63,558 bases of DNA from Gemmatimonadales bacterium (GTDB taxonomy: Bacteria > Gemmatimonadota > Gemmatimonadetes > Gemmatimonadales > GWC2-71-9): contig JBDSIR010000107.1 in the NCBI GenBank assembly GCA_039917855.1, forward strand, positions 1 through 63,558, written 5' to 3'. Positions 1-63,558 of the stretch are shown one piece after another. Each line of letters starts with the position of its first letter. Positions within the stretch are counted from its first letter, which is position 1. A program made the position numbers and the translations under genes. The notes under the pieces were generated by a model, which was not told the origin of the DNA, did not search any database, and was given only the letters and a program-made list of their open reading frames with translations.

Positions 1-120
1 CCGCCCGTCCGCCCATCCGCCCGTCCGCCCATCCGCCCATCCGCCCGTCCGCCCGTCTGCCCGTCTGCCCGTCGCCCGTCGCCCGTCGCCCGTCCGCCCG
101 CCTACCCGCCCACCCGCCTG
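1..120. repeat. Short-tandem-repeat array of degenerate 7-8 nt units (CCGCCCGT / CCGCCCAT / CTGCCCGT / CGCCCGT)
   Basis: Read directly: an uninterrupted run of more than 12 units from the window edge to ~120. The last units encode the final residues (..RRRVGG) and the TAG stop (102-104, minus strand) of the adjacent CDS. Confidence 0.85.
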
Positions 121-1160
121 CGTTCCACCACATTCACCACTTGTTCCGCGAAGGTGCCCGGATCGAACGGCAGCTGTACTGCCAGGTCGCAGTGCCGCCC
201 GAGCTTCCCGCCCGCCCCAGGTACCGCGATCACGACCAGACTCCAGGCGCGGGATCCGTCCGGCACGCTCACGCCCAGGGGATCGGCTTCGGCGCTCGGG
301 ATGCCGGCGACGACGACGACACTGGGGACCGGCGCTCCGGTGAGGCGGGAGGCCACTTCCTCGAGTGACTCCAGCGACTCCGGTTCGAATCCGACGCGCC
401 GGAGGAGCACCGACACCACCCGGCGGAGCGAGACGTCCTCCGCGGCGACCAAGGCGCACCCGCGCGCCCCACGCATCACAGTGGGCCCGTCCAGGTCGGC
501 CATCTTGACCGAGCCCGCGAGGTAGTCGGTGTTGCGCGCCCCGTCCGCTTCGCCGGCCCGCTTCACGACCTCCTTGATCCGCTCGAGTGATGCCCGGATC
601 ACGGCGAGTCCCGCGTGGAGGGTCGGCGACAGCCCGGGCTCTTCTTGCAACAGGCTCGACTCGGTGAGGGCGGCCATCAGCGGGTTGTTGAGCTCGTGGT
701 GCAGCGCCACGGTCATCTCCCCGACGGCGGAGCGTCGTTCCGCCTGCACGACCTCGCGCTCGGTACTCTCGAGGGTGTCACGGAGCGCGATCGTCCGCCG
801 CACCCGTTCCACCACCGTGGGCAGGAGATCGATGAACCGGGCGTCCTTGGAGACGTAGTCATCGGCGCCGAGGCGGAGCGCTTCGACCGCGATGGCCTCG
901 GCACCGTGCCCCGTGACGATGATCACGGCGGGGCGCATCGAGCGCTCGCGGAGCTTTCGCAGGACGTCAAGGCCGTTCCCGTCGGGGAGCTGGACGTCGA
1001 GGAGGACCAGGTCGTGTTCCGGGGCGAGCGCCAGCGCCAGGGCGGCGGTGTCGACCGTCGTCGGCGGCGCGAAGCCGTGTCCTTCGAGCGCCACCTTTGC
1101 CAGCTTGGCCTGGAGGTGGTCGTCGTCCACCAGGAGGATGCGGAACGTGCGCTTAGGCAT
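102..1160 (-). CDS. Receiver - HisKA/DHp - pseudo-receiver protein lacking an ATPase (CA) domain
   Basis: ORF 102-1229(-). Start set to ATG 1158-1160 (MPKRTFRILLVDDD), which overlaps the TAA stop of the upstream GT2 gene by 8 nt. REC signature present (LLVDDD, LVLLDVQLPDGNG, IIVTGHG, DYVSKD), followed by H-box ALHHELNNPLMAAL. A REC-like segment follows (CALVAAED..SVVVVAGIPS..SLVVIAVPG) without an acceptor Asp. No N/G1/G2 ATP-binding boxes seen. Confidence 0.8.
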   Translation of the reverse strand: MPKRTFRILLVDDDHLQAKLAKVALEGHGFAPPTTVDTAALALALAPEHDLVLLDVQLPDGNGLDVLRKLRERSMRPAVIIVTGHGAEAIAVEALRLGADDYVSKDARFIDLLPTVVERVRRTIALRDTLESTEREVVQAERRSAVGEMTVALHHELNNPLMAALTESSLLQEEPGLSPTLHAGLAVIRASLERIKEVVKRAGEADGARNTDYLAGSVKMADLDGPTVMRGARGCALVAAEDVSLRRVVSVLLRRVGFEPESLESLEEVASRLTGAPVPSVVVVAGIPSAEADPLGVSVPDGSRAWSLVVIAVPGAGGKLGRHCDLAVQLPFDPGTFAEQVVNVVERRRVGG

Positions 1161-2721
1161 CGGCGTGCTCCCCGGTCTGGAAGCCGATCCGCGCGAACTT
1201 CTCCCACCCGCTCTTGCCGCGCCACGCATCGAACTGGCCCCGGAGACGCCACCAGAGGCTCAGCGGCCGCCACACGAACGGTTCGAGCACGGCGTAGGCG
1301 AGCATCAACCCGATGTCGCGCGGCCGCACATACGGGAGCAGGCTCCGCTGCAGCCGGTCGGCGAGCCCGTACTGGAAGCGCCAGGCGCCGACGACGACCG
1401 CGAGGAGGTTCACGAACACGGCATACGCGCTCGAGACCAGGAAGAAGGCCAGGAAGTACTGCCCCGAGATGACCGGCCGCCCGCTCAAGTGCCCCAGCAG
1501 GAACCCGAAGAGGACGAACAGGTATCCCAGCAACTCATAGATGGGGCCATAGTACTCGAATAGCCAGAATGCAGGGAGGGCGACGCTGCCGATGCGTCCG
1601 AACCGGGGGCGGAAGAGCATGCCCCGATGGTAGAGCAGGCTCTCCCGGAGACCGCGATGCCAGCGGCCACGCTGTTTGCGGAGGGAGTCGAGGCTCTCGG
1701 GCACCTCCGTCCACGCCACCGGGTGCGGGAGGAATCCCACTCGGCGCTTGATCCCCTTGTCGCGGCAATAGCGGTGCAGCCGGACGACGACCTCCATGTC
1801 CTCGCAGACGGTGTCGGTCTCGAGCCCGACGTATTCCGCCACGAGACGGGAATCGAGGAACCGCGTCAGGTAGCCGCCGGCGCGGATCAGGAGCTCCTTG
1901 TCGAACACCGCGAAGACCCCCGACAGGATCAGCACGCAGCCCAGGCGGTCGAGGCCGGTGCGGCCGGTGGTGAAGGAGCGGAGGTATTCGATCATCTGGA
2001 ACCGCGCGGCGTCGTTCTTCGGGAGCCCGATGCTCACCACTTTGCCGTTGCGCACGGCGCAGCCGTTGGCGATGGCCACCTGCCCCCCGAGCGCCATGAG
2101 TCGGGGATCCTCCTGCAACGCCCGCATCATCTCCTTGAGCGCCCGTTGGTCGAGGATCGAGTCGGCGTCGAGCGAGACGACGTACGGACAGTTCGAGGCG
2201 TTGGTGCCCGCGTTGAGCGCGTCGGCCTTCCCGCCGTTCGCCTTGTCCAGCACCACGAGGCGGATCACCTGCTTGGGCAGGGGGACGGTGGCCTCGTACA
2301 TCGCATTCACGCGCGCGGTCTGCAGGGCAGGACGGTACGGCAGGTCGGTGCGGCGGAGGTGGAACGCTTTTTGGAGCACCTCGAGGGTACGATCCTTCGA
2401 CCCGTCGTTGACCACCACCACCTCCAGCCGGGGATAATCCGACTGGAGCAGGTTGGTCACGCTGTCGACGATGGTCACTTCCTCGTTGTAGGCCGGCACG
2501 ATCATCGTGAGCGGCTTGGTGGCGAGGGCGTCGTCGATGAGATCGAGGTCGGCGGTGAAGTGCGCGCCGACGAAGCGCCGGATCGCGTGCCATGACAGCG
2601 CGATCAGCGTGATGTTCCAGGTGTTGTAGGCGAAGAGGTAGATCAGGAACAGCGGCTGCAGGACGATCCCGAGAGTGGCCATCGCGGTGGCTGACCAGAC
2701 GATCGCCGCGTTCGTGGTCAC
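1153..2721 (-). CDS. Processive family-2 glycosyltransferase (polysaccharide synthase, PgaC/BcsA/NodC-like), multi-pass membrane protein
   Basis: ORF 1153-2721(-). GTG start lies within a GTGA overlap with the HEAT gene stop. Hydrophobic helices at the N-terminus and several at the C-terminus. GT2 motifs VVNDGSKD, SLDADS, CEDME and QRGRWHRG (QxxRW). Confidence 0.85.
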   Translation of the reverse strand: MTTNAAIVWSATAMATLGIVLQPLFLIYLFAYNTWNITLIALSWHAIRRFVGAHFTADLDLIDDALATKPLTMIVPAYNEEVTIVDSVTNLLQSDYPRLEVVVVNDGSKDRTLEVLQKAFHLRRTDLPYRPALQTARVNAMYEATVPLPKQVIRLVVLDKANGGKADALNAGTNASNCPYVVSLDADSILDQRALKEMMRALQEDPRLMALGGQVAIANGCAVRNGKVVSIGLPKNDAARFQMIEYLRSFTTGRTGLDRLGCVLILSGVFAVFDKELLIRAGGYLTRFLDSRLVAEYVGLETDTVCEDMEVVVRLHRYCRDKGIKRRVGFLPHPVAWTEVPESLDSLRKQRGRWHRGLRESLLYHRGMLFRPRFGRIGSVALPAFWLFEYYGPIYELLGYLFVLFGFLLGHLSGRPVISGQYFLAFFLVSSAYAVFVNLLAVVVGAWRFQYGLADRLQRSLLPYVRPRDIGLMLAYAVLEPFVWRPLSLWWRLRGQFDAWRGKSGWEKFARIGFQTGEHADA

Positions 2722-5700
2722 CGCGATCCCTCGAGCAGGGACGGATCCAGGAAGATCGCGACGCTCTGTCGGATCTCGGGGGAGGGATCCTTCTGTGCCA
2801 CCAGCCGGCCCGCCGCGGGGTCGAGGAGTGCGAGCACCAGCGCCATCGCGCGCCGGCGGATCGGATCGGGTTCGGTCTGGACGCCGAGGCGGAGCGTGTC
2901 GATGGCCACGAGTTCGCTCGCGGCCGCGGCCGCCATGTCGCGCGAGACGCGGGCGGGGAGCCGTTCGGCCTCGCCCCTGAGCAGGAGTCCCACCGCCGCG
3001 GCCGCGCGCACGCTCTCGTCAGGGTCCTTGATCAGGGTGCTGAGCGCCGGCGCGGGACCGATCAGATTGGCGAGCGCGCGGGCCACGGTGAGCCGCACCT
3101 GCGGGTCGGGGTCGCTGGCGAGGCGCGCCAGCCCATCGCCCTTTCGCACAACCGCCCAGGCGCGCCCCGCCGCGCGGCGCACAGTCACCACCGGGTCGAG
3201 GCTCAGTCGGTCGAGCGTCGGCAGGTCCACCAGGTCGGGCCGGAGCGACCAGAGTTCCGCCACCGCCTCGCGCACTTCGGGCGCCGGACTCGCGGCGATC
3301 GGCAGGAGTACCCGCGCGATCTTGGGATGGTGAATGAAGCGAGCCACCTTCACCACCATCACCCCCTCGGCCCCGTCGAGCGCGAGGCCGAGCGTGAGGT
3401 CGAGGAAGACGTCGAACGCAGCCTCAGCCTGAGCCGCCACCCCCTGGAGCACCGCCGGATCGTCGTCCGCGCGCAGGAGGCGAATAAGATTCGGCAGCGC
3501 CACCGCCGTGGGGAGGCGACGGAAGAGCTGGACGGCGGTGCGCCGGACGGCTGGATGCGGGTCGCCCAGCGCCCGCTTCCCCACATCGAGCAGCTCATCT
3601 CGATCGAGCAGGTCCGCCACCGCCGCGAGGGCAGCAGCGCGCACTTCGGGGGCCGGGTCGCCTCGCACGATCTGGAGCAGCGCCCCCCGGCTCTTCTCGC
3701 CGCGGAACGACCGGAGGCCCGCCACCAGCCGGCGGCGTCCGTCCGCATCGAGCATGGAGCGCACCCCATCGGCCAGCGCCGCCTCCATTCCCGTGAGCGA
3801 TTCGGCGGCGAGGGCCCGGAGTTCGGCCTGCCGGGTATCACGCAGCTTGAGACTCACCGCACGATAGAACGGGTCGGTCGAGAGGTGGGCCCGGAGATGC
3901 GCGCGCACGGCGTGCTCGTCGGCCATCTCGATCACTCGCGCCACGATGCTCTCCTCCTCGTACAGGCCGAGCGCGAGCGCCGCCGCAGCGCGCACCCCCA
4001 CCGGCTGATCGGCGTGACAGGCGGCCAGGAGCACCGCTTCTCCCCCCGGCGCTCCCAGTAACCCGACACCGAGGGCGGCACGCTCGCGCACCTCGGCATC
4101 GGGATCGGTGTCGAGGAGGCGCACGAGGTCGGGAGCGATGGCGGTGTTCTTGACCTGGGTAAGCCCCTCGATGGCCGCTCGGCGCACCGCTGGATCGGGA
4201 TCGACCAGCCCCTGCGTCAGGAGCGCGGCCACCGGGTCACCACCCAGGCGCGCCAGCGCCTCGGCCACCGCGGCGCGGACCGCAGGGTCGGGGTCCCGCC
4301 ACATCAGGGCGAGGAATCGGTCGGCGTTCCGCACCCGCGCGGCGAGGATCGCGCGCACCACCGTCAGCTTCCGTTCGCTGTCGTTGGATTCGAGGACCCG
4401 GTCGAGCAGGTCGGCGATCCGGTCAGGATCGAGTCGCGCCACCGCTTCAGTGGCGCTGAGCCGGATGTCGAGCTCGGGCGCCATCGCCAGGCGGATGAGC
4501 GTGGGCACCGAACTCGGATTACCGACCCGTCCCAGCGCCCGGGCCGCGGCCAGTCGCACCGCGGGCTCACTGTCGCCCAGCATCCGGACGAGGGTCGGGG
4601 CCGCATCGTTCCATCCGCCGTCCGCCGCCGCTCCGGCCGCCGCCGCGCGTACTTCGCTCGCGGGATCTCCGGCGAGCCGTTCGAACGCCTCCTCCACACC
4701 GGTCGCGCGAACGAGCCCGAGCGCCTTGGCAACCCCCGCCCGCACCCGCGCGCTCGGGTCGTCCAGCCGCTGGACCACCGCCGCGGTGAGGTCGGCCGAC
4801 CCGAGGTCACCGATGAGGGCGAGCGCTTCAGCCCGCACGTGCTCGTCGGCGTCGCCCAGGGCATCGACTGCGGCGGGAAGGGAACTGCGGGCCGAAAGGG
4901 CGCGCAACGCCTCCAGCGCGGCGGTGCGCACCGTCGCGTCGGCATCGCGCCGGGCGGTGAGGGCAAGGTCGGGCTCGAGCTCCCGGCGGCCGGCCCGGCG
5001 CGCGGCGTGGACCACCGCCACCCGTACCGCGGGCGACGCGTGGTCGAGCTGCTCGGCGAGCATCTCCTTGGCCCCCGCCACCGCGAAGCGGACCAGGATC
5101 TCCTCCGCGTCGACCGGTGGGGTCCCGGCGGCGATCTGCGCGATGAGCCGGGCCGGCACGCCGAGCCGTTCGAGCGAGACGGCCGCGCGGATCCGGATCT
5201 CCGGATCGATGTCGTCGAGTGCCACGAGGAGCGGTCGCTCGGCGCGGGTGCCGATCTGTTCGAGGGCCTCGACGCTCCGCATCCGGACCCACCATGCCGG
5301 GTCGCCGAGGGAGCGGACCAGACTCTCGACCACCTCGTCACCGGGGAACTGACCGAGTGCGCCGGCGATGCGGGCGCGCACGAACGGGATCGGGTCGGTG
5401 AGGAGGCGGTCGAGCAGGTGGCGCACTGCCCGGGTGTCGCCGAGGCGGCCGAGTGCCCCGGCCGACTTGGCGCGGACCTCGTCGTCGAGGTCGTTCAGCG
5501 ACTTGAGCAACACCGGGTAGGCGCGGGGTGCCTTCACTTCGCCCAGCACCGCTGCCGCCCATGCGCGCGCGGGATGTCTCGTCTCCTCATTGAGGAACGC
5601 GACCATCGGATCGGTGACGAGGTCACCATGACGCCCCAGGATGTCCGCGATGCGGGGTACGAGCCATACTTCGGCCTTCTTGAGGGCCTCGATCAGCGGG

Positions 5701-6215
5701 CCGACCGCCACCGGGTCGGCGATGCGTGCGAGGGCGCGCAGGGCGATCTCGCGGACGTCGCCGTCCTCGGTGGTGGTGGACTGGATCGTCTCGAGCAGGG
5801 GAGGGACGGCGCGCGCGTTGCCGACGCGGCCCAGGAGTTCCGCCGCGAAGGCGCGGTCACGCCAGCGGCGCCCCTCGCGAAGCCGCTTGATGTACTTGTC
5901 GACCAGGCCGAGCCGGTCGTAGGCATCGAGGAGCCAGGCGGGACGTTGTTCGGTGGCGCGTGCCTGTTCTTCGAGGACAGCTTCGAGGGCCTCGAAATCG
6001 TGCAGCGTACCGGGAGTCCGGAGCACCGGCTCGAGCCGGTCCTGGTCGCGGGCGGCGAGCCCCGCCACGAACTCCCGGTAGAGCCCCTTCCGCTCCGCCA
6101 GACGACGTTCGACCCGGACCAGCCACCACGACATCGCGAACCAGGCCATGACGAAGAGCGCACTGGCCGTGGCCAGGAACGCGGTCAGGGCCAGGATGAC
6201 GTCGAGACCGCTCAC
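2718..6215 (-). CDS. Membrane-anchored giant HEAT/PBS-lyase-like repeat protein (1165 aa)
   Basis: ORF 2718-6215(-). GTG start lies within a GTGA overlap with the CheY-like gene stop. N-terminal hydrophobic anchor VILALTAFLATASALFVMAWFAMSWWLV is followed by a basic stretch, RVERRLAERK. The rest is more than 25 (by eye) tandem ~30-aa units of the form DPxxxVRxAAxxALG. Confidence 0.85.
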   Translation of the reverse strand: MSGLDVILALTAFLATASALFVMAWFAMSWWLVRVERRLAERKGLYREFVAGLAARDQDRLEPVLRTPGTLHDFEALEAVLEEQARATEQRPAWLLDAYDRLGLVDKYIKRLREGRRWRDRAFAAELLGRVGNARAVPPLLETIQSTTTEDGDVREIALRALARIADPVAVGPLIEALKKAEVWLVPRIADILGRHGDLVTDPMVAFLNEETRHPARAWAAAVLGEVKAPRAYPVLLKSLNDLDDEVRAKSAGALGRLGDTRAVRHLLDRLLTDPIPFVRARIAGALGQFPGDEVVESLVRSLGDPAWWVRMRSVEALEQIGTRAERPLLVALDDIDPEIRIRAAVSLERLGVPARLIAQIAAGTPPVDAEEILVRFAVAGAKEMLAEQLDHASPAVRVAVVHAARRAGRRELEPDLALTARRDADATVRTAALEALRALSARSSLPAAVDALGDADEHVRAEALALIGDLGSADLTAAVVQRLDDPSARVRAGVAKALGLVRATGVEEAFERLAGDPASEVRAAAAGAAADGGWNDAAPTLVRMLGDSEPAVRLAAARALGRVGNPSSVPTLIRLAMAPELDIRLSATEAVARLDPDRIADLLDRVLESNDSERKLTVVRAILAARVRNADRFLALMWRDPDPAVRAAVAEALARLGGDPVAALLTQGLVDPDPAVRRAAIEGLTQVKNTAIAPDLVRLLDTDPDAEVRERAALGVGLLGAPGGEAVLLAACHADQPVGVRAAAALALGLYEEESIVARVIEMADEHAVRAHLRAHLSTDPFYRAVSLKLRDTRQAELRALAAESLTGMEAALADGVRSMLDADGRRRLVAGLRSFRGEKSRGALLQIVRGDPAPEVRAAALAAVADLLDRDELLDVGKRALGDPHPAVRRTAVQLFRRLPTAVALPNLIRLLRADDDPAVLQGVAAQAEAAFDVFLDLTLGLALDGAEGVMVVKVARFIHHPKIARVLLPIAASPAPEVREAVAELWSLRPDLVDLPTLDRLSLDPVVTVRRAAGRAWAVVRKGDGLARLASDPDPQVRLTVARALANLIGPAPALSTLIKDPDESVRAAAAVGLLLRGEAERLPARVSRDMAAAAASELVAIDTLRLGVQTEPDPIRRRAMALVLALLDPAAGRLVAQKDPSPEIRQSVAIFLDPSLLEGSR

Positions 6216-6583
6216 GTGCCGCCGATGCGCTCGGCGATGGTGTCGAGCAGCAGCGGGATATCGACCGGCTTGTGCAGGAAAACATCCGCGCCCACTTCTT
6301 CGGCCCAGAACTGGTCGGCCGGCTGATCCTTCGAGGTGAGCATCACGATGGGGAGCTTGGCAGTCTCCGGATTCTGCCGGAGGGCGCGACAGGTCTGGTA
6401 TCCATTCATTTTCGGCATCATCACGTCGAGCAGGATCAGGGCCGGCCGCACCGCGGCCACCGCGGCGATCCCGGCCTCGCCATCGGCGGCAGTGAGCACG
6501 CGATAGCCTGCGCCGGTGAGGACGCGTTCCAGAAGCTTTCGCTGGTCCAGGTCGTCCTCGATGACCAGGATGAGCTGGCTCAT
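6212..6583 (-). CDS. Single-domain CheY-like response regulator receiver
   Basis: ORF 6212-6583(-), 123 aa. Motifs: ILVIEDD, LILLDVMMPKMNG, IVMLTSKD, ADVFLHKP. No output domain. Confidence 0.9.
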   Translation of the reverse strand: MSQLILVIEDDLDQRKLLERVLTGAGYRVLTAADGEAGIAAVAAVRPALILLDVMMPKMNGYQTCRALRQNPETAKLPIVMLTSKDQPADQFWAEEVGADVFLHKPVDIPLLLDTIAERIGGT

Positions 6584-6693
6584 GTGCTGGACCCCGGGCG
6601 GTCAGAAAAGTGGGGACTCGCCACGCCGAAAGGTGCCGCTCTTGCGTCCTGCCAAGCGACCCTCGCGAACTACAAGGATAGTCGGGTGGGCGC

Positions 6694-6716
6694 GGGGACC
6701 TGATCCTCCGGTCCCC
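6694..6716 (-). terminator. Hairpin immediately 3' of the HD-GYP gene (possible intrinsic terminator without a U-tract)
   Basis: GGGGACC-tgatcctcc-GGTCCCC, a 7-bp perfect stem 7 nt downstream of the stop at 6723. No T-run follows, so termination is uncertain. Confidence 0.35.
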
Positions 6717-6722
6717 GTTGGG

Positions 6723-7787
6723 TCAGGCGGGGGCTTCGTCCAGGAAGACCAGTACCCGACGGCGGTTGACCACCGTATTCAGCGCGGCGAGGACCCGGGG
6801 GTCGAGCACCCGGCCCGCCAACTGACCCATCCGGGAGGCGGCCTGGTCGGGGGTCATCTTTTCCTGGTAGGGTCGTGCAGTGGTGAGCGCGTCGTAGATC
6901 TCGGCCGCGCAGAGGACCCGGGCGCCGAGCGGGATGGCCTCACCGGAGAGGCCGTCGGGATAACCGTGGCCATCCCATTGCTCGTGGTGGTGCCGCACGA
7001 AGGGGATCACGTCGCCCAGGTGAGCCAGCGGTGCGAGGATCTGGGAACCGATGGTGACGTGCGCTTTGACGTGGGCGTACTCCTCCGCCGTAAGGGGGCC
7101 CGCCTTGTTCAGGATCGTTTCGTGGATCCCGATCTTGCCGATGTCGTGCAGGCGGCCGGCGGCGCGGATCGTCTCGACCTCCTCGTCGCTTCCTCCCATC
7201 TCGGCCGAGACCAGCGCTGCCAGGTCGGCCACCCGGGCGGAGTGGCCCCGGCTGTACGAGTCCTTGGCCTCGAGGGCATTGACCAGCGCCTCGAGGGTGG
7301 CGATGCTGAGCCGCTCGAGCTTGGCACGCTCCCGCCGCGCCTCGATGCTCCGGGCCGCGACCTCTTCCTTGAGCCAGTGCTGCATCTTCTGCTCTTCGAG
7401 CATCTGATCGCGCTTGCGGAGCGCGTTCCGGATGGCGCGGTCGAGGTCGGCGAGATCGATCGGCTTGGTGAGGTAGTCGACCGCACCGCGCTGCAGGCAG
7501 AGCGAGGCGGTGGTGGCGTCGTTGACCGCCGTGAGCATCACGATCGCGAGGTCGCCATCGACCCCGAGGAGATCTGGCACGGTGTCGACCCCGCTCTTGT
7601 CCGGCATCCGGACGTCGAGGAGGACCGCCGATATCCGGTGCGCCCGCACCGCGGTCATCGCTTCCGCGGCGCTCCCCGCTCCATAGACCGTGTATCCCTT
7701 TTGCGTGAGGTAACGGCTGAGCGCGCTTCGGAGGGCGTCCTCATCATCGACGACGAGCAGGGAGATCGTGGTGGTAGGGTCGGACAC
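6723..7787 (-). CDS. Response regulator with HD-GYP domain (RpfG-like c-di-GMP phosphodiesterase)
   Basis: ORF 6723-7787(-). REC motifs LLVVDDED and VLLDVRMPDKSG. HD-GYP motifs HSARVA, RLHDIGKIGI and HHHEQWDGHGYPDGL. Confidence 0.9.
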   Translation of the reverse strand: MSDPTTTISLLVVDDEDALRSALSRYLTQKGYTVYGAGSAAEAMTAVRAHRISAVLLDVRMPDKSGVDTVPDLLGVDGDLAIVMLTAVNDATTASLCLQRGAVDYLTKPIDLADLDRAIRNALRKRDQMLEEQKMQHWLKEEVAARSIEARRERAKLERLSIATLEALVNALEAKDSYSRGHSARVADLAALVSAEMGGSDEEVETIRAAGRLHDIGKIGIHETILNKAGPLTAEEYAHVKAHVTIGSQILAPLAHLGDVIPFVRHHHEQWDGHGYPDGLSGEAIPLGARVLCAAEIYDALTTARPYQEKMTPDQAASRMGQLAGRVLDPRVLAALNTVVNRRRVLVFLDEAPA

Positions 7788-7940
7788 GGGGTGCCGCCAG
7801 CGGGGAGAGGGGGACGCGGGAAGGTACGGCTGACGGCGCCGGGTGGCTAGCGGTGGGGCGCGGGCTCAGGGTGATCCCCGTTACCCGGCCGCGCCCTCCC
7901 TCGCCAAGCGGGCGCAGGGAGCGCATAATTCAGGGTTCCC

Positions 7941-9551
7941 ATGACCACCCTTACCGCTCCTATCCTTCGCGCCCGGTGGGCGAGCCTGGTCGTCCTCACG
8001 CTCGCTGCCTGGGCGTGCGCCGCGCCTGCGGACGGGAGCCAGGAATACCGGGTCATCCTGCAGACGGACGCCTCGCTGGTCTACCGAGGCGATGGGATAA
8101 GCGCCTATGCCGCCCTCTATCACATCGTCGGAAGCGACACGACGCCGGTCCCCAACGCGGTGCTGGTCTGGTCGGGTGGCGGCGGCAACGTGGAGATCGA
8201 CCCCCAGCCCAACGGCTACGCCAACATCTTCGGGATCAGGCGCGGGACGGCCTACATCTACGTCGAAGCACCGGCCTACGGCGGCGGGACCGGGGCCGGG
8301 GCCGCGATCCGGGTGGCCGACCAGGTCGAGCTCGACACCGTTCTCCCCGACACTGTGGCGTGGGGAGGACGGCTCACCCTCCATGGCATCCGCGTCGGCA
8401 ATCCCAACGACGTCTCGGTCCGTCTCAACGGCGTGACCCTCATCCCGGATACCCTCTCGCTCGTCGGCGATGTCGATCAGGTCCAGTCGATGAGTTACTT
8501 CGTACCGGGCGGGACCACTTCGGGGATCCTCCAGCTCACCGGGTTCGGGTTGATCACCTCGGACAGCACCCCGATCACCGTGCTTCCCTACGAGCTGTAT
8601 GAGCCGAACGACCTGACCCCGACGGTGGTCCAGCTCGATACCGCCCAGCCGTACCCGCCGGTCGCCGATCCGCCGACCACCGGCCATCCCGAGGTCCACT
8701 TCTTCAATCCGGTGCTCCTCTATGAAGCGCCGGGTGTCACCGACTCGATCACCACCGACTGGTTCCATTTCGTCTCCGCCGCCGCCTCGGCGCAGCCCTG
8801 GACCTTCGTCTACCGCTCGCCGGCCATCCCGCGGCGGGGCGCGTTCGGGGTCCCCGCCACCATGCAGGCCGGGGTCCCGATCTTCAATGCCGGGGCTTTC
8901 GGGTTCGACTTCGACGCCCACCGGCTCCTCTCCCGATGCCGCGGGTCAGACTTCGAATTCGCAGTCTCGGGCTCGGTGGACTCGATCACGCTCTCGCTCC
9001 AGACCCTCCCCGCGAGCGGTATCGACTTCGTCGAGTACTCGTCGAATGCCGGGACGTACGGTCTCGCGGTCTACGCGGGCTACCGCGCGCCGGCGGGTCT
9101 GGCACTCGGGCCCGACAAGTTCGAGGACAACGACTTCTGTGAACAGGCCGACGCGAACTTCGCGATCAACAGCCTCAAGATCGACCTCGGGGTCGCCGGG
9201 TTCAGCGATACACTGACCATCGACACCCCGTTCGAGGTGGACTGGTATCGCTTCCACGTGGCGACCAATGGCAGGGTCGACCTGGCGACGGCGGGCCGGA
9301 ACGGATTCGCCAATGCCGCGCTGGACCTCTATCTGTATGGCCAGTCGGACCTCCGTCTGATCACCTCGGCCACCGGCGGGTCGACCGCCGACCAGCAGCT
9401 TTCACGAGTGCTCAATACGGGCGATTACTACCTCGTGGTGGTGAACACCGATGGCCAGCCGACCCGGTATGGGCTCTGTGTCGCCGAGGGGACACCCTGC
9501 ACCCAGCCCCCGGACCCCACCCGCGCGGCCCGAGCGGCCGGTCATCGATGA
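7941..9551 (+). CDS. Secreted protein with Ig-like region and two pre-peptidase C-terminal (PPC)-like domains
   Basis: ORF 7941-9551(+). Signal peptide (..LVVLTLAAWACAAP). Two PPC-like starts, YEPNDLTP..DWFHFVS and FEDNDFCEQA..DWYRFHV. Stop overlaps the kinase start (ATGA). Confidence 0.75.
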   Translation: MTTLTAPILRARWASLVVLTLAAWACAAPADGSQEYRVILQTDASLVYRGDGISAYAALYHIVGSDTTPVPNAVLVWSGGGGNVEIDPQPNGYANIFGIRRGTAYIYVEAPAYGGGTGAGAAIRVADQVELDTVLPDTVAWGGRLTLHGIRVGNPNDVSVRLNGVTLIPDTLSLVGDVDQVQSMSYFVPGGTTSGILQLTGFGLITSDSTPITVLPYELYEPNDLTPTVVQLDTAQPYPPVADPPTTGHPEVHFFNPVLLYEAPGVTDSITTDWFHFVSAAASAQPWTFVYRSPAIPRRGAFGVPATMQAGVPIFNAGAFGFDFDAHRLLSRCRGSDFEFAVSGSVDSITLSLQTLPASGIDFVEYSSNAGTYGLAVYAGYRAPAGLALGPDKFEDNDFCEQADANFAINSLKIDLGVAGFSDTLTIDTPFEVDWYRFHVATNGRVDLATAGRNGFANAALDLYLYGQSDLRLITSATGGSTADQQLSRVLNTGDYYLVVVNTDGQPTRYGLCVAEGTPCTQPPDPTRAARAAGHR

Positions 9552-11071
9552 CGGCCCCGGCGATCGAGTGTACCCATTGCCTTACCCCGGTCCCTTCGGG
9601 CACCCGGTATTGCCTGATCTGCGGCAACGATGTCTCGCAGCCTGGGGGTCCCCCACCGACCCGAAGCGCCATCGACGAGCTTCGGGAGCGGCTGGCGGAG
9701 GTGCTTTATGGTCGCTATCAGATCCGGCGCACCCTCGGCGTGGGGGGGATGGGGGCGGTGTTCCTGGCCGAGGAGATCGGTCTCGAGCGCGAAGTGGCCA
9801 TCAAGGTCCTCCCTCCCAAGCTGGCGGAGGATCCCGGCGTCGTCATCCGCTTTGAGCGGGAGGCCAGGACGGCGGCGCGTCTGGACCATACGCACATCAT
9901 CCCGATCTACCGGGTCGAGAGCGAAGGGGGCCTCCACTACTTCGTGATGAAGTACGTGGCCGGACGTCCGCTCGACGCCCTCATCGCCGCGCGCGGGCCG
10001 CTCCCGGTGGCCCAGGCGGTCCGGATACTCTCCGAGGCCTCCACCGCGCTCGAGCACGCCCATCGGAAGGGCGTCGTCCACCGCGACATCAAGCCCGCCA
10101 ACATCCTGCTCGACGAGGATGACCACATATTGCTCGCCGACTTCGGCATCGCGAAGGCGGTGGCCGCGGCGGCGGAGCTGACCAACACCGGTGTCGTGAT
10201 CGGGACCCCGTACTACATGTCGCCCGAGCAGGCGCTCGGCATCGCGGTCGATGGCCGGAGCGACCAGTATTCGCTCGCCGTGGTCGGGTATCGGATGCTC
10301 ACCGGCGAAGCGCTCTTCGACGCTGACTCGTCGATGGCGATCCTCTACAAGCACATCCACCAGCCCCCCCCGCGGCTCAGGGACCGCCGCCCCGATGTGC
10401 CCGAGCACATCGAACGGGCCACCCTCCGCGCCCTCGCGAAGTCGCCGGCGGACCGGTTCGAGTCGATGGCGGCATTCACGCGTGCCATCCGTGGAGAGGA
10501 GTCGGTCACACTTGTCGAGGAGAGCGCCGCGCGTGTGGCCGCGGCGCAGGAACGTATGCTCACCGGCGCCGACACGCTTTCCCTTGAGGTCACTCCCATC
10601 CCGGGGTCGCGGCGGCGCACTTCGCGGTTGGCAGTGTTGGGCCTCGTTGCCATCGCGGCGGGGGGACTCTGGTGGAGGGAGCGGCCCCGACCGGCGGCGA
10701 CCACCCAGCTTCCCGTGGCCGACACCACCGCCCGTGCGTCCCCTGCGGTCACTCCGCTTCGGGACAGCTCCACCGCACCGGGCCAGGTGCCGCCGACGAA
10801 GCCCGCGCCGAAGCGGAGCAGCGCGCGTGACCTCACCGTGGCACCTCCACCATTCACCAGCGCTCCGCTGACGGTGAATGCGATGCCATTCGGAACCCTG
10901 TTCGTGGATGACGCTCGCGTCGGCGGGACCCCGGTGGTGAACTTCCCGCTCACTCGGGGCGTTCACACCATTCGGGTGGAGCGAGAAGGGTGCAAGGCGA
11001 AGGAGGAGCGGATCAGTGTGACCACGCCCGCGTTGATCAAGCGCCAGTACACCCTGGAGTGCACGCCGTGA
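9548..11071 (+). CDS. Ser/Thr protein kinase with N-terminal zinc ribbon, one TM helix and C-terminal PEGA-like domain
   Basis: ORF 9548-11071(+). Zinc ribbon CTHCLTPVPSGTRYCLICG. Kinase motifs VAIKVL, HRDIKPANILL, DFGIA, GTPYYMSPEQ. TM helix LAVLGLVAIAAGGLWW. PEGA-like tail PFGTLFVDDARVGGTPVVNFPLTRGVHTIRVEREG. Confidence 0.9.
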   Translation: MTAPAIECTHCLTPVPSGTRYCLICGNDVSQPGGPPPTRSAIDELRERLAEVLYGRYQIRRTLGVGGMGAVFLAEEIGLEREVAIKVLPPKLAEDPGVVIRFEREARTAARLDHTHIIPIYRVESEGGLHYFVMKYVAGRPLDALIAARGPLPVAQAVRILSEASTALEHAHRKGVVHRDIKPANILLDEDDHILLADFGIAKAVAAAAELTNTGVVIGTPYYMSPEQALGIAVDGRSDQYSLAVVGYRMLTGEALFDADSSMAILYKHIHQPPPRLRDRRPDVPEHIERATLRALAKSPADRFESMAAFTRAIRGEESVTLVEESAARVAAAQERMLTGADTLSLEVTPIPGSRRRTSRLAVLGLVAIAAGGLWWRERPRPAATTQLPVADTTARASPAVTPLRDSSTAPGQVPPTKPAPKRSSARDLTVAPPPFTSAPLTVNAMPFGTLFVDDARVGGTPVVNFPLTRGVHTIRVEREGCKAKEERISVTTPALIKRQYTLECTP

Positions 11072-12093
11072 AGCGGGTGGTGTTGCTCTCGGCGTTCATC
11101 GTCCTCGCCGCCCCCGTTGGAGCGCAGTCGAACGCCACGCTCAAGCGGGCCCTCGACGCGGGGGCATCGCTCGAATACCCGACCGCGCTCCGGCTCGCCC
11201 GGCGGGCGATCCAGGAGCGCCTCACCGCGCCGGACCTCCGCTTGGCCTACCAGTTGCTCGGCACGACTTACGCGGCGATGGACAGCGGCACCCAGGCGCA
11301 GGGCGCCTTCCGGCAGCTGATCCTCCTCGATCCCGAATTCGAGTTCGACGCCAGCAATATCTCGCCGAAGATCACCGCGCAGTACGGTCTCGCGCTGGCC
11401 CAGCTCTTGGTGGTCCGGCACCTTGGCACCGACAGCGCGTCGACCTCCTTCGTGGCGGGGCGGTCGCTGATGTCGTTCCGCTTCGTCCTCTCGCAGCGCG
11501 CCCGTGTCGTCACGCGCCTGGTGGGGACGGGCGGCACCGCGTTGCTGGACTCCTCGGTGGCCGATCCTGGCACGGTCCGGGTGACGTGGAATGGCCTCCT
11601 CGCCGGTGGCGTGGCACCGACGGCGGGACGCTATCGGATGACGGTCCAGGCGACCTCGACGGGGGATCGGTTCTCCACCGAGCTTCCGCTCGTGATCGCC
11701 GTGGCGCCGGTCGATACGGCGCCCCACCTGATCCACCTCGAGGGGTACGACCCCCTGCCCGAGATGGTCACGCCACCGCGCAGCTTCCGTCCGCTCGGGA
11801 TCGCGGCCCTTCTGACCGGGCTCGTGGCCGGGGGGTCATTGGCCGCGGAGAACGGCGCGATCGGACACGTGGCTCGGCGCGAGGTCGTGATCGGCGCCAG
11901 CGCGACGCTCCTGGTGGGGCTCGTCGCGAGCTTCGGGCATCCGGTCCAAGTTCCGTCCACGGCGAACATCCGGTACAACCAGCTGGTCCGGGACCAGTTG
12001 ACGCGACAGAACCAGCAGATCTCGACGGCCAATCTGGTGCGGCGCCAGGAGGTCGAGCTCACGGTGACGCCCGCCCCGGCGGTGGCGCCGTGA
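11068..12093 (+). CDS. Exported protein with TPR-like N-terminal part, FlgD-Ig-like domain and C-terminal TM helices
   Basis: Frame of ORF 10990-12093. Start set to GTG 11068 (VKRVVLLSAFIVLAAPVGAQ, signal peptide) within a GTGA overlap with the kinase stop. FlgD-Ig-like segment TVRVTWNGLLAGGVAPTAGRYRMTVQATS. Two hydrophobic helices near residues 250-300. Confidence 0.7.
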   Translation: MKRVVLLSAFIVLAAPVGAQSNATLKRALDAGASLEYPTALRLARRAIQERLTAPDLRLAYQLLGTTYAAMDSGTQAQGAFRQLILLDPEFEFDASNISPKITAQYGLALAQLLVVRHLGTDSASTSFVAGRSLMSFRFVLSQRARVVTRLVGTGGTALLDSSVADPGTVRVTWNGLLAGGVAPTAGRYRMTVQATSTGDRFSTELPLVIAVAPVDTAPHLIHLEGYDPLPEMVTPPRSFRPLGIAALLTGLVAGGSLAAENGAIGHVARREVVIGASATLLVGLVASFGHPVQVPSTANIRYNQLVRDQLTRQNQQISTANLVRRQEVELTVTPAPAVAP

Positions 12094-12740
12094 ACCGCCA
12101 CGGCCTCGCGGTCCTCCTCGTCTGCGTGGCCGCACCGCTCTCGGCGCAGCACCCGGTGGTCAAGGCCTCCGCCGGGATCGCGTTCGCCGATTATCGTGAG
12201 CAGAGCAAGGTGCTCGACTTCCGTGGCAGCGGTTCTGCCGGTCGCGTGGACGTCACCTGGCGACGGTGGGGACTCGTCGCCGGGGTGGAACGGATCACCT
12301 TCACTCCCACCGATCCTGACTCGCCGGCCCAGGGGTTCCGAGCGATCGAGACCGATGTGGCGGTGCGCTACCGGCCGCGGCGCACCCTGCCCGCCGAGGT
12401 GGAGGTAGGGGCCGTGCGCCGCACTCCCACCCCCAAGGATGGGGCACAGGCGCTTCGGGCGTTCCGCATCGGCGCCGTGGCCCACTTCGCCCTGGGGGAG
12501 GGTGCGGAGGTCGATACCAGGGCCGCGTGGCTCGCGGGCTCGAAGTTCTCGGGTGGGGGGTCGGCGGGGACGGCGTTCACGCTGCAACTGCGCGCGGCGT
12601 ATCGACCGCTCGCGCGTTTCGGATGGGCGTGGCTTGTGGCCGACTACAGCTTCGAGCGTTTCGATCGGGTGACGGTCGTCCCGGTGCCGCTGCAGGGATC
12701 GTCGGTGCGCTTGGCGCTGGAGGGACGGTTCACCCCCTGA
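12090..12740 (+). CDS. Putative outer-membrane beta-barrel protein
   Basis: Frame of ORF 11586-12740. Start set to GTG 12090 (VNRHGLAVLLVCVAAPLSAQ) within a GTGA overlap. Alternating hydrophobic beta-strand pattern, aromatic-rich, ends ..LEGRFTP. Confidence 0.6.
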   Translation: MNRHGLAVLLVCVAAPLSAQHPVVKASAGIAFADYREQSKVLDFRGSGSAGRVDVTWRRWGLVAGVERITFTPTDPDSPAQGFRAIETDVAVRYRPRRTLPAEVEVGAVRRTPTPKDGAQALRAFRIGAVAHFALGEGAEVDTRAAWLAGSKFSGGGSAGTAFTLQLRAAYRPLARFGWAWLVADYSFERFDRVTVVPVPLQGSSVRLALEGRFTP

Positions 12741-12758
12741 CCTCGCTGCAGCAGAACC

Positions 12759-13622
12759 TCAGGCCCGTTCGGTCCCCTCCGGTCCCTCGAAGTCCACCGC
12801 CACCTTATTCGGGATGATCCCCGCAGCCGCCGCGCGATCGAGCACCAACTGGACCGCCTGGCGGCCCCGCGCGCCATACTCGACGGTCCACTGGTTCACG
12901 TACATCCCGACGAAGGCGTCGGTGCGTTCCTCGCCGATGCCGCGATTGAATCGCTCGGCGTGCGCCAGCGCCGCCTTCCGGTGCTCGAGCGCGTACACCA
13001 CGCTCGCCTTGAGGTCGCGCGCCACCTGGCGCACCACCGTGGGGCCGAGGTCGCGGCGCACCACGTTGCCGCCGAGCGGGAGCGGGAACCCGGTGTCGTC
13101 GAGCCACCATGCGCCCAGGTCGGCCCAGAGATGGAATCCGTCGTCGCCGTAGGTGAGCTGGCCTTCGTGGATCACCAGCGCCACATCGGCGTCGCCACGA
13201 GAGACCGCATCCTGCACCTGGTCGAACGGAACGACCACCTCGCGCACGTCGGGTTGATAGAGCTTGAGCGCGAGATAGGCGGTCGTGAGCTTCCCAGGCA
13301 CCGCGACCCGGAGTCCCTTGAGCGCCGCTCGCGGATCGGCCGGCTTGGGCGAGAGCGCCACCAGGCGCGGTCCGTAGCCATCGCCCATCGAGGAGCCGCT
13401 CGACAGGAAGGCGTAGCGGTCCGCGAGGTAGGCGTACGCGTGTACCGACACCGCGGTCACCTCGAGCTCCGCCCTGAGGGCGCGCTCGTTGAGCGACTGG
13501 ATGTCCTGCAGTTCGTGGACATAGCGCAGGTCGCCGGTGTCGATCTTCCCCTCGGCGAGCGCATAGAACATGAACGCGTCGTCGGAATCAGGGCTGTGGG
13601 CGACCGTGATCGTTCGCGTCAT
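12759..13622 (-). CDS. MqnA/MqnD/SBP-family protein (futalosine-type menaquinone biosynthesis-like)
   Basis: ORF 12759-13622(-). The N-terminus ITVAHSPDSDDAFMFYALAEGKIDTG.. is typical of this family as I recall it. The exact step (MqnD versus a relative) cannot be assigned. Confidence 0.65.
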   Translation of the reverse strand: MTRTITVAHSPDSDDAFMFYALAEGKIDTGDLRYVHELQDIQSLNERALRAELEVTAVSVHAYAYLADRYAFLSSGSSMGDGYGPRLVALSPKPADPRAALKGLRVAVPGKLTTAYLALKLYQPDVREVVVPFDQVQDAVSRGDADVALVIHEGQLTYGDDGFHLWADLGAWWLDDTGFPLPLGGNVVRRDLGPTVVRQVARDLKASVVYALEHRKAALAHAERFNRGIGEERTDAFVGMYVNQWTVEYGARGRQAVQLVLDRAAAAGIIPNKVAVDFEGPEGTERA

Positions 13623-13696
13623 CGAAGTCGGGTTCCTTGAGTCGTTGCGCGTACTGCGTGCTGCGTAGGGTGTACTGCCCCCCGGCCCCCAGCGCC

Positions 13697-14479
13697 TCAG
13701 CGCCCCAGCGCCCCAGCGCGCTCCTTGAACGCATCCAGCATCGGGCGGTGGTCCGCATACTCCTGGCGCCCGGCGGCCAGCTGTCGGTCCCAGTCGGCCA
13801 GGAACTGGCGATACGCCCGTTTCGCGGCGGCGGGGTCGTTCTTTCCTTCGGCGATCCCGGCCCGGAGCATCGAGACGAAGAGATGCCCGGGGGCTTCGCG
13901 CGCCAATGAATCGGTGAGCGCCTTCGCCCCGATCAGGTCGCCGGCGCCGAGCATCAGGGTGGCAGCGTGATACCGGATGTCGAGATCGCGCTCGGGCGCG
14001 GTCAGCATCCCGTACGCCTGGATCGCCATCGGGGTGAACTGGGCCGCGCTCGCCGTATCCCCCTGCTCGAGCGCCCCCATGATCCGGTCGTGGAGCCGGA
14101 GGAAGGCATCACGCCCGGTCATCTGGGAAAGGTCGGGGGGTCCCCCTGAGCCGCCCCCCGCGAAGGGGGCATTCGCCCCGGAGGTGCGTCCGGCGGGCGG
14201 CGGCGCCGGCTCGACGCCGGCGTTCACCTTGTAGACCACCCACCCCAGGAGGGCCACCGTCATGATACCGGCGAGGATCCAGGGACCTTTGCTTCGCGAC
14301 CTCGCGGGCCGGAGGCCCACGCTACCATAGGGGCGCCCACACCGGTGGCAGAACTTCGCCCCGGGAGAGAGCTGGGCACCGCAACCGGCGCAGGTGGCGG
14401 AGCCCAGCTGGGCACCGCAACTGGAGCAGAACTTGCCGCTCGCCGGAACACCGCAGGTGGGGCAGGGAGTGGTTTCCAT
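13697..14479 (-). CDS. Double zinc-ribbon, single-TM protein with helical-repeat C-terminal domain
   Basis: Frame of ORF 13697-14587. Start set to ATG 14477-14479 (METTPCPTCGVPASGKFCSSCGAQLGSATCAGCGAQLSPGAKFCHRCG). TM helix PWILAGIMTVALLGWVVY. Confidence 0.7.
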   Translation of the reverse strand: METTPCPTCGVPASGKFCSSCGAQLGSATCAGCGAQLSPGAKFCHRCGRPYGSVGLRPARSRSKGPWILAGIMTVALLGWVVYKVNAGVEPAPPPAGRTSGANAPFAGGGSGGPPDLSQMTGRDAFLRLHDRIMGALEQGDTASAAQFTPMAIQAYGMLTAPERDLDIRYHAATLMLGAGDLIGAKALTDSLAREAPGHLFVSMLRAGIAEGKNDPAAAKRAYRQFLADWDRQLAAGRQEYADHRPMLDAFKERAGALGR

Positions 14480-14494
14480 AGGACCGGGAAAATA

Positions 14495-14758
14495 GGCGGG
14501 GAGGCGGTCAGGCGGTACGGCGGTCAGGCGGTCGGGCGGTCGGGCGACTGACAATCGGGGGCGGAGCCGGACGGCACAGGGTGTCATCCCGAGCAGGGCG
14601 AGGGATCTACTCAGCCTAGACCGTAGCGGGCGGCCCTGGACCGATCGACGGCGGCAAGAACCCTCGCTCCGCTCGGGATGACAGTTTTATCACTGTCCTT
14701 CTGTCAACCTGTCCGCCTGTCCGCCCGTCCGCCCGTCCGCCTTGCCGACCTGCCGCCC
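14495..14758. repeat. Composite palindromic element: STR arm / REP-like core hairpin / STR arm
   Basis: Left array GGCGGTCAG-like units at 14495-14546. Core GTCATCCCGAGC..GAGGGATCTAC....GCTCGGGATGAC at 14582-14682. Right array CCTGTCCGCC/CGTCCGCC units at 14708-14758. Confidence 0.75.
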
Positions 14759-14793
14759 TCCCACTAACGTGCAACAGGCATTCCGGAGGCCGG

Positions 14794-15072
14794 ATGGGCA
14801 TTCCCGACATGCATCGCGCGTCACCCCCCCTTCTCGACGCGCCACTGGCCCGACACCTCGGCGACCTCACCCGCAACGACGCGCGGTGGGGGGTCTACCT
14901 CGAGACCCGCAACGAGGGCGATCACTGGGCCGGCCGTCTCCACTTCGTGGACGGCATTCGTCATCGTTCCACCGGATGGATCTTCGTCGAATGGACCGAG
15001 CGCGAGCTCATCGGTCGATTCACCGAATTCAGCGCGGTCGAGCTCTGGCGGGTGGTGGAGAGCCTTGGTTAG
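14794..15072 (+). CDS. Hypothetical protein (92 aa)
   Basis: ORF 14794-15072(+). Non-repetitive composition with W/F/H/E, unlike shadow ORFs. No recognisable motif. Confidence 0.5.
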   Translation: MGIPDMHRASPPLLDAPLARHLGDLTRNDARWGVYLETRNEGDHWAGRLHFVDGIRHRSTGWIFVEWTERELIGRFTEFSAVELWRVVESLG

Positions 15073-15140
15073 GTAAGGGGTAAGGGGTGAGGGGAATCCT
15101 CGCGTCCACCGCCCCCTTACCCCTTACCCCTTACCCCTCA
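15073..15140. repeat. STR-armed hairpin (GGTAAGGGG units versus CCCCTTACC units)
   Basis: GGTAAGGGGTAAGGGGTGAGGGG (15073-15094), loop, CCCCTTACCCCTTACCCCTTACCCCTCAC (15113-15140). Fills the whole gap between two same-strand genes. Confidence 0.8.
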
Positions 15141-15144
15141 CACA

Positions 15145-15954
15145 GTGTCCATCACCGCCTACCTCCTCGATTGCGAGGGCACGCTCTACACCGACGACGG
15201 CCCGGTCCCCGGGGCGCCGGAGGCGATTGCGCGCATCCGGGAGGCGCGGATCCCGATCCGATACGTCTCCAACACGACGCGCCGCCCCCGCGCCGCCCTG
15301 GTGGAGCGGCTCCGCAGCTACGGTTATCCCGCCGAGGCGGGTCATGTCCAGACGGCGGTGCTCGCCGGCGCCTCGATCCTGCGGAACGCGGGGATCAAGA
15401 CGGTCGCCCCCTTCCTCTACGAGCCCGCCCTCCCCGATCTCGGCGAGTTCGAGCTCGTCGCCGGCACTTCCGGACGCCCGCGGGGCTCTACCCGCCCCGA
15501 TGCGGTCGTCGTCGGCGACCTCGGCGAGGTGTGGACGTACGAGCTCCTGAATGAAGCGTTCCGCTTGGTGGCCGACGGTGCGGTGCTCCTTGCCCTCTCG
15601 CGCGACCGGTGGTGGAATCGCGGCGATGGCGCTGCCCTCGACGCGGGACCCTTCATCGCGTTGCTCGAGAACGCAGCCGGCGTCGAGGCCACGATGGCCG
15701 GGAAACCGGTCGAGGCGTTCTGGAGTGCCGCCCTCAACTCGCTCGGTTTCGGTGTCGAGCATGACCGCCGCACCATCGCGGTGGTGGGCGACGACGTCTG
15801 GTCCGACGTGCGCGGCGGTCAGCTCGCCGGATTTCAGGGATGGCTGGTCAAGACGGGAAAATTCCGCCCCGATTCCCTCCGCAAGAGCCGGGTGGAACCT
15901 GACCGCATCCTGGGATCGGCGGCCGAACTCGGGGCGTCCGACAAGACTTCGTGA
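15145..15954 (+). CDS. HAD-superfamily hydrolase, subfamily IIA (NagD-like phosphatase)
   Basis: ORF 15145-15954(+), GTG start. Motifs YLLDCEGTLY (DxxG/T), YVSNTT, GKP, VVGDDVWSDVRG. Confidence 0.85.
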   Translation: MSITAYLLDCEGTLYTDDGPVPGAPEAIARIREARIPIRYVSNTTRRPRAALVERLRSYGYPAEAGHVQTAVLAGASILRNAGIKTVAPFLYEPALPDLGEFELVAGTSGRPRGSTRPDAVVVGDLGEVWTYELLNEAFRLVADGAVLLALSRDRWWNRGDGAALDAGPFIALLENAAGVEATMAGKPVEAFWSAALNSLGFGVEHDRRTIAVVGDDVWSDVRGGQLAGFQGWLVKTGKFRPDSLRKSRVEPDRILGSAAELGASDKTS

Positions 15955-16290
15955 ACCTCTCGCGAAAGCGCGACAACGCGAAGTTGTGCGAAACAATCGT
16001 GTGGGCGTCTGCCGGCCGAGATCCCGACGGTGGGCCCCCCAAGTACTTTTCGCGTACCTTCGCGGTCTCGCGTTCTCGCGCAAGGTGGGCGGAGCCCGAC
16101 GGCATCCTGGGACCGGCGGCCGAACTCGGGGCGTCCGACAAGACTTCGTGAACCTCTCGCGAAAGCGCGACAACGCGAAGTTGTGCGAAACAAGCGTGTG
16201 GGCGTCTGCCGGCCGAGATCCCGACCATGGGTCCCCCAAGTACTTCTTCGCGTACCTTCGCGGTCTCGCGTTCTCGCGCAAGGTGGGCGG
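15895..16290 (+). repeat. Two-copy tandem direct duplication, 197-bp period
   Basis: 15895-16091 and 16092-16288 align with only a handful of mismatches and one 1-nt indel. The unit contains the last ~60 nt of the HAD CDS (..ILGSAAELGASDKTS*) plus a CGCGAAAG-type STR-armed palindrome. Copy 2 ends 1 nt before the Omp85-like ATG. Confidence 0.9.
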
Positions 16291-16291
16291 A

Positions 16292-17842
16292 ATGCTGCTC
16301 GCTGCGCTGCTGGCCGCGCTACCGTCTCGCCACCTTGTCGCCCAGACCATCACCGCCGTCGAGATCGAACGCCACGACGTCTTCACCAGCGACGTGGCGC
16401 GCACCTTCTACGGCCGGATCGCCAACGCCCTCCACATCAAGACCCAGGATGCGGCCGTACGCCGGGAGATCCTGCTCCATCCCGGCCAGCCGTACGATTC
16501 CGCCCTCGCCGCCGAAGGGGCGCGGAACCTCCGTCGGCTCGGCGTCTTCCGGCAGGTGCGGGTCGACACGGCAACGACCGACTCCGGCTTCGTGCTGCGC
16601 TACATCACCGACGATGGCTGGAGCACCAAGGCCGACTTCCGGTTCGGCAGTACCGGCAGCGAGGTCACCTGGACCGTCGGCGCCTATGAGGACAACATCC
16701 TCGGTACCGCCGGCCAGCTCGCGTTCGAACACCGCAAGACCCCCGACCGCAGCACCAACACCTTCCTGTTCCAGCGCTCGCGCCTCTTCGCCAACAAGGT
16801 CTTCCTCCGCACCGAATACGTGGACAAGAGCGATGGCTGGCTCGCACTCGGGCAGACCGGCGTCCCCTGGCTCTCCGCCCAGAGCCGCGGCCGGGTCTTC
16901 CTTGCGGCCTTCGCCCGTGATGAACGGGTCCTGCGATTCCGGGGTGGTGGTACCGAGGCCGTCGATTCGGTGCGCCGAGTGCAGACCATCGTGCGGGGCG
17001 ATGTCGGATGGGCGCCGACCGCCGATGCCCGTCACTACCTCCGCCTCGGTCTCGCCGCGCAGGTGCGCCGCGACGACATCACTCCCTGGGCCGGGCCCGA
17101 TACGGTCGGGCGCAGCATTTCCGGTGCCCTGCTGGCGTGGACCGAGTTGAGCCGAGTGCGGTTCCTGGTGCTCCAGGGGTTCCGGACCTTCGTGCAGCAG
17201 GAGGATATCGACCTCAGCTATACGGCACGGCTCGGTGTGGCCGTCGCGCCGGCCCCCTGGGGCTACGCCCGGACGGGGATCGGGCCGCTGGTGGCGGTCC
17301 ACGGCGGCGAGCCGCTGGGCGCCAACGCCTTCCTCACGGCGGACCTGCGGCACAACTCGCTCTACACGTCGGGAGGACTCGACTCCGGGACCACCCAGAT
17401 CGGGTCCACGCTCGGATGGGTGGGGGGGCGCCGCCACGTCTTCGTGGCGCACGCCGAGGCGGGATGGAAGGAAGGCCTCGCCCCCGGTGATGAGTTCGAC
17501 CTCGGCCTCGGCGTCGGGCCCCGAGCCTTTCGCGGCCACGCGTTCACGGGGGACCGCAGTTTCTTCCTGACCACCGAGTATCGCTACACCATCAACGCCG
17601 ACCTCTGGGGGCTGATGGGGCTGGGTGTCGCCACATTTGTCGACCACGGGGGCGCCTGGTTCAAGGGGGACCCCGGCCGCACCGGGACCGATCTGGGGGT
17701 GGGGCTCCGGATCGGGCCGAGCCGGGCGACCAGCCTCTCTGTGCTCAGGATGGATCTGGCGCGGCGATTCGCGACCGATCAGCAGCCGGCGGGGTGGGTA
17801 TTCGTGGTGGGGAAGGGGCTGCCGTTCCAGGATCTCCGCTGA
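16292..17842 (+). CDS. Omp85/BamA-family outer-membrane protein (POTRA + surface-antigen beta-barrel)
   Basis: Frame of ORF 15551-17842. Start set to ATG 16292 (MLLAALLAALPSRHLVAQ signal peptide). POTRA-like ITAVEIERHDVF..GQPYDSALAAEGARNLRRLGVFRQVRVD. Long beta-barrel with aromatic-rich strands. Confidence 0.8.
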   Translation: MLLAALLAALPSRHLVAQTITAVEIERHDVFTSDVARTFYGRIANALHIKTQDAAVRREILLHPGQPYDSALAAEGARNLRRLGVFRQVRVDTATTDSGFVLRYITDDGWSTKADFRFGSTGSEVTWTVGAYEDNILGTAGQLAFEHRKTPDRSTNTFLFQRSRLFANKVFLRTEYVDKSDGWLALGQTGVPWLSAQSRGRVFLAAFARDERVLRFRGGGTEAVDSVRRVQTIVRGDVGWAPTADARHYLRLGLAAQVRRDDITPWAGPDTVGRSISGALLAWTELSRVRFLVLQGFRTFVQQEDIDLSYTARLGVAVAPAPWGYARTGIGPLVAVHGGEPLGANAFLTADLRHNSLYTSGGLDSGTTQIGSTLGWVGGRRHVFVAHAEAGWKEGLAPGDEFDLGLGVGPRAFRGHAFTGDRSFFLTTEYRYTINADLWGLMGLGVATFVDHGGAWFKGDPGRTGTDLGVGLRIGPSRATSLSVLRMDLARRFATDQQPAGWVFVVGKGLPFQDLR

Positions 17843-17850
17843 CTGTCGCT

Positions 17851-17877
17851 CCCCCTCTCCGCTTTGCGGAGAGGGGG
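17851..17877 (+). terminator. Perfect 12-bp GC hairpin 3' of the Omp85-like gene
   Basis: CCCCCTCTCCGC-ttt-GCGGAGAGGGGG, starting 9 nt after the TGA at 17842. No clear U-tract. Confidence 0.5.
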
Positions 17878-17961
17878 TCGGGGGGTGAGGCGGAATTAGG
17901 GCCGCGTGTCTGTCGGCGATGTTAGATTCTGTCCCAACATCACATTTCACCAGCGACTCCC

Positions 17962-18387
17962 ATGACCGACCCCACACCCGACGTCCCGCCGCCCGCCCAA
18001 CGCACCACGCCGAAGTGGATGAAGATCCTGCGCCTGACCGGCGTCGGGCTGGTCGTGTTGCCGGTGCTCTTCATTACGCTCTGGATCTGGGTTGCACTGC
18101 ACTGGTCCTACTCCGAAGGGGAGCGGGCGGGGACGTTGCAGAAGTTCTCCCGCAAGGGATGGCTCTGTAAGACGTGGGAAGGGGAGCTTCAGATCTCGAC
18201 CATCCCCGGTTCGGCGCCGATCCTCTGGGAGTTCAGCGTGCGCGATGACATCGTCGCCAACCAGCTCGCCGAGGCGGTGGCGCATAATGGGCGCGTAGCG
18301 CTCGAGTATGAGGAGCATCGCGGTGTGCCGAGCAGCTGCTTCGGGGAGACCCCGTATTTCGTTATTGGGATGCGGCTGGTGCAGTAG
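17962..18387 (+). CDS. Hypothetical membrane-anchored protein (141 aa)
   Basis: ORF 17962-18387(+). One TM helix LTGVGLVVLPVLFITLWIWVAL, then a soluble domain. No motif recognised. Confidence 0.6.
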   Translation: MTDPTPDVPPPAQRTTPKWMKILRLTGVGLVVLPVLFITLWIWVALHWSYSEGERAGTLQKFSRKGWLCKTWEGELQISTIPGSAPILWEFSVRDDIVANQLAEAVAHNGRVALEYEEHRGVPSSCFGETPYFVIGMRLVQ

Positions 18388-18436
18388 GACGGATGGGGGG
18401 ATCGAAATTCGGGATCGGATGCGGTTATTGCAAGGA

Positions 18437-18633
18437 GTCATCCCGAGCCTTGTCCTGAGCGCAGCGAAGGAAGAGCGAGGGACCTACTCTCAGTCGAGCA
18501 GGTCCCTCACGTCGTTCGGGACGGGTCCCAACTTTTCCTACCCGCCTACCCGCCTACCCACCTACCCGCCCCTTCCTCGCCGCCGAGTCGCGCTCCGCGC
18601 TCCTGTGGGCCGCTTCGATCGCCACCGATCCGC
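18437..18633. repeat. Composite element: REP-like core hairpin + CCTACCCG STR + ~75-nt conserved module
   Basis: Core GTCATCCCGAGC..GAGGGACCTAC..GCAGGTCCCTC..TTCGGGAC at 18437-18512. STR at 18537-18572. The module at 18569-18633 is ~90% identical by eye to 34275-34339. Confidence 0.75.
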
Positions 18634-19098
18634 CTACTTGCGCAGTATCTCGAACAGCCGCACCACGAAGCCGCTGGCGTCGTCGTAGATCCCCGGCACC
18701 GTGCTCTCGCGTGGGCCGGCGAGGTTGAGCGTCTTCACGTGGTGGGCGCGAGCCCAGCGGGCCACGACCCGCGCGTCAGGTGGGTTGCGAAGGTCGATGA
18801 CGAGATGGGGTTTGCCGTGTTTGCGGGCGAGCTCGATGGTGAGCTTGGTCCCTCCCTCGGCTTCTCCCTTGGTGAGGATCACCGTGCCGTCGGCGTCGCG
18901 CACGTTCCACTCGGTGCGGACCACGTAGTCGGTGGAGGGGGCTTCGTAGAGCGGGTAGCGGGCGGCGATGGGGCCGTCCTCGGCGAGGCGCCCGCGAGGG
19001 CACCAGCCGCCGCAGGGGATGCCGAGGACGAGGGCGACATCGAGGGCGGCGCGGTCGACGCCGGTCTGGCCGCCGGAGATGATTCGGGTGATCGGCAC
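18634..19098 (-). CDS. YpsA / putative molybdenum-carrier-like SLOG-fold protein
   Basis: ORF 18634-19098(-). The N-terminus IISGGQTGVDRAALDVALVLGIPCGGWCPRGRLAEDG matches my recollection of the MoCo-carrier/YpsA SLOG family signature. Confidence 0.75.
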   Translation of the reverse strand: MPITRIISGGQTGVDRAALDVALVLGIPCGGWCPRGRLAEDGPIAARYPLYEAPSTDYVVRTEWNVRDADGTVILTKGEAEGGTKLTIELARKHGKPHLVIDLRNPPDARVVARWARAHHVKTLNLAGPRESTVPGIYDDASGFVVRLFEILRK

Positions 19099-19143
19099 GC
19101 GGGGAAAGTAGTGCGGGCTTTCCCGCGTGGTCAGGGGTGGGGA

Positions 19144-20526
19144 TCAGGGTGCGGGGATGGCGGTTCCTTCGCGGTCGAAGAAAGGGGGGGACGACTGGTC
19201 CGAGTAGCTCTTGCAGTACACCGCTCCCGTCCCCGACCGGAGGCAGACGTCCTCTGGCCCGAACTGGGCCTCGGCGATGGCGGGGAGCGTTTCAATGTCG
19301 TTCACCCAGCCGTTGCAGAGCATTCGCGGCGAGCCCGGACCCCGCCAGACCGCGCCGCACCATCCGCCGAGCGTGACGGCTCGCACCGATCCATCCTGGA
19401 AGGACCGGCTCGGCAGCCCGCGGGCGGGGTCGTCGTGGAAGTGCCCATCGATCCCGAAGATTAATCCCCAGCAATACAGCTCCGACGATGTCGTGATCGC
19501 GCAGGCGCCGTTGTCCCCCGAGGCGATGGCGCGGGCCGTGAACGCGCCTGCGATCGGCTGCGGGATCGCCGAGGATCCCCCGATGGTCCCATTGCCGAGC
19601 TGACCCGACACATTGCTTCCCCAGCAGAGCACCTGACCTCCGGTGGAGATCCCGCAGCCGTGACCAGATCCCAGGGCCACACGGCTGAATGTCGTCCCCG
19701 GGAACGCGATAGTCGGCACGAGGCTGGCCAGGATCCCCCCGGCGTTCCCCCAGCACCACAGGACCCCCGCAGCGGTAGGTCCGCAGGTAACGTCATCGGC
19801 CGAGACGATCGAGGTCACGGGAGGGAGACCGACCGGGCGGACCGGGGTTGAGGTCCCCGGGCCCCACGTCGCTCCACTGGCGCCGGTCCCCAATGCGCCA
19901 TTCCAGTACATCCCCCAACACCCCACCTCGCCCGTCGCCGACCGGCCGCAGGCGTGGAAGTCACCCAAGGCCAGTTCGACGTAGTGGGCGGAGTCGGGCG
20001 CGATGGCCACCGGTCGCGGTACGCTCACCTCGTCGGCCTCCCCCGCGGTTCCACCCCAGTTGTCCCCCCAACACCAGGTGACCCCATTCTCGTCGATGCC
20101 GCACCCGAACGAGGTCCCGGTACCGATGCGGGTGAGGGCCAGAACCCGCTGTTCAGCTGACACGGTGATCGGATCCACCCCCAGCGCGGAGATCCGCAAT
20201 CGCTGGTCAGTGATTGGGAGCCCGAGCTTCCAACTCGCCACGGCCAGGCCATCGACACCGGTCACCGCCGAAGAGTGGGTGATACTGCCGGAACCGGCGC
20301 CTACCTGCCAACTCACCTCTGTGCCGACGATCGGCGCGCCTCGGTCATCGAGAAGGCGGACGACCACCAGCGAATCGAGAATCCAGCCCGGAGTTCCCGT
20401 CTGTCCAGCGCCTTGCACGACCTCGAAATGATCGGCCACCGGCGGACTGAAGGTCTCGGCGGTGCAGGCAGTGAGCAGCCCCGTCGTGAGGGAAAGGATG
20501 ATGCGGCGCCGGGGAAGCCAAGTCAT
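19144..20526 (-). CDS. RCC1-repeat lipoprotein with N-terminal Ig-like (Big) domain
   Basis: Frame of ORF 19144-20598. Start set to ATG 20524-20526 (MTWLPRRRIILSLTTGLLTAC, lipobox) within an ATGA overlap with the upstream paralogue. Repeated units of the type H.CG....G...CWG.N..GQLG. Confidence 0.8.
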   Translation of the reverse strand: MTWLPRRRIILSLTTGLLTACTAETFSPPVADHFEVVQGAGQTGTPGWILDSLVVVRLLDDRGAPIVGTEVSWQVGAGSGSITHSSAVTGVDGLAVASWKLGLPITDQRLRISALGVDPITVSAEQRVLALTRIGTGTSFGCGIDENGVTWCWGDNWGGTAGEADEVSVPRPVAIAPDSAHYVELALGDFHACGRSATGEVGCWGMYWNGALGTGASGATWGPGTSTPVRPVGLPPVTSIVSADDVTCGPTAAGVLWCWGNAGGILASLVPTIAFPGTTFSRVALGSGHGCGISTGGQVLCWGSNVSGQLGNGTIGGSSAIPQPIAGAFTARAIASGDNGACAITTSSELYCWGLIFGIDGHFHDDPARGLPSRSFQDGSVRAVTLGGWCGAVWRGPGSPRMLCNGWVNDIETLPAIAEAQFGPEDVCLRSGTGAVYCKSYSDQSSPPFFDREGTAIPAP

Positions 20527-21950
20527 CAGTCTTCGCCCGGCCAACGCGGCGTGACCCTGCCGCCGGTGGGGCGGGGGATCGCACCGGTCTCGCTGCAACC
20601 CGTGGGGGGCAATGAGGAACAGTTGACCTGGTCGACGATCTCACCGCTGCAATAGACATCCCCCGTCGCACCGATCAGGCAGAAACTGTATCGCCCGGCG
20701 ATCTGGCGCATCGGAATTGATCGCAATGCCTCCGGCAGCAGGGAATTCTCGCCGCGGAAGGAGTGGAACATGACCTGGCCGCCGATCCCGATGCCGGCGG
20801 TGTAATCGTCACCGATGGTGATCCCCGAGACCGAGACGGGGAAGGGAAGCCGGATCGGTGTCGGGTGCGGGCCGGGTGGCAGTCCCTCGTGACCGCGGCT
20901 GTACCCCCAGCACCAGGCGGCGCCGGCTGCGTCACGTCCGCAGGTGATATCGTAGCCCGCGCTGATCTGCACGAATTGGTGGCCACCGAGCACCGGTCCC
21001 GTCGGAGCGTTCCGCGAACTCCCGCTGTCGCCCAGGAGGCCATTCTGGCCCCAGCCCCAACAGTAGGCGGTGCCTAGGCCGGTGAGTCCGCAACTTTGAT
21101 TCCCTCCCAACGCCAATGCGACAAAACGAAGTGGCGTGACCACCTGACCCGCCGTCCCTCCGACCCCCGCCGTTCCCGATTCTCCATTGCCGTTCTTGCC
21201 CCAGCACCACGCCGTGGAGTCGACCCCGAGGCCGCAGCCATGCGCATCGCCGAGGACGATCGCGGTGAGGGCCGGAAGTCCGGATACTCGGAGGGGGAGG
21301 GCGCTATTCGCCAGCGTCGTCGACCCCTGTCCCAATCCACCGCTCCAATTCCACCCCCAGCACCAGACTTCGCCGGTCGGGGTGCGCCCGCAGCTCACAC
21401 TTTCGCCGGCCTGTACCTCCGCGAAGGTGTGGCCCCCGGAGACCCGCGTCGGTCGAAGGGTGTAGCTCCCCGCGGCGGCGTTCCCGAGGCGAGTGCTGTC
21501 ACCGCCCCAGCACCAGGTGACCGCCTCAGCATCGATCCCGCAGCCATGACTATACCCGGCGGTCACCTGGATCGCTCGGAAGGCCCGGGCTTCGGTCACG
21601 AAGGTGACCGGATCGCCACCGGCGACCGCGACCTGGGCACGTTGGAGGCCGGGGATGAGGTTGAACTTCCATCGCGCCGAGGCCAGCCCGTCGGGACCCG
21701 AGACCGAATCCGAAGGCACGAGGATCCCATCGCCGTCGATGACCTGCCAGGTCACCCGCGCCCCGGCACTCGGCCTCCCCTCGTCATCCACCACCCGGAT
21801 GAGAAGGAGGGAGTCGAGTTCGGTCGCCAAGCTCACGATCGCAGGGGGTCCATGCAGCACTTCCACCCCGGTAGGTCCAGGGGAGGTGAAGGTCTCAGCG
21901 GTGCATCCGACGAAAAATGCCGCCGCCAGCGGGACGAAGATTCGCCGCAT
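20526..21950 (-). CDS. RCC1-repeat lipoprotein with N-terminal Ig-like (Big) domain (paralogue)
   Basis: Frame of ORF 20526-22100. Start set to the ATG giving MRRIFVPLAAAFFVGCTAE (alternative start at 21965). Repeats such as SHGCGIDAEAVTWCWGGD and NQSCGLTGLGTAYCWGWGQNGLLG. Confidence 0.8.
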   Translation of the reverse strand: MRRIFVPLAAAFFVGCTAETFTSPGPTGVEVLHGPPAIVSLATELDSLLLIRVVDDEGRPSAGARVTWQVIDGDGILVPSDSVSGPDGLASARWKFNLIPGLQRAQVAVAGGDPVTFVTEARAFRAIQVTAGYSHGCGIDAEAVTWCWGGDSTRLGNAAAGSYTLRPTRVSGGHTFAEVQAGESVSCGRTPTGEVWCWGWNWSGGLGQGSTTLANSALPLRVSGLPALTAIVLGDAHGCGLGVDSTAWCWGKNGNGESGTAGVGGTAGQVVTPLRFVALALGGNQSCGLTGLGTAYCWGWGQNGLLGDSGSSRNAPTGPVLGGHQFVQISAGYDITCGRDAAGAAWCWGYSRGHEGLPPGPHPTPIRLPFPVSVSGITIGDDYTAGIGIGGQVMFHSFRGENSLLPEALRSIPMRQIAGRYSFCLIGATGDVYCSGEIVDQVNCSSLPPTGCSETGAIPRPTGGRVTPRWPGED

Positions 21951-22121
21951 GGACGTGTGCCTCATTGATGCAGAATGGGTGAGAGCCCCAGCGGCCACCG
22001 GGGACCATCTGATGTGACGTTCGCGGAGAAGGATGTTGCACATTGTGTGCAACCACAGCGGAGGCGGTCGTCTTGTATCTTCGGGACCGGGCCGGTCCAC
22101 TCAAGCCCACCAGAGGATCCG

Positions 22122-23327
22122 ATGTATAGCCGACTTGCGCTTCCCGCGCTGGCGCTCCTGACCGTTCTGGGTGCTTGCGACGTCGGGACCACTGAATCGA
22201 CCTCCGCGCGCATCACCGCATTCACCGCCAGTTTCCCCGCCGGCGATGGGTGCGCCGCGCGCGCGGATGGATCGGTCCTCTGCCGGGGTGCCAACTACTA
22301 CGGACGGCTCGGCATCGGCACGGCCGTGGAATACGAGTCTGACCCGACGAATGCAATTCCAGTTGACTCGCGAGCAGATTTTCACGCGGTGGCTGTGGGG
22401 TACGACCACGCCTGCGCCCTCGATGCCGATGGTGCGGCGTGGTGCTGGGGGAGCAATCGGAGCGGACAGCTCGGGGTCGGGGACACTACCGGTCCGGAGC
22501 GATGCAACGCGACACTGAGCTATTACCCGACGGTGATCGTCGGGACCATCGCCTGCGCGACGACGCCCATCAAGGTCGCGACCTCCAAGCGCTTCAAGTC
22601 CATCGATGCCGATGACGACGAGACCTGCGCCCTTACGAGTGGTGGAGAGCTCTGGTGCTGGGGATACGGGGAAGATGGCTTCGGTCTCGGCGCGAGCTCG
22701 GCGCCAGCCGGGTGCACCGGATACCTCTGCCCGTCGCCGATCCGGGCCGCGCCAGGGCTCACCTTCCGGATCTTCGACCTGAATTACTACGGCGCCTGCG
22801 GCACCGACGCGGCATTCCAGCTCTACTGCTGGGGCCAGGACTACGGTTCTGGCCGCTTCGGTCGAGTCCTGGGGGTCCCGGTGATCTGGAATGCGCCGAC
22901 CCCGATCAACAGCTCCGCCGCCGTTCAGGACTTCGCCTTGAGCGACACCTACACCTGCGTGGTGACAACGGCGGGGGCTCTCATGTGTTTCGGCCTGAAC
23001 GAGTCGGGGCAATTGGGGGATGGCACCACCGTTCCACGCGAGACCCCCATGCAGAGTGTGCCCCCCGTTCCCTTGAGTCATATCGCCGTCAGACCCGGGT
23101 ACTCGTCCAGGTCGAGCTGCGCCCTCGATCGGCAAGGCAAGGCGTGGTGCTGGGGTGCCAACGGGTCGGGGCAGCTCGGCACCGGGAACACCCTCCCGGC
23201 CCGTTCGCCGCAGCCGGTCCTGGGCGATCTCAGTTTCAAGGATATCAGTCTCGGTGGGCCGATCTGCGGCACGCGGAGCGATGGCATCTGGTGCTGGGGA
23301 CAACTGCCGAGCAGATTCGAGCAGTGA
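22122..23327 (+). CDS. RCC1-repeat lipoprotein (paralogue, no Big domain)
   Basis: Frame of ORF 21975-23327. Start set to ATG 22122 (MYSRLALPALALLTVLGAC lipobox). Repeats GYDHACALDADGAAWCWGSNRSGQLGVGD and SSCALDRQGKAWCWGANGSGQLGTG. Confidence 0.8.
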   Translation: MYSRLALPALALLTVLGACDVGTTESTSARITAFTASFPAGDGCAARADGSVLCRGANYYGRLGIGTAVEYESDPTNAIPVDSRADFHAVAVGYDHACALDADGAAWCWGSNRSGQLGVGDTTGPERCNATLSYYPTVIVGTIACATTPIKVATSKRFKSIDADDDETCALTSGGELWCWGYGEDGFGLGASSAPAGCTGYLCPSPIRAAPGLTFRIFDLNYYGACGTDAAFQLYCWGQDYGSGRFGRVLGVPVIWNAPTPINSSAAVQDFALSDTYTCVVTTAGALMCFGLNESGQLGDGTTVPRETPMQSVPPVPLSHIAVRPGYSSRSSCALDRQGKAWCWGANGSGQLGTGNTLPARSPQPVLGDLSFKDISLGGPICGTRSDGIWCWGQLPSRFEQ

Positions 23328-23340
23328 CCCCCGGCCCTGG

Positions 23341-24000
23341 ATGACCGACACCGACGAACTCTTCGCCGCGATCGCGGCCAACGACAGCGCCAAGATCGAT
23401 GCCCTCCTCGACGGGGACAGCGACCTCGCCTCCGCGCGCAATCACCAGGGACTCTCGGCGGTCCTCGCCGCCCTGTACTGCCGGCAGGAGGACATCCTCG
23501 CCGCCTTCCTCGACCGACTCCCTCCCCTCGACCTCTTCGAAGCGGCCGCGCTCGGCCTCCACGAACTGCTGGGCGAACTCCTTGATTCGGGCGACGACCT
23601 CGCCGCCTGGTCGGCCGACGGCTTCAGCTCCCTGCACCTCGCTGCCTTCTTCGGGCGCACCGCGACGGTGCGTGTCCTGCTCGAGCGCGGCGCCCCGGTC
23701 GACCGTCCCTCGCGGAACGGAATGAAGGTCACGCCCCTCCACTCGGCGGCGGCGGGTCACCACGCCGGCATCGGTGCGCTCCTGCTCGCCGCCGGCGCCG
23801 ACCCCAATGCCCGCCAGCACGGCGGCTTCGCGCCCCTCCACGCCGCAGCCCAGAACGGGGACCTCCCGTTGATCCAGGCCCTGCTCGACCACGGCGCCGA
23901 TCGGAATGCCCGTGACGACGACGGACGCACGGCGGCGGTCTGCGCCGAGGAGAAGGGGTATACCGAGATCGTGGAGCTGTTGACCGAGAGGGGTGGTTAG
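23341..24000 (+). CDS. Ankyrin-repeat protein
   Basis: Frame of ORF 23155-24000. Start at ATG 23341 (MTDTDELFAAI). ANK units G.S.LHLAAFFGRTATVRVLLERGA, TPLHSAAAGHHAGIGALLLAAGADPNA and FAPLHAAAQNGDLPLIQALLDHGAD. Confidence 0.85.
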   Translation: MTDTDELFAAIAANDSAKIDALLDGDSDLASARNHQGLSAVLAALYCRQEDILAAFLDRLPPLDLFEAAALGLHELLGELLDSGDDLAAWSADGFSSLHLAAFFGRTATVRVLLERGAPVDRPSRNGMKVTPLHSAAAGHHAGIGALLLAAGADPNARQHGGFAPLHAAAQNGDLPLIQALLDHGADRNARDDDGRTAAVCAEEKGYTEIVELLTERGG

Positions 24001-24029
24001 ATTTCAGGGGTCTACTTCCGGAACTTGAC

Positions 24030-24404
24030 ATGCTGCGTGTGCTTCACCGGGCCTTCCTGCCCGTGCTGCTTGCTTCACTCACCGTCGCCTCGGTCGCCTG
24101 GGCCTTCCACGCTTCCCTGGTGAAGGCTGCGCCCGCTATCGACGGGACCGTCTGCGCCGCTCCCACCGAGCTGACGCTCTGGTTCAATGAGCGTCCCGAT
24201 GTCGTGCTTTCCAATGTCCGGCTCATGGGTCCCGACTCTACGTCGATCCCGGTCGGCGCGCCTCACGCCGGCACCGATACGCTCGCACTCACCTCACCGG
24301 TCCGCGGTGCCCTGACCGCCGGCAAGTACACGGTGTTCTACCGCACCGCCGGCCCCGACGGCCATGTGATGCGCGGGAAGTATCAGTTCACCTACCAGCC
24401 CTGA
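24030..24404 (+). CDS. copC: CopC-domain periplasmic copper-binding protein
   Basis: ORF 24030-24404(+). Signal peptide, then AFHASLVKAAPAIDGTV..ELTLWFNE.., GKYTVFYRTAGPDGHVMRGKYQFTY. Confidence 0.8.
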   Translation: MLRVLHRAFLPVLLASLTVASVAWAFHASLVKAAPAIDGTVCAAPTELTLWFNERPDVVLSNVRLMGPDSTSIPVGAPHAGTDTLALTSPVRGALTAGKYTVFYRTAGPDGHVMRGKYQFTYQP

Positions 24405-24406
24405 GG

Positions 24407-25300
24407 ATGGAAGCGGTCGTACGGGCCCTCGGCTTCGTCGGTGCCCTGATCTGCATCGGCGCCATCCCGGCGCGCTCGCTCCTGCGGCGGAGCTGGGGCC
24501 GGGCCGATGATGCAGCGGCCCACACCGCCGCCCAGCAGCGCCTCACCTATCTCGTCTTCGCCGCCGCGTTCCTGCTTCCGCTGGCGGCGCTGGTCGCGCT
24601 TCGTGCCCAGGCGCTCGAGCTCGTCGATGAAGGGGAGCGCCTCAGCGCGGTCCAGTACGGACTGGCCCTCGGGAGCGGCTGGGGTGCGGCGTGGAAGGCG
24701 CAGGCCGCCGCCGGCCTCCTCGCCGTGATGGCCTGGATCCCGCGTCGGGGCTATCCCAGTTTCGGCCCCCGACTCGCTCCCCTCGCCGCGCTCGCTCTTG
24801 CCGCCACGCTCCCTCTCACCGGCCACGCCCGCCTCGTTTCCGGCGCACCGGTGCTCGGCGTACTCGGCATCTCCCTTCACCTGATCGGTGGCGGGCTCTG
24901 GCTCGGCACTCTCGCGGTGCTGGTGGTCGCGGGGTGGGCAGGGCCGACGGAGGGACTGGGGTCGAGGATCGCGCGGCTGTTCGCGAATTTCTCGCCGGTC
25001 GCGCTCACTGGTGCCGCACTCACGGCGTTGAGCGGTGTGATCACCGCGTGGCAGATGGTCGGCAGCGTCTCCGCGCTGACCGGCTCTCCCTACGGGCGCA
25101 CCCTGCTCCTCAAGCTCGGTTGCCTTGTCGGCGTCGCGGCGCTGGGCGCCTGGAACTGGCGGGTGGTACAGCCGCGCCTTGCCGCCGGCACCGGCGCGCC
25201 GTTGCTTCGGAGGTCGGCGTTCACCGAACTCGCATTCGGGGCGGCCCTCCTCGTCATCACCGCTCTGCTCGTCGTGCTTCCCGCTCCCGGACTCGAGTGA
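24407..25300 (+). CDS. copD: CopD-family integral membrane protein
   Basis: ORF 24407-25300(+). About 8 hydrophobic helices, placed directly after copC as in CopCD pairs. Confidence 0.75.
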   Translation: MEAVVRALGFVGALICIGAIPARSLLRRSWGRADDAAAHTAAQQRLTYLVFAAAFLLPLAALVALRAQALELVDEGERLSAVQYGLALGSGWGAAWKAQAAAGLLAVMAWIPRRGYPSFGPRLAPLAALALAATLPLTGHARLVSGAPVLGVLGISLHLIGGGLWLGTLAVLVVAGWAGPTEGLGSRIARLFANFSPVALTGAALTALSGVITAWQMVGSVSALTGSPYGRTLLLKLGCLVGVAALGAWNWRVVQPRLAAGTGAPLLRRSAFTELAFGAALLVITALLVVLPAPGLE

Positions 25301-25923
25301 TGCGCTATCTCTTCACCTGTCTCTTCCTCGGCGCTATGGCCTGCGACCGGGGACGCGTGCCGGCCCCCGATCCCCAGACCGACCCCTACAAGGGGCTCGA
25401 ACTCATGCAGGCGATGGGTAAGCCGGAATTCACCCTGACCGATCTTGACGGGAAGGCCTTCGATTTCCGGAAAGAGACCGACGGGCACCTGACGCTGCTC
25501 TTCTTCGGTTACACCAACTGCCCCGACGTCTGCCCGCTCCAGATGGCGAACATCGGCGCAGTACTCCGCCAACAGCCCCCCGAGGTGACCGATCGGGTGA
25601 AGGTGGTGTTCGTCACCACCGATCCAGAGCGTGACTCGATCCCGGTGCTGAGGGAGTTCCTCGGCCGCTTCAGCCCTCAGATCATCGGACTCACGGGCTC
25701 GCGGGAAGAGATCGGCGCCGCGCAGCAGGCGGCGAACCTCCTCCCCGCCTACCGTGATACGGTCAATCGACTGGTGAACGGCGGGTACTCCGTGGGGCAC
25801 GCGGCACAGGTGCTGGCGTACACCGCCGACGATTCGCTCCGGGTGGTCTATCCGTTCGGCATCCGCCAACAGGATTGGGCCTACGACATCCCGGAGCTGG
25901 CGCGGGTGGGGGGACCGCGGTGA
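25300..25923 (+). CDS. SCO1/SenC-family copper chaperone (thioredoxin fold)
   Basis: Frame of ORF 24691-25923. Start ATG 25300 overlaps the copD TGA. Lipoprotein-like MRYLFTCLFLGAMAC. CxxxC motif FFGYTNCPDVCP. Also VFVTTDPERD. Confidence 0.9.
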   Translation: MRYLFTCLFLGAMACDRGRVPAPDPQTDPYKGLELMQAMGKPEFTLTDLDGKAFDFRKETDGHLTLLFFGYTNCPDVCPLQMANIGAVLRQQPPEVTDRVKVVFVTTDPERDSIPVLREFLGRFSPQIIGLTGSREEIGAAQQAANLLPAYRDTVNRLVNGGYSVGHAAQVLAYTADDSLRVVYPFGIRQQDWAYDIPELARVGGPR

Positions 25924-26372
25924 GGCGCTGGGGCGCTGTGGCGCTGGGGCGGTGGGGGATCCTCGCCGGATTCGTGGCCGGATGCGCGCGTTCGTCGGTC
26001 CAGGTCGGAGGATTTCAGGTCCACGATGCCCGAGCGTTCGAGGCGAAAAGCGGGAGTACGGCGGCGGCATATTTCACCCTTGTCAATCACAGCGACAGCG
26101 CCGACGTGCTCGACAGTGTGACGACGCGCGTGGCGCGCTTCGCGTCGCTCCACGGGCAGAAGACCGAGAACGGTTTCGTCACGATGACCCCCATCGACCG
26201 GCCGACCATCGCCGCGCACGATTCGCTGGTGCTCCAGCCCGGGGGGGCTCATCTGATGCTGGAAAGCGTCGACCGGGATCTCACCGCCGGCCATCAACTT
26301 CCGCTGACCCTCTGGCTCCACCGCGCCGGACGGATAGATGCGACCGCCACCGTGAATCCGTATGGGTCATGA
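25920..26372 (+). CDS. PCu(A)C-type periplasmic copper chaperone (DUF461-like)
   Basis: Frame of ORF 25875-26372. GTG 25920 lies within a GTGA overlap. Lipobox GFVAGC. Motifs AAYFTLVNHSD and LQPGGAHLMLE. Confidence 0.8.
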   Translation: MRRWGAVALGRWGILAGFVAGCARSSVQVGGFQVHDARAFEAKSGSTAAAYFTLVNHSDSADVLDSVTTRVARFASLHGQKTENGFVTMTPIDRPTIAAHDSLVLQPGGAHLMLESVDRDLTAGHQLPLTLWLHRAGRIDATATVNPYGS

Positions 26373-26419
26373 CAGTCGACTCCCGCCTGACCGCCTGACC
26401 GCCCGACCGCCCGACCGCC

Positions 26420-27214
26420 ATGCAATTCTGGTGTAGCGCCACCGGCCTGCCCTGGACCTGGACCTGGCGCGCCTATCCCGGCGCCTGGCTCTTCGTGGTA
26501 CTTCTCGTGCTGGGGTACGTCGCGCTTCGTCGCCGTGCGACCGGCGAATGGCCCCGCTGGCGCGTACTGGTCTTCGCGCTCGGCCTCCTCGGCGTCTGGG
26601 CCGCGATTGATTGGCCGATCGGCACCCTCGGCTCCGGCTACCTGCTGAGCGTGCACGAGGTCCAGTACCTCCTCCTTGGCCTTATCAGCCCGCCACTCCT
26701 CTGGCTCGGCCTGCCGCCGCAGGTCACCCTGGGCGTCGACGCCACCAGCCGAACGGGCCGGATCCTCCGTCTCTGCGCCAAACCGCTGCTGGGTATCGTG
26801 GCGTACCACCTGGCGCTGGTGGTGACCCATTTCCCCCCGCTCAGCGACGCGCTGATGCCGACCCAACTCGGGTCGCTCGCCATCGACCTGACTTGGTTCG
26901 TCGCCGGGCTCTGGTTCTGGTGGGTGGTGGTGGCGCCCGAAGGGATCAATCGGGTCCGGATGCCGCTCAGGATCGCGTACCTCTTCGGGTCGACCGTCCT
27001 GCCGACGATCCCGGCCGCGTTCCTCACCTTCGCCAGCTATCCGCTCTACCGACTGTACGAGCTTGCCCCCCCGGTGGGGCAGATCACGGCGCGTGCCGAC
27101 CAGCAGACCGCCGGCATCATCATGAAGCTCGGTGCCGACCCGGTGATCTGGCTGGCGATGGGGATCTTGTTCTTCCGCTGGAGCGCCGCCGAGGGGGACC
27201 GGCATCCCAACTAG
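26420..27214 (+). CDS. Cytochrome c oxidase assembly factor CtaG (caa3-type) membrane protein
   Basis: ORF 26420-27214(+). Multi-pass membrane protein starting MQFWCSATGLPWTWTWRAYPGAWLF, resembling the Caa3_CtaG family. Context is a copper-delivery cluster. Confidence 0.7.
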   Translation: MQFWCSATGLPWTWTWRAYPGAWLFVVLLVLGYVALRRRATGEWPRWRVLVFALGLLGVWAAIDWPIGTLGSGYLLSVHEVQYLLLGLISPPLLWLGLPPQVTLGVDATSRTGRILRLCAKPLLGIVAYHLALVVTHFPPLSDALMPTQLGSLAIDLTWFVAGLWFWWVVVAPEGINRVRMPLRIAYLFGSTVLPTIPAAFLTFASYPLYRLYELAPPVGQITARADQQTAGIIMKLGADPVIWLAMGILFFRWSAAEGDRHPN

Positions 27215-27225
27215 GCAGGGGAACC

Positions 27226-27437
27226 GCAACTGACTGCCGCGAAAGCGCGAAATGACCGCGAAAGCGCGGAATGTTCCCGGCACCATTTGGCATCTCTTCA
27301 GGCGGCCGTCAGTGGGATTATTGTGGTCCCACGAGGAGCTCGGTGCCGCACCCACAAATCAGATCGTTCAATAGCGCGGAGTTCGACACGGCGTGGAGCA
27401 TTTCGCGCTTTCTGTAGTTGTTCCGCGTTTTCGCGAC
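27226..27437. repeat. 212-bp inverted-repeat element with CGCGAAAG-type STR arms and a lower-GC core
   Basis: Left arm GCAACTGACTGCCGCGAAAGCGCGAAATGACCGCGAAAGCGCGGAATG (27226-27273). Right arm CATTTCGCGCTTTCTGTAGTTGTTCCGCGTTTTCGCGACAGTCAGTTGC (27389-27437). The terminal 11 nt are perfectly complementary. Lies between convergent genes. Confidence 0.8.
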
Positions 27438-27477
27438 AGTCAGTTGCTTTTGCCGTCACTGCATCGAGTGCCTGTGG

Positions 27478-28170
27478 TCAGTGCCGCGCACCGAGTCGCA
27501 GCGAGACCCCGACCTGACCAGTGAGATCCGCGTACTGGGCGGACGGTCGCCAGGACAGCCCCAGGGAATAGGCGACGCGGTCGGACGCGGGGAGGCGGAA
27601 CTCGCCGAAGACGCCACCGTTGTGGCTTTCATCGCTGTAGAGCCCGTGGGTGTATCCGATGAACCCTCCCCTGCGGGACTGAAGTCCCTCGCCCCAGGCC
27701 CACCCCAGCTTTGCATCGCCGAGCAGGGGCCCCGTCGCCTCCGGTCGCATCGCGTCGAATCGGAAGTGTCCTTTGTCCCGGGAGCCGACCCGCAGGTAGG
27801 CGGACGGTACGAGCTCCCCGCCGATCTGCGCCGCGCCGAATCCGATGCCGAACTTCATTTCTTCCCCTGCCACTTGGATCGCAGCGGTCCCGCCATCATA
27901 GCGGGCCCCATCGTCATGGACGCCGACCGCGGCCGAGATGCGGACGTCCGGCGCCGGCCAATAGTCGGCCGAGGCGCCAGCGGCCTGGACCTTGTGCGGG
28001 TGGGCCTCGAGCACCTCTCCGGCACAGCCGAGGATCCGTTCTTCGTACTGGCCCCCGCCGCCGGCGATGGTGATCCGATACCCGGTGCCATCATCCGTGG
28101 GGCGGATCTCGAACGGCGCCGCCTGGATGATGAAGAGCAGGGCGGGGGCGCGGAGGTAGGTCAGATTCAC
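27478..28170 (-). CDS. Hypothetical protein, possibly a beta-barrel (230 aa)
   Basis: ORF 27478-28170(-). GC-rich third positions and balanced composition (Y/F/K/W). The overlapping 339-aa plus-strand ORF is R/G/P-rich and shadow-like. Confidence 0.55.
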   Translation of the reverse strand: MNLTYLRAPALLFIIQAAPFEIRPTDDGTGYRITIAGGGGQYEERILGCAGEVLEAHPHKVQAAGASADYWPAPDVRISAAVGVHDDGARYDGGTAAIQVAGEEMKFGIGFGAAQIGGELVPSAYLRVGSRDKGHFRFDAMRPEATGPLLGDAKLGWAWGEGLQSRRGGFIGYTHGLYSDESHNGGVFGEFRLPASDRVAYSLGLSWRPSAQYADLTGQVGVSLRLGARH

Positions 28171-28255
28171 AGATCACCTCTGGGAAAGAGTCGCCCCAAG
28201 GTTCTTCTGTGGCCGTCAAGCGGGTGTCAAGAAGACCGGGCCCGGGTGCGGTCGA

Positions 28256-30193
28256 TCAATGCCGCGCGTCAAGCGCCAGGCAGAGCTCTGACAGGTGGGC
28301 CACGAAGCCCGCTATGTGATCGGGCGCCGGCGGCGGATCGGCGAGGAAGGGATTCATCACCGTCATCCGCAGTACCACGAGCCCGGCCCTTCCCTCCGCG
28401 CGCCACGCGTCGATCGGCCCGACCCCGAGCTCCTTGAGCAATGGCCCGATCGCCCCATCGTACGTCGGGGTGGTCAGCCGCGTGCGCGTCAGGAAGTAGG
28501 GAGGAGGCACGCTTCCCGGAGAACCGCTCAACTGGCGGTAGAGTCGTTCATTGAACTCATTCACCTCGGCCAGAGTCTGATGGCCCGGCCCGCGGACGGT
28601 GAAGTTCACGATGTTGAGGTCGGGACGGGGGAGCATCACGGCGTGGCACCCCGACAGATCCGCTTCGGCGAGTGCCGCGTGCAGCCGGCGCGCGCCGACC
28701 ACGGTGCGCTCGATCAGGTGGCCGTACCCGTGCTCGTGGAGCGGCACCACCTTGTGGCTGAGCCAGGTGCCGGCCGCCGAGGCGCCGGGGCGCGACCCTT
28801 CCAGACTGTAGCGCCCGAGGAAGCGCTCCTCTGAAGCGTTCGCGGCGGCGGTGGGGACGAGGTACGGCGGATCGAGCGCGACGAGTTCACGCGCGCGGCG
28901 GTCACGAAGCAGGAACGCTCCTGCCGCGTAAGGGACGTAGCCGAGTTTGTGCGGGTCGATCGAGACGGAGTCGGTCTGACCCAGCGCCACCATCCCCTCG
29001 ACCCAGCCTTCTTCGGGCCACGAGATGCCCGTTGTCCGACGGATCTCCTCCGCGGTCCGACGGGTGCCATCCTGTCGCCACGTCACCGCCGCCGCATAGC
29101 CGCCGTAACAAGCGTCGCTGTGGAGGTGGAACGCCAGGCCGAGTTCCTTGCGAGCACGGTCCCGCACCTCGACGATGTGGTCGAGGCGGTCGAACGCGCT
29201 CTCTTCCGTCGTCCCGCAAACGCTCACCAGCGCCAGCACCGGTGTCCGCCGCTTGGCGTAGCCGGCGAGCTGGTCCCAGAGCGCGTCGGGGTCCATGCGG
29301 CAGTGGGAATCGACCGGAACGAAGCGGAGCTGCTGTCCGCCGATGCCCAGGGCGCGGACGATCTTCTCCCATGAGTAGTGGGCGGTCGCGGCCACGAGCA
29401 CCACCGCGGCCGGGAGGGGGTCGCCGTAGGTGCGGGCCAGCTGCATCGAGTAGTCCTGGTACCCCATCGTGGCCAGGGAGTGGGCATCCAGTGCGGCGCG
29501 GGCCTGCTCCTTGGGCACCGCGGCGTGGAAGGCATCGAGCAGGTCGAGGGCCGCGCCGGGGTCGAGGTTGCTCGCCTGCCAGAGGTCGAGCTTCGAGAGC
29601 GGCGCGCGGGTGCCATCGGGGAGCGTCGCTTGGAGCGTGACGCCGAGCGCGCGCGCGGCGCCCGCCACCGCGAGGGGGAGGTAGTGGGTGTTCCGGGCGA
29701 TCCAGATCGCCTCGAAGTTCGCCAGCGTGCCGCCGGAGGTGAGATGCCCCCAGGTGCTGGCGGGGGGATAGCCCACCATCCGTGCCAGGTCGGCGGCCAC
29801 CTCGAGTTCAAGTGCCGTCGTCGCCGGCGAAGTCTCGGCCGCGACGTTGTTCGGATTGTACAGCATCGCGGCGAAATATCCGACCTGCGCCGCGATCGTC
29901 TGTTCGTACAGCATATGGCCGAGGTAGCGGCCGCTGAAGAAGGGGAGATCCTGCTTCAGGCGGGCGAGGAGCGTGGTGAGCCCCTGGGTCAGCACCCCGG
30001 TGGCGTCGACGTAGCCGGGGCGACGCTTGTCGTTCTCGCTGACCACCACGCCATCCTCGGGGTGGAAATTGCGGCGCCAGAAGACGTGGTCGCGGAGCGC
30101 TTCGACAACGAGGCGCTCCATCAGATCGGCGTTCTCGGCCCGGGGTCCGAGGAACCAGGCGCGCTGGGCGTCGCGGGGATTGGCAGGCATCAA
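28256..30193 (-). CDS. Large pyridoxal-phosphate-dependent (group II-like) decarboxylase family protein (645 aa)
   Basis: ORF 28256-30193(-). PLP-lysine context SVSIDPHKLGYVPYAAGAF. Motifs HLTSGGTLANFEAIW and HLHSDACYGGY. Confidence 0.75.
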   Translation of the reverse strand: MMPANPRDAQRAWFLGPRAENADLMERLVVEALRDHVFWRRNFHPEDGVVVSENDKRRPGYVDATGVLTQGLTTLLARLKQDLPFFSGRYLGHMLYEQTIAAQVGYFAAMLYNPNNVAAETSPATTALELEVAADLARMVGYPPASTWGHLTSGGTLANFEAIWIARNTHYLPLAVAGAARALGVTLQATLPDGTRAPLSKLDLWQASNLDPGAALDLLDAFHAAVPKEQARAALDAHSLATMGYQDYSMQLARTYGDPLPAAVVLVAATAHYSWEKIVRALGIGGQQLRFVPVDSHCRMDPDALWDQLAGYAKRRTPVLALVSVCGTTEESAFDRLDHIVEVRDRARKELGLAFHLHSDACYGGYAAAVTWRQDGTRRTAEEIRRTTGISWPEEGWVEGMVALGQTDSVSIDPHKLGYVPYAAGAFLLRDRRARELVALDPPYLVPTAAANASEERFLGRYSLEGSRPGASAAGTWLSHKVVPLHEHGYGHLIERTVVGARRLHAALAEADLSGCHAVMLPRPDLNIVNFTVRGPGHQTLAEVNEFNERLYRQLSGSPGSVPPPYFLTRTRLTTPTYDGAIGPLLKELGVGPIDAWRAEGRAGLVVLRMTVMNPFLADPPPAPDHIAGFVAHLSELCLALDARH

Positions 30194-30296
30194 TGAATGA
30201 AGCAGCAGACGGTATGGTCCATCGTGAAGGGGTCGTGAAGGAATCTTCCGAAAGGCGCTTGGAAGGCGCCCAATCTGGGGCTAAACTCCTGTCCAG

Positions 30297-31415
30297 ATGC
30301 TTCTGGCCCTCTGGTTGCTCCAAGCCACCCCTCCCGCTGCGTTCCCCGCGATGCACCGCACCCAGCCACGTGACTGGGTCGATGCGGGGCACATCGCGCC
30401 GTACTCGGCGGCGGTGTTCGCGCGGGCCCGGGCGGAGCTTGCCGCCGAGCCCCCGCCGGAGCCTCCTGCCGCTCGGCCGCGAGACATCCGGCTCTGGCGC
30501 CCCACCTCGGTCGCATTCGCCATCGAGGGCGTGTCGCGGACCCTCCTCGCCGCGCGGGCCGTGCGCCGTCTGCGCGAACCGGTGCCGCCGATCGCACGGA
30601 TCTGGCCGACCCTCCCGGACCCCCGGCCCGACGCGATCCTGCCGCACCGCAGGATCATCGCGTTCTATGGAACGCCGCGGTCGACCCGGATGGGGATCCT
30701 CGGAGAACTTCCGCCGGAACAGATGATGGCGCGTCTGGAGCAAGTGGCCGCGGAGTGGACCGCCGCCGATCCATCGACCCCGGCGGTGCCGGCGCTGCAT
30801 CTCATCGCCACCGTAGCGCACGCCGGGCCCGGCGCCGATGGCAAGTACCGGATCCGCCACGGTGCCGATGTCATCGAACAGGTGATCGGATGGGCCGACT
30901 CGAAGGGGTGGCTCGTCTTCCTCGACATCCAGGTAGGACAGAGCACCGTCGAGGCCGAGCTGCCGCGACTGCTGCCCTATCTCGCGCGGCCGAATGTGCA
31001 CCTCGCGCTCGATCCCGAATTCGCGATGAAGGATGGCCGGCTCCCGGGGCGGTATATCGGCACCATGGATGCGACCGAGGTGAACCACGCCGTGGCCATT
31101 CTGGCGCGGCTGGTGGACTCGCTCCGCCTGCCGCCCAAGGTGATCGTGGTGCATCGGTTCACCCACGACATGCTCACCAACGCCCGCGCGATCCGGGTCG
31201 ATCCGCAGGGACGGGTGCAGGTCGTGATCGACATGGATGGGTTCGGCACGCCGAGCGGGAAGCTCGGTATCTGGCGCCAGGTCATCCTGCGTTGGCCGGT
31301 GCAGTACACCGGCCTCAAACTCTTCACCAAGAGCCGGAACGACACGCCGATGATGGGACCGGGCGAGGTGCTGGAACGGTTCTGGCCGGCGCCGTCGTAC
31401 ATCCAGTATCAGTAG
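30297..31415 (+). CDS. Conserved hypothetical protein (372 aa), function unknown
   Basis: ORF 30297-31415(+). Coding-like composition. The segment GWLVFLDIQVGQSTVEAELPRLLPYLARPNVHLALDPEF hints at a TIM-barrel hydrolase-like fold, but I cannot name a family. Confidence 0.6.
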   Translation: MLLALWLLQATPPAAFPAMHRTQPRDWVDAGHIAPYSAAVFARARAELAAEPPPEPPAARPRDIRLWRPTSVAFAIEGVSRTLLAARAVRRLREPVPPIARIWPTLPDPRPDAILPHRRIIAFYGTPRSTRMGILGELPPEQMMARLEQVAAEWTAADPSTPAVPALHLIATVAHAGPGADGKYRIRHGADVIEQVIGWADSKGWLVFLDIQVGQSTVEAELPRLLPYLARPNVHLALDPEFAMKDGRLPGRYIGTMDATEVNHAVAILARLVDSLRLPPKVIVVHRFTHDMLTNARAIRVDPQGRVQVVIDMDGFGTPSGKLGIWRQVILRWPVQYTGLKLFTKSRNDTPMMGPGEVLERFWPAPSYIQYQ

Positions 31416-31614
31416 GCGCGAAAGGCGCGAAAGGCGCGAAAGAGGACCCGCGGAGCGGCGGAAGATCTGCGCAACCTGTCATCCTGAGGGGGCGAAAGCC
31501 CCCGAAGGATCTCCGCCGTCCTTGGTGGGATCTGCAGGAGAGGGCATGCACGAATGGGGATCTCGGTAGCGCGGCCCGGAGATCCTTCGAGGGCTGAAGC
31601 CCTCTCAGGATGAC
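31416..31614. repeat. GGCGCGAAA STR followed by a long REP-like hairpin (variant core)
   Basis: (GGCGCGAAA)x3 at 31416-31443. Hairpin GTCATCCTGAG...CTCAGGATGAC at 31478-31614, with sub-hairpins GGGGGCGAAAGCCCCC and GAGGGCTGAAGCCCTC. Confidence 0.75.
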
Positions 31615-31662
31615 ACGGGTGGGGTGGTCTGGAGCGGCTTCGCCGGCCCTTCGCGGCTCCCT

Positions 31663-31689
31663 TTGAGGCCGGGGTCCCCCCGCTATATT
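31663..31689 (+). promoter_or_regulatory. Candidate sigma70-like promoter for tRNA-Cys
   Basis: TATATT at 31684-31689, ending 10 nt before the mature tRNA 5' end. TTGAGG at 31663-31668, with a short 15-nt spacer. Weak evidence from sequence inspection only. Confidence 0.3.
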
Positions 31690-31699
31690 TGGCCCGCAC

Positions 31700-31770
<71 letters not shown>

Positions 31771-31778
31771 CTTTGACA

Positions 31779-31846
31779 GTCCACAGACGCTGGAGTCGCC
31801 AAAGGCGCTCAGGATCCAAGCCCGGGCGCCTTTGGCGTCTCTGGAC
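31779..31846 (+). terminator. Two-tier hairpin 3' of tRNA-Cys
   Basis: GTCCACAGACGC..CGCCAAAGGCGC-loop-GCGCCTTTGGCG-TCTCTGGAC. The inner 12 bp are perfect and the outer 12 bp have one mismatch. No U-tract. Confidence 0.45.
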
Positions 31847-31946
31847 TCTCTTCCCTCACCCCTCTGTCATCCCCCTGTAATCACAAAGGTCGGTCTCCGG
31901 TCATCTCCCGTGCGCAATGTGTGATCGAGCCCTTGCCACGGATGGT

Positions 31947-32612
31947 CCCATGCCTACCTTCGCTCTCGCCGAGCCGCAGTCGTCTTTCGTTGCGGCGCTC
32001 CCGTCGACACTCGTTCATGCCGCCCTGATCTGGGCCGCCATCTGGGCCTCGCAGGCCACGGTGGCCGCAGTCAGCGGTGATCCGATCCAAGTAAGCATCG
32101 CGTGGCCGGTACAGACCACCACACATCCGGTGGTTTCGACCCCGACGCCTGCGCTGCCGGCTGCGCCGATCGTGAGCGTACCGGTCCTGCCGCCGATCCC
32201 GACCACGGAGCCTTCACCGGTCCTTCCGGGCACTCCGCGGATCGACCCGACGACCCTCACGCCCGACACTCCGCCCGGCGTTCCCTTCGTGCCCGGGGGA
32301 GATCCCGGCTCCGCGGCGGCGATCTTCCGCGAGGCCGAGGTGGACGAGCTGCCGGCGCTCCTGGCCGCAGGTCGGCTGCGCTATCCTGCGGTCCTGGCGG
32401 AATCAGGGATTGCGGGCTCGGTCACGCTGGCGTTCGTGATCGACGTGGAAGGGAGCGTAGAAGCTGGGGCGTTCGAAGTGCTGGCCGCGACCCACCAGGG
32501 GTTCGTCGCTGCGGCCGTGGAGGCGGTAGTGACCAGCCGATTCCGTCCGGCGCGAAAGGGGGGCGTAGCGGTGCGGGTGCGAGTGCGCCAGACGGTCACT
32601 TTCCGGCGGTGA
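31947..32612 (+). CDS. TonB-family energy transducer (C-terminal TonB domain)
   Basis: Frame of ORF 31917-32612. Start at ATG 31947 (MPTFALAEP), with 31917 as an alternative. TM helix LVHAALIWAAIWA. Pro-rich spacer. C-terminal domain RLRYPAVLAESGIAGSVTLAFVIDVEGSV.. Confidence 0.75.
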   Translation, partial: PMPTFALAEPQSSFVAALPSTLVHAALIWAAIWASQATVAAVSGDPIQVSIAWPVQTTTHPVVSTPTPALPAAPIVSVPVLPPIPTTEPSPVLPGTPRIDPTTLTPDTPPGVPFVPGGDPGSAAAIFREAEVDELPALLAAGRLRYPAVLAESGIAGSVTLAFVIDVEGSVEAGAFEVLAATHQGFVAAAVEAVVTSRFRPARKGGVAVRVRVRQTVTFRR

Positions 32613-32639
32613 CACATCGCTGACGGTATGGAACAACAT

Positions 32640-32879
32640 GCGCGCGAACCCATGATGGACCGAACCCACGTGGTTTCGGCCCATCGGTCGATATCACCGC
32701 GGGGATCAAGCCTGTCCGAGCCAAGAACTTGGGATTCCCACGAACCCAGGAAAAGTTCGTGTGGTTCCACAGCTGAACTCCTTTTGAAACCACATACGAT
32801 TCTGAGGAGCCAGACCGTTCAGCGATGTGGGCCAGTGGACGAGAGCCTCGTGGGTTCGGTCCATCATGGGTTCGCGCGC
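32640..32879. mobile_element. 240-bp MITE-like element bounded by perfect 31-nt terminal inverted repeats
   Basis: GCGCGCGAACCCATGATGGACCGAACCCACG at 32640-32670, with its exact reverse complement at 32849-32879. The interior has visibly lower GC. No ORF with coding character. Confidence 0.6.
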
Positions 32880-32942
32880 CCAAGATCTGTGATCGTGGCT
32901 GCCCTGTGCGCCCGAGACCGCTCCAGCCGTCTATTATTCACT

Positions 32943-34073
32943 ATGCGCCCAGCCCTTTGGACCGCGACCCTCCTGCTCGCCGCCTGCGGTCACTCCGAGG
33001 TCGCCTCGGTGGAGCCCCCGGACAATCCCCCCCTGGGGGCGGGGACGTGGCCACGCGCGATCACCTTCAGCACCTTCGACGACCGCCACCCGCAGTGGCT
33101 CCCCGACGGGTCCGGCATCGTCTACTCGACCGAACGGGGCGACCACCAGAGCGACCGCGATCGCTGCCTCGCGCTGCTCCCCGCCGACGGGGGCACCCAG
33201 CGCTGGCGGGACTGCGAGCATGACGGGCGCCACATCGGCGACACCACCGATGTCTGGGAGTGGCCCTCGGTGGCCCCCGACGGTCAGGTCTTCTTCATCA
33301 GGACGACGGGATGGAGCCAGGCCAAGAAGCTCGGCTTCCCCCGGATCGCGCTCTCCACCGGTTGGGACCTCGAACACGCCCGCAAGGTCCGCTCGCTCCC
33401 CTTCATCGCCACCAGCGGCCGGACCCAGACCCTCGCCTGGACCCCGCGCTGGCTCGCCCCCGACCAGGTCGCCTACCTGGGCGTGCTGGAATTCTTCGAA
33501 GGCTCCACCTTCCTGCCCGACACGTTCTTCACCGGGCAGGACATCATGCTCCTCCACCTGATCGACGACTCGACCTCGAACTTCACCGTCGTCCCCGGCA
33601 CTGCCTACGCCTCTTCGGTCGCGGTCGATGCCGATCCAGACGCGCTCTACTACACCATCGGCGGCGAGTCGATCGTGTACCGCCGGCACCTTGCCAGCGG
33701 TGTGATCGACACCGTGCATAACTTCGGCTCGGGCCGGATCGTGCGCGACGTGTCGGTGCGGGGGAACACCCTCGTCGGCATCGTGGGGCAAAGTGTGGTC
33801 TGGCAGAACGAGGCGGCGCACGGCTGGGTGCAGCGCGACGAGGGCGGGGATATCGCGGTGGTCGATCTGACCACGGGGGCCGAGCTCCTCTACACCCGGG
33901 CACCGGTCTGGCTCTTCCGCCACCCTGAGATCAGCCCCGACGGGACTCGGCTCGTGGTCGAAGTACAACCCTTCGCCCTTCCGGTGCTCGGCCCCAACTC
34001 GAATTTCAACGCGACCAATCACCGGGCGGATCTCTGGCTCTTCTCGCTGCAGGATGCGCCGTTGGGACCGTAG
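32943..34073 (+). CDS. TolB-like beta-propeller lipoprotein
   Basis: Frame of ORF 32628-34073. Start at ATG 32943 (MRPALWTATLLLAAC lipobox). Repeated motifs of the type P.WSPDG..I.Y/F (HPQWLPDGSGIVYS, WPSVAPDGQVFF, HPEISPDGTRLV). Confidence 0.75.
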   Translation: MRPALWTATLLLAACGHSEVASVEPPDNPPLGAGTWPRAITFSTFDDRHPQWLPDGSGIVYSTERGDHQSDRDRCLALLPADGGTQRWRDCEHDGRHIGDTTDVWEWPSVAPDGQVFFIRTTGWSQAKKLGFPRIALSTGWDLEHARKVRSLPFIATSGRTQTLAWTPRWLAPDQVAYLGVLEFFEGSTFLPDTFFTGQDIMLLHLIDDSTSNFTVVPGTAYASSVAVDADPDALYYTIGGESIVYRRHLASGVIDTVHNFGSGRIVRDVSVRGNTLVGIVGQSVVWQNEAAHGWVQRDEGGDIAVVDLTTGAELLYTRAPVWLFRHPEISPDGTRLVVEVQPFALPVLGPNSNFNATNHRADLWLFSLQDAPLGP

Positions 34074-34339
34074 TGGGCCGGCGGGCCGGTGGGCCGGTGG
34101 GCCGGTGGGCCAGTGGGCCAGTGGGCCAGTGGGCCAGTGGGCAAGACGGCAAGACGGTAAGTGGGCAAATGGTGTGAAGGAGCCGTCCCGAACGAAGTGA
34201 GGGAGCTACCCAGTCGAGAGTAGGTCCCTCATTCCATTCGGGACGGCTCCGTGTGCGAACTTACCGCCTTACCGCCCCTTCCCCGCGGCCGAGTCGCGCT
34301 GCGCGCTCCTATGGGCCGCTTCGGTCGCCGCCTTGCCGC
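34073..34339. repeat. Composite element: GTGGGCCG STR / REP-like core hairpin / CTTACCGC STR / ~75-nt conserved module
   Basis: STR at 34073-34172. Core GGAGCCGTCCCGAAC..GAGGGAGCTAC..GTAGGTCCCTC..TTCGGGACGGCTCC at 34179-34250. STR at 34260-34278. The module at 34275-34339 matches 18569-18633. Confidence 0.8.
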
Positions 34340-35596
34340 CTACGCCGCTTGCGCCCTGTTCGGATCGAACTCCGACCCGGGGGTATACTCGCCTTCCCAC
34401 CGCCCCATCACGGCGGTTGCGAGGCAGTTGCCGACGAGATTGGTCATCGTGCGCGCCATGTCCATCAGCTCGTCGACGCCGAGGATCACCGCGATCCCTT
34501 CGATCGGCAGCCCGAAGGCGGTGAGCGTCCCGGCCAGCACCACGAGGGAAGCGCGCGGCACCGCGGCGATACCCTTCGAGGTGATGAGCAGCATGAACAT
34601 CATCAGCAGCATCTGGCCGAGCGAGAGGTGGACCCCCGCGGCCTGCGCCACGAAGATCGAGGCGACGCCGAGGTAGAGCGTGGATCCGTCGAGGTTGAAC
34701 GAATATCCCGTGGGTATCACGAAGGCGACGATCGGTCGCGGGACGCCGAATGCGGTCATGTTCTGGATCGCCAGCGGCAGCGCGGCGTCGGAACTGGTGG
34801 TGCTGAACGCCACGATCGCCGGGTCTTTCACCGCCCGGTAGAAGCTCCTGAACGGGATACGCATGAAATACATCACCGGCACGAAGGCGATCAGCGCGAA
34901 GACGATCAGCGCACCATAGAGCGTCAGGACCAGCGTGGCGAGGTTCCTCAGCACGCCGATGCCGCTGTGGCTCACCGTGACCGCGAGCGCCGCGCCGATG
35001 CCGATGGGGGCGTACTTCATCACGATCCCGACGAACTTGAACATCACCTCCATCAGCCCCTCGACCCACCGGAGCATCGCCTGCTTCGGTTCCCCCTTGA
35101 TCAGTGCAAGGCTGACGCCGAACAGCACGCTCCAGAACACCACCTGCAGCACGTCGTTGTGCACCGCGGCGTCGAAGAAGCTCACCGGGATCAGGTGCTC
35201 GACGAAGCCGATGAAGGTCGTGGGCACCGCGCGCGGGATCGCTGCCGCGGTGGTCGCGTCGGGGGGCGGGATCAGGACACCCACCCCGGGGTGTGTCAGG
35301 TGGGGTGCGATGAGGCCGATGATGAGCGCGAGACCCGTCATCGCCCAGAAGTAGAGCAGCGACTTCCAGGCCAGCCGTCCGACCCGGCGGAGATCGTCGC
35401 CCTGGCCTGCGATCCCCATCACCAGCGTGCCGAAGAGGATCGGCGCAATGACCGACTTGATCATCCGCAAGAACGCCGTCGAGAGGGGCTTCAGGTCGGC
35501 GGCGAAATCGGGATAGAGCCAGCCCAGCAGGGCGCCGAGGACCATCCCGATGAAGATCCAGAGGGTGAAGCTGATTCGGCGCAACATTCCGAACAT
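34340..35596 (-). CDS. Dicarboxylate/amino acid:cation symporter (DAACS family, GltP/DctA-like)
   Basis: ORF 34340-35596(-), 418 aa. Multi-pass membrane protein. Family-typical segments SSDAALPL, GYSFNLDGSTLY and AAVPRASLVVL. Confidence 0.9.
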   Translation of the reverse strand: MFGMLRRISFTLWIFIGMVLGALLGWLYPDFAADLKPLSTAFLRMIKSVIAPILFGTLVMGIAGQGDDLRRVGRLAWKSLLYFWAMTGLALIIGLIAPHLTHPGVGVLIPPPDATTAAAIPRAVPTTFIGFVEHLIPVSFFDAAVHNDVLQVVFWSVLFGVSLALIKGEPKQAMLRWVEGLMEVMFKFVGIVMKYAPIGIGAALAVTVSHSGIGVLRNLATLVLTLYGALIVFALIAFVPVMYFMRIPFRSFYRAVKDPAIVAFSTTSSDAALPLAIQNMTAFGVPRPIVAFVIPTGYSFNLDGSTLYLGVASIFVAQAAGVHLSLGQMLLMMFMLLITSKGIAAVPRASLVVLAGTLTAFGLPIEGIAVILGVDELMDMARTMTNLVGNCLATAVMGRWEGEYTPGSEFDPNRAQAA

Positions 35597-35611
35597 GGGC
35601 GATCGACTCTC

Positions 35612-36718
35612 TTACGTGGTGGTGAGGGCGCCGGCCTTCGCCACGATGCCGGCGAGCAGGCTCTGGTAGCTGGCGGCGAACTTCTGCACGCCGTCGGTCT
35701 CGAGGAATTCGGTGACCTGGACGAGGTCGATGCCGAGGGTGGAGAGCTGCGCGAGCATCGCCTCCGCGCCATGCACGTGGGCCGCGATCCGCGCGGTCGG
35801 GTGCCCGTGATCGCGATACGCCGCGAAGGTGTCGGGAGGGAGCGTGTTCACGGTATGGGCCGCGACCAGCGCTTCCACATAGTAGGTGTCGGGGTACTTC
35901 GGATCCTTGGTGCTGGTCGAGGCCCAGAGCGGTCGCTGCAACTGGGCGCCGTGCTTCGCCAGTGCCTCCCATCGTGGCCCGCGGAACGCCGCCTCGAATA
36001 CGCCATACGCCGCCGCGGCGTTGGCGATCGCGACGGTCCCGCGGACCTCCGCGCCGGCGGCACCCTTCTGGTCGAGCATCGGGTCGATCCTGCCGTCCAC
36101 CCGGCTCACGAAGAAACTCGCCACCGACGAAAGCCGGTCCACCGGCTGGCCCGCCGCCACTCGCCGCTCGACCCCCTGGAAGAACGCCTCGATCACCTCG
36201 CGGTGACGCGCCACCGCAAAGAGCAGGGTGACGTTGATGTTGATCCCGCGCGCGAGACACTCGGCGATCGCCGGCAGCCCGGCCTTGGTCCCCGGGATCT
36301 TGATCATCACGTTGGGTCGAGCCACCCGGTCCCAGAGCCGCTGCGCCTCGGCGATGGTGCCGGTAGTGTCGTGCGCGAGGGTCGGGGACACCTCCAATGA
36401 CACGGTGCCGTCGCCGGTCTTCCGCGCCTCCCAGACCGGTCGGAACACGTCGCACGCCGCCTGCACGTCCGCCACCGCCAACGCCTCGAAGGTCTCGGCC
36501 GCATTCTTCCCCTCGGCCGTGAGCCGCCGGATGTCGGCATCGTAATCGATCGAGCCTGCCACGGCCTTCTCGAAGATGGTCGGATTCGACGTCATCCCGA
36601 GGAGACCGTCCTCACGGATCAGCCGCGCGAGCTCGCCCGAGCGGACGAGGTCGCGGGTGATGAAGTCGTACCACGGACTTTGGCCGAGCTGCCCCAGAGT
36701 GACGAGGGGATTGGTCAC
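35612..36718 (-). CDS. tal: Transaldolase
   Basis: Frame of ORF 35612-37879. Start set to GTG 36716-36718 ([23 protein letters not shown]) within a GTGA overlap with the tkt stop. Motifs [27 protein letters not shown]. Confidence 0.9.
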
Positions 36719-38763
36719 AAGGTCCTCCCTGCGATGACGGTGCGGGCGATCTCCGCCATACGCGCCGAGGTGAGACCGAATTCCTGATACAGCCGCTCCG
36801 CGGGGGCGGACGCGCCGAAATGATCGAGGCCGAGCGCGCGGCCGGCGCTCCCGACCCAGCGGTCCCAGCCGACGGTCGCGGCGGCTTCCATCGAGACCCG
36901 GGCAGTGATGCCCGGGGGAAGCACCTGATCGCGATATGCCTGCGGCTGGGCCGCGAAGAGTTCCCACGACGGCATCGAAACGACGCGCGCCGGGATCCCG
37001 TCCTTCTCGAGGAGATCCGCCGCACCGAGCGCGATGGAGACCTCGGAACCGGTGGCCATCAGGATGACCTTCGGGGAGGCTGACGCCTCCCTCAACACGT
37101 ACGCGCCCTGGCGGACGCCGGTCGCGGGGGCGAGCACGCTCCGGTCGAGTACCGGGAGCTTCTGCCGCGTGAGTGCCAGCACCGATGGGCCATCCTTCCG
37201 CTCCAGCGCGAGACGCCAGCACTCCGCGGTCTCGGTCGCATCCGCCGGGCGGAACACCCGGACGTTCGGCGTCGCCCTGAGGGTCACGAGCTGTTCGATG
37301 GGCTGGTGGGTCGGGCCATCCTCGCCGACCCCTATCGAATCGTGCGTCAGCACATAGATCACCGGCAGCTTGCTCACCGCCGAGAGTCGGAGCGCCGGCT
37401 TGAGATAGTCGACGAAGATCAGGAAGGTCGCCGCGAAGGGGCGTATCCCGCCGTGGGCCGCGATGCCATTGCAGGCCGCGGCCATTGCGTGCTCCCGGAT
37501 ACCCCAATGCACGTTGCGTCCCGCGAGGTCCGCCGTGAAATCGCCGCCGCCCTTGATCACCGCACCGTTGGAGCCCGCCAGGTCGGCGGAACCGCCCAGG
37601 AAATTGGGCAGCGCCTTCGCCACCGCCTCGATCACCGCCTGGCTCGCCTGACGGGTGGCGAGACCCTTCTCCCCCGCAAAGGTGGGGAGCGCGGCATCCC
37701 AGCCGATGGGGAGGTCGCCCGCCATCCACTGCTCGAACTCGGCGGCCTCGACCGGGAAGGCCCGGCTGTAGGCCAGGAACTTCTTGCGCCACGCCTTGTG
37801 CTCCCGACCCGCGCGCCGTCCCACTTTGGCCATGTGGTCGGTCACTTCGGCCGGCACGTGGAAGGGGTCCTGCGGCCACCCGAGGATCTCCTTGGTCGCC
37901 TTGACCTCGGCGGCGCCGAGCGGCGCACCGTGGGCGGCCGCGGTCCCTTTCTTGGTGGGAGCGGGGTCGGCGATCACGGTGCGAAGGATGATGAGGGTGG
38001 GGCGGTCGTTCTCGCGCCGGGCCGCGGAATAGGCGCGCTGCAGCGCCTTGAGGTCATTCCCCGAAGAGACCCGCAGCACCTTCCAACCATATGCGCTGAA
38101 ACGCTTGTGTACGTCTTCGCTGAACGAGAGGTCGGTGCTGCCGTCGATGGTGATGCGGTTGTCGTCATAGAGCAGGCAGAGCTTGCCGAGCCGGAGGTGA
38201 CCGGCGAGGCTCGCCGCCTCGCTCGCGATCCCTTCCATCAGGTCGCCGTCGCTCACGAAGGCCCACACCCGATGGTCCACGACGTCGAACTCGGGGCGGT
38301 TGAATCGCTGGGCCAGGAACCGCTCCGCCATCGCCATCCCCACCGAGTTCGCCACGCCCTGACCGAGGGGGCCGGTGGTCACCTCGACGCCGGGGGTATG
38401 CCCCCGCTCGGGGTGGCCGGGAGTGTTGGAGCCCCACTGCCGGAACTGCCGAATGTCCTCGAGTGAGACCTCGTACCCGGTCAGGTGGAGCATCGAGTAG
38501 AGGAGCATCGACGCGTGCCCGCACGACAGGACGAACCGGTCGCGGTCGGCCCAGTCAGGGGTGGCGGGGTCGAAGCGGAGGGCTTTGCTCCAGAGCATGT
38601 ACGCCGCGGGCGCCAGGGCCATCGGCGTCCCCGGATGCCCGGATTGCGACTGCTCGACTGCGTCCATCGCCAGGACCTTGATCGTGTTGATCGAGGCCCA
38701 GGCGGATGCGTCCGCGGCGGCCGGGAGGCCAGGGGTGGTCGAGCTCTCGGAGGGAGCGGTCAC
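36715..38763 (-). CDS. tkt: Transketolase
   Basis: Frame of ORF 36715-38955. Start tentatively GTG 38761-38763 (VTAPSESS..), with alternative ATG 38859. Motifs [51 protein letters not shown]. Confidence 0.9.
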
Positions 38764-38957
38764 GGGCGGACTCCGGGGGACGCGCGGGGGTGGCAGAACG
38801 GGCGGAAAAGTAACCCCGGACCGTGGGTCCCGGCACCACACTCCCTGGTCCCAGGCCATTGTCACTGGGTGGCTGGGTGGGGCGCATAGCGGACCAGGCG
38901 CAACCCGGCTATTTTCGGCACCCAGGACCCGTTGGACGTTCACTCCCTGAGGCATCG

Positions 38958-39458
38958 ATGAGCGAAGAACCCGGCTACATGAAGGCCCTCCGAGCCGCGC
39001 AGGCGAAGAAGCAGACGACCACTCCCGCGCGCACAGGTGGCAAGCACACTGCGACCCCCGAAGAGACCGAGGCGCTTCGGTGGGCCCGCGAGGTGGCGAA
39101 GGAAGAGCTCTCTGGCACTCCGGGGATGGGAGGCGCCGGCGCGGCGTTCCTCTATTCGCCTCGCGCGTTCAGCGGGAAGGCACCGATCATCCTGCAGGGG
39201 GTGAAGGACCGGGCCGCGCTGACCCAGCGGGTGATCAGCGCTGGCACGGCGAGCGAGACGGTACTCGGGTGCTACGACGTCGGGGCGCGCCGGCAGCTCA
39301 ACTGGAAGGCCGAGGGTGGCACCATCACCTTCGAGGAGGGGGCGGCCCGTAAGCTTCCGGCCCAGCCCGATCCGGCCAAGATGCTCCGCGCGGCGATGAA
39401 ACAGGCCGAGATCGACAAGAAGACCCGCAAGGTGGATCAGCGCGACCGGGGGCGGTAG
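38958..39458 (+). CDS. Hypothetical protein (166 aa)
   Basis: Frame of ORF 38823-39458. Start at ATG 38958 ([18 protein letters not shown]). Lys/Glu-containing, coding-like. No motif recognised. Confidence 0.55.
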
Positions 39459-39602
39459 ACGGTAAGGCGGTAGGGCGGTAGGAGTTGCCCCAGCGCCGGA
39501 ACCGTCCCGAGTGGAACGAGGGACCTACTTTGTGCAGCGTAGGTCCCTCGCGTCGCTCGGGACGGTTCCGGCGCTCTGCCTTACCGCCTTACCGCCCTAC
39601 CG
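39451..39602. repeat. Near-perfect 152-bp palindrome: STR arm / two-tier REP-like hairpin / STR arm
   Basis: GGCGGTAGACGGTAAGGCGGTAGGGCGGTAGG at 39451-39482. Outer stem CAGCGCCGGAACCGTCCCGAG / CTCGGGACGGTTCCGGCGCT and inner stem GAGGGACCTAC / GTAGGTCCCTC, together at 39491-39578. CCTTACCGCCTTACCGCCCTACCG at 39579-39602. Confidence 0.85.
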
Positions 39603-39668
39603 ATTAGGTTCCCCCCGTCCCAGGGCTGGATCGTCCGGCCTCAGGACCTGTACCCGAACCCCGATCCC

Positions 39669-40139
39669 GTGCCCCGCAGGCGTCGTAATCGCGGTGGTGC
39701 CGCTCCCGAGCCGGTCACCGCAAGCTCGTTCCGGACATCCTCGACCAAGTCGATGGAAGGGAACCGTGAGTGGCTCCTCGAGCACCACGGTCCGCATTGC
39801 GCGTACTGCGGCAAGACCATCAACCCCGAGGCCGCGACGCTCGATCACGTGCGTCCGCGGAAGGGACAGAAGGCGTACGACCGGCTCGACAACCTCGTGA
39901 TCGCCTGCCGCGAGTGCAACGCCGACAAGGCTGATATGCCGCTGGTGTCGTGGCTCCTGCAGAAGAAGAGTCGCGCGGTCTTCCTCCTCGAGTATGGCTC
40001 GCACCTGTCCGAACCGCTCAAGGAATCGGCCCGTCATGCGCTCGACCGCCCGATGATCGACCTGACCGGCAAGGACTCCGCGGTGTCGACATCGGGGCTC
40101 CGGTTCCGGCGGGGGAAGACCGGGGGGCGGGGACGGTAA
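39669..40139 (+). CDS. HNH endonuclease-domain protein
   Basis: ORF 39669-40139(+), GTG start (alternative ATG 39753). Motif HCAYCGKTI..ATLDHVRPRKG..DNLVIACRECNADK. Confidence 0.8.
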   Translation: MPRRRRNRGGAAPEPVTASSFRTSSTKSMEGNREWLLEHHGPHCAYCGKTINPEAATLDHVRPRKGQKAYDRLDNLVIACRECNADKADMPLVSWLLQKKSRAVFLLEYGSHLSEPLKESARHALDRPMIDLTGKDSAVSTSGLRFRRGKTGGRGR

Positions 40140-40140
40140 G

Positions 40141-40250
40141 GAGTTGAGAGTCTAGAGTCTAGAGTGACTCCACGATGAACGAGAGCCCCCTGCTACTGGC
40201 AAGGGGCTCTGAGCTTTTTCGGAGCAACTCTAAACTCTCAACTCCAGACT

Positions 40251-40258
<8 letters not shown>
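40141..40258. repeat. STR-armed palindrome (GAGTCTAGA-type units) enclosing a terminator hairpin
   Basis: GAGTTGAGAGTCTAGAGTCTAGAGTG at 40141-40166, versus CAACTCTAAACTCTCAACTCCAGACTCTAGACTC at 40225-40258. The right arm contains the TAG stop and last codons of the kgd-like gene. Confidence 0.8.
40182..40219 (+). terminator. Rho-independent terminator after the HNH gene
   Basis: AGAGCCCC-loop-GGGGCTCT, followed by GAGCTTTTT (T-run at 40215-40219). Confidence 0.6.
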
Positions 40259-43934
<3,676 letters not shown>

Positions 43935-44072
43935 GGCAAGCTCCCCTGCTGGGCCATTGTGATCTGCCGCCCTGACCTCCCGGCGGCGAATACGGTAAGA
44001 TAACTGAAGCGGCGGGTGCCACGCAGTCGCGCCACGCCCCCCGGCGATGCCGGTGAACCCCAGGAGAATTCC

Positions 44073-45014
44073 ATGCGCGTAGCCAGCAAGCTGATCCTCC
44101 CGACCCTCGCGGTCGTCATCCTTGGTTCCTGTGGTGGTGGCGGCAGCGACGGCGGGCCCCCTCCGGTCCTCGAAGTGGTGAAATGGACTCCCAGCGGCGA
44201 CAACCAGACCGACACGGTCGGTCAGACGCTGCCCAACGTCATCCGGGTGAAGGCGACGCTCGACGGGGCGCTCGCCGCCGGGATCACGGTCAACTTTACC
44301 GGGGGGAATCTCGGCACGGCCTCGATGGTGACCGGCACCAACGGCATCGCAACCACCACCTGGACCTTGAGTGGCCTCGCGGGGTCGCAATCGGTCACCG
44401 CCACGGTCCCCGGTGCGGTCGGATCACCGCTGGTCTTCCACGCCACCGCGATACCGGACGTCCCGGCTGAGCTCCAGCTGATCTCCGGGGACAGTCAGGT
44501 CGCCGTGGTGACCGCCCTCTTCGGCGCGCACATGGTGGTCCGGGTGGTGGACCAGTTCGGGAATGGGAAAGTGGGCCGATGGGTCTATTGGTCGAAGGCC
44601 GGCCCAGTCGTCCTTGTCTCCGACTCGATCATCACGGGAGACCAGGGTTTCTCCAATCAAATCGTTACCGCGGGCGCTTCGGCCGGACCGGTCGTGGTGA
44701 CCGCGACCACACCTGGTCTGGCCGGTTCACCGCTGGATTTCACGGCGTCGGTCGTAGGCGCAACGATCACGGTCACCGTGGGGAGCAACTTCTTCACCGA
44801 CTCCATCATCAGCATCAGCGCCGGCTCCGCGGTCAGATGGAACTGGACCGGCGGTTCCCATTCGGTGACCTCCGACGGCAGCCCCTCGTTCACCGGCAGC
44901 GCCGTCCAGGCAGCGCCGTTCGTCCTGGGGCCGCTCGTGTTCTCGACCCCGGGGACCTATGCCTATCATTGTTCGGTACATGCAGGAATGACGGGGAAGG
45001 TGATCGTGAACTGA
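44073..45014 (+). CDS. Lipoprotein with two Ig-like (Big) domains and a C-terminal cupredoxin (type-1 copper) domain
   Basis: Frame of ORF 44016-45014. ATG 44073 is preceded by AGGAGA. Lipobox VVILGSC. Candidate copper ligands GGSHSV ... YHCSVHAGM (C-x2-H-x2-M, amicyanin-like spacing). Confidence 0.8.
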   Translation: MRVASKLILPTLAVVILGSCGGGGSDGGPPPVLEVVKWTPSGDNQTDTVGQTLPNVIRVKATLDGALAAGITVNFTGGNLGTASMVTGTNGIATTTWTLSGLAGSQSVTATVPGAVGSPLVFHATAIPDVPAELQLISGDSQVAVVTALFGAHMVVRVVDQFGNGKVGRWVYWSKAGPVVLVSDSIITGDQGFSNQIVTAGASAGPVVVTATTPGLAGSPLDFTASVVGATITVTVGSNFFTDSIISISAGSAVRWNWTGGSHSVTSDGSPSFTGSAVQAAPFVLGPLVFSTPGTYAYHCSVHAGMTGKVIVN

Positions 45015-45054
45015 AGTCCCCCCGTCGCTCGGCGTCCCTCCCCCTGGGCACGCG

Positions 45055-46106
45055 ATGCGCCGCACCACATTGGTCGTCATCCTGATCGCGCTGGCCATCG
45101 GCGCCTCCCTCTTCGTTCGCGCGAGCGGGAGGCGCCCGGTGATCGGTTTTGCCTATGCCCGGACGGGGGCGGCGTATCTCGACCTGGCGCGCTCGGCGCT
45201 GGCCGAGCGCGGCGTGGCGATCCCCGAATTCGTCCACGACTCGGTCTCCCCGCAGGAGACTTCCGACGGAGCCCTCGCCCAGGCGGCGGCCTTCGTCGAC
45301 CGGAACGACGTCGCAGTGGTGGTGGGACCGAGCAACAGCCGGCACGCACTCGCCACCGCGCCGGCGTACAATGCCGCCGGGTTGTCGCACATCGTGCCCA
45401 GCGCCACCAGTCGCCGATTGCGGGACGCCGGGGGAGCGACCTTCACCCTCGTGCCTGACGATTCGGTCGAAGGGGATTTCCTCGCACGGTTCGGCCGCCA
45501 CACGCTCCAGGCCCGACGGGCCGTGGTGTTCTACGTGAATGACGAGTACGGTGAGGGGCTCCGAGCCGGGATCGTGGCCACCTTCGGCGCGATCGGGGGT
45601 GTGATGGAGGAGGCCATCCCGATAGGCGAGGAGATGGATGTGGCAACGCTGATGGCTTCGGTCATGCGGCGCCACCGCCCTGACGTGATCTTCTCCGCCG
45701 CCCGGAGTTACGAGACCGGTCGACTGCTCGGCGCGGCCCGGCAGTACGCGCCGGGGGTCCCGGTCGTGGCCGGCGACGGAGCCTACCTCCCGGCCCAGCC
45801 CGAACGCTTCGCGGGGGGCGACCTCTCGGGGCTCTACGTCCTCTCCTTCTGGGTCTATGACAGTACCGACGCTTCGCACCGGGCCTTCGCCGACCGGGTG
45901 CGCCGGATCCTGGGTACGGAGCCCACACCCGAAGATGCCCTGACCGAGGACGCCTTGGGGTTGGCGACCGCCCTCCGTTCCACGGCCTGACTGGTCACAT
46001 CAGCTTCGGCTCCCAACGTGAATTGCCGCTCGCGATGGTGCGCTTCCGCGCGGGGCGGGCGGAGCGGGTCGACCGCTCCCTTGTGGCGCCTGCGCCATCG
46101 CCTTAG
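45055..46106 (+). pseudogene. LivK-like (type I) periplasmic binding protein, apparently frameshifted near the 3' end
   Basis: ORF 45055-45990 ends ..ATALRSTA*. The conserved C-terminus (HGLTGHISFGSQRELPLAMVRFRAGRAERVD, compare GVTGPIDFRADRPRPFHLGRFV in the paralogue at 46157) continues in another frame from 45981 to TAG 46104-46106. About 17 residues present in the paralogue are missing. Confidence 0.55.
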
Positions 46107-46156
46107 TCTGAGGGCCCCAGCCCCCATTTCCCCCCGTCACAGCCCGGTCGAGATCG

Positions 46157-47266
46157 ATGCAGTCAGCGCGTGAGTGCTTGGCGGGGGCCGTCCTTACCTC
46201 GGTCCTGCTGAGTGCCTGCCATTCCGGGCCACCGACCCCGCCGGTGGTGGGCGTGGCCTATCCGCCCTGGGCGGCCGGCTTCGTCCAGGTGGCCGAGTCG
46301 ACCTTGCGTCACGAGTGGGGCGATACGGCCGTGTTGCCGAGATTTGTGCTCGACGCCGACCAGGCGCCGGAGCGGGTCGATCGCACGGTGGAATGGACCC
46401 AGCAGCTGCTCCGGATCCCCGGGATCTCCATCGTGGTGGGGCCCAGCACCAGCGATGCCGCCCTCGCCGTCGCCCCGATCATCAACGCCGCCGGCCTTCC
46501 CCAGATCATCCCGAACGCGACCAGTCGCCGCCTCGATCAGGCGGGGCCCTGGGTCTTCCGTCTCGTCGGGAACGATTCGGCCGAAGGCGCGTTCCTGGTG
46601 GGTCAGATCCTGAAGCGGTCGGGGCTCCGGCGCGTCCTCGTGCTTTACGTCAACGATGAATATGGCCAGGGGCTGCGCGCCGGAGTGTTCGAGGAGCTCG
46701 CCCGCGCCGGACTCACCCCGACCGCGGAGCTCCCGGTCTCGAAGGAGAGCGATTTCGAGCTCTTGCTCCGCAATGAATTCACCCAGCGGCGTCCCGACGC
46801 CATCGTGGGTGCGTTCCGCAATCCGGAGCTCGCCCTCGCTAGTGTGGTCCTCGTCCGGATGAGGGTGCGCATCCCGGTCTTCGTGGGCGATGGAGCCTTC
46901 GGGCCACGGGCCCTCTTCGGAGCGGTCGGCGCTCTCCCGTTCGAAGTGTACGCTGTGGGAGGCTGGCTCCGGGCCGACGCCGACAGCATGGGGCGCGAGT
47001 ACATCCGTCGATTCCATCGCATCCGTGGAGGGTTGCCCCGACCGGAGGATGCGATGATCCACGATGCGCTCATGATCGCCGCGACCGCGACGCGTGAAAG
47101 CCACGGAGATCCCCGAAAGATGCGGCACTGGCTCCTTTCCCTCGGCCTCACTCGGCCATCGTTCAGGGGAGTCACTGGCCCGATCGACTTCCGCGCCGAT
47201 CGACCGCGCCCCTTCCACCTCGGTCGCTTCGTCCACGACAGCGCCGTCGGCGCCGAGCTCCCGTGA
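46157..47266 (+). CDS. LivK-like (type I) periplasmic binding lipoprotein
   Basis: ORF 46157-47266(+). Lipobox LLSAC. Motifs IVVGPSTSDAALAVAPIINAAGLPQIIPNATS and VLVLYVNDEYGQGL. Confidence 0.8.
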   Translation: MQSARECLAGAVLTSVLLSACHSGPPTPPVVGVAYPPWAAGFVQVAESTLRHEWGDTAVLPRFVLDADQAPERVDRTVEWTQQLLRIPGISIVVGPSTSDAALAVAPIINAAGLPQIIPNATSRRLDQAGPWVFRLVGNDSAEGAFLVGQILKRSGLRRVLVLYVNDEYGQGLRAGVFEELARAGLTPTAELPVSKESDFELLLRNEFTQRRPDAIVGAFRNPELALASVVLVRMRVRIPVFVGDGAFGPRALFGAVGALPFEVYAVGGWLRADADSMGREYIRRFHRIRGGLPRPEDAMIHDALMIAATATRESHGDPRKMRHWLLSLGLTRPSFRGVTGPIDFRADRPRPFHLGRFVHDSAVGAELP

Positions 47267-49197
47267 CCACCCCCGTTCCGACGACCTTCCGCCCCGCGCT
47301 CAAGCTGCGGACCCTCCTCTTGTTGATCCTCGGGGGGATCGGACTGTATGTGTTCGCCATCTTCCTGATGCTGACGCTTCGGGTGGGTCGGGAGGCGCGG
47401 CGGCTCCAGCGCGACGCCGAGCCGGCGCTCTATGTCTTCGATCGACTCATCGCCCGGGCGCAGGAGCTGAGTCACGCGGTAGCCGACGCCCACATGGTGG
47501 TGGGGCGCGCCTCGGTCCGCGAGCCCCAGGTGCGCGCGGTGGTCGACCGGGTGCGCGAGCGTGCCCTTGCCCCCAGCCGCACCCTGCCATTCGACGGTGT
47601 CCCCGAGCGGATGCGCCCCACCTTGGCGCGCGCGGATGAGGCGGTGTCGTCGGTACAGAATCGGCTCCTCGAAGTGCTGGCCCTCGTCGAACTGGGTCGC
47701 CTCCCGGAGGCCGAGCGACGGCTGGCGCAGGTCGATTCGCTCAACGATGTCCTCGCCACGCAGATCCGGCGCGCCGAAGGGCTCGGACTCGCGGACCTCC
47801 TGCGCCGCGAGCAGCTGCTCCGCTCCACCATCGATCGGGTGACCTACGCGCTCGGCTGGTGGATCGTGATGGGGATCATCCTCGTTCCCATCGTCCTGTG
47901 GCTGCTGCACCAGCGTCTCGAGCGTCCGCTCGACCAGCTCGAGGCAGGGCTCGCGCGCGTCGCCGACGGTGACCTCTCGCCGCGCCTGCCGGTGGAGCGT
48001 GAGGACGAGCTGGGCAGGCTCGCGCAGCATTTCAACCAGATGACCAAGGTGCTGCGGGAGCGGGCCGCCGAGCAGGGGCGCTTCGCGGCGGCGGGCGCGC
48101 TCCTCGCCGACGTGGCGCACGAAGTGAACAACCCCCTGATGGCGATCGGCGCCCTCGCGGAGACGCGGCTCCAGGATCGCGCCCTCGCACCCGAGCTGCG
48201 CGAGGAGATCGACCAGATCCTCAAGCAGTCGCGCCGCGCGGGGCGGCTGCTGAGCGGACTGCTGCGGTTCGTCCGGCCCCCCGACGGCCGGCAGTCGGCG
48301 GTCGCGGTGCACGATGTGCTGCGCGGCGCCCTCGATCTCGTCACCCATCAGCTGGTGGCGTCTTCGATGGAGCTGGACCTGACCCTCGACCCCGAGATCC
48401 CGTGGGTGGTGGGCGATCCCGCCCGCCTGGAGCAGGTCTTCGTCAACCTCTTCAGCAATGCACTCGATGCGATGCGGAACCATCCCGGACCGCGCCGCCT
48501 GACCGTCTCCTCGGTGGTGCGCGGGGGCCAGGTCGGGGTCTCCGTGGTCGATTCGGGGAACGGCGTGCCGCCGGAGATCGCCGAGCAGGTGTTCCGGCCA
48601 TTCATCTCCACCAAGGGGAAGTCGGGGACCGGGCTCGGGCTCTACATCTCGCGTCAGATCGTCCGCGAGATGGCAGGCGACCTGGTCCTTGCTCCCCAGG
48701 TGGCGGGTGAGGGCGCCCGGTTCGTCGCCACCTTCTCGATCGCGCACCCGGAAGCGATCGCCGCGCTCAACCTCACGGCCGCCCGCGTCACGCCGCCCCC
48801 GATCGCGGGGACCCGCCCCTTGCACGGCCTCCGGGTGCTGCTCGTCGAGGACGAAGAGGCGGTCCGCCGGCCGGTGGGCCGCTATCTCGCCCGCCGTGGC
48901 GCGGACGTCTCGGAGGCTGCGAACGGCGTCGAAGCGCTGGCGCGGGTGGAGATGGTCCGGCCCGACGTGATCGTCGCCGACCTCCGCATGCCGATCATGG
49001 ATGGCATCGAGTTCTACCGGCACCTGCGTGGCAGTGACCCGGGATTGGCCGAACGGGTCCTGTTCCTGTCGGGCGACTTCTCGCAGCTGCACAGCCTCGA
49101 CGGACTTACCATCCCGGGGGATCGTCAGTTGCTCAAGCCGGTGGACCTGGATCTGCTCGAGCAACGACTCAACACGATCGGGCGGAGCAGCGCATGA
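47263..49197 (+). CDS. Hybrid sensor histidine kinase (2 TM + helical sensor, HAMP, HisKA, HATPase_c, C-terminal receiver)
   Basis: ORF 47263-49197(+). GTG start within a GTGA overlap. H-box VAHEVNNPLMAI. N box FSNALDAM. G boxes DSGNGV and GTGLGL. Receiver VLLVEDEE..VIVADLRMPIMDG..LLKP. Confidence 0.9.
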   Translation: MTTPVPTTFRPALKLRTLLLLILGGIGLYVFAIFLMLTLRVGREARRLQRDAEPALYVFDRLIARAQELSHAVADAHMVVGRASVREPQVRAVVDRVRERALAPSRTLPFDGVPERMRPTLARADEAVSSVQNRLLEVLALVELGRLPEAERRLAQVDSLNDVLATQIRRAEGLGLADLLRREQLLRSTIDRVTYALGWWIVMGIILVPIVLWLLHQRLERPLDQLEAGLARVADGDLSPRLPVEREDELGRLAQHFNQMTKVLRERAAEQGRFAAAGALLADVAHEVNNPLMAIGALAETRLQDRALAPELREEIDQILKQSRRAGRLLSGLLRFVRPPDGRQSAVAVHDVLRGALDLVTHQLVASSMELDLTLDPEIPWVVGDPARLEQVFVNLFSNALDAMRNHPGPRRLTVSSVVRGGQVGVSVVDSGNGVPPEIAEQVFRPFISTKGKSGTGLGLYISRQIVREMAGDLVLAPQVAGEGARFVATFSIAHPEAIAALNLTAARVTPPPIAGTRPLHGLRVLLVEDEEAVRRPVGRYLARRGADVSEAANGVEALARVEMVRPDVIVADLRMPIMDGIEFYRHLRGSDPGLAERVLFLSGDFSQLHSLDGLTIPGDRQLLKPVDLDLLEQRLNTIGRSSA

Positions 49198-50273
49198 AAC
49201 GACTGATCCCGCTCGCCGCCCTGCTGGCCGCCTGCAACCTCACACCGCCCTGCCCGACCATCGTGTACGCCGGAGGGTCGAGCCGCTCCCCCACCGTGGC
49301 GGTGGCCGAGAGCCTCCTCGTCGAGACGCCTGGTCAGGGGCCGAGCTGGGTCTGTCAGCGCATTATGTCCCAGTCGTCCTATGACCTGGTCGATCAACCG
49401 GATGCCGAGGTCGCGCTGGCGGAACAGATCGCCGGGGACCCCAAGGTGGTCGTGGTGGTGGGGCACCAGCGGAGCCGGGGAAGCCTCGCGGTGGCGCCGG
49501 TCTATGCCCGCGCCGGCATCCCGCAGATCGTCCCCGCCGCGACCAGCCGCCTGCTTCGGAGCGTGGGCCCCTGGACCTTCGTCCTGGCGCCGGGGGACTC
49601 CGCGCAGGCGGTGTTCCTCGCCGCCGCGGTCGACTCGATGCGGCTTCGTCGGGCGATCCTGCTCTATTCCGGCGAACCGTACGGCGAGGGACTCGTCGAG
49701 GCGATCCGGCCCGAGCTCACGCGGCGCCACATCGCCGTCGTCGACGAGGTCCGGCTCGGCGTGGGGACCGACGTCGCGACCCTCGCCGAGGCGGCGGTGC
49801 GAGGGCATTCGGCCGACGTGGTGTTGCTGCTCGTCGACTACGGCCAGGCCGGTGCCATCGCGCGCACGGTAGTGCCGCTCCGTCCGCGCCTCCGTCTGAT
49901 CGCCGGTGACGGCGCCATGTATGCCGAGGGGTTGAGGCGCGTGGGTGGGTCGGCGGCCGAGTCGCTCTACGTGCTGAGCCTCTGGCATCCGGATACTTCC
50001 GAGCTGTCGACCCGGCGGTTCATCGCGCGATTCCGGGCGCTCGCCGGACGTGACCCGACCCCGAGCGAGGCGCTCGGCGAGGACGCCATCCTGTACGCGC
50101 GCACGGCGCTCGCCGCGGTCGGCCCCGATCGCTCCGCTATCCGCGCCTGGCTCGCCGGTCCGGGCGGCGCCACCCCGCCCCCAGGGCACATCACCGGCGC
50201 CACCCTGCATGATGGTCCGCCACCGCGCTTCATGCTGACGCGGATCGGCCCGCCCCCGACTACCGCCCCCTGA
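49194..50273 (+). CDS. LivK-like (type I) periplasmic binding lipoprotein (third paralogue)
   Basis: ORF 49194-50273(+). ATG within an ATGA overlap with the kinase stop. Lipobox LLAAC. Motifs VVVGHQRSRGSLAVAPVYARAGIPQIVPAATS and ILLYSGEPYGEGL. Confidence 0.8.
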   Translation: MKRLIPLAALLAACNLTPPCPTIVYAGGSSRSPTVAVAESLLVETPGQGPSWVCQRIMSQSSYDLVDQPDAEVALAEQIAGDPKVVVVVGHQRSRGSLAVAPVYARAGIPQIVPAATSRLLRSVGPWTFVLAPGDSAQAVFLAAAVDSMRLRRAILLYSGEPYGEGLVEAIRPELTRRHIAVVDEVRLGVGTDVATLAEAAVRGHSADVVLLLVDYGQAGAIARTVVPLRPRLRLIAGDGAMYAEGLRRVGGSAAESLYVLSLWHPDTSELSTRRFIARFRALAGRDPTPSEALGEDAILYARTALAAVGPDRSAIRAWLAGPGGATPPPGHITGATLHDGPPPRFMLTRIGPPPTTAP

Positions 50274-51870
50274 TCTTCGCCCGCACCAGGGCGACGTAGG
50301 CCTCGGCCGCTCGCGCGACCGCTTCCGGGCCCCAGCCAAGTGTCGCCCCCATTAACCGCGCCGTCGTCGCCGCAGCCGCCGCCCCCGCGTCGGTCGTTTC
50401 ATAGAACAGGTGGATCCGGCGCACGAGGACGTCCTCGACCGTGAGGGCGAGCTCGCGACGGGCGGCATGCACCACTTCCGCCGCGATCGCGGGATGCGCG
50501 GGATGCAGCCGCTCCGCGAGGTGCCGGTCGGCCGCCACGAGGTTCACCACCGCCTGGGCCTCGTCGCCGTACCGGGCCACGAGGTGGTCAGCGGTGTCGA
50601 CGGTCAGCCCCGTGTCAAGGGCGCGTGCATGGAGCGGCGTCAGGTCGGCCGCCGTGCCACCGGGGAGAGGCTCGAGGTCGGTGCGCGCGCGCGCCGCGCG
50701 GGGCCGGCCGTCGATGCGATGCAGCTCCTCCCCGACCCGGTCCACCATCTCGGCCGCCATCCGCCGATAGGTCGTGAGCTTTCCCCCCACGATCGTGAGC
50801 ATCCCGCCCGCGCCGCGGAGGATCATGTGCTCGCGTGAAACGGTGGCGGTCGAAAGCTTGGCGTCATTCCGCACCAGCGGGCGCACGGCGGCCCACGTCA
50901 CCACCACGTCCTCGGCGACGAGGTGCGCGTGGGGAAAGGCCGCATTGGCGGAGCGGAGCAGGTAGGTCACGTCCTCCTCGGTGGCGTGGACGTCGTCGGG
51001 GGTCCCCTCATGGTCGGTGTCGGTGGTGCCGACATAGCTCCAGGGCCCCCACGGGAGCACGAACATCACCCGACCATCGACCGCGCTGGTGAGGGTGATC
51101 GCGTCGGTGTGGCCCAGGCGTGCACGGGGCACGAGGACGTGGGCGCCGCGAGTGAGCCGGAGGACCGGCGTAACCGCGGGGTCCTCCATCTGGCGCAATG
51201 CGTCGCTCCACGGACCTGTGGCATTGACGACCACGGTGGCGTGGACGGTGGCGCGGGTGCCGTCGATCCGGTCGACCAGCCGCGCGCCGACCACCCGGCC
51301 GTCGCTCCGTTCGAGTCCTTCGACCTCGGTGTAGGTGGCCAATGCCGCCCCATGAGCCAGCGCGCTCCGCGCAGTGGCGAGCGTCAGGCGGGCATCGTCC
51401 ACCTGGCAGTCCCAGTATCGGGCACCGCCGACGAGCCCACGCTCGCGCACCATCGGTTCGGCCCGGAGGAGCGCCCGCTTGCCCAGCATCCGGTGTGCCC
51501 GCACATTCCGGGTCCCCGCGAGCAGGTCGTAGAGCCACATGCCGGCGATCAGCTTCCAGAGCGGCACCCGGTCCCCCCGATGTACCGGGAAAACGAAGGC
51601 CAGCGGGTGGACGAGGTGGGGTGCGATCCGGCGCAGGACCGCCCGCTCGTGGAGGGCCTCGAAGACGAGCCGGAAGTCGCCATGCTCGAGGTAGCGCAGG
51701 CCCCCGTGCACCAGGCGGCTCGACCGTGAGCTGGTGCCGACGCCGAGGTCACCCCGCTCCACCAGGGCCACCCGGAGTCCGCGCATCGCGGCGTCCCGCG
51801 CGATCCCTGCGCCGACGACGCCGCCCCCGACGATGAGCAGGTCCCACGGCCCCGATCCGAGGCCGGTCAC
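50260..51870 (-). CDS. glpD: FAD-dependent glycerol-3-phosphate dehydrogenase
   Basis: C-terminal 536 codons of ORF 50260-53667. Start at GTG 51868-51870 (alternative GTG 51886-51888). Motifs DLLIVGGGVVGAGIARDAAMRG and SSRSSRLVHGGLRYLE. The 3' end overlaps the convergent SBP gene by 14 nt. Confidence 0.85.
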   Translation of the reverse strand: MTGLGSGPWDLLIVGGGVVGAGIARDAAMRGLRVALVERGDLGVGTSSRSSRLVHGGLRYLEHGDFRLVFEALHERAVLRRIAPHLVHPLAFVFPVHRGDRVPLWKLIAGMWLYDLLAGTRNVRAHRMLGKRALLRAEPMVRERGLVGGARYWDCQVDDARLTLATARSALAHGAALATYTEVEGLERSDGRVVGARLVDRIDGTRATVHATVVVNATGPWSDALRQMEDPAVTPVLRLTRGAHVLVPRARLGHTDAITLTSAVDGRVMFVLPWGPWSYVGTTDTDHEGTPDDVHATEEDVTYLLRSANAAFPHAHLVAEDVVVTWAAVRPLVRNDAKLSTATVSREHMILRGAGGMLTIVGGKLTTYRRMAAEMVDRVGEELHRIDGRPRAARARTDLEPLPGGTAADLTPLHARALDTGLTVDTADHLVARYGDEAQAVVNLVAADRHLAERLHPAHPAIAAEVVHAARRELALTVEDVLVRRIHLFYETTDAGAAAAATTARLMGATLGWGPEAVARAAEAYVALVRAKIRGR

Positions 51871-51879
51871 TGAGGTTCG

Positions 51880-52455
51880 ATGACTCACGATCTCCGAGCT
51901 ACGCCGGCCCCGATCGCTTCCCAGCTCCCCCGGCCCAGCACCTGGTTCACCTGGCACGATCAACTCCTTCATCCGGGGATCCGGGTGCTCGATCTCGCCT
52001 GCGGCGAGGGTCGGCACGCGGTCGGCGCCGCGCTTCTCGGCGCCACGGTGGTGGCGGTGGACCGGGATGCCCCGGCGCTCGAACGGGGCCAGGAGCTTGC
52101 CATGGCTCGCGGGCTCGAGATAGACTGGCGAGAGGTCGACCTCACCGGGCCGTGGCCCGCGCTGGGCACTTTCGATGTGGTTCTGGCGTTCAACTATCTG
52201 GACCGCGCCCGCGTCGGCGACCTGCTCGCCCTGGTGGCCCCCGGCGGCGCCCTGTTGATGGAGACCTTCCTCGTCGCCCAGCGCCACCTCGGGTGGGGGC
52301 CGCAGTCCGACGAGCACCTGCTCAATCCTGGGGAGCTGCTCACGTTGCTCGCTCCGCTCGCGGTGGCCCACGGCCGCGAAGTCGTTGAACCGCTCGAAGG
52401 TGATCGCTGGCGCGCCGTGGCCTCGGCCTTCGCCCAGCGGTTGCCTGCACCGTAA
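51880..52455 (+). CDS. Class I SAM-dependent methyltransferase
   Basis: ORF 51880-52455(+). Motif I VLDLACGEGRH. Also VVAVDRD and FDVVLAFNYL. Confidence 0.8.
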   Translation: MTHDLRATPAPIASQLPRPSTWFTWHDQLLHPGIRVLDLACGEGRHAVGAALLGATVVAVDRDAPALERGQELAMARGLEIDWREVDLTGPWPALGTFDVVLAFNYLDRARVGDLLALVAPGGALLMETFLVAQRHLGWGPQSDEHLLNPGELLTLLAPLAVAHGREVVEPLEGDRWRAVASAFAQRLPAP

Positions 52456-52509
52456 CTTCCGAACTTCCGTCGCGTGGGGCAACCCACCCGCGACATCGAG
52501 GTCTTTCCC

Positions 52510-53802
52510 ATGGATGTCCCCCCCGGCCGGCGCGCCGCCATCGTCGCTGGACTTCGCACCCCCTTCGCCCGGAGCGGCACCGTCCTGCGCGACGTGCCCG
52601 CCGTCGCCCTCGCCCGCCACGCCGCCCGCGAATTGCTCTACCGCGCGGAGCTCGATGGCCGTGAGGTGGACCAGGTCATCTGGGGGCAGGTGGTCCCGTC
52701 GGTGCTGGTCCCCAATGTGGCGCGCGAAGTGAGCCTGCTGCCACAGTTCCCCAGGACCATCCCCGCTTACTCGCTCAACCGCGCCTGCGCCTCGAGCGCC
52801 CAGGCCGTGGCCGATGCGCACGACCAGATCGTGCAGGGTTTCGCCGACGTGGTGCTGGCCGGCGGGGTCGAATCGCTGAGCGACGTGCCGATCCTCCATT
52901 CGCGCGGAATGACGCGGATCCTGATGGACGCGAGCAAGGCCAAGAGCCTCGCGGCTCGCCTCGCCACATTCGCGCGGATCCGGCCCAAGGACCTGATCCC
53001 CGTCGCCCCCGCCATCGCCGAGCCCTCGACCGGGGAGTCGATGGGACAGTCGGCGGAGAAGATGGCCAAAGAGAACGCCATTCCACGGCGCGAGCAGGAC
53101 GAGATCGCGCTCCGGAGCCACCAGCGCGCCGCCGCTGCCACCGTCGATGGTCGACTCACGGCCGAGATCGCACCCTGGTTCGGCGGCAAGGGGATGGACG
53201 AGCCGGTCACGAGTGACAACGGGATCCGCAGCGACACCTCGATCGGAGCGTTGAGTGCGCTCAAGCCGGTGTTCGATCGTCGCTACGGCACCGTCACCGC
53301 CGGCAACAGCTCTCCCCTTACCGATGGCGCCGCCGGCGTCCTGGTGATGGCCGAGGAAAAGGCCAAGGCGCTCGGCTACGCGCCGCTGGCGTACGTGAAA
53401 GCGTACGCCGTCGCCGCCGTCGACCCCGGCTGGCAGTTGCTGCAGGGGCCCGCCTACGCGGTGCCCAAGGTGCTCGAGCGCGCGGGGCTCACCTGGAAGG
53501 ACCTGGGGCTGGTCGAGATCCATGAGGCCTTCGCGTCGCAAGTGCTGAGCAACATCCAGGTGTGGGGCTCCAAGGCGTGGGCCGACCGACTCGGGCTCAA
53601 GGGGCCGGTGGGCGACGTCGACTGGAGCATCACCAATGTGAGCGGCGGGTCGATCGCCATCGGACATCCGTTCGGCGCCACCGGCGCGCGCATCGTGACC
53701 CAGCTGGCGAATGAGATGACCCGCCGCAATGTCCAGTTCGGCCTCATCTCGATCTGTGCGCAGGGTGGGATGGGGATGGCGATGATCCTGGAGCGTGCCT
53801 GA
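52510..53802 (+). CDS. fadI: Acetyl-CoA C-acyltransferase (3-ketoacyl-CoA thiolase, FadI-like)
   Basis: Frame of ORF 52474-53802. ATG 52510 (MDVPPGRRAAIVAGLRTPFARSG). Active-site contexts NRACASSAQA, NVSGGSIAIGHPFGATG, CAQGGMG. Confidence 0.9.
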   Translation: MDVPPGRRAAIVAGLRTPFARSGTVLRDVPAVALARHAARELLYRAELDGREVDQVIWGQVVPSVLVPNVAREVSLLPQFPRTIPAYSLNRACASSAQAVADAHDQIVQGFADVVLAGGVESLSDVPILHSRGMTRILMDASKAKSLAARLATFARIRPKDLIPVAPAIAEPSTGESMGQSAEKMAKENAIPRREQDEIALRSHQRAAAATVDGRLTAEIAPWFGGKGMDEPVTSDNGIRSDTSIGALSALKPVFDRRYGTVTAGNSSPLTDGAAGVLVMAEEKAKALGYAPLAYVKAYAVAAVDPGWQLLQGPAYAVPKVLERAGLTWKDLGLVEIHEAFASQVLSNIQVWGSKAWADRLGLKGPVGDVDWSITNVSGGSIAIGHPFGATGARIVTQLANEMTRRNVQFGLISICAQGGMGMAMILERA

Positions 53803-55925
53803 TGCCGGTCTTCCGCATCGAACGCGACGGCGACGTCGCCCTCCTCGTGCTCGACGTGCCGGGCGCGCCGGTCAACACCCTCAACCGCGACGCGCGCGCC
53901 GAGTTCTCGACCCTCCTTCCGCAGCTCGCCGCCGACGGGTCGGTCAAGGCGGTGGTGCTCATCAGCGGCAAGCCGGAGAATTTCATCGCCGGTGCCGACA
54001 TCGAAGAATTCACCGGGTTGAAGACGGCCGACGAGGCCGCCGCGCTCTCGCGCATGGGGCAGGAGCTGATCCAGCGGATCGAGGATTTCCCCAAACCGGT
54101 CGTCGCCGCCATCCACGGCGCCTGCCTCGGCGGCGGATGCGAACTCGCGATGGCCTGCACCTGGCGCGTCGCGACCGACCATCCCAAGACCGTCATCGGT
54201 CTCCCCGAGACGATGCTCGGCATCCTCCCCGGCGCGGGCGGCACGGTGCGGATGCCGCGCCTCATCGGGTTGCGGGCGGCGCTTGACATCATCCTTGCCG
54301 GCAAGAGCGAGCGCGCCGCCAAGGCGTTCAAGCTCGGCCTCATCGACGAACTGGTGCATCCGGCGATCCTGCGGCAGACGGCGGTGGCCGCGGCTCGACG
54401 GCTCGCCACCAGCGGGCCCCCGACCCGCGACCCCCGACCCGCAGGCCTCTTGGCCTGGGCTCTCGACCGCACCAAGCCGGGCCGGGCCCTCGTGGCCCGG
54501 ATGGCGCGCAAGGCGGTCCTCAAGAAGACCCTCGGCAACTATCCCGCCCAGCCGCGCGCGATCGACGTGATCCTCACCGGCCTCAATCAAGGGCCCGCGG
54601 CGGGCTACCGCGCCGAGCACGTCGCCTTCGGCGACCTGGCGGTCACCGACGTGTCGCGGAAATTGGTCGCCCTCTTCTTCGCTGATACCGCACTCAAGAA
54701 GGACGATCCCGCCAATGGGGCGCAGGCCATCCTGGTCCGCCGGCTCGGCGTGCTCGGCGCCGGGTTCATGGGTGCGAGCATCGCGGGTACGGCGGTGACG
54801 CAGGCCGAGGTCGAGGCGCGGATGAAGGACGCCGACCTCAAGGCGGTCGGGCACGGGATCAAGGCGGCCACCGGCATCGTCGACGGGCGGCTCGCGCGCC
54901 GCCGCATCACCCGTTCGGAGGCCGACCGGCTCCGCGCCCTGATCAGCGGAAGCGAGCAGTACGTCGGGTTCCGGAACTGCGAGCTCGTCATCGAAGCGGT
55001 GTACGAGGACCTCGAGGTGAAGCGGAAGGTGTTGAAGGAAGTGGAAGAGGCCACCGGGCCGCACACCATCTTCGCGACCAACACCTCGACCATCCCCATC
55101 TCGCTCATCGGCGCGCAGGCGACGCGGCCGACCCAGGTGATCGGGATGCACTTCTTCTCACCGGTGGACAAGATGCCGCTGCTCGAGGTCATCCCGACCG
55201 ACCGGACCAGCGCCGAGACCATCGCCACCGCGGTGAGCTTCGGGCGGCGGATGGGGAAGAAGGTGGTGGTGGTGAAGGACCACCCCGGTTTCTGGGTCAA
55301 CCGGATCCTGACACCCTATCTCAATGAAGCGGGGCGGCTCCTGGCCGAAGGGACGCCGGTCGATCAGCTCGATCGGGTGCTGCTCAAGACCGGCTTTCCG
55401 GTGGGGCCCGCCGCGCTGCTCGACGAAGTGGGCCTCGTGGTGGCGCAGAAGGCGGGGAAAGTGATGCACGAGGCCTTCGGCGCCCGGCTCGAACCCGCCC
55501 CGCTCCTCGGCACCCTCCTTGCCGACCAGCGGCAGGGCCGGAAAAATGGCCGCGGCTTCTATCACTATCATGACGGCCACAAGATCGGCGTCGACGACTC
55601 GGTGTACGACCTCCTCGGCGTGCATCCCAAGCCCCGCGACCCGAAGGAGATCGAGCAACGGTGTCTTTATGCCATGTTGAATGAGGCCGCGATGGCGTTC
55701 GCGGAAGGCGTGGTCCGCTCTCCCCGCGACGGCGACATGGCGAGCATCTTCGGGATCGGCTTCCCGCCCTTCCGTGGCGGCCCGCTCCGGATGATCGACG
55801 ACGTGGGCGCGGCGAACGTGGTGAAGACCTTGGAGGAGCTGACGGCGAAGTTCGGGCCGCGCTTCACGCCGGCACCGTCGCTGGTGCAGATGGCCAAGGA
55901 CGGCAGCCGGTACTATCCGGCCTGA
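53802..55925 (+). CDS. fadJ: Fatty-acid oxidation complex alpha subunit (enoyl-CoA hydratase / 3-hydroxyacyl-CoA dehydrogenase, FadJ/FadB-like)
   Basis: ORF 53802-55925(+). ATG overlaps the fadI TGA by 1 nt. Crotonase segment GKPENFIAGADI..AAIHGACLGGGCELA. NAD motif VLGAGFMGASIA. Also HFFSPVDKMPLLEV. Confidence 0.9.
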   Translation: MPVFRIERDGDVALLVLDVPGAPVNTLNRDARAEFSTLLPQLAADGSVKAVVLISGKPENFIAGADIEEFTGLKTADEAAALSRMGQELIQRIEDFPKPVVAAIHGACLGGGCELAMACTWRVATDHPKTVIGLPETMLGILPGAGGTVRMPRLIGLRAALDIILAGKSERAAKAFKLGLIDELVHPAILRQTAVAAARRLATSGPPTRDPRPAGLLAWALDRTKPGRALVARMARKAVLKKTLGNYPAQPRAIDVILTGLNQGPAAGYRAEHVAFGDLAVTDVSRKLVALFFADTALKKDDPANGAQAILVRRLGVLGAGFMGASIAGTAVTQAEVEARMKDADLKAVGHGIKAATGIVDGRLARRRITRSEADRLRALISGSEQYVGFRNCELVIEAVYEDLEVKRKVLKEVEEATGPHTIFATNTSTIPISLIGAQATRPTQVIGMHFFSPVDKMPLLEVIPTDRTSAETIATAVSFGRRMGKKVVVVKDHPGFWVNRILTPYLNEAGRLLAEGTPVDQLDRVLLKTGFPVGPAALLDEVGLVVAQKAGKVMHEAFGARLEPAPLLGTLLADQRQGRKNGRGFYHYHDGHKIGVDDSVYDLLGVHPKPRDPKEIEQRCLYAMLNEAAMAFAEGVVRSPRDGDMASIFGIGFPPFRGGPLRMIDDVGAANVVKTLEELTAKFGPRFTPAPSLVQMAKDGSRYYPA

Positions 55926-56503
55926 TGGACACCAAGAGGCTGGAGGCGTTCAGTGACGGCGTCATCGCCATCATCATCACCATCATGGTGCTTGAGTTGC
56001 GCGCCCCCCACGATCCGAGCTTCGGAGCGCTCCGCGAGCTCTACCCGGTCTTCCTCAGTTACGTGCTGAGCTTCGTCTACCTGGCGATCTACTGGAACAA
56101 TCATCACCACATGATCCACGCCACCAGGCAGGTGAGCGGGGGGATCCTGTGGGCCAACATGCACCTGCTCTTCTGGCTGTCGGTGGTGCCGTTCACCACG
56201 GCGTGGATGGGGGAGAATCACTTTGCGCCGGCACCGACCGCGCTGTACGGGGTCAACCTGCTCCTGGCGGCGATCTCATACACGATCCTCCAGAATTGCA
56301 TCGTGGCGGTCGAAGGGAAGGATTCGACGCTGGGGACCGCGGTGGGGTCCGATCGGAAGGGTCGCCTTTCGCTGGTGGCCTACCTCTTGGCGATCGCGCT
56401 CTCGTTCGTGATGGTGTGGGCGGCCGGCCTGCTGTACGTATTGGTCGCCCTGCTCTGGCTGGTCCCGGATCCTCGGATCGAACGGGCGATGAAGCGGGAG
56501 TAG
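55925..56503 (+). CDS. TMEM175-family (DUF1211) putative potassium channel
   Basis: ORF 55925-56503(+). ATG overlaps the fadJ TGA by 1 nt. Signature RLEAFSDGVIAIIITIMVLEL. Six hydrophobic helices. Confidence 0.85.
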   Translation: MDTKRLEAFSDGVIAIIITIMVLELRAPHDPSFGALRELYPVFLSYVLSFVYLAIYWNNHHHMIHATRQVSGGILWANMHLLFWLSVVPFTTAWMGENHFAPAPTALYGVNLLLAAISYTILQNCIVAVEGKDSTLGTAVGSDRKGRLSLVAYLLAIALSFVMVWAAGLLYVLVALLWLVPDPRIERAMKRE

Positions 56504-56590
56504 AGCCTGGAGCCTGGAGAGGCGGTGTCGAGTGCTTGCGATGACCGCGAACCACAAGATGCTTGCACTGCCTCGCCAGTCCCCAGGCTC
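56503..56590. repeat. STR-armed imperfect hairpin (GAGCCTGG units) between convergent genes
   Basis: GAGCCTGGAGCCTGGAGAGG at 56503-56522, versus CCTCGCCAGTCCCCAGGCTC at 56571-56590. Confidence 0.45.
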
Positions 56591-56601
56591 AAGGCGCGCC
56601 T

Positions 56602-57126
56602 TTATCTCAACCTGACGTACAACCACCGATCCCCGACCTCTCCCTCCTTGATCATCGCGCGACGGTTGGTCGCCTCGAGGATGTAGCCCGCCTTCTCCAG
56701 TACCCGCGCGCTCGCCGGGTTCCAGCTGAACACACTCGCCTGCACTCGCACGAAGTCGAAATGTGCGAACAGGTGCGATGTCACCGCCTGCACCGCCTCC
56801 GTGGTGATCCCTTTCCCCCAGTGGGCCTGGCCCAGCCAATAGCCGAGCTCGGCGCCGACGCGGAAGACGTCGGCGAGGGGTTCGAAAGAGATCCCGCCCA
56901 CCGCCGCACCATCGACATCGATCACGAAGTTCGTCCCCGGCGGCACTGATACGACGAAGGCGAGCCATTCTCGCGCGTCCTTCAGCGTGTAGGGATGCGG
57001 GAAGCGGTCGCGCATGTTGCGCCACACCTCCCGGTCGTTGGCATGCAGCGCCAGCGACTCGGCGTCCCCGCGCCGCCAGGGGCGGAGGAGGGCGTGGGAA
57101 AGCTGGATCTCGGTCGGGATGGTCAT
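56602..57126 (-). CDS. GNAT-family N-acetyltransferase (RimJ/RimL-like)
   Basis: ORF 56602-57126(-). Motifs LRPWRRGDAESL, GYWLGQAHWGKGITTEA, NPASARVLEKAGY. Confidence 0.85.
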   Translation of the reverse strand: MTIPTEIQLSHALLRPWRRGDAESLALHANDREVWRNMRDRFPHPYTLKDAREWLAFVVSVPPGTNFVIDVDGAAVGGISFEPLADVFRVGAELGYWLGQAHWGKGITTEAVQAVTSHLFAHFDFVRVQASVFSWNPASARVLEKAGYILEATNRRAMIKEGEVGDRWLYVRLR

Positions 57127-57131
57127 GTCAG

Positions 57132-57295
57132 GCGCGCGAACCCATGATGGACCGAATCCATGAGGCCCCGCTCTTGGCTGGATATGCCAAGCCGGTCTTG
57201 GGAGCAGGACGCATATTCATGAATTCGCAATGAATTATCGATAGTCGCGCGCATCACGGAGCATCGTGGGTTCGGTCCATCTTGGGTTCGCGCGC
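57132..57295. mobile_element. 164-bp MITE-like element with the same 31-nt terminal inverted repeats as 32640-32879
   Basis: GCGCGCGAACCCATGATGGACCGAATCCATG at 57132-57162, and CGTGGGTTCGGTCCATCTTGGGTTCGCGCGC at 57265-57295 (3 mismatches between the arms). AT-richer interior with the palindrome ATTCATGAATTCGCAATGAAT. Confidence 0.6.
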
Positions 57296-57428
57296 TCAAG
57301 GACCCTTGTGCGGCACAGGGGTGGGCCATTGGTGTAACTGAGCCGTACACCGTACCGTATATAGTATCCGTTGCCGTCTGTGTTTGGGTTCCTGCTCCTG
57401 CAGATCTCACCGCATCCAGGGAGTCGTC

Positions 57429-58994
57429 ATGTCCCGATCCTTTCGTTCGGCCGCCATGGCATTCGCGCTCTTGCTCGGCGCGCGTGCCGCCGGTGCCCAG
57501 ACCCTCGCCGTCGATGATCCCGTCCTCCGCGCCATCTGGGCGCAGGGCATGGACAGCTCTCAGGCCTACACCCTTGCCCAGGCGCTGATGGACTCGATCG
57601 GTCCCCGTCTCAATGGTTCGCCGGCACACCGCTCGGCCAACGAATGGGCGGTGGCGCGCCTCCGGGGCTGGGGCGTCGAGGCTCGCAATGAGCAGTATGG
57701 TACCTGGCGCAGCTGGCGCCGTGGCATCACCCACCTGGCCCTGACCCGCCCGCGCGTGCGTTCGCTCGAGGCCACGATGCTCGCCTGGAGTCCCGGTGTC
57801 CGCGGCAAGGTGGAGGCCCGCGTCACCCTCCTCCCCGCGGCGACCGACTCGGTCGCGCTGGCGCAGTGGGCCGCGCAGAACAAGGACGCCTTCGTCCTCA
57901 CGTCCTACGCGCAACCGACCTGTCGTCCCGACTCGAGCTACCGGCAATTCGCCCGTCCCGAGACCTGGGACCGGATGACCGCCGAGCGGACCAGGGCGCG
58001 CGATGCCTGGACCGCTAGGGTCACCGCGATGGGTGGGACCGCGGTGGTCCAGCGTGTGCTCGACCGCGCGGGAGTGAAGGGGATCCTCGCCAATAGCTGG
58101 TCGCAGGGGTGGGGCGTGGACAAGATATTCGGCACCCGCGTCGAGAAGGTGCCGGCGCTCGACGTGTCGTGCGAGGACTACGGTCTCCTCTTCCGGCTGG
58201 CGGAGCGGAATCAGGGTCCGACCGTTCGTCTCGAGGCCGAGGCGGAGATGCAGGGGGAGATGCCGGTATCCAACACCATCGGCACCATGCGGGGCACCAC
58301 CAAGCCCGACGAGATCGTGATGTTCTCGGCCCACTACGACTCGTGGGACGCCGGCTCCGGTGCGACCGACAATGGCACGGGGAGCGTCGTGATGCTCGAG
58401 GCGATGCGGATCCTGCGCGCGGTGTACCCACGTCCCGCGCGCACGATCATGATCGGGCTCTGGGGCGGCGAGGAGCAGGGACTCAACGGCTCACGCGCCT
58501 ACGCGGCCGATCATCCTGAAGTGGTGAATGGTCTCCAGGCCCTCTTCAACCAGGACAACGGCACCGGACGAGTGGAGAATATCGGGATGTCGGGGCTGGT
58601 GGGCCCGGAAGGACCGTGGGCCCACTGGATCGCGCGGCTGCCATCGGAAGTATCCCGCGACCTGAAGTTCTCGGCCCCGGGGATCCCTGGCGGCGGCGGC
58701 ACCGATCACGCCTCGTTCGTCTGCTACGCGGCGCCGGCGTTCGGGCTGGGCTCGCTCAATTGGGAATACTTCCTGTACACCTGGCACACCAATCGCGACA
58801 CCTTCGACAAGGTGGTGTTCGACGAGATCCGGAACAACGCCGTGCTGGTGGCATCTCTGGCGTACCTGGCCAGCGAGTATCCGGAGAAGCTCGAGCGGAT
58901 GCGCCGGGTGATGCCGGTCGGGCGCGACGGCCAGCAGACCACCTGGCCGGTCTGCACGACGCCGGCGCGGGCGTCGAGCGAGTCGACGCGATAG
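57429..58994 (+). CDS. M28-family metallopeptidase (aminopeptidase-like), secreted
   Basis: Frame of ORF 57384-58994. ATG 57429 is preceded by GGGAG. Signal peptide MSRSFRSAAMAFALLLGARAAGAQ. Zinc-ligand contexts FSAHYDSWDAGSGATDNGTGS, GLWGGEEQGLNGS and TDHASF. Confidence 0.85.
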   Translation: MSRSFRSAAMAFALLLGARAAGAQTLAVDDPVLRAIWAQGMDSSQAYTLAQALMDSIGPRLNGSPAHRSANEWAVARLRGWGVEARNEQYGTWRSWRRGITHLALTRPRVRSLEATMLAWSPGVRGKVEARVTLLPAATDSVALAQWAAQNKDAFVLTSYAQPTCRPDSSYRQFARPETWDRMTAERTRARDAWTARVTAMGGTAVVQRVLDRAGVKGILANSWSQGWGVDKIFGTRVEKVPALDVSCEDYGLLFRLAERNQGPTVRLEAEAEMQGEMPVSNTIGTMRGTTKPDEIVMFSAHYDSWDAGSGATDNGTGSVVMLEAMRILRAVYPRPARTIMIGLWGGEEQGLNGSRAYAADHPEVVNGLQALFNQDNGTGRVENIGMSGLVGPEGPWAHWIARLPSEVSRDLKFSAPGIPGGGGTDHASFVCYAAPAFGLGSLNWEYFLYTWHTNRDTFDKVVFDEIRNNAVLVASLAYLASEYPEKLERMRRVMPVGRDGQQTTWPVCTTPARASSESTR

Positions 58995-59000
58995 TCGTTC

Positions 59001-59093
59001 GAGGGAGGAGGGTATGATGGTAGGAAGGTAGGAAGCGGGCCCTGCACGGGCGCCACCTCATACCTTCTTCCCTTCCTACCCTCCTACCCCCTC
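59001..59093. repeat. STR-armed hairpin (GGTAGGAAG units)
   Basis: GAGGGAGGAGGGTATGATGGTAGGAAGGTAGGAAG at 59001-59035, versus CATACCTTCTTCCCTTCCTACCCTCCTACCCCCTC at 59059-59093. Confidence 0.8.
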
Positions 59094-59135
59094 TCGTGAG
59101 TATCTTCTGCCCCGTTCCCTCATCCGAGACGGTAC

Positions 59136-60065
59136 GTGCGTCAGGCCCTGCTCTGGCTCTCCCATCAGCAGTCGATATTCCGGTTCGTCCGGAGCAACCC
59201 GCTGGCGAAGCACTTCGCCTCCCGCTTCGTCGCGGGGGAGACGCTGGACACCGCCGTCGCGGCGGTGAAGGAACTCAACGCCCGGCGCATCACCGCCTCC
59301 CTCGACCTCCTGGGCGAGAGCGTCACGAAGCCCGAGGAGGCGCTCGCCGCCCGCGATGAATATCTCCGGATGCTCGACCGCATCGCCGCCGATGGGGTGA
59401 ACGCCAACGTCTCGGTGAAGCTCACCCAGATGGGGCAGGACATCTCCGAGGCGGCGTTGCGCGAGAATGCCTTCGCCATCCTCGCCCGCGCCAAGCAGCA
59501 CAACACCTTCGTGCGATTCGACATGGAGGGCACGCCGTACACCGACCGCACGCTCGACTTCTTCACCCACGAATGCGTCCCGCAATACGGGGCGCACTGC
59601 GGCGTCGTGATCCAGTCGATGCTCCGCCGGAGTCCAGGCGACATCGATCGGCTGATCGGGATGAAGGCGCGGGTCCGGCTCTGCAAGGGGGCCTATCTCG
59701 AGTCGGCGGAGCACGCCTTCCCCGCCAAGCGCGACGTCGACGCCCAGTACGTCGCCCTCATGAAGCAGCTCATGACCGAGGGGAACTACCCCGGTCTCGC
59801 GACCCACGACGAGCGGATCATCGCCGAGGCCAAGACATTCGCGACGGCCAACCGCATCGCCCCCGACCGGTTCGAGTTCCAGATGCTCTACGGGGTGCGG
59901 CGCGACCTGCAGGAGAAGCTCCGCGCCGAGGGGTGGAACGTCCGGGTCTATATCCCGTTCGGAACGCAATGGTATCCCTATCTGATGCGGCGCCTGGCCG
60001 AGCGTCCGGCCAATATCGCCTTCATCATGGGGAACGTCGTCCGGGAGGCGGTCGGAGGTCGGTGA
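59136..60065 (+). CDS. Proline dehydrogenase (monofunctional PutA-like)
   Basis: ORF 59136-60065(+), GTG start. Motifs ASLDLLGE, VSVKLTQMG, RLCKGAY, ATHDE, FQMLYGVR. Confidence 0.9.
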   Translation: MRQALLWLSHQQSIFRFVRSNPLAKHFASRFVAGETLDTAVAAVKELNARRITASLDLLGESVTKPEEALAARDEYLRMLDRIAADGVNANVSVKLTQMGQDISEAALRENAFAILARAKQHNTFVRFDMEGTPYTDRTLDFFTHECVPQYGAHCGVVIQSMLRRSPGDIDRLIGMKARVRLCKGAYLESAEHAFPAKRDVDAQYVALMKQLMTEGNYPGLATHDERIIAEAKTFATANRIAPDRFEFQMLYGVRRDLQEKLRAEGWNVRVYIPFGTQWYPYLMRRLAERPANIAFIMGNVVREAVGGR

Positions 60066-60379
60066 GCGAGGTCACCCTCGGCGGCTACATGGCCAAGCAC
60101 GCGCGTTCCGCGGCATTCGGCGGGAACGACGGGCGGGCCTATTCGGTGGGACTCTGGATCGACGACACGGCGGACGAGCGAGGCCGGTTCGGGGCCGCGC
60201 TCGTCTTCGTCCGTTGGGATCCCAATGGCGAGCGCCCCGATGGGCACGTGGAGACCGAGTATCTCGCCTGGGGCGTCACCCCCGGGGAGGCCGAGGAGCG
60301 GATCAAGGCGCTGTCGCTCTTCGACGTGAAGGCGGCGCTCGACGAGGCCATCAACGCGCGGGCGCCCGAGGGATGGTGA
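60062..60379 (+). CDS. Hypothetical protein (about 96-105 aa)
   Basis: Frame of ORF 59573-60379. GTG 60062 lies within a GTGA overlap with the PRODH stop (alternative ATG 60089). Its stop overlaps the rsgA start. Coding-like composition. Confidence 0.5.
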   Translation: MSEVTLGGYMAKHARSAAFGGNDGRAYSVGLWIDDTADERGRFGAALVFVRWDPNGERPDGHVETEYLAWGVTPGEAEERIKALSLFDVKAALDEAINARAPEGW

Positions 60380-61284
60380 CCCTCCCGCGCACCGGCGTCG
60401 TGCTCGAGCGTGAGGGCGGGCAATTCCGGATCGCGACCGCGACCGGCGAGGTGCGGGCGGTGCTTCGCGGCAAGGCCAAGCGCGGCACCGAGCAGGTCAT
60501 CGTGGGCGACCGGGTGCGGCTCGAAGCCGAGCCGCAGGGCGACCTGTACGGCATCGAAGGGATCGAGCCGCGGCGCTCGCTGCTTGAACGACGTGTGCCG
60601 ATGGGGCGGGGTGCCCGCCCGGTAGCGGCGAACATCGATCGCGTGGTGGTGATGACGGCGGCGGCGCGCCCCGATCCGATCCCTTCGCTCATCGATCGGC
60701 TGCTCGTGGTCGCGGCCGCCAATGACCTCGCCGCCGCGCTGGTGATCAACAAGATCGACCTCGATCCCGGCACCGCGCTGGCCGAGCGGTACGTCAATGC
60801 CGGCTACGAGGTAATCCGGGTCAGTGTGAAGAGCGGCGAAGGACTCGAGGCGGTCCGGGCGATGCTCGCCGGACGCGAGTCGGTGATCACCGGGCCGAGC
60901 GGGGCGGGGAAGTCGAGCCTCCTGAATGCGCTCGAACCGGGACTCACGCTCCGCACCGGGGTGGTCAGCGAGAAGATCGGGCGCGGCAAGCAGACCACCG
61001 TCGGCGCGGTGATGATCCCGTTCGCCGCCGGCGGTTTTCTGGTGGATACCCCCGGCTTCAGCGAAGTGGGCCTCTGGGGGATCGTCCCGCGCGAGCTCGC
61101 CGCCTGCTTCCCCGAATTCCGTACCCTCCTCGACCGCTGCCGGTTCCAAGATTGCAGCCACACCCACGAACCGGGGTGCGCCATCCAGGGCGCCGCCGAT
61201 GCGGGACACGTGCACCCCGACCGCCTGGCGAGCTATCGCACGCTGCTCGCGGAGCTGGAGGGGGAACCCAAGGACTGGGAGTGA
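60373..61284 (+). CDS. rsgA: Ribosome small-subunit-dependent GTPase A
   Basis: Frame of ORF 60214-61284. ATG 60373. Motifs VINKIDL and GPSGAGKSSLLNAL. Zinc knuckle CRFQDCSHTHEPGCA. Confidence 0.9.
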   Translation: MVTLPRTGVVLEREGGQFRIATATGEVRAVLRGKAKRGTEQVIVGDRVRLEAEPQGDLYGIEGIEPRRSLLERRVPMGRGARPVAANIDRVVVMTAAARPDPIPSLIDRLLVVAAANDLAAALVINKIDLDPGTALAERYVNAGYEVIRVSVKSGEGLEAVRAMLAGRESVITGPSGAGKSSLLNALEPGLTLRTGVVSEKIGRGKQTTVGAVMIPFAAGGFLVDTPGFSEVGLWGIVPRELAACFPEFRTLLDRCRFQDCSHTHEPGCAIQGAADAGHVHPDRLASYRTLLAELEGEPKDWE

Positions 61285-61285
61285 C

Positions 61286-61397
61286 GGTGGTAGGAGAGGG
61301 TAAGAGCAGGTAGGAAGGTAGGAAGTGAAGAGGGTAGGAAGCTCGCTCCGCGCCGAACGAGCTTCCTACCCTCTCCTACCTTCTTCCCTTCCTACCC
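61286..61397. repeat. STR-armed hairpin (GGTAGGAAG units, same unit as 59001-59093)
   Basis: Left arm 61286-61345 ends GGTAGGAAGCTCG. Loop is ctccgcgccgaa. Right arm 61358-61397 is CGAGCTTCCTACCCTCTCCTACCTTCTTCCCTTCCTACCC. Confidence 0.85.
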
Positions 61398-61709
61398 TTT
61401 GCGCGTCCACCTCTCCTTATCACGATGCTCGACCTTCGCCATCATCCGGTCGAACGCCTGCTGGAGGTCGATCCCCTCGCGGTTGGCCATTCAGATCAGC
61501 ACGAAGAGGATGTCGGCCATCTCCATGCCGAGATCCCCCTCCGCCTCATCCTTCTTCTTGGTCTTCTGCCCGAACCGGTGGTTGACCTCGCGCGCCAGTT
61601 CGCCGACCTCTTCCGCCAGCCGCGCCATGTTGGTCAGAGGGTCGAAGTATCCCTCCTCGAATTGCGCGATCCAGGCATCCACCCGGGCTTGGGACTCCTT
61701 CAGCGACAT
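61392..61709 (-). pseudogene. YpjD/MazG-like nucleotide pyrophosphohydrolase interrupted by an in-frame TGA (61491-61493)
   Basis: ATG at 61707-61709. 72 codons (..GELAREVNHRFG..MEMADILFVLI), then TGA. The same frame continues MANREGIDLQQAFDRMMAKVEHRDKERWTRKG to TAG 61392-61394. Total length (~105 aa) and both halves match the small MazG/YpjD family as I recall it. Confidence 0.7.
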
Positions 61710-61717
61710 CGCGTCGG

Positions 61718-62050
61718 TCAATCCACGCTCTGTCGCGAAAGGTGCCACCGTTCCACCCGTTCCTGGATGTCGGTCGGACGGGTGAAGAGCACCTTGCCGG
61801 TGGGCGAGACGACGATCGTGGCGGAGGTGACCCCGGGGACCTTCCCGCCTCGGTAGCTGAAGACCCACGCCCGCGGCTTGCCCGGGAGCGAGTCGTAGCC
61901 CTGCCAATGCAGTTTGACATGCCTGGCGCCGAGCGGGTCTTCGATGCCGACGATCTTGCCCTGCGCGAAATACGCCGCGGCATAGGACCCGCCGGTGGCG
62001 ATGCTGCCGAAGAGCGCCACCAGGAATAGGAACTTGAGAAGCTTGCCCAT
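61718..62050 (-). CDS. Hypothetical membrane-anchored protein (110 aa)
   Basis: ORF 61718-62050(-). N-terminal TM helix LKFLFLVALFGSIATGGSYAAAYF. Lies 8 nt upstream of the MazG-like start. Confidence 0.6.
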   Translation of the reverse strand: MGKLLKFLFLVALFGSIATGGSYAAAYFAQGKIVGIEDPLGARHVKLHWQGYDSLPGKPRAWVFSYRGGKVPGVTSATIVVSPTGKVLFTRPTDIQERVERWHLSRQSVD

Positions 62051-62154
62051 GGTACTCGACGGGAAGGGGACGGGAGGATAATGCCTGCGAGCCGGGTGCG
62101 GGGCAACTCCGCCCCTTCCCGTCCCCCTACCCGCCGTTAGCTTCCGAGGACCCC

Positions 62155-62424
62155 TTGGCCATCCCGATCCTTCCGGTCATCATGCGCCCACGCGACGCCA
62201 TACTCGGCAATCTCGAGTCCATCTATCAGTCCTCTTTCGATGCGGCCAAGAAGGCGACCCAGCCGCGCCGAATGGAGGAACTGGACAACGGCTACCAGCG
62301 CGATCAGCTGATGATGGAGGTCCTCCTCGACGTGCGCGACCTGCTCGCGCGCCAGCCGGCCGCCCCCCCAGGGCAAAGCGTCCTCGATCAGCTCGAGGCG
62401 CTCCGCCGTCTCGCCGCCCGCTGA
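62155..62424 (+). CDS. Hypothetical small protein
   Basis: ORF 62155-62424(+), with an alternative start at 62182. Helical, Gln/Glu/Leu-rich. No motif recognised. Confidence 0.45.
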   Translation: MAIPILPVIMRPRDAILGNLESIYQSSFDAAKKATQPRRMEELDNGYQRDQLMMEVLLDVRDLLARQPAAPPGQSVLDQLEALRRLAAR

Positions 62425-62449
62425 CTCCTCTGCGATCATAGGCTTCTTC

Positions 62450-63558
62450 ATGCCGTCCTTCGTGCGTCGTGCGTCCTGCGCCATCCTCGCCGCGGTCGTC
62501 GGTGCGTGCTCTCCGGCCGCGCCCACGGCCTCGATCGTCATCTTCGGCAAGGTGTGGACCGGCGACCCCGCGCATCCCACCGCCACGGCGATCGCCGTCG
62601 CGGGCGATACCGTCCTCGCCGTGGGCGACAGCGCCGACGTGGCAGCCTGGGTCGGCCGCGGGACCGAAGTGATCCACGCGCCAGGCCTCGTGGTCCCCGG
62701 CTTCACCGACGGTCATTCACACTTCATCGACGGCGGATTCCAGCTCGCCTCGATCGACCTGCGCGATGCGCGCACCCCCGAGGAATTCGTCCGGCGCATC
62801 GCCGACCACGCCCGGAGGATGCCCAAGGGGAGCTGGATCCTGGGCGGTGACTGGGATCATGAGTGGTGGCCCGGCGGCCCGCTCCCGACCCGCGCGATGA
62901 TCGACTCGGTCACACCCGACAATCCGGTCTGGATCAGCCGGCTCGACGGCCACATGGCGCTGGCCAACACCGCCGCGCTCCGCATCGCGGGCGTCACCCG
63001 CGATTCCCGGCAGCCCGTCGGCGGCGTCATTGTCCGTGACGCCCGCGGCGAGCCGACGGGGATCTTCAAGGACAACGCGATGGCGCTGGTGTACCCGTCG
63101 ATCCCGGCGCGCACCCCCGAAGAGACCGACAGCGCCCTCACCCGGGCGATGCGCTACGCCGCGTCGCTCGGCGTTACCAGCACCGCGCACGTCTCCGCCG
63201 GGTGGGGCGATTTGGCGGCCTATCGCCGGCTCGACGCAATGGGGTCGATGACCACCCGCGTCACGGTCTTCCCGCCCCTCGAGGAATGGAAGGCGGTGGC
63301 CGACACCATCGCCCGCGCCGGCCGGGGCGATGCCTGGGTGCGGATCCAGGGCGTGAAGGGGTACGTCGACGGATCGCTGGGTTCCACCACCGCGCTGCTC
63401 TATGGCACCTACCTCGACGACCGGAGCTCGCACGGCCAGCAAGTCACCTCGACCGCCGACCTGCGGTCGTGGATCAGCAGCGCCGATTCGGCCGGACTCC
63501 AGGTGGCGGTCCACGCCATCGGCGACAGCGCCAATGGGCTCCTGCTCACCATCTATGA
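62450..63558 (+). CDS. Amidohydrolase-family (YtcJ-like, Amidohydro_3) lipoprotein, 3'-truncated by the window edge
   Basis: Not in the supplied ORF track because there is no stop within the window. My own translation from ATG 62450 gives MPSFVRRASCAILAAVVGACSPA.. (lipobox), PGFTDGHSHFIDGG, LDGHMALANTAALRIAG, GYVDGSLGSTTALL, VAVHAIGD. The frame stays open to 63558. Confidence 0.85.
   Translation, partial: MPSFVRRASCAILAAVVGACSPAAPTASIVIFGKVWTGDPAHPTATAIAVAGDTVLAVGDSADVAAWVGRGTEVIHAPGLVVPGFTDGHSHFIDGGFQLASIDLRDARTPEEFVRRIADHARRMPKGSWILGGDWDHEWWPGGPLPTRAMIDSVTPDNPVWISRLDGHMALANTAALRIAGVTRDSRQPVGGVIVRDARGEPTGIFKDNAMALVYPSIPARTPEETDSALTRAMRYAASLGVTSTAHVSAGWGDLAAYRRLDAMGSMTTRVTVFPPLEEWKAVADTIARAGRGDAWVRIQGVKGYVDGSLGSTTALLYGTYLDDRSSHGQQVTSTADLRSWISSADSAGLQVAVHAIGDSANGLLLTIY

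Follow-up and report, generated by a model that had tools for sequence, protein, structure and literature searches.

The window analysed here, a 63,558-nucleotide stretch of DNA from a Gemmatimonadales bacterium, opens with a cassette in which a family-2 glycosyltransferase (GT2) gene lies among genes for phospho-signalling proteins and a large HEAT-repeat protein. This raises the question of how such a synthase might be controlled. A sequence-only reading had proposed an uncharacterized exopolysaccharide system, in which a processive GT2 is coupled to the HEAT protein and gated by phosphorylation.

The five-gene cassette and its synthase

An ORF check of the cassette recovered five intact genes, all on the minus strand and with a GC3 of 0.85-0.92 in each. 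Their features are:

6723-7787, minus strand: REC-HD-GYP response regulator, 354 aa (Pfam Response_reg 1.5e-24, HD_5 3e-37)
about 6693-6717, minus strand: G+C-rich hairpin with an 8-bp stem (fold of the intergenic spacer)
6212-6583, minus strand: single-domain CheY/PleD-type receiver, 123 aa (Pfam Response_reg 2.9e-26)
2718-6215, minus strand: TM-anchored HEAT protein, 1165 aa (Pfam HEAT_2 E 1e-105, 13 stretches)
5226-6215, minus strand: predicted conserved HEAT core, aa 1-330 (short-HEAT profile alignment, hydropathy)
2718-5225, minus strand: predicted lineage-specific HEAT extension, aa 331-1165 (partial profile matches, Pfam HEAT_2)
1153-2721, minus strand: GT2 synthase, 522 aa (Pfam Glycos_transf_2, Glyco_tranf_2_3, Chitin_synth_2)
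102-1160, minus strand: REC-DHp protein, 352 aa (Pfam Response_reg 1.3e-23, HisKA 1e-6)

The gene set, coordinates and start/stop overlaps described in the sequence-only reading were thus borne out by the ORFs, the Pfam searches and the sequence itself: the receiver stop overlaps the HEAT start in the GTGA at 6212-6215, the HEAT stop overlaps the GT2 start in the GTGA at 2718-2721, and ATGCCTAA at 1153-1160 forms an 8-nt overlap between the GT2 stop and the REC-DHp start. The most upstream ATG of the REC-DHp gene, at 1229, would yield a 375-aa product; we favour the start at 1160 because the homologue in the Gemmatimonadales locus L001 is called at 349 aa and has a short overlap. The hairpin previously noted between the HD-GYP and receiver genes was also seen, within a 139-nt spacer and directly 3' of the HD-GYP stop. 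It has no U-tract, a simple terminator scan makes no call there, and the fold of the spacer is not unusual (z = -0.84, not significant); a role as terminator or attenuator is possible. When the cassette and its flanks were scanned with Pfam, no domain of the PilZ, PgaA/B/D, BcsB/C, Pel or Wza/Wzc kinds turned up, in agreement with the earlier view that the known synthase partner modules are absent.

The GT2 displays the motifs D106 (VVNDGS), D185/D187 (DAD), E307/D308 (CEDME) and Q350/R351/R353/W354 (QRGRW), whose residues are invariant in family alignments of 25 and 48 sequences. Its AF2 model (pLDDT 85.9, pTM 0.87) comprises one long TM helix at the N-terminus, a GT-A domain, the QRGRW interface helix and four C-terminal helices, and Foldseek ranks hyaluronan, chitin and cellulose synthases as its best matches (probability 1.0, E down to 8.5e-15, TM about 0.5). 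Judged by this model, the protein belongs to the processive membrane-synthase fold class, as its motifs had originally suggested. It nevertheless failed the tests for membership of the PgaC, BcsA, NodC and NfrB families, scoring far below the respective NCBIfam cut-offs for PgaC_IcaA (121 bits against 422), CelA (48 against 699) and NodC (37 against 550). On an HMM of its own clade the window GT2 scores 726 bits and full-length members at least 450, as against 116 for PgaC, 20 for BcsA and 6 for NfrB.

The REC-HEAT-GT2 trio

The five-gene order recurs in the Gemmatimonadales loci L001-L004 and L065, where GT2 identity is about 70%, indicating that the cassette is more than a chance assembly. 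Beyond this order, a HEAT gene was present in the cluster at all 62 testable species-level loci of the GT2 clade, spanning more than 12 bacterial phyla, and at 61 of these it was directly upstream of the GT2 or fused to it; none of 10 out-group GT2 loci had one. The pair is also found in Mesorhizobium and Deinococcus, and two haloarchaeal plasmids carry annotated trios of response regulator, HEAT and GT2 genes separated by short overlaps or 1-nt gaps. The arrangement is therefore conserved well beyond the genome in which it was noticed. On these gene-neighborhood comparisons the core is the REC-HEAT-GT2 trio, with the receiver as its first gene, and the window cassette is an enlarged form of a widespread family. 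The identification of this core is our main new result. The GT2 scores far below the NCBIfam cut-offs, and we found no functional study of the REC-HEAT-GT2 family in the full-text literature; hence the family is apparently unstudied, and the earlier description of the system as uncharacterized holds.

The large partner of the synthase had been described as a 1165-aa solenoid. Its HEAT repeats are confirmed, as is an N-terminal TM anchor (aa about 5-33) followed by the positively charged stretch RVERRLAERK (hydropathy), but only about 330 aa of it are conserved. Residues 6-327 are colinear with positions 5-321 (152 bits) of a profile with 348 positions, derived from 30 short HEAT partners of the GT2 clade, which are about 350-420 aa long and share their repeats with the window core. 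Residues 331-1165 match only the repeat portion of this profile, in 7 partial hits; they hold about 25 further PBS-lyase-type HEAT repeats, and the solved sequences nearest to them are alphaRep and PBS-HEAT designs. By sequence comparison, then, the window protein combines a conserved core of about 330 aa with a lineage-specific extension of about 830 aa.

Natural fusions bear directly on the relationship between the two proteins. Clostridia and Petrotoga encode TM-HEAT-TM-TM-GT2 proteins of about 1000 aa, and in the model of such a fusion two TM helices lie between the HEAT and GT domains, which places both on the cytoplasmic side of the membrane. The fusions, a fusion-model pTM of 0.85 (pLDDT 86) that is the sole measure of the interface, and the presence of HEAT at 62/62 loci strongly imply the HEAT-GT2 interaction that the sequence-only reading had put forward; a stoichiometric complex and its gating remain proposals. 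HEAT and GT2 distance matrices are also correlated (r = 0.58; 0/2000 permutations as high in a Mantel test). Neighboring genes often overlap slightly in high-GC bacteria, and the neighborhood could in principle be a coincidence of unrelated genes in a compact genome. This reading is refuted by the fusions and by the contrast between clade and out-group loci, and the correlated distances also speak against it.

Phosphorylation, c-di-GMP and competing explanations

On balance we lean towards a synthase-dependent polysaccharide system in which the HEAT protein relays the state of a phosphorylated receiver to the synthase. As predicted from sequence and models, the GT2 would build a polymer from a nucleotide-sugar donor, most likely of the UDP-HexNAc type, and pass the chain through its own TM channel, with a single-pass, cytoplasm-facing HEAT protein as its obligate partner. 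The upstream receiver, phosphorylated by a kinase encoded elsewhere, would dock on the HEAT solenoid and turn the synthase on, so that HEAT would assume the role that PilZ, PgaD or MshEN plays with c-di-GMP in known synthases. The product is probably a secreted polysaccharide whose synthesis would be turned on by phosphorylation and not by c-di-GMP alone. The best NCBIfam match of the window receiver is the first receiver of PleD, and D10/D11, D53, T83 and K105 are retained in 24/24 aligned module-associated receivers, one of them archaeal. These intact phospho-acceptor residues argue for phospho-signalling, as do phosphorelay components encoded beside the trio: Mesorhizobium has an Hpt protein and a kinase there, and Haloarcula has PAS and GAF kinases. 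Two observations count against a phospho-receiver mechanism: no surface motif of the HEAT core is strongly invariant, and a receiver was found near only 36 of 66 clade loci, a lower bound since the search used a single sequence and some contigs are truncated.

Two of the genes had no counterpart in the core. The REC-HD-GYP gene, which also directly precedes the cassette in L001-L004 and L065, is a Gemmatimonadales-specific addition whose translation has intact HD and GYP motifs (RLHDIGK, HHEQWDGHGYP); its product is predicted to be a phosphorylation-controlled c-di-GMP phosphodiesterase, which would tie the same phosphorelay to local c-di-GMP degradation. The REC-DHp gene is kept downstream of the GT2 in the same loci. 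Of the REC-DHp-pseudoREC architecture assigned to its product, Pfam supports a canonical receiver and a HisKA dimerization/phospho-His domain with HHELNNP; the pseudoREC was not confirmed, as the C-terminal domain of about 120 aa has no Pfam match and its REC-like similarity, over beta1-alpha1, is weak (i-E 0.03). No HATPase_c or other ATPase domain was detected by Pfam, and the protein is predicted to be a His-phosphotransfer or phosphatase node that would shuttle phosphate to the cassette receivers or strip it from them. We propose that the HEAT extension would serve as a docking platform for such extra regulators.

GGDEF neighbors in several lineages and the HD-GYP protein here mean that c-di-GMP could be the proximate ligand. 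It might be the real allosteric activator, with HEAT or the HEAT-GT2 interface as a new receptor resembling PgaC-PgaD, and with receivers only setting local c-di-GMP through HD-GYP here and REC-GGDEF elsewhere. We regard this as unlikely, even though the cassette conserves an intact REC-HD-GYP, intact PleD-like REC-REC-GGEEF genes stand directly upstream of HEAT-GT2 in L009, L021 and L042, and every characterized synthase-dependent system known to us (Bcs, Pga, Alg, Pel, Nfr, Pss) is gated by c-di-GMP. Haloarchaea and Bacteroidota largely lack c-di-GMP signalling, yet at the Bacteroidota loci and the two annotated haloarchaeal loci the receiver stands as a bare single domain, and the one GGDEF detected close to a Bacteroidota trio is on the opposite strand (L036). 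Moreover, GGDEF domains beside the fused forms lack the GG(D/E)EF motif, those of Clostridia being degenerate, and HEAT and GT2 revealed no PilZ, no MshEN and no conserved motif resembling an I-site. Somewhat less probable still is that HEAT is a structural or assembly scaffold for localization, oligomerization or recruitment of sugar-nucleotide or modifying enzymes, with receivers acting at another level, for instance on transcription by way of partners elsewhere. Solenoids of HEAT repeats serve generically as protein-protein scaffolds, and in this family they range from 300 to more than 1200 aa and evolve fast (mean identity 15% against 38% for GT2). However, a single-domain receiver lacks a DNA-binding output and has to bind a protein instead; from archaea to bacteria the receiver gene lies immediately upstream of HEAT, often overlapping it by a few nucleotides, and in Clostridia and Petrotoga the gene that overlaps the fused HEAT-GT2 gene encodes a protein with the receiver as its C-terminal domain.

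The nature of the product invites a further alternative, namely that the GT2 makes a short oligosaccharide signal, periplasmic glucan or glycolipid in the manner of NodC or OpgH. Substrate and product are not readable from sequence, the single N-terminal TM helix recalls NodC, and the window encodes no outer-membrane exporter, so that export across this membrane must rely on a component encoded outside the window. The earlier account, in which the known partner modules are missing, needs amending for other diderm versions: their operons include an outer-membrane partner, a TPR + YaiO barrel, along with an LtaS/BcsG-like sulfatase-family modifier that is fused to the GT2 in some relatives. These operons, the full-length matches to hyaluronan synthase (HAS), chitin synthase and BcsA that include the channel-forming helices and the QxxRW helix, and the NodC score (37 bits against 550) make this alternative rather improbable.

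Relationship to characterized systems

Among the characterized GT2s tested, the closest is PgaC of E. coli pgaABCD (24.6% identity over 321 aa, E 3e-22), and PgaC_IcaA is likewise the best NCBIfam model, albeit far under its cut-off. PgaC resembles the window protein in being a membrane GT2 of comparable size that depends on a small membrane-anchored partner and is controlled post-translationally; PgaC-PgaD and IcaA-IcaD are thus the nearest parallels. Here, in contrast, the partner is a cytoplasmic HEAT solenoid instead of the two-TM PgaD, both the PgaB deacetylase and the PgaA porin are lacking, and the regulator conserved alongside in the family is a phospho-receiver rather than c-di-GMP alone. 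HAS, chitin synthase and BcsA have in common with the window GT2 the GT-A domain, QxxRW interface helix, TM channel and the D, DxD, ED and QxxRW motifs, at a sequence identity of only 13-17%; unlike BcsA, it has neither a PilZ domain nor a BcsB partner. NfrB of the E. coli NfrB-NfrA-YbcH and DgcJ system, annotated as a 'cyclic di-3',5'-guanylate-activated glycosyltransferase', is also a GT2 synthase with a dedicated signalling enzyme and local c-di-GMP control, and its outer-membrane partner NfrA is annotated as an 'exopolysaccharide secretion system outer membrane protein'. NfrB senses c-di-GMP through a C-terminal MshEN domain, which is absent from the window GT2.

For the proposed phospho-receiver switch there are precedents. 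In Myxococcus xanthus the phosphorylated single-domain regulator EpsW binds the polysaccharide-initiating enzyme EpsZ and activates it post-translationally (PMC12802240); EpsZ, however, is a phosphoglycosyl transferase of a Wzx/Wzy pathway rather than a GT2 synthase, no HEAT adaptor is involved, and the window receiver is sub-threshold on the EpsW model (64 bits against 200). Receiver docking on a PBS-type HEAT solenoid finds a precedent in OE2401F of Halobacterium salinarum taxis, a PBS-lyase-type HEAT protein that is required for signal output and has CheY and other Che proteins as interaction partners (PMC2666748), although it is soluble, acts on the archaellum switch and has no glycosyltransferase link. 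The only literature trace of the HEAT-GT2 family that we found is a pair of uncharacterized genes in C. perfringens NELoc-2, CP4_0467 and CP4_0468, likened here by their published listing alone: a 377-aa 'heat repeat' protein, with no receiver listed beside the pair, is directly followed by a 466-aa membrane family-2 glycosyl transferase, 'chitin synthase', and sizes and order fit the short form.

The five-gene cassette and its genomic setting

The cassette comprises five intact minus-strand genes, all with a strong third-position G+C bias (0.85-0.92) in a window whose G+C content is 67-73%:

6723-7787, minus strand: REC-HD-GYP protein, 354 aa, with Response_reg and HD_5 domains
6212-6583, minus strand: single-domain REC protein, 123 aa
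2718-6215, minus strand: HEAT protein, 1165 aa, with an N-terminal hydrophobic helix and HEAT repeats over the remainder
1153-2721, minus strand: GT2 glycosyltransferase, 522 aa
102-1160, minus strand: REC-HisKA (REC-DHp) protein, 352 aa

The three overlaps on which the sequence-only reading based its picture of tightly linked genes can all be read in the DNA, namely GTGA at 6212-6215 and again at 2718-2721 (4 nt each, between the REC and HEAT genes and the HEAT and GT2 genes respectively) and ATGCCTAA at 1153-1160. That reading had also placed a hairpin between the HD-GYP gene and the next; an 8-bp G+C stem is indeed present 3' of the HD-GYP stop codon at ~6693-6717, but it lacks a U-tract, does not qualify as a canonical intrinsic terminator and has a statistically ordinary fold. 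An Rfam scan of positions 1-9000 returned zero matches, and hence no c-di-GMP riboswitch. Between the stop codon of the last cassette gene and the edge of the window (1-100) the 8-nt unit CCGCCCGT is repeated in tandem 12.9 times with 91% matches, forming an array that may extend past the window.

Conservation of the gene order in related genomes, on which the earlier proposal had been made to depend, was recovered within Gemmatimonadales, whose MAGs also supply the closest named proteins: the same five genes occur in the same order in loci L001-L003, which lie on independent contigs and encode GT2s with 70% identity to that of the window, and the genome collection, sampled at species level, contributes two further loci with this order (L004 and L065). 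The flanks of the cassette vary, a menaquinone-biosynthesis gene abutting it in L001-L003, and as the order is conserved while the flanks change the five genes travel as a unit. In the window the menaquinone gene (VitK2_biosynth) is at 12759-13622, and the three plus-strand genes that separate it from the cassette (7941-12093), coding for a secreted protein with a PPC domain, a Ser/Thr kinase that ends in a PEGA domain and a 367-aa protein without a Pfam match, are therefore a lineage-specific insertion. Two other genes of the window, both on the minus strand and unrelated to the cassette, encode a 1379-aa fusion of 2-oxoglutarate dehydrogenase E1 and E2 acyltransferase domains (40251-44390) and a circularly permuted YpsA SLOG-family protein (18634-19098).

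A clade of predicted processive synthases paired with HEAT proteins

Searched exhaustively with HMMER, a set of 1.84 billion representatives yielded 910 clusters (50% identity) at E <= 1e-30, and many of the relatives at ~40% identity were found to be proteins of 940-1010 aa in which the GT2 takes the C-terminal half and Pfam places HEAT repeats in the N-terminal half. We fetched 80 loci from the genome collection, one per species, and searched their ORFs first with the five window proteins and afterwards with a profile that was iterated from the short HEAT partners (~350-420 aa) as seeds. Clade membership was set at 450 bits or more on the A1 HMM, which separates the GT2s cleanly and on which full-length members score 450-1176 bits, the window GT2 726 and out-group GT2s 189-234, with E. 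coli PgaC at 116, YaiP at 38, BcsA at 20 and NfrB at 6. A HEAT gene is either fused to the GT2 gene or lies directly upstream on the same strand in 61 of the 62 clade loci having upstream sequence; in the 62nd, from Labilithrix (L005), it is found 1.3 kb downstream, and none was found near the out-group GT2s in any of 10 loci. The bacterial members of the clade come from Gemmatimonadota, Myxococcota, Pseudomonadota, Bacillota, Bacteroidota, Balneolaceae, Acidobacteriota, Actinomycetota, Fibrobacterota, Planctomycetota, Verrucomicrobiota, Neomarinimicrobiota, Thermotogota and Deinococcota.

The window locus shows every defining feature of the REC-HEAT-GT2 module, with a clade GT2, a TM-anchored HEAT protein encoded directly upstream and a single-domain REC immediately upstream of the latter, a layout shared with Salinirubellus, Haloarcula, Flavobacterium and others. 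In the haloarchaeon Salinirubellus the RefSeq annotation reads response regulator, HEAT repeat protein and glycosyltransferase family 2, joined by 4-nt overlaps, and in Haloarcula halophila the trio has PAS and GAF histidine kinases on its flanks. The plasmid pMESCI01 of Mesorhizobium ciceri has the order kinase, RR, RR, TPR/YaiO barrel, HEAT and GT2, with an Hpt gene alongside, and Deinococcus radiophilus the order TPR, HEAT and GT2. A same-strand receiver is encoded near at least 36 of the 66 clade loci, and the phospho-acceptor residue set is retained in all 24 aligned module receivers, including the archaeal one. Two tandem paralogous clade GT2 genes follow a single HEAT gene in Chitinophaga (L053, 9956-12918) and a Beijerinckiaceae genome (L061, 9758-12812), so that the product there may be a heteropolymer or the two synthases may form a complex.

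The motifs previously read in the window GT2 are all present (D106, D185/D187, E307/D308 and Q350-R351-x-R353-W354) and are invariant in the family alignments. Its AF2 model (pLDDT 85.9, pTM 0.87) begins with a single long helix at the N-terminus, followed by a GT-A domain, the interface helix that bears QRGRW and four more helices. Foldseek against the PDB gave as top, full-length matches the hyaluronan synthases of Chlorella virus and Xenopus, chitin synthases of fungi and oomycetes (including Chs1) and BcsA, all of them processive membrane synthases, with probability 1.0, TM ~0.5 and 13-17% identity. The interface helix and TM bundle of the model are predicted to form a channel for the polymer that is continuous with the active site.

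On every curated family model the window GT2 scores far under the cut-off, and none of the characterised synthases that it recalls provides a satisfactory assignment. Against PgaC/IcaA PNAG synthase stand a TIGR03937 score of 121 bits (cut-off 422) and the low score of PgaC itself on the clade HMM; PgaD/IcaD, PgaB/IcaB and PgaA, already taken to be missing in the sequence-only reading, went unmatched when the cassette and its flanks were scanned with Pfam, and as the genes overlap there is no space between them for an extra ORF. A BcsA cellulose synthase is likewise rejected, with the CelA model at 48 bits (versus 699), BcsA far outside the clade, and no PilZ domain on the synthase in the Pfam scan, again as had been claimed. 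The NodC chitooligosaccharide synthase model TIGR04242 gives 37 bits against a cut-off of 550, the 522-aa GT2 has no extra C-terminal domain such as the MshEN that might link it to NfrB-type synthases, and NfrB and the E. coli YaiP family both fall far below the clade threshold. PgaC is the nearest characterised enzyme by sequence among those tested (24.6% identity), and because the nearest neighbours all use UDP-HexNAc our best guess for the product is a GlcNAc-containing polymer.

HEAT and GT2 are joined in single proteins of ~1000 aa from the Clostridia (Desulfosporosinus acidiphilus, Cellulosilyticum, Desulfitobacterium and Thermoclostridium) and Petrotoga. Only same-ORF cases were accepted as fusions (loci L020, L030, L084 and L085, and the family of protein P0139); long stop-to-stop ORFs in the high-GC loci L010 and L033, which resembled fusions but have the two parts in different frames, were left uncounted. 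The model of a 1004-residue fusion (pLDDT 86.4, pTM 0.85) runs from an N-terminal TM helix through the HEAT region (62-475) and TM segments at 494-518 and 528-574 to the GT-A domain, the QxxRW interface helix and a C-terminal TM bundle; with its pTM taken as a proxy, it suggests that the HEAT and GT modules are confidently placed relative to each other. As two crossings separate them, the HEAT and catalytic domains are predicted to lie on the same side of the membrane, a topology that agrees with the cytoplasmic location earlier deduced for the window HEAT protein from the positive-inside rule (RVERRLAERK). Furthermore, pairwise distances of 51 HEAT-GT2 pairs are correlated (r = 0.58, reached in 0 of 2000 permutations), with the HEAT protein evolving much faster (mean identity 15% versus 38% for the GT2).

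Residues 6-327 of the window HEAT protein are colinear with positions 5-321 of the 348 in the short-HEAT profile (152 bits), and the remaining ~830 aa match the repeat unit only; thus, the 1165-aa protein is a conserved core to which this lineage has added a solenoid extension. In the set of fetched loci, a REC-DHp gene together with an adjacent REC-HD-GYP gene of the same direction is confined to this long-HEAT form of Gemmatimonadales, although in the actinomycete locus L067 a REC-HD-GYP gene lies on the opposite strand close to a short-form pair. The extra regulators, we infer, use the extension as their docking platform. A search of the HEAT core for an invariant ligand- or partner-binding motif revealed the generic repeat signature alone. 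The fused HEAT-GT2 family has a Cys-rich insert, CCxNCxxG...C...C (~245-285 of P0301 in alignment A3), modeled (m8b3481849d58) as a small beta unit within the HEAT solenoid that may bind zinc; the window protein lacks it.

Receiver and c-di-GMP inputs

All three receivers of the cassette possess the acidic pair, acceptor Asp, Thr and Lys: the single-domain REC has the canonical set D10/D11, D53, T83 and K105, and the motifs are equally canonical in the HD-GYP protein (VVDDED, LLDVRMP, MLTA and TKP) and the REC-DHp protein (VDDD, LLDVQLP, IVTG and SKD). The 354-aa protein has a strong HD_5 match (E 3e-37) with intact RLHDIGK and GYP (HHEQWDGHGYP) motifs, and by its sequence is a predicted HD-GYP c-di-GMP phosphodiesterase. 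In the REC-DHp protein HisKA is recovered at 29 bits with an H-box (HHELNNP), and the Pfam scan found no HATPase_c and no match in the C-terminal 147 aa; against a REC profile the last ~120 aa, where the earlier reading had placed a pseudo-receiver, gave a weak match over 28 residues only (i-E 0.034), with none in Pfam. With an H-box present and the ATPase domain absent, a histidine kinase was rejected, and the protein is most simply a predicted His-phosphotransfer or phosphatase node. A hybrid histidine kinase (HAMP-HisKA-HATPase_c-REC; 47263-49197, plus strand), whose gene is overlapped at its 3' side by that of a periplasmic-binding protein (47263-50273 for the pair, plus strand), lies 40 kb from the cassette. 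It is a candidate phosphate donor, and since hybrid kinases need a His-phosphotransfer partner, the REC-DHp protein is a candidate for that role. The Hpt protein of Mesorhizobium occupies an equivalent place and is non-homologous to REC-DHp; hence, multi-step phosphorelays into the module are a recurring theme.

These inputs allow two accounts of how the synthase is switched, and the distribution of c-di-GMP enzymes in the family bears on both. In Bacillus, Jeotgalibacillus and a MAG of the Solirubrobacteraceae, intact PleD-like REC-REC-GGEEF genes are directly upstream of HEAT-GT2, and the window HD-GYP is itself intact. The haloarchaeal trios have a bare receiver only, as do those of Bacteroidota save for an opposite-strand GGDEF gene in L036, and the GG(D/E)EF motif is absent from the proteins preceding the fused forms. 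The c-di-GMP link of the family is thus real yet non-universal, and given the bare-receiver trios and the patchy GGDEF domains we rank direct receiver-to-HEAT signaling first, as the input that is ancestral, with c-di-GMP a second layer added in particular lineages; that c-di-GMP is the proximate ligand is a less likely alternative. In Desulfosporosinus acidiphilus (L084, 5980-8004) and Petrotoga (L085, 5977-8004) the gene overlapping the fused HEAT-GT2 by 4 nt encodes a 675-aa protein made up of a Lactamase_B/ODP di-iron sensor, a GGDEF domain degenerated to QGASF and a C-terminal REC; this make-up suggests that control there may be O2- or NO-responsive.

Under receiver-to-HEAT signaling, a CheY-like receiver would, once phosphorylated, dock on the HEAT co-subunit, which would then switch the synthase on allosterically in the stead of c-di-GMP. 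We advance, as a tentative proposal that falls somewhat short of being probable, that REC-HEAT-GT2 represents a distinct and ancient class of synthase-dependent polysaccharide machinery in Bacteria and haloarchaea, in which a phospho-receiver acting on the HEAT protein replaces c-di-GMP as the direct on-switch. Its product, complex and gating are proposed from the order and fusions of the genes, the topology and fold of the proteins and their conserved residues. To our knowledge, the characterised synthase-dependent systems (cellulose, PNAG, alginate, Pel, Nfr and Listeria Pss) are all c-di-GMP-switched. This family pairs a predicted processive GT2 with a new kind of co-subunit, a cytoplasmic HEAT solenoid, and with a phospho-receiver. 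If the proposal is true, the module would be the first synthase-type polysaccharide system known to us in which two-component phosphorylation is the direct gate, and it would account for post-translational matrix control in lineages poor in or devoid of c-di-GMP signaling (Bacteroidota and archaea), with the Gemmatimonadales form joining both currencies, phosphorelay and c-di-GMP, on a 1165-aa platform. Mechanistic precedents are available in the activation by EpsW~P of EpsZ, a phosphoglycosyl transferase (PMC12802240), and the binding of CheY by a Halobacterium HEAT_PBS protein (PMC2666748).

Prior record, reach of the family and export partners

The earlier view of the cassette as an uncharacterised system is borne out both by the curated GT2 models and by a full-text literature search, with most subscription journals outside its coverage, which yielded no functional study of the module; a paper on the lipocone and one on a Bacteroidetes iron stimulon proved unrelated. 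The sole trace in the literature searched is a gene table for NELoc-2, a chromosomal island of Clostridium perfringens necrotic-enteritis strains, listing a 377-aa 'heat repeat' protein (CP4_0467) beside a 466-aa 'chitin synthase'/GT2 (CP4_0468) without functional work (PMC2879425). Judging by the annotation and lengths in the table, these are probably the same HEAT-GT2 pair, in which case the family would include a locus tied to such strains. Its range takes in soil, marine, gut and extremophile organisms, with Flavobacterium, Mesorhizobium, Priestia, Paenibacillus and haloarchaea as tractable cultured carriers, and the single-chain fusions of Clostridia and Petrotoga offer a ready-made cryo-EM target for the synthase-HEAT assembly. 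Characterization would yield one or more new polymers and a new regulatory principle for biofilm matrix, and would give function to thousands of genes annotated as 'HEAT repeat domain-containing protein' or 'glycosyltransferase family 2 protein'.

In diderm relatives the operon additionally codes for a membrane sulfatase-family (LtaS/BcsG-like) protein with TPRs and a TPR/YaiO outer-membrane barrel (Bacteroidota examples of sulfatase-TPR or TPR-YaiO proteins being L049 11247-14899, L016 2672-6208, P0193, P0342 and P0343), and some organisms have GT2 and sulfatase domain fused into one protein. Partners of this kind speak for a polymer that is exported and chemically modified, and by analogy with pEtN-cellulose hint that the polymer of the Bacteroidota operons may bear a phospho-substituent. 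Homologues of the Flavobacterium TPR-YaiO barrel and sulfatase-TPR protein were found nowhere across the 63.5-kb window. In E. coli K-12 (L091, 380069-384616) yaiO adjoins the IS2-disrupted acyltransferase gene yaiX, the GT2 gene yaiP, whose product is outside the clade, and the deacetylase-like yaiS, and has the look of a decayed polysaccharide locus.
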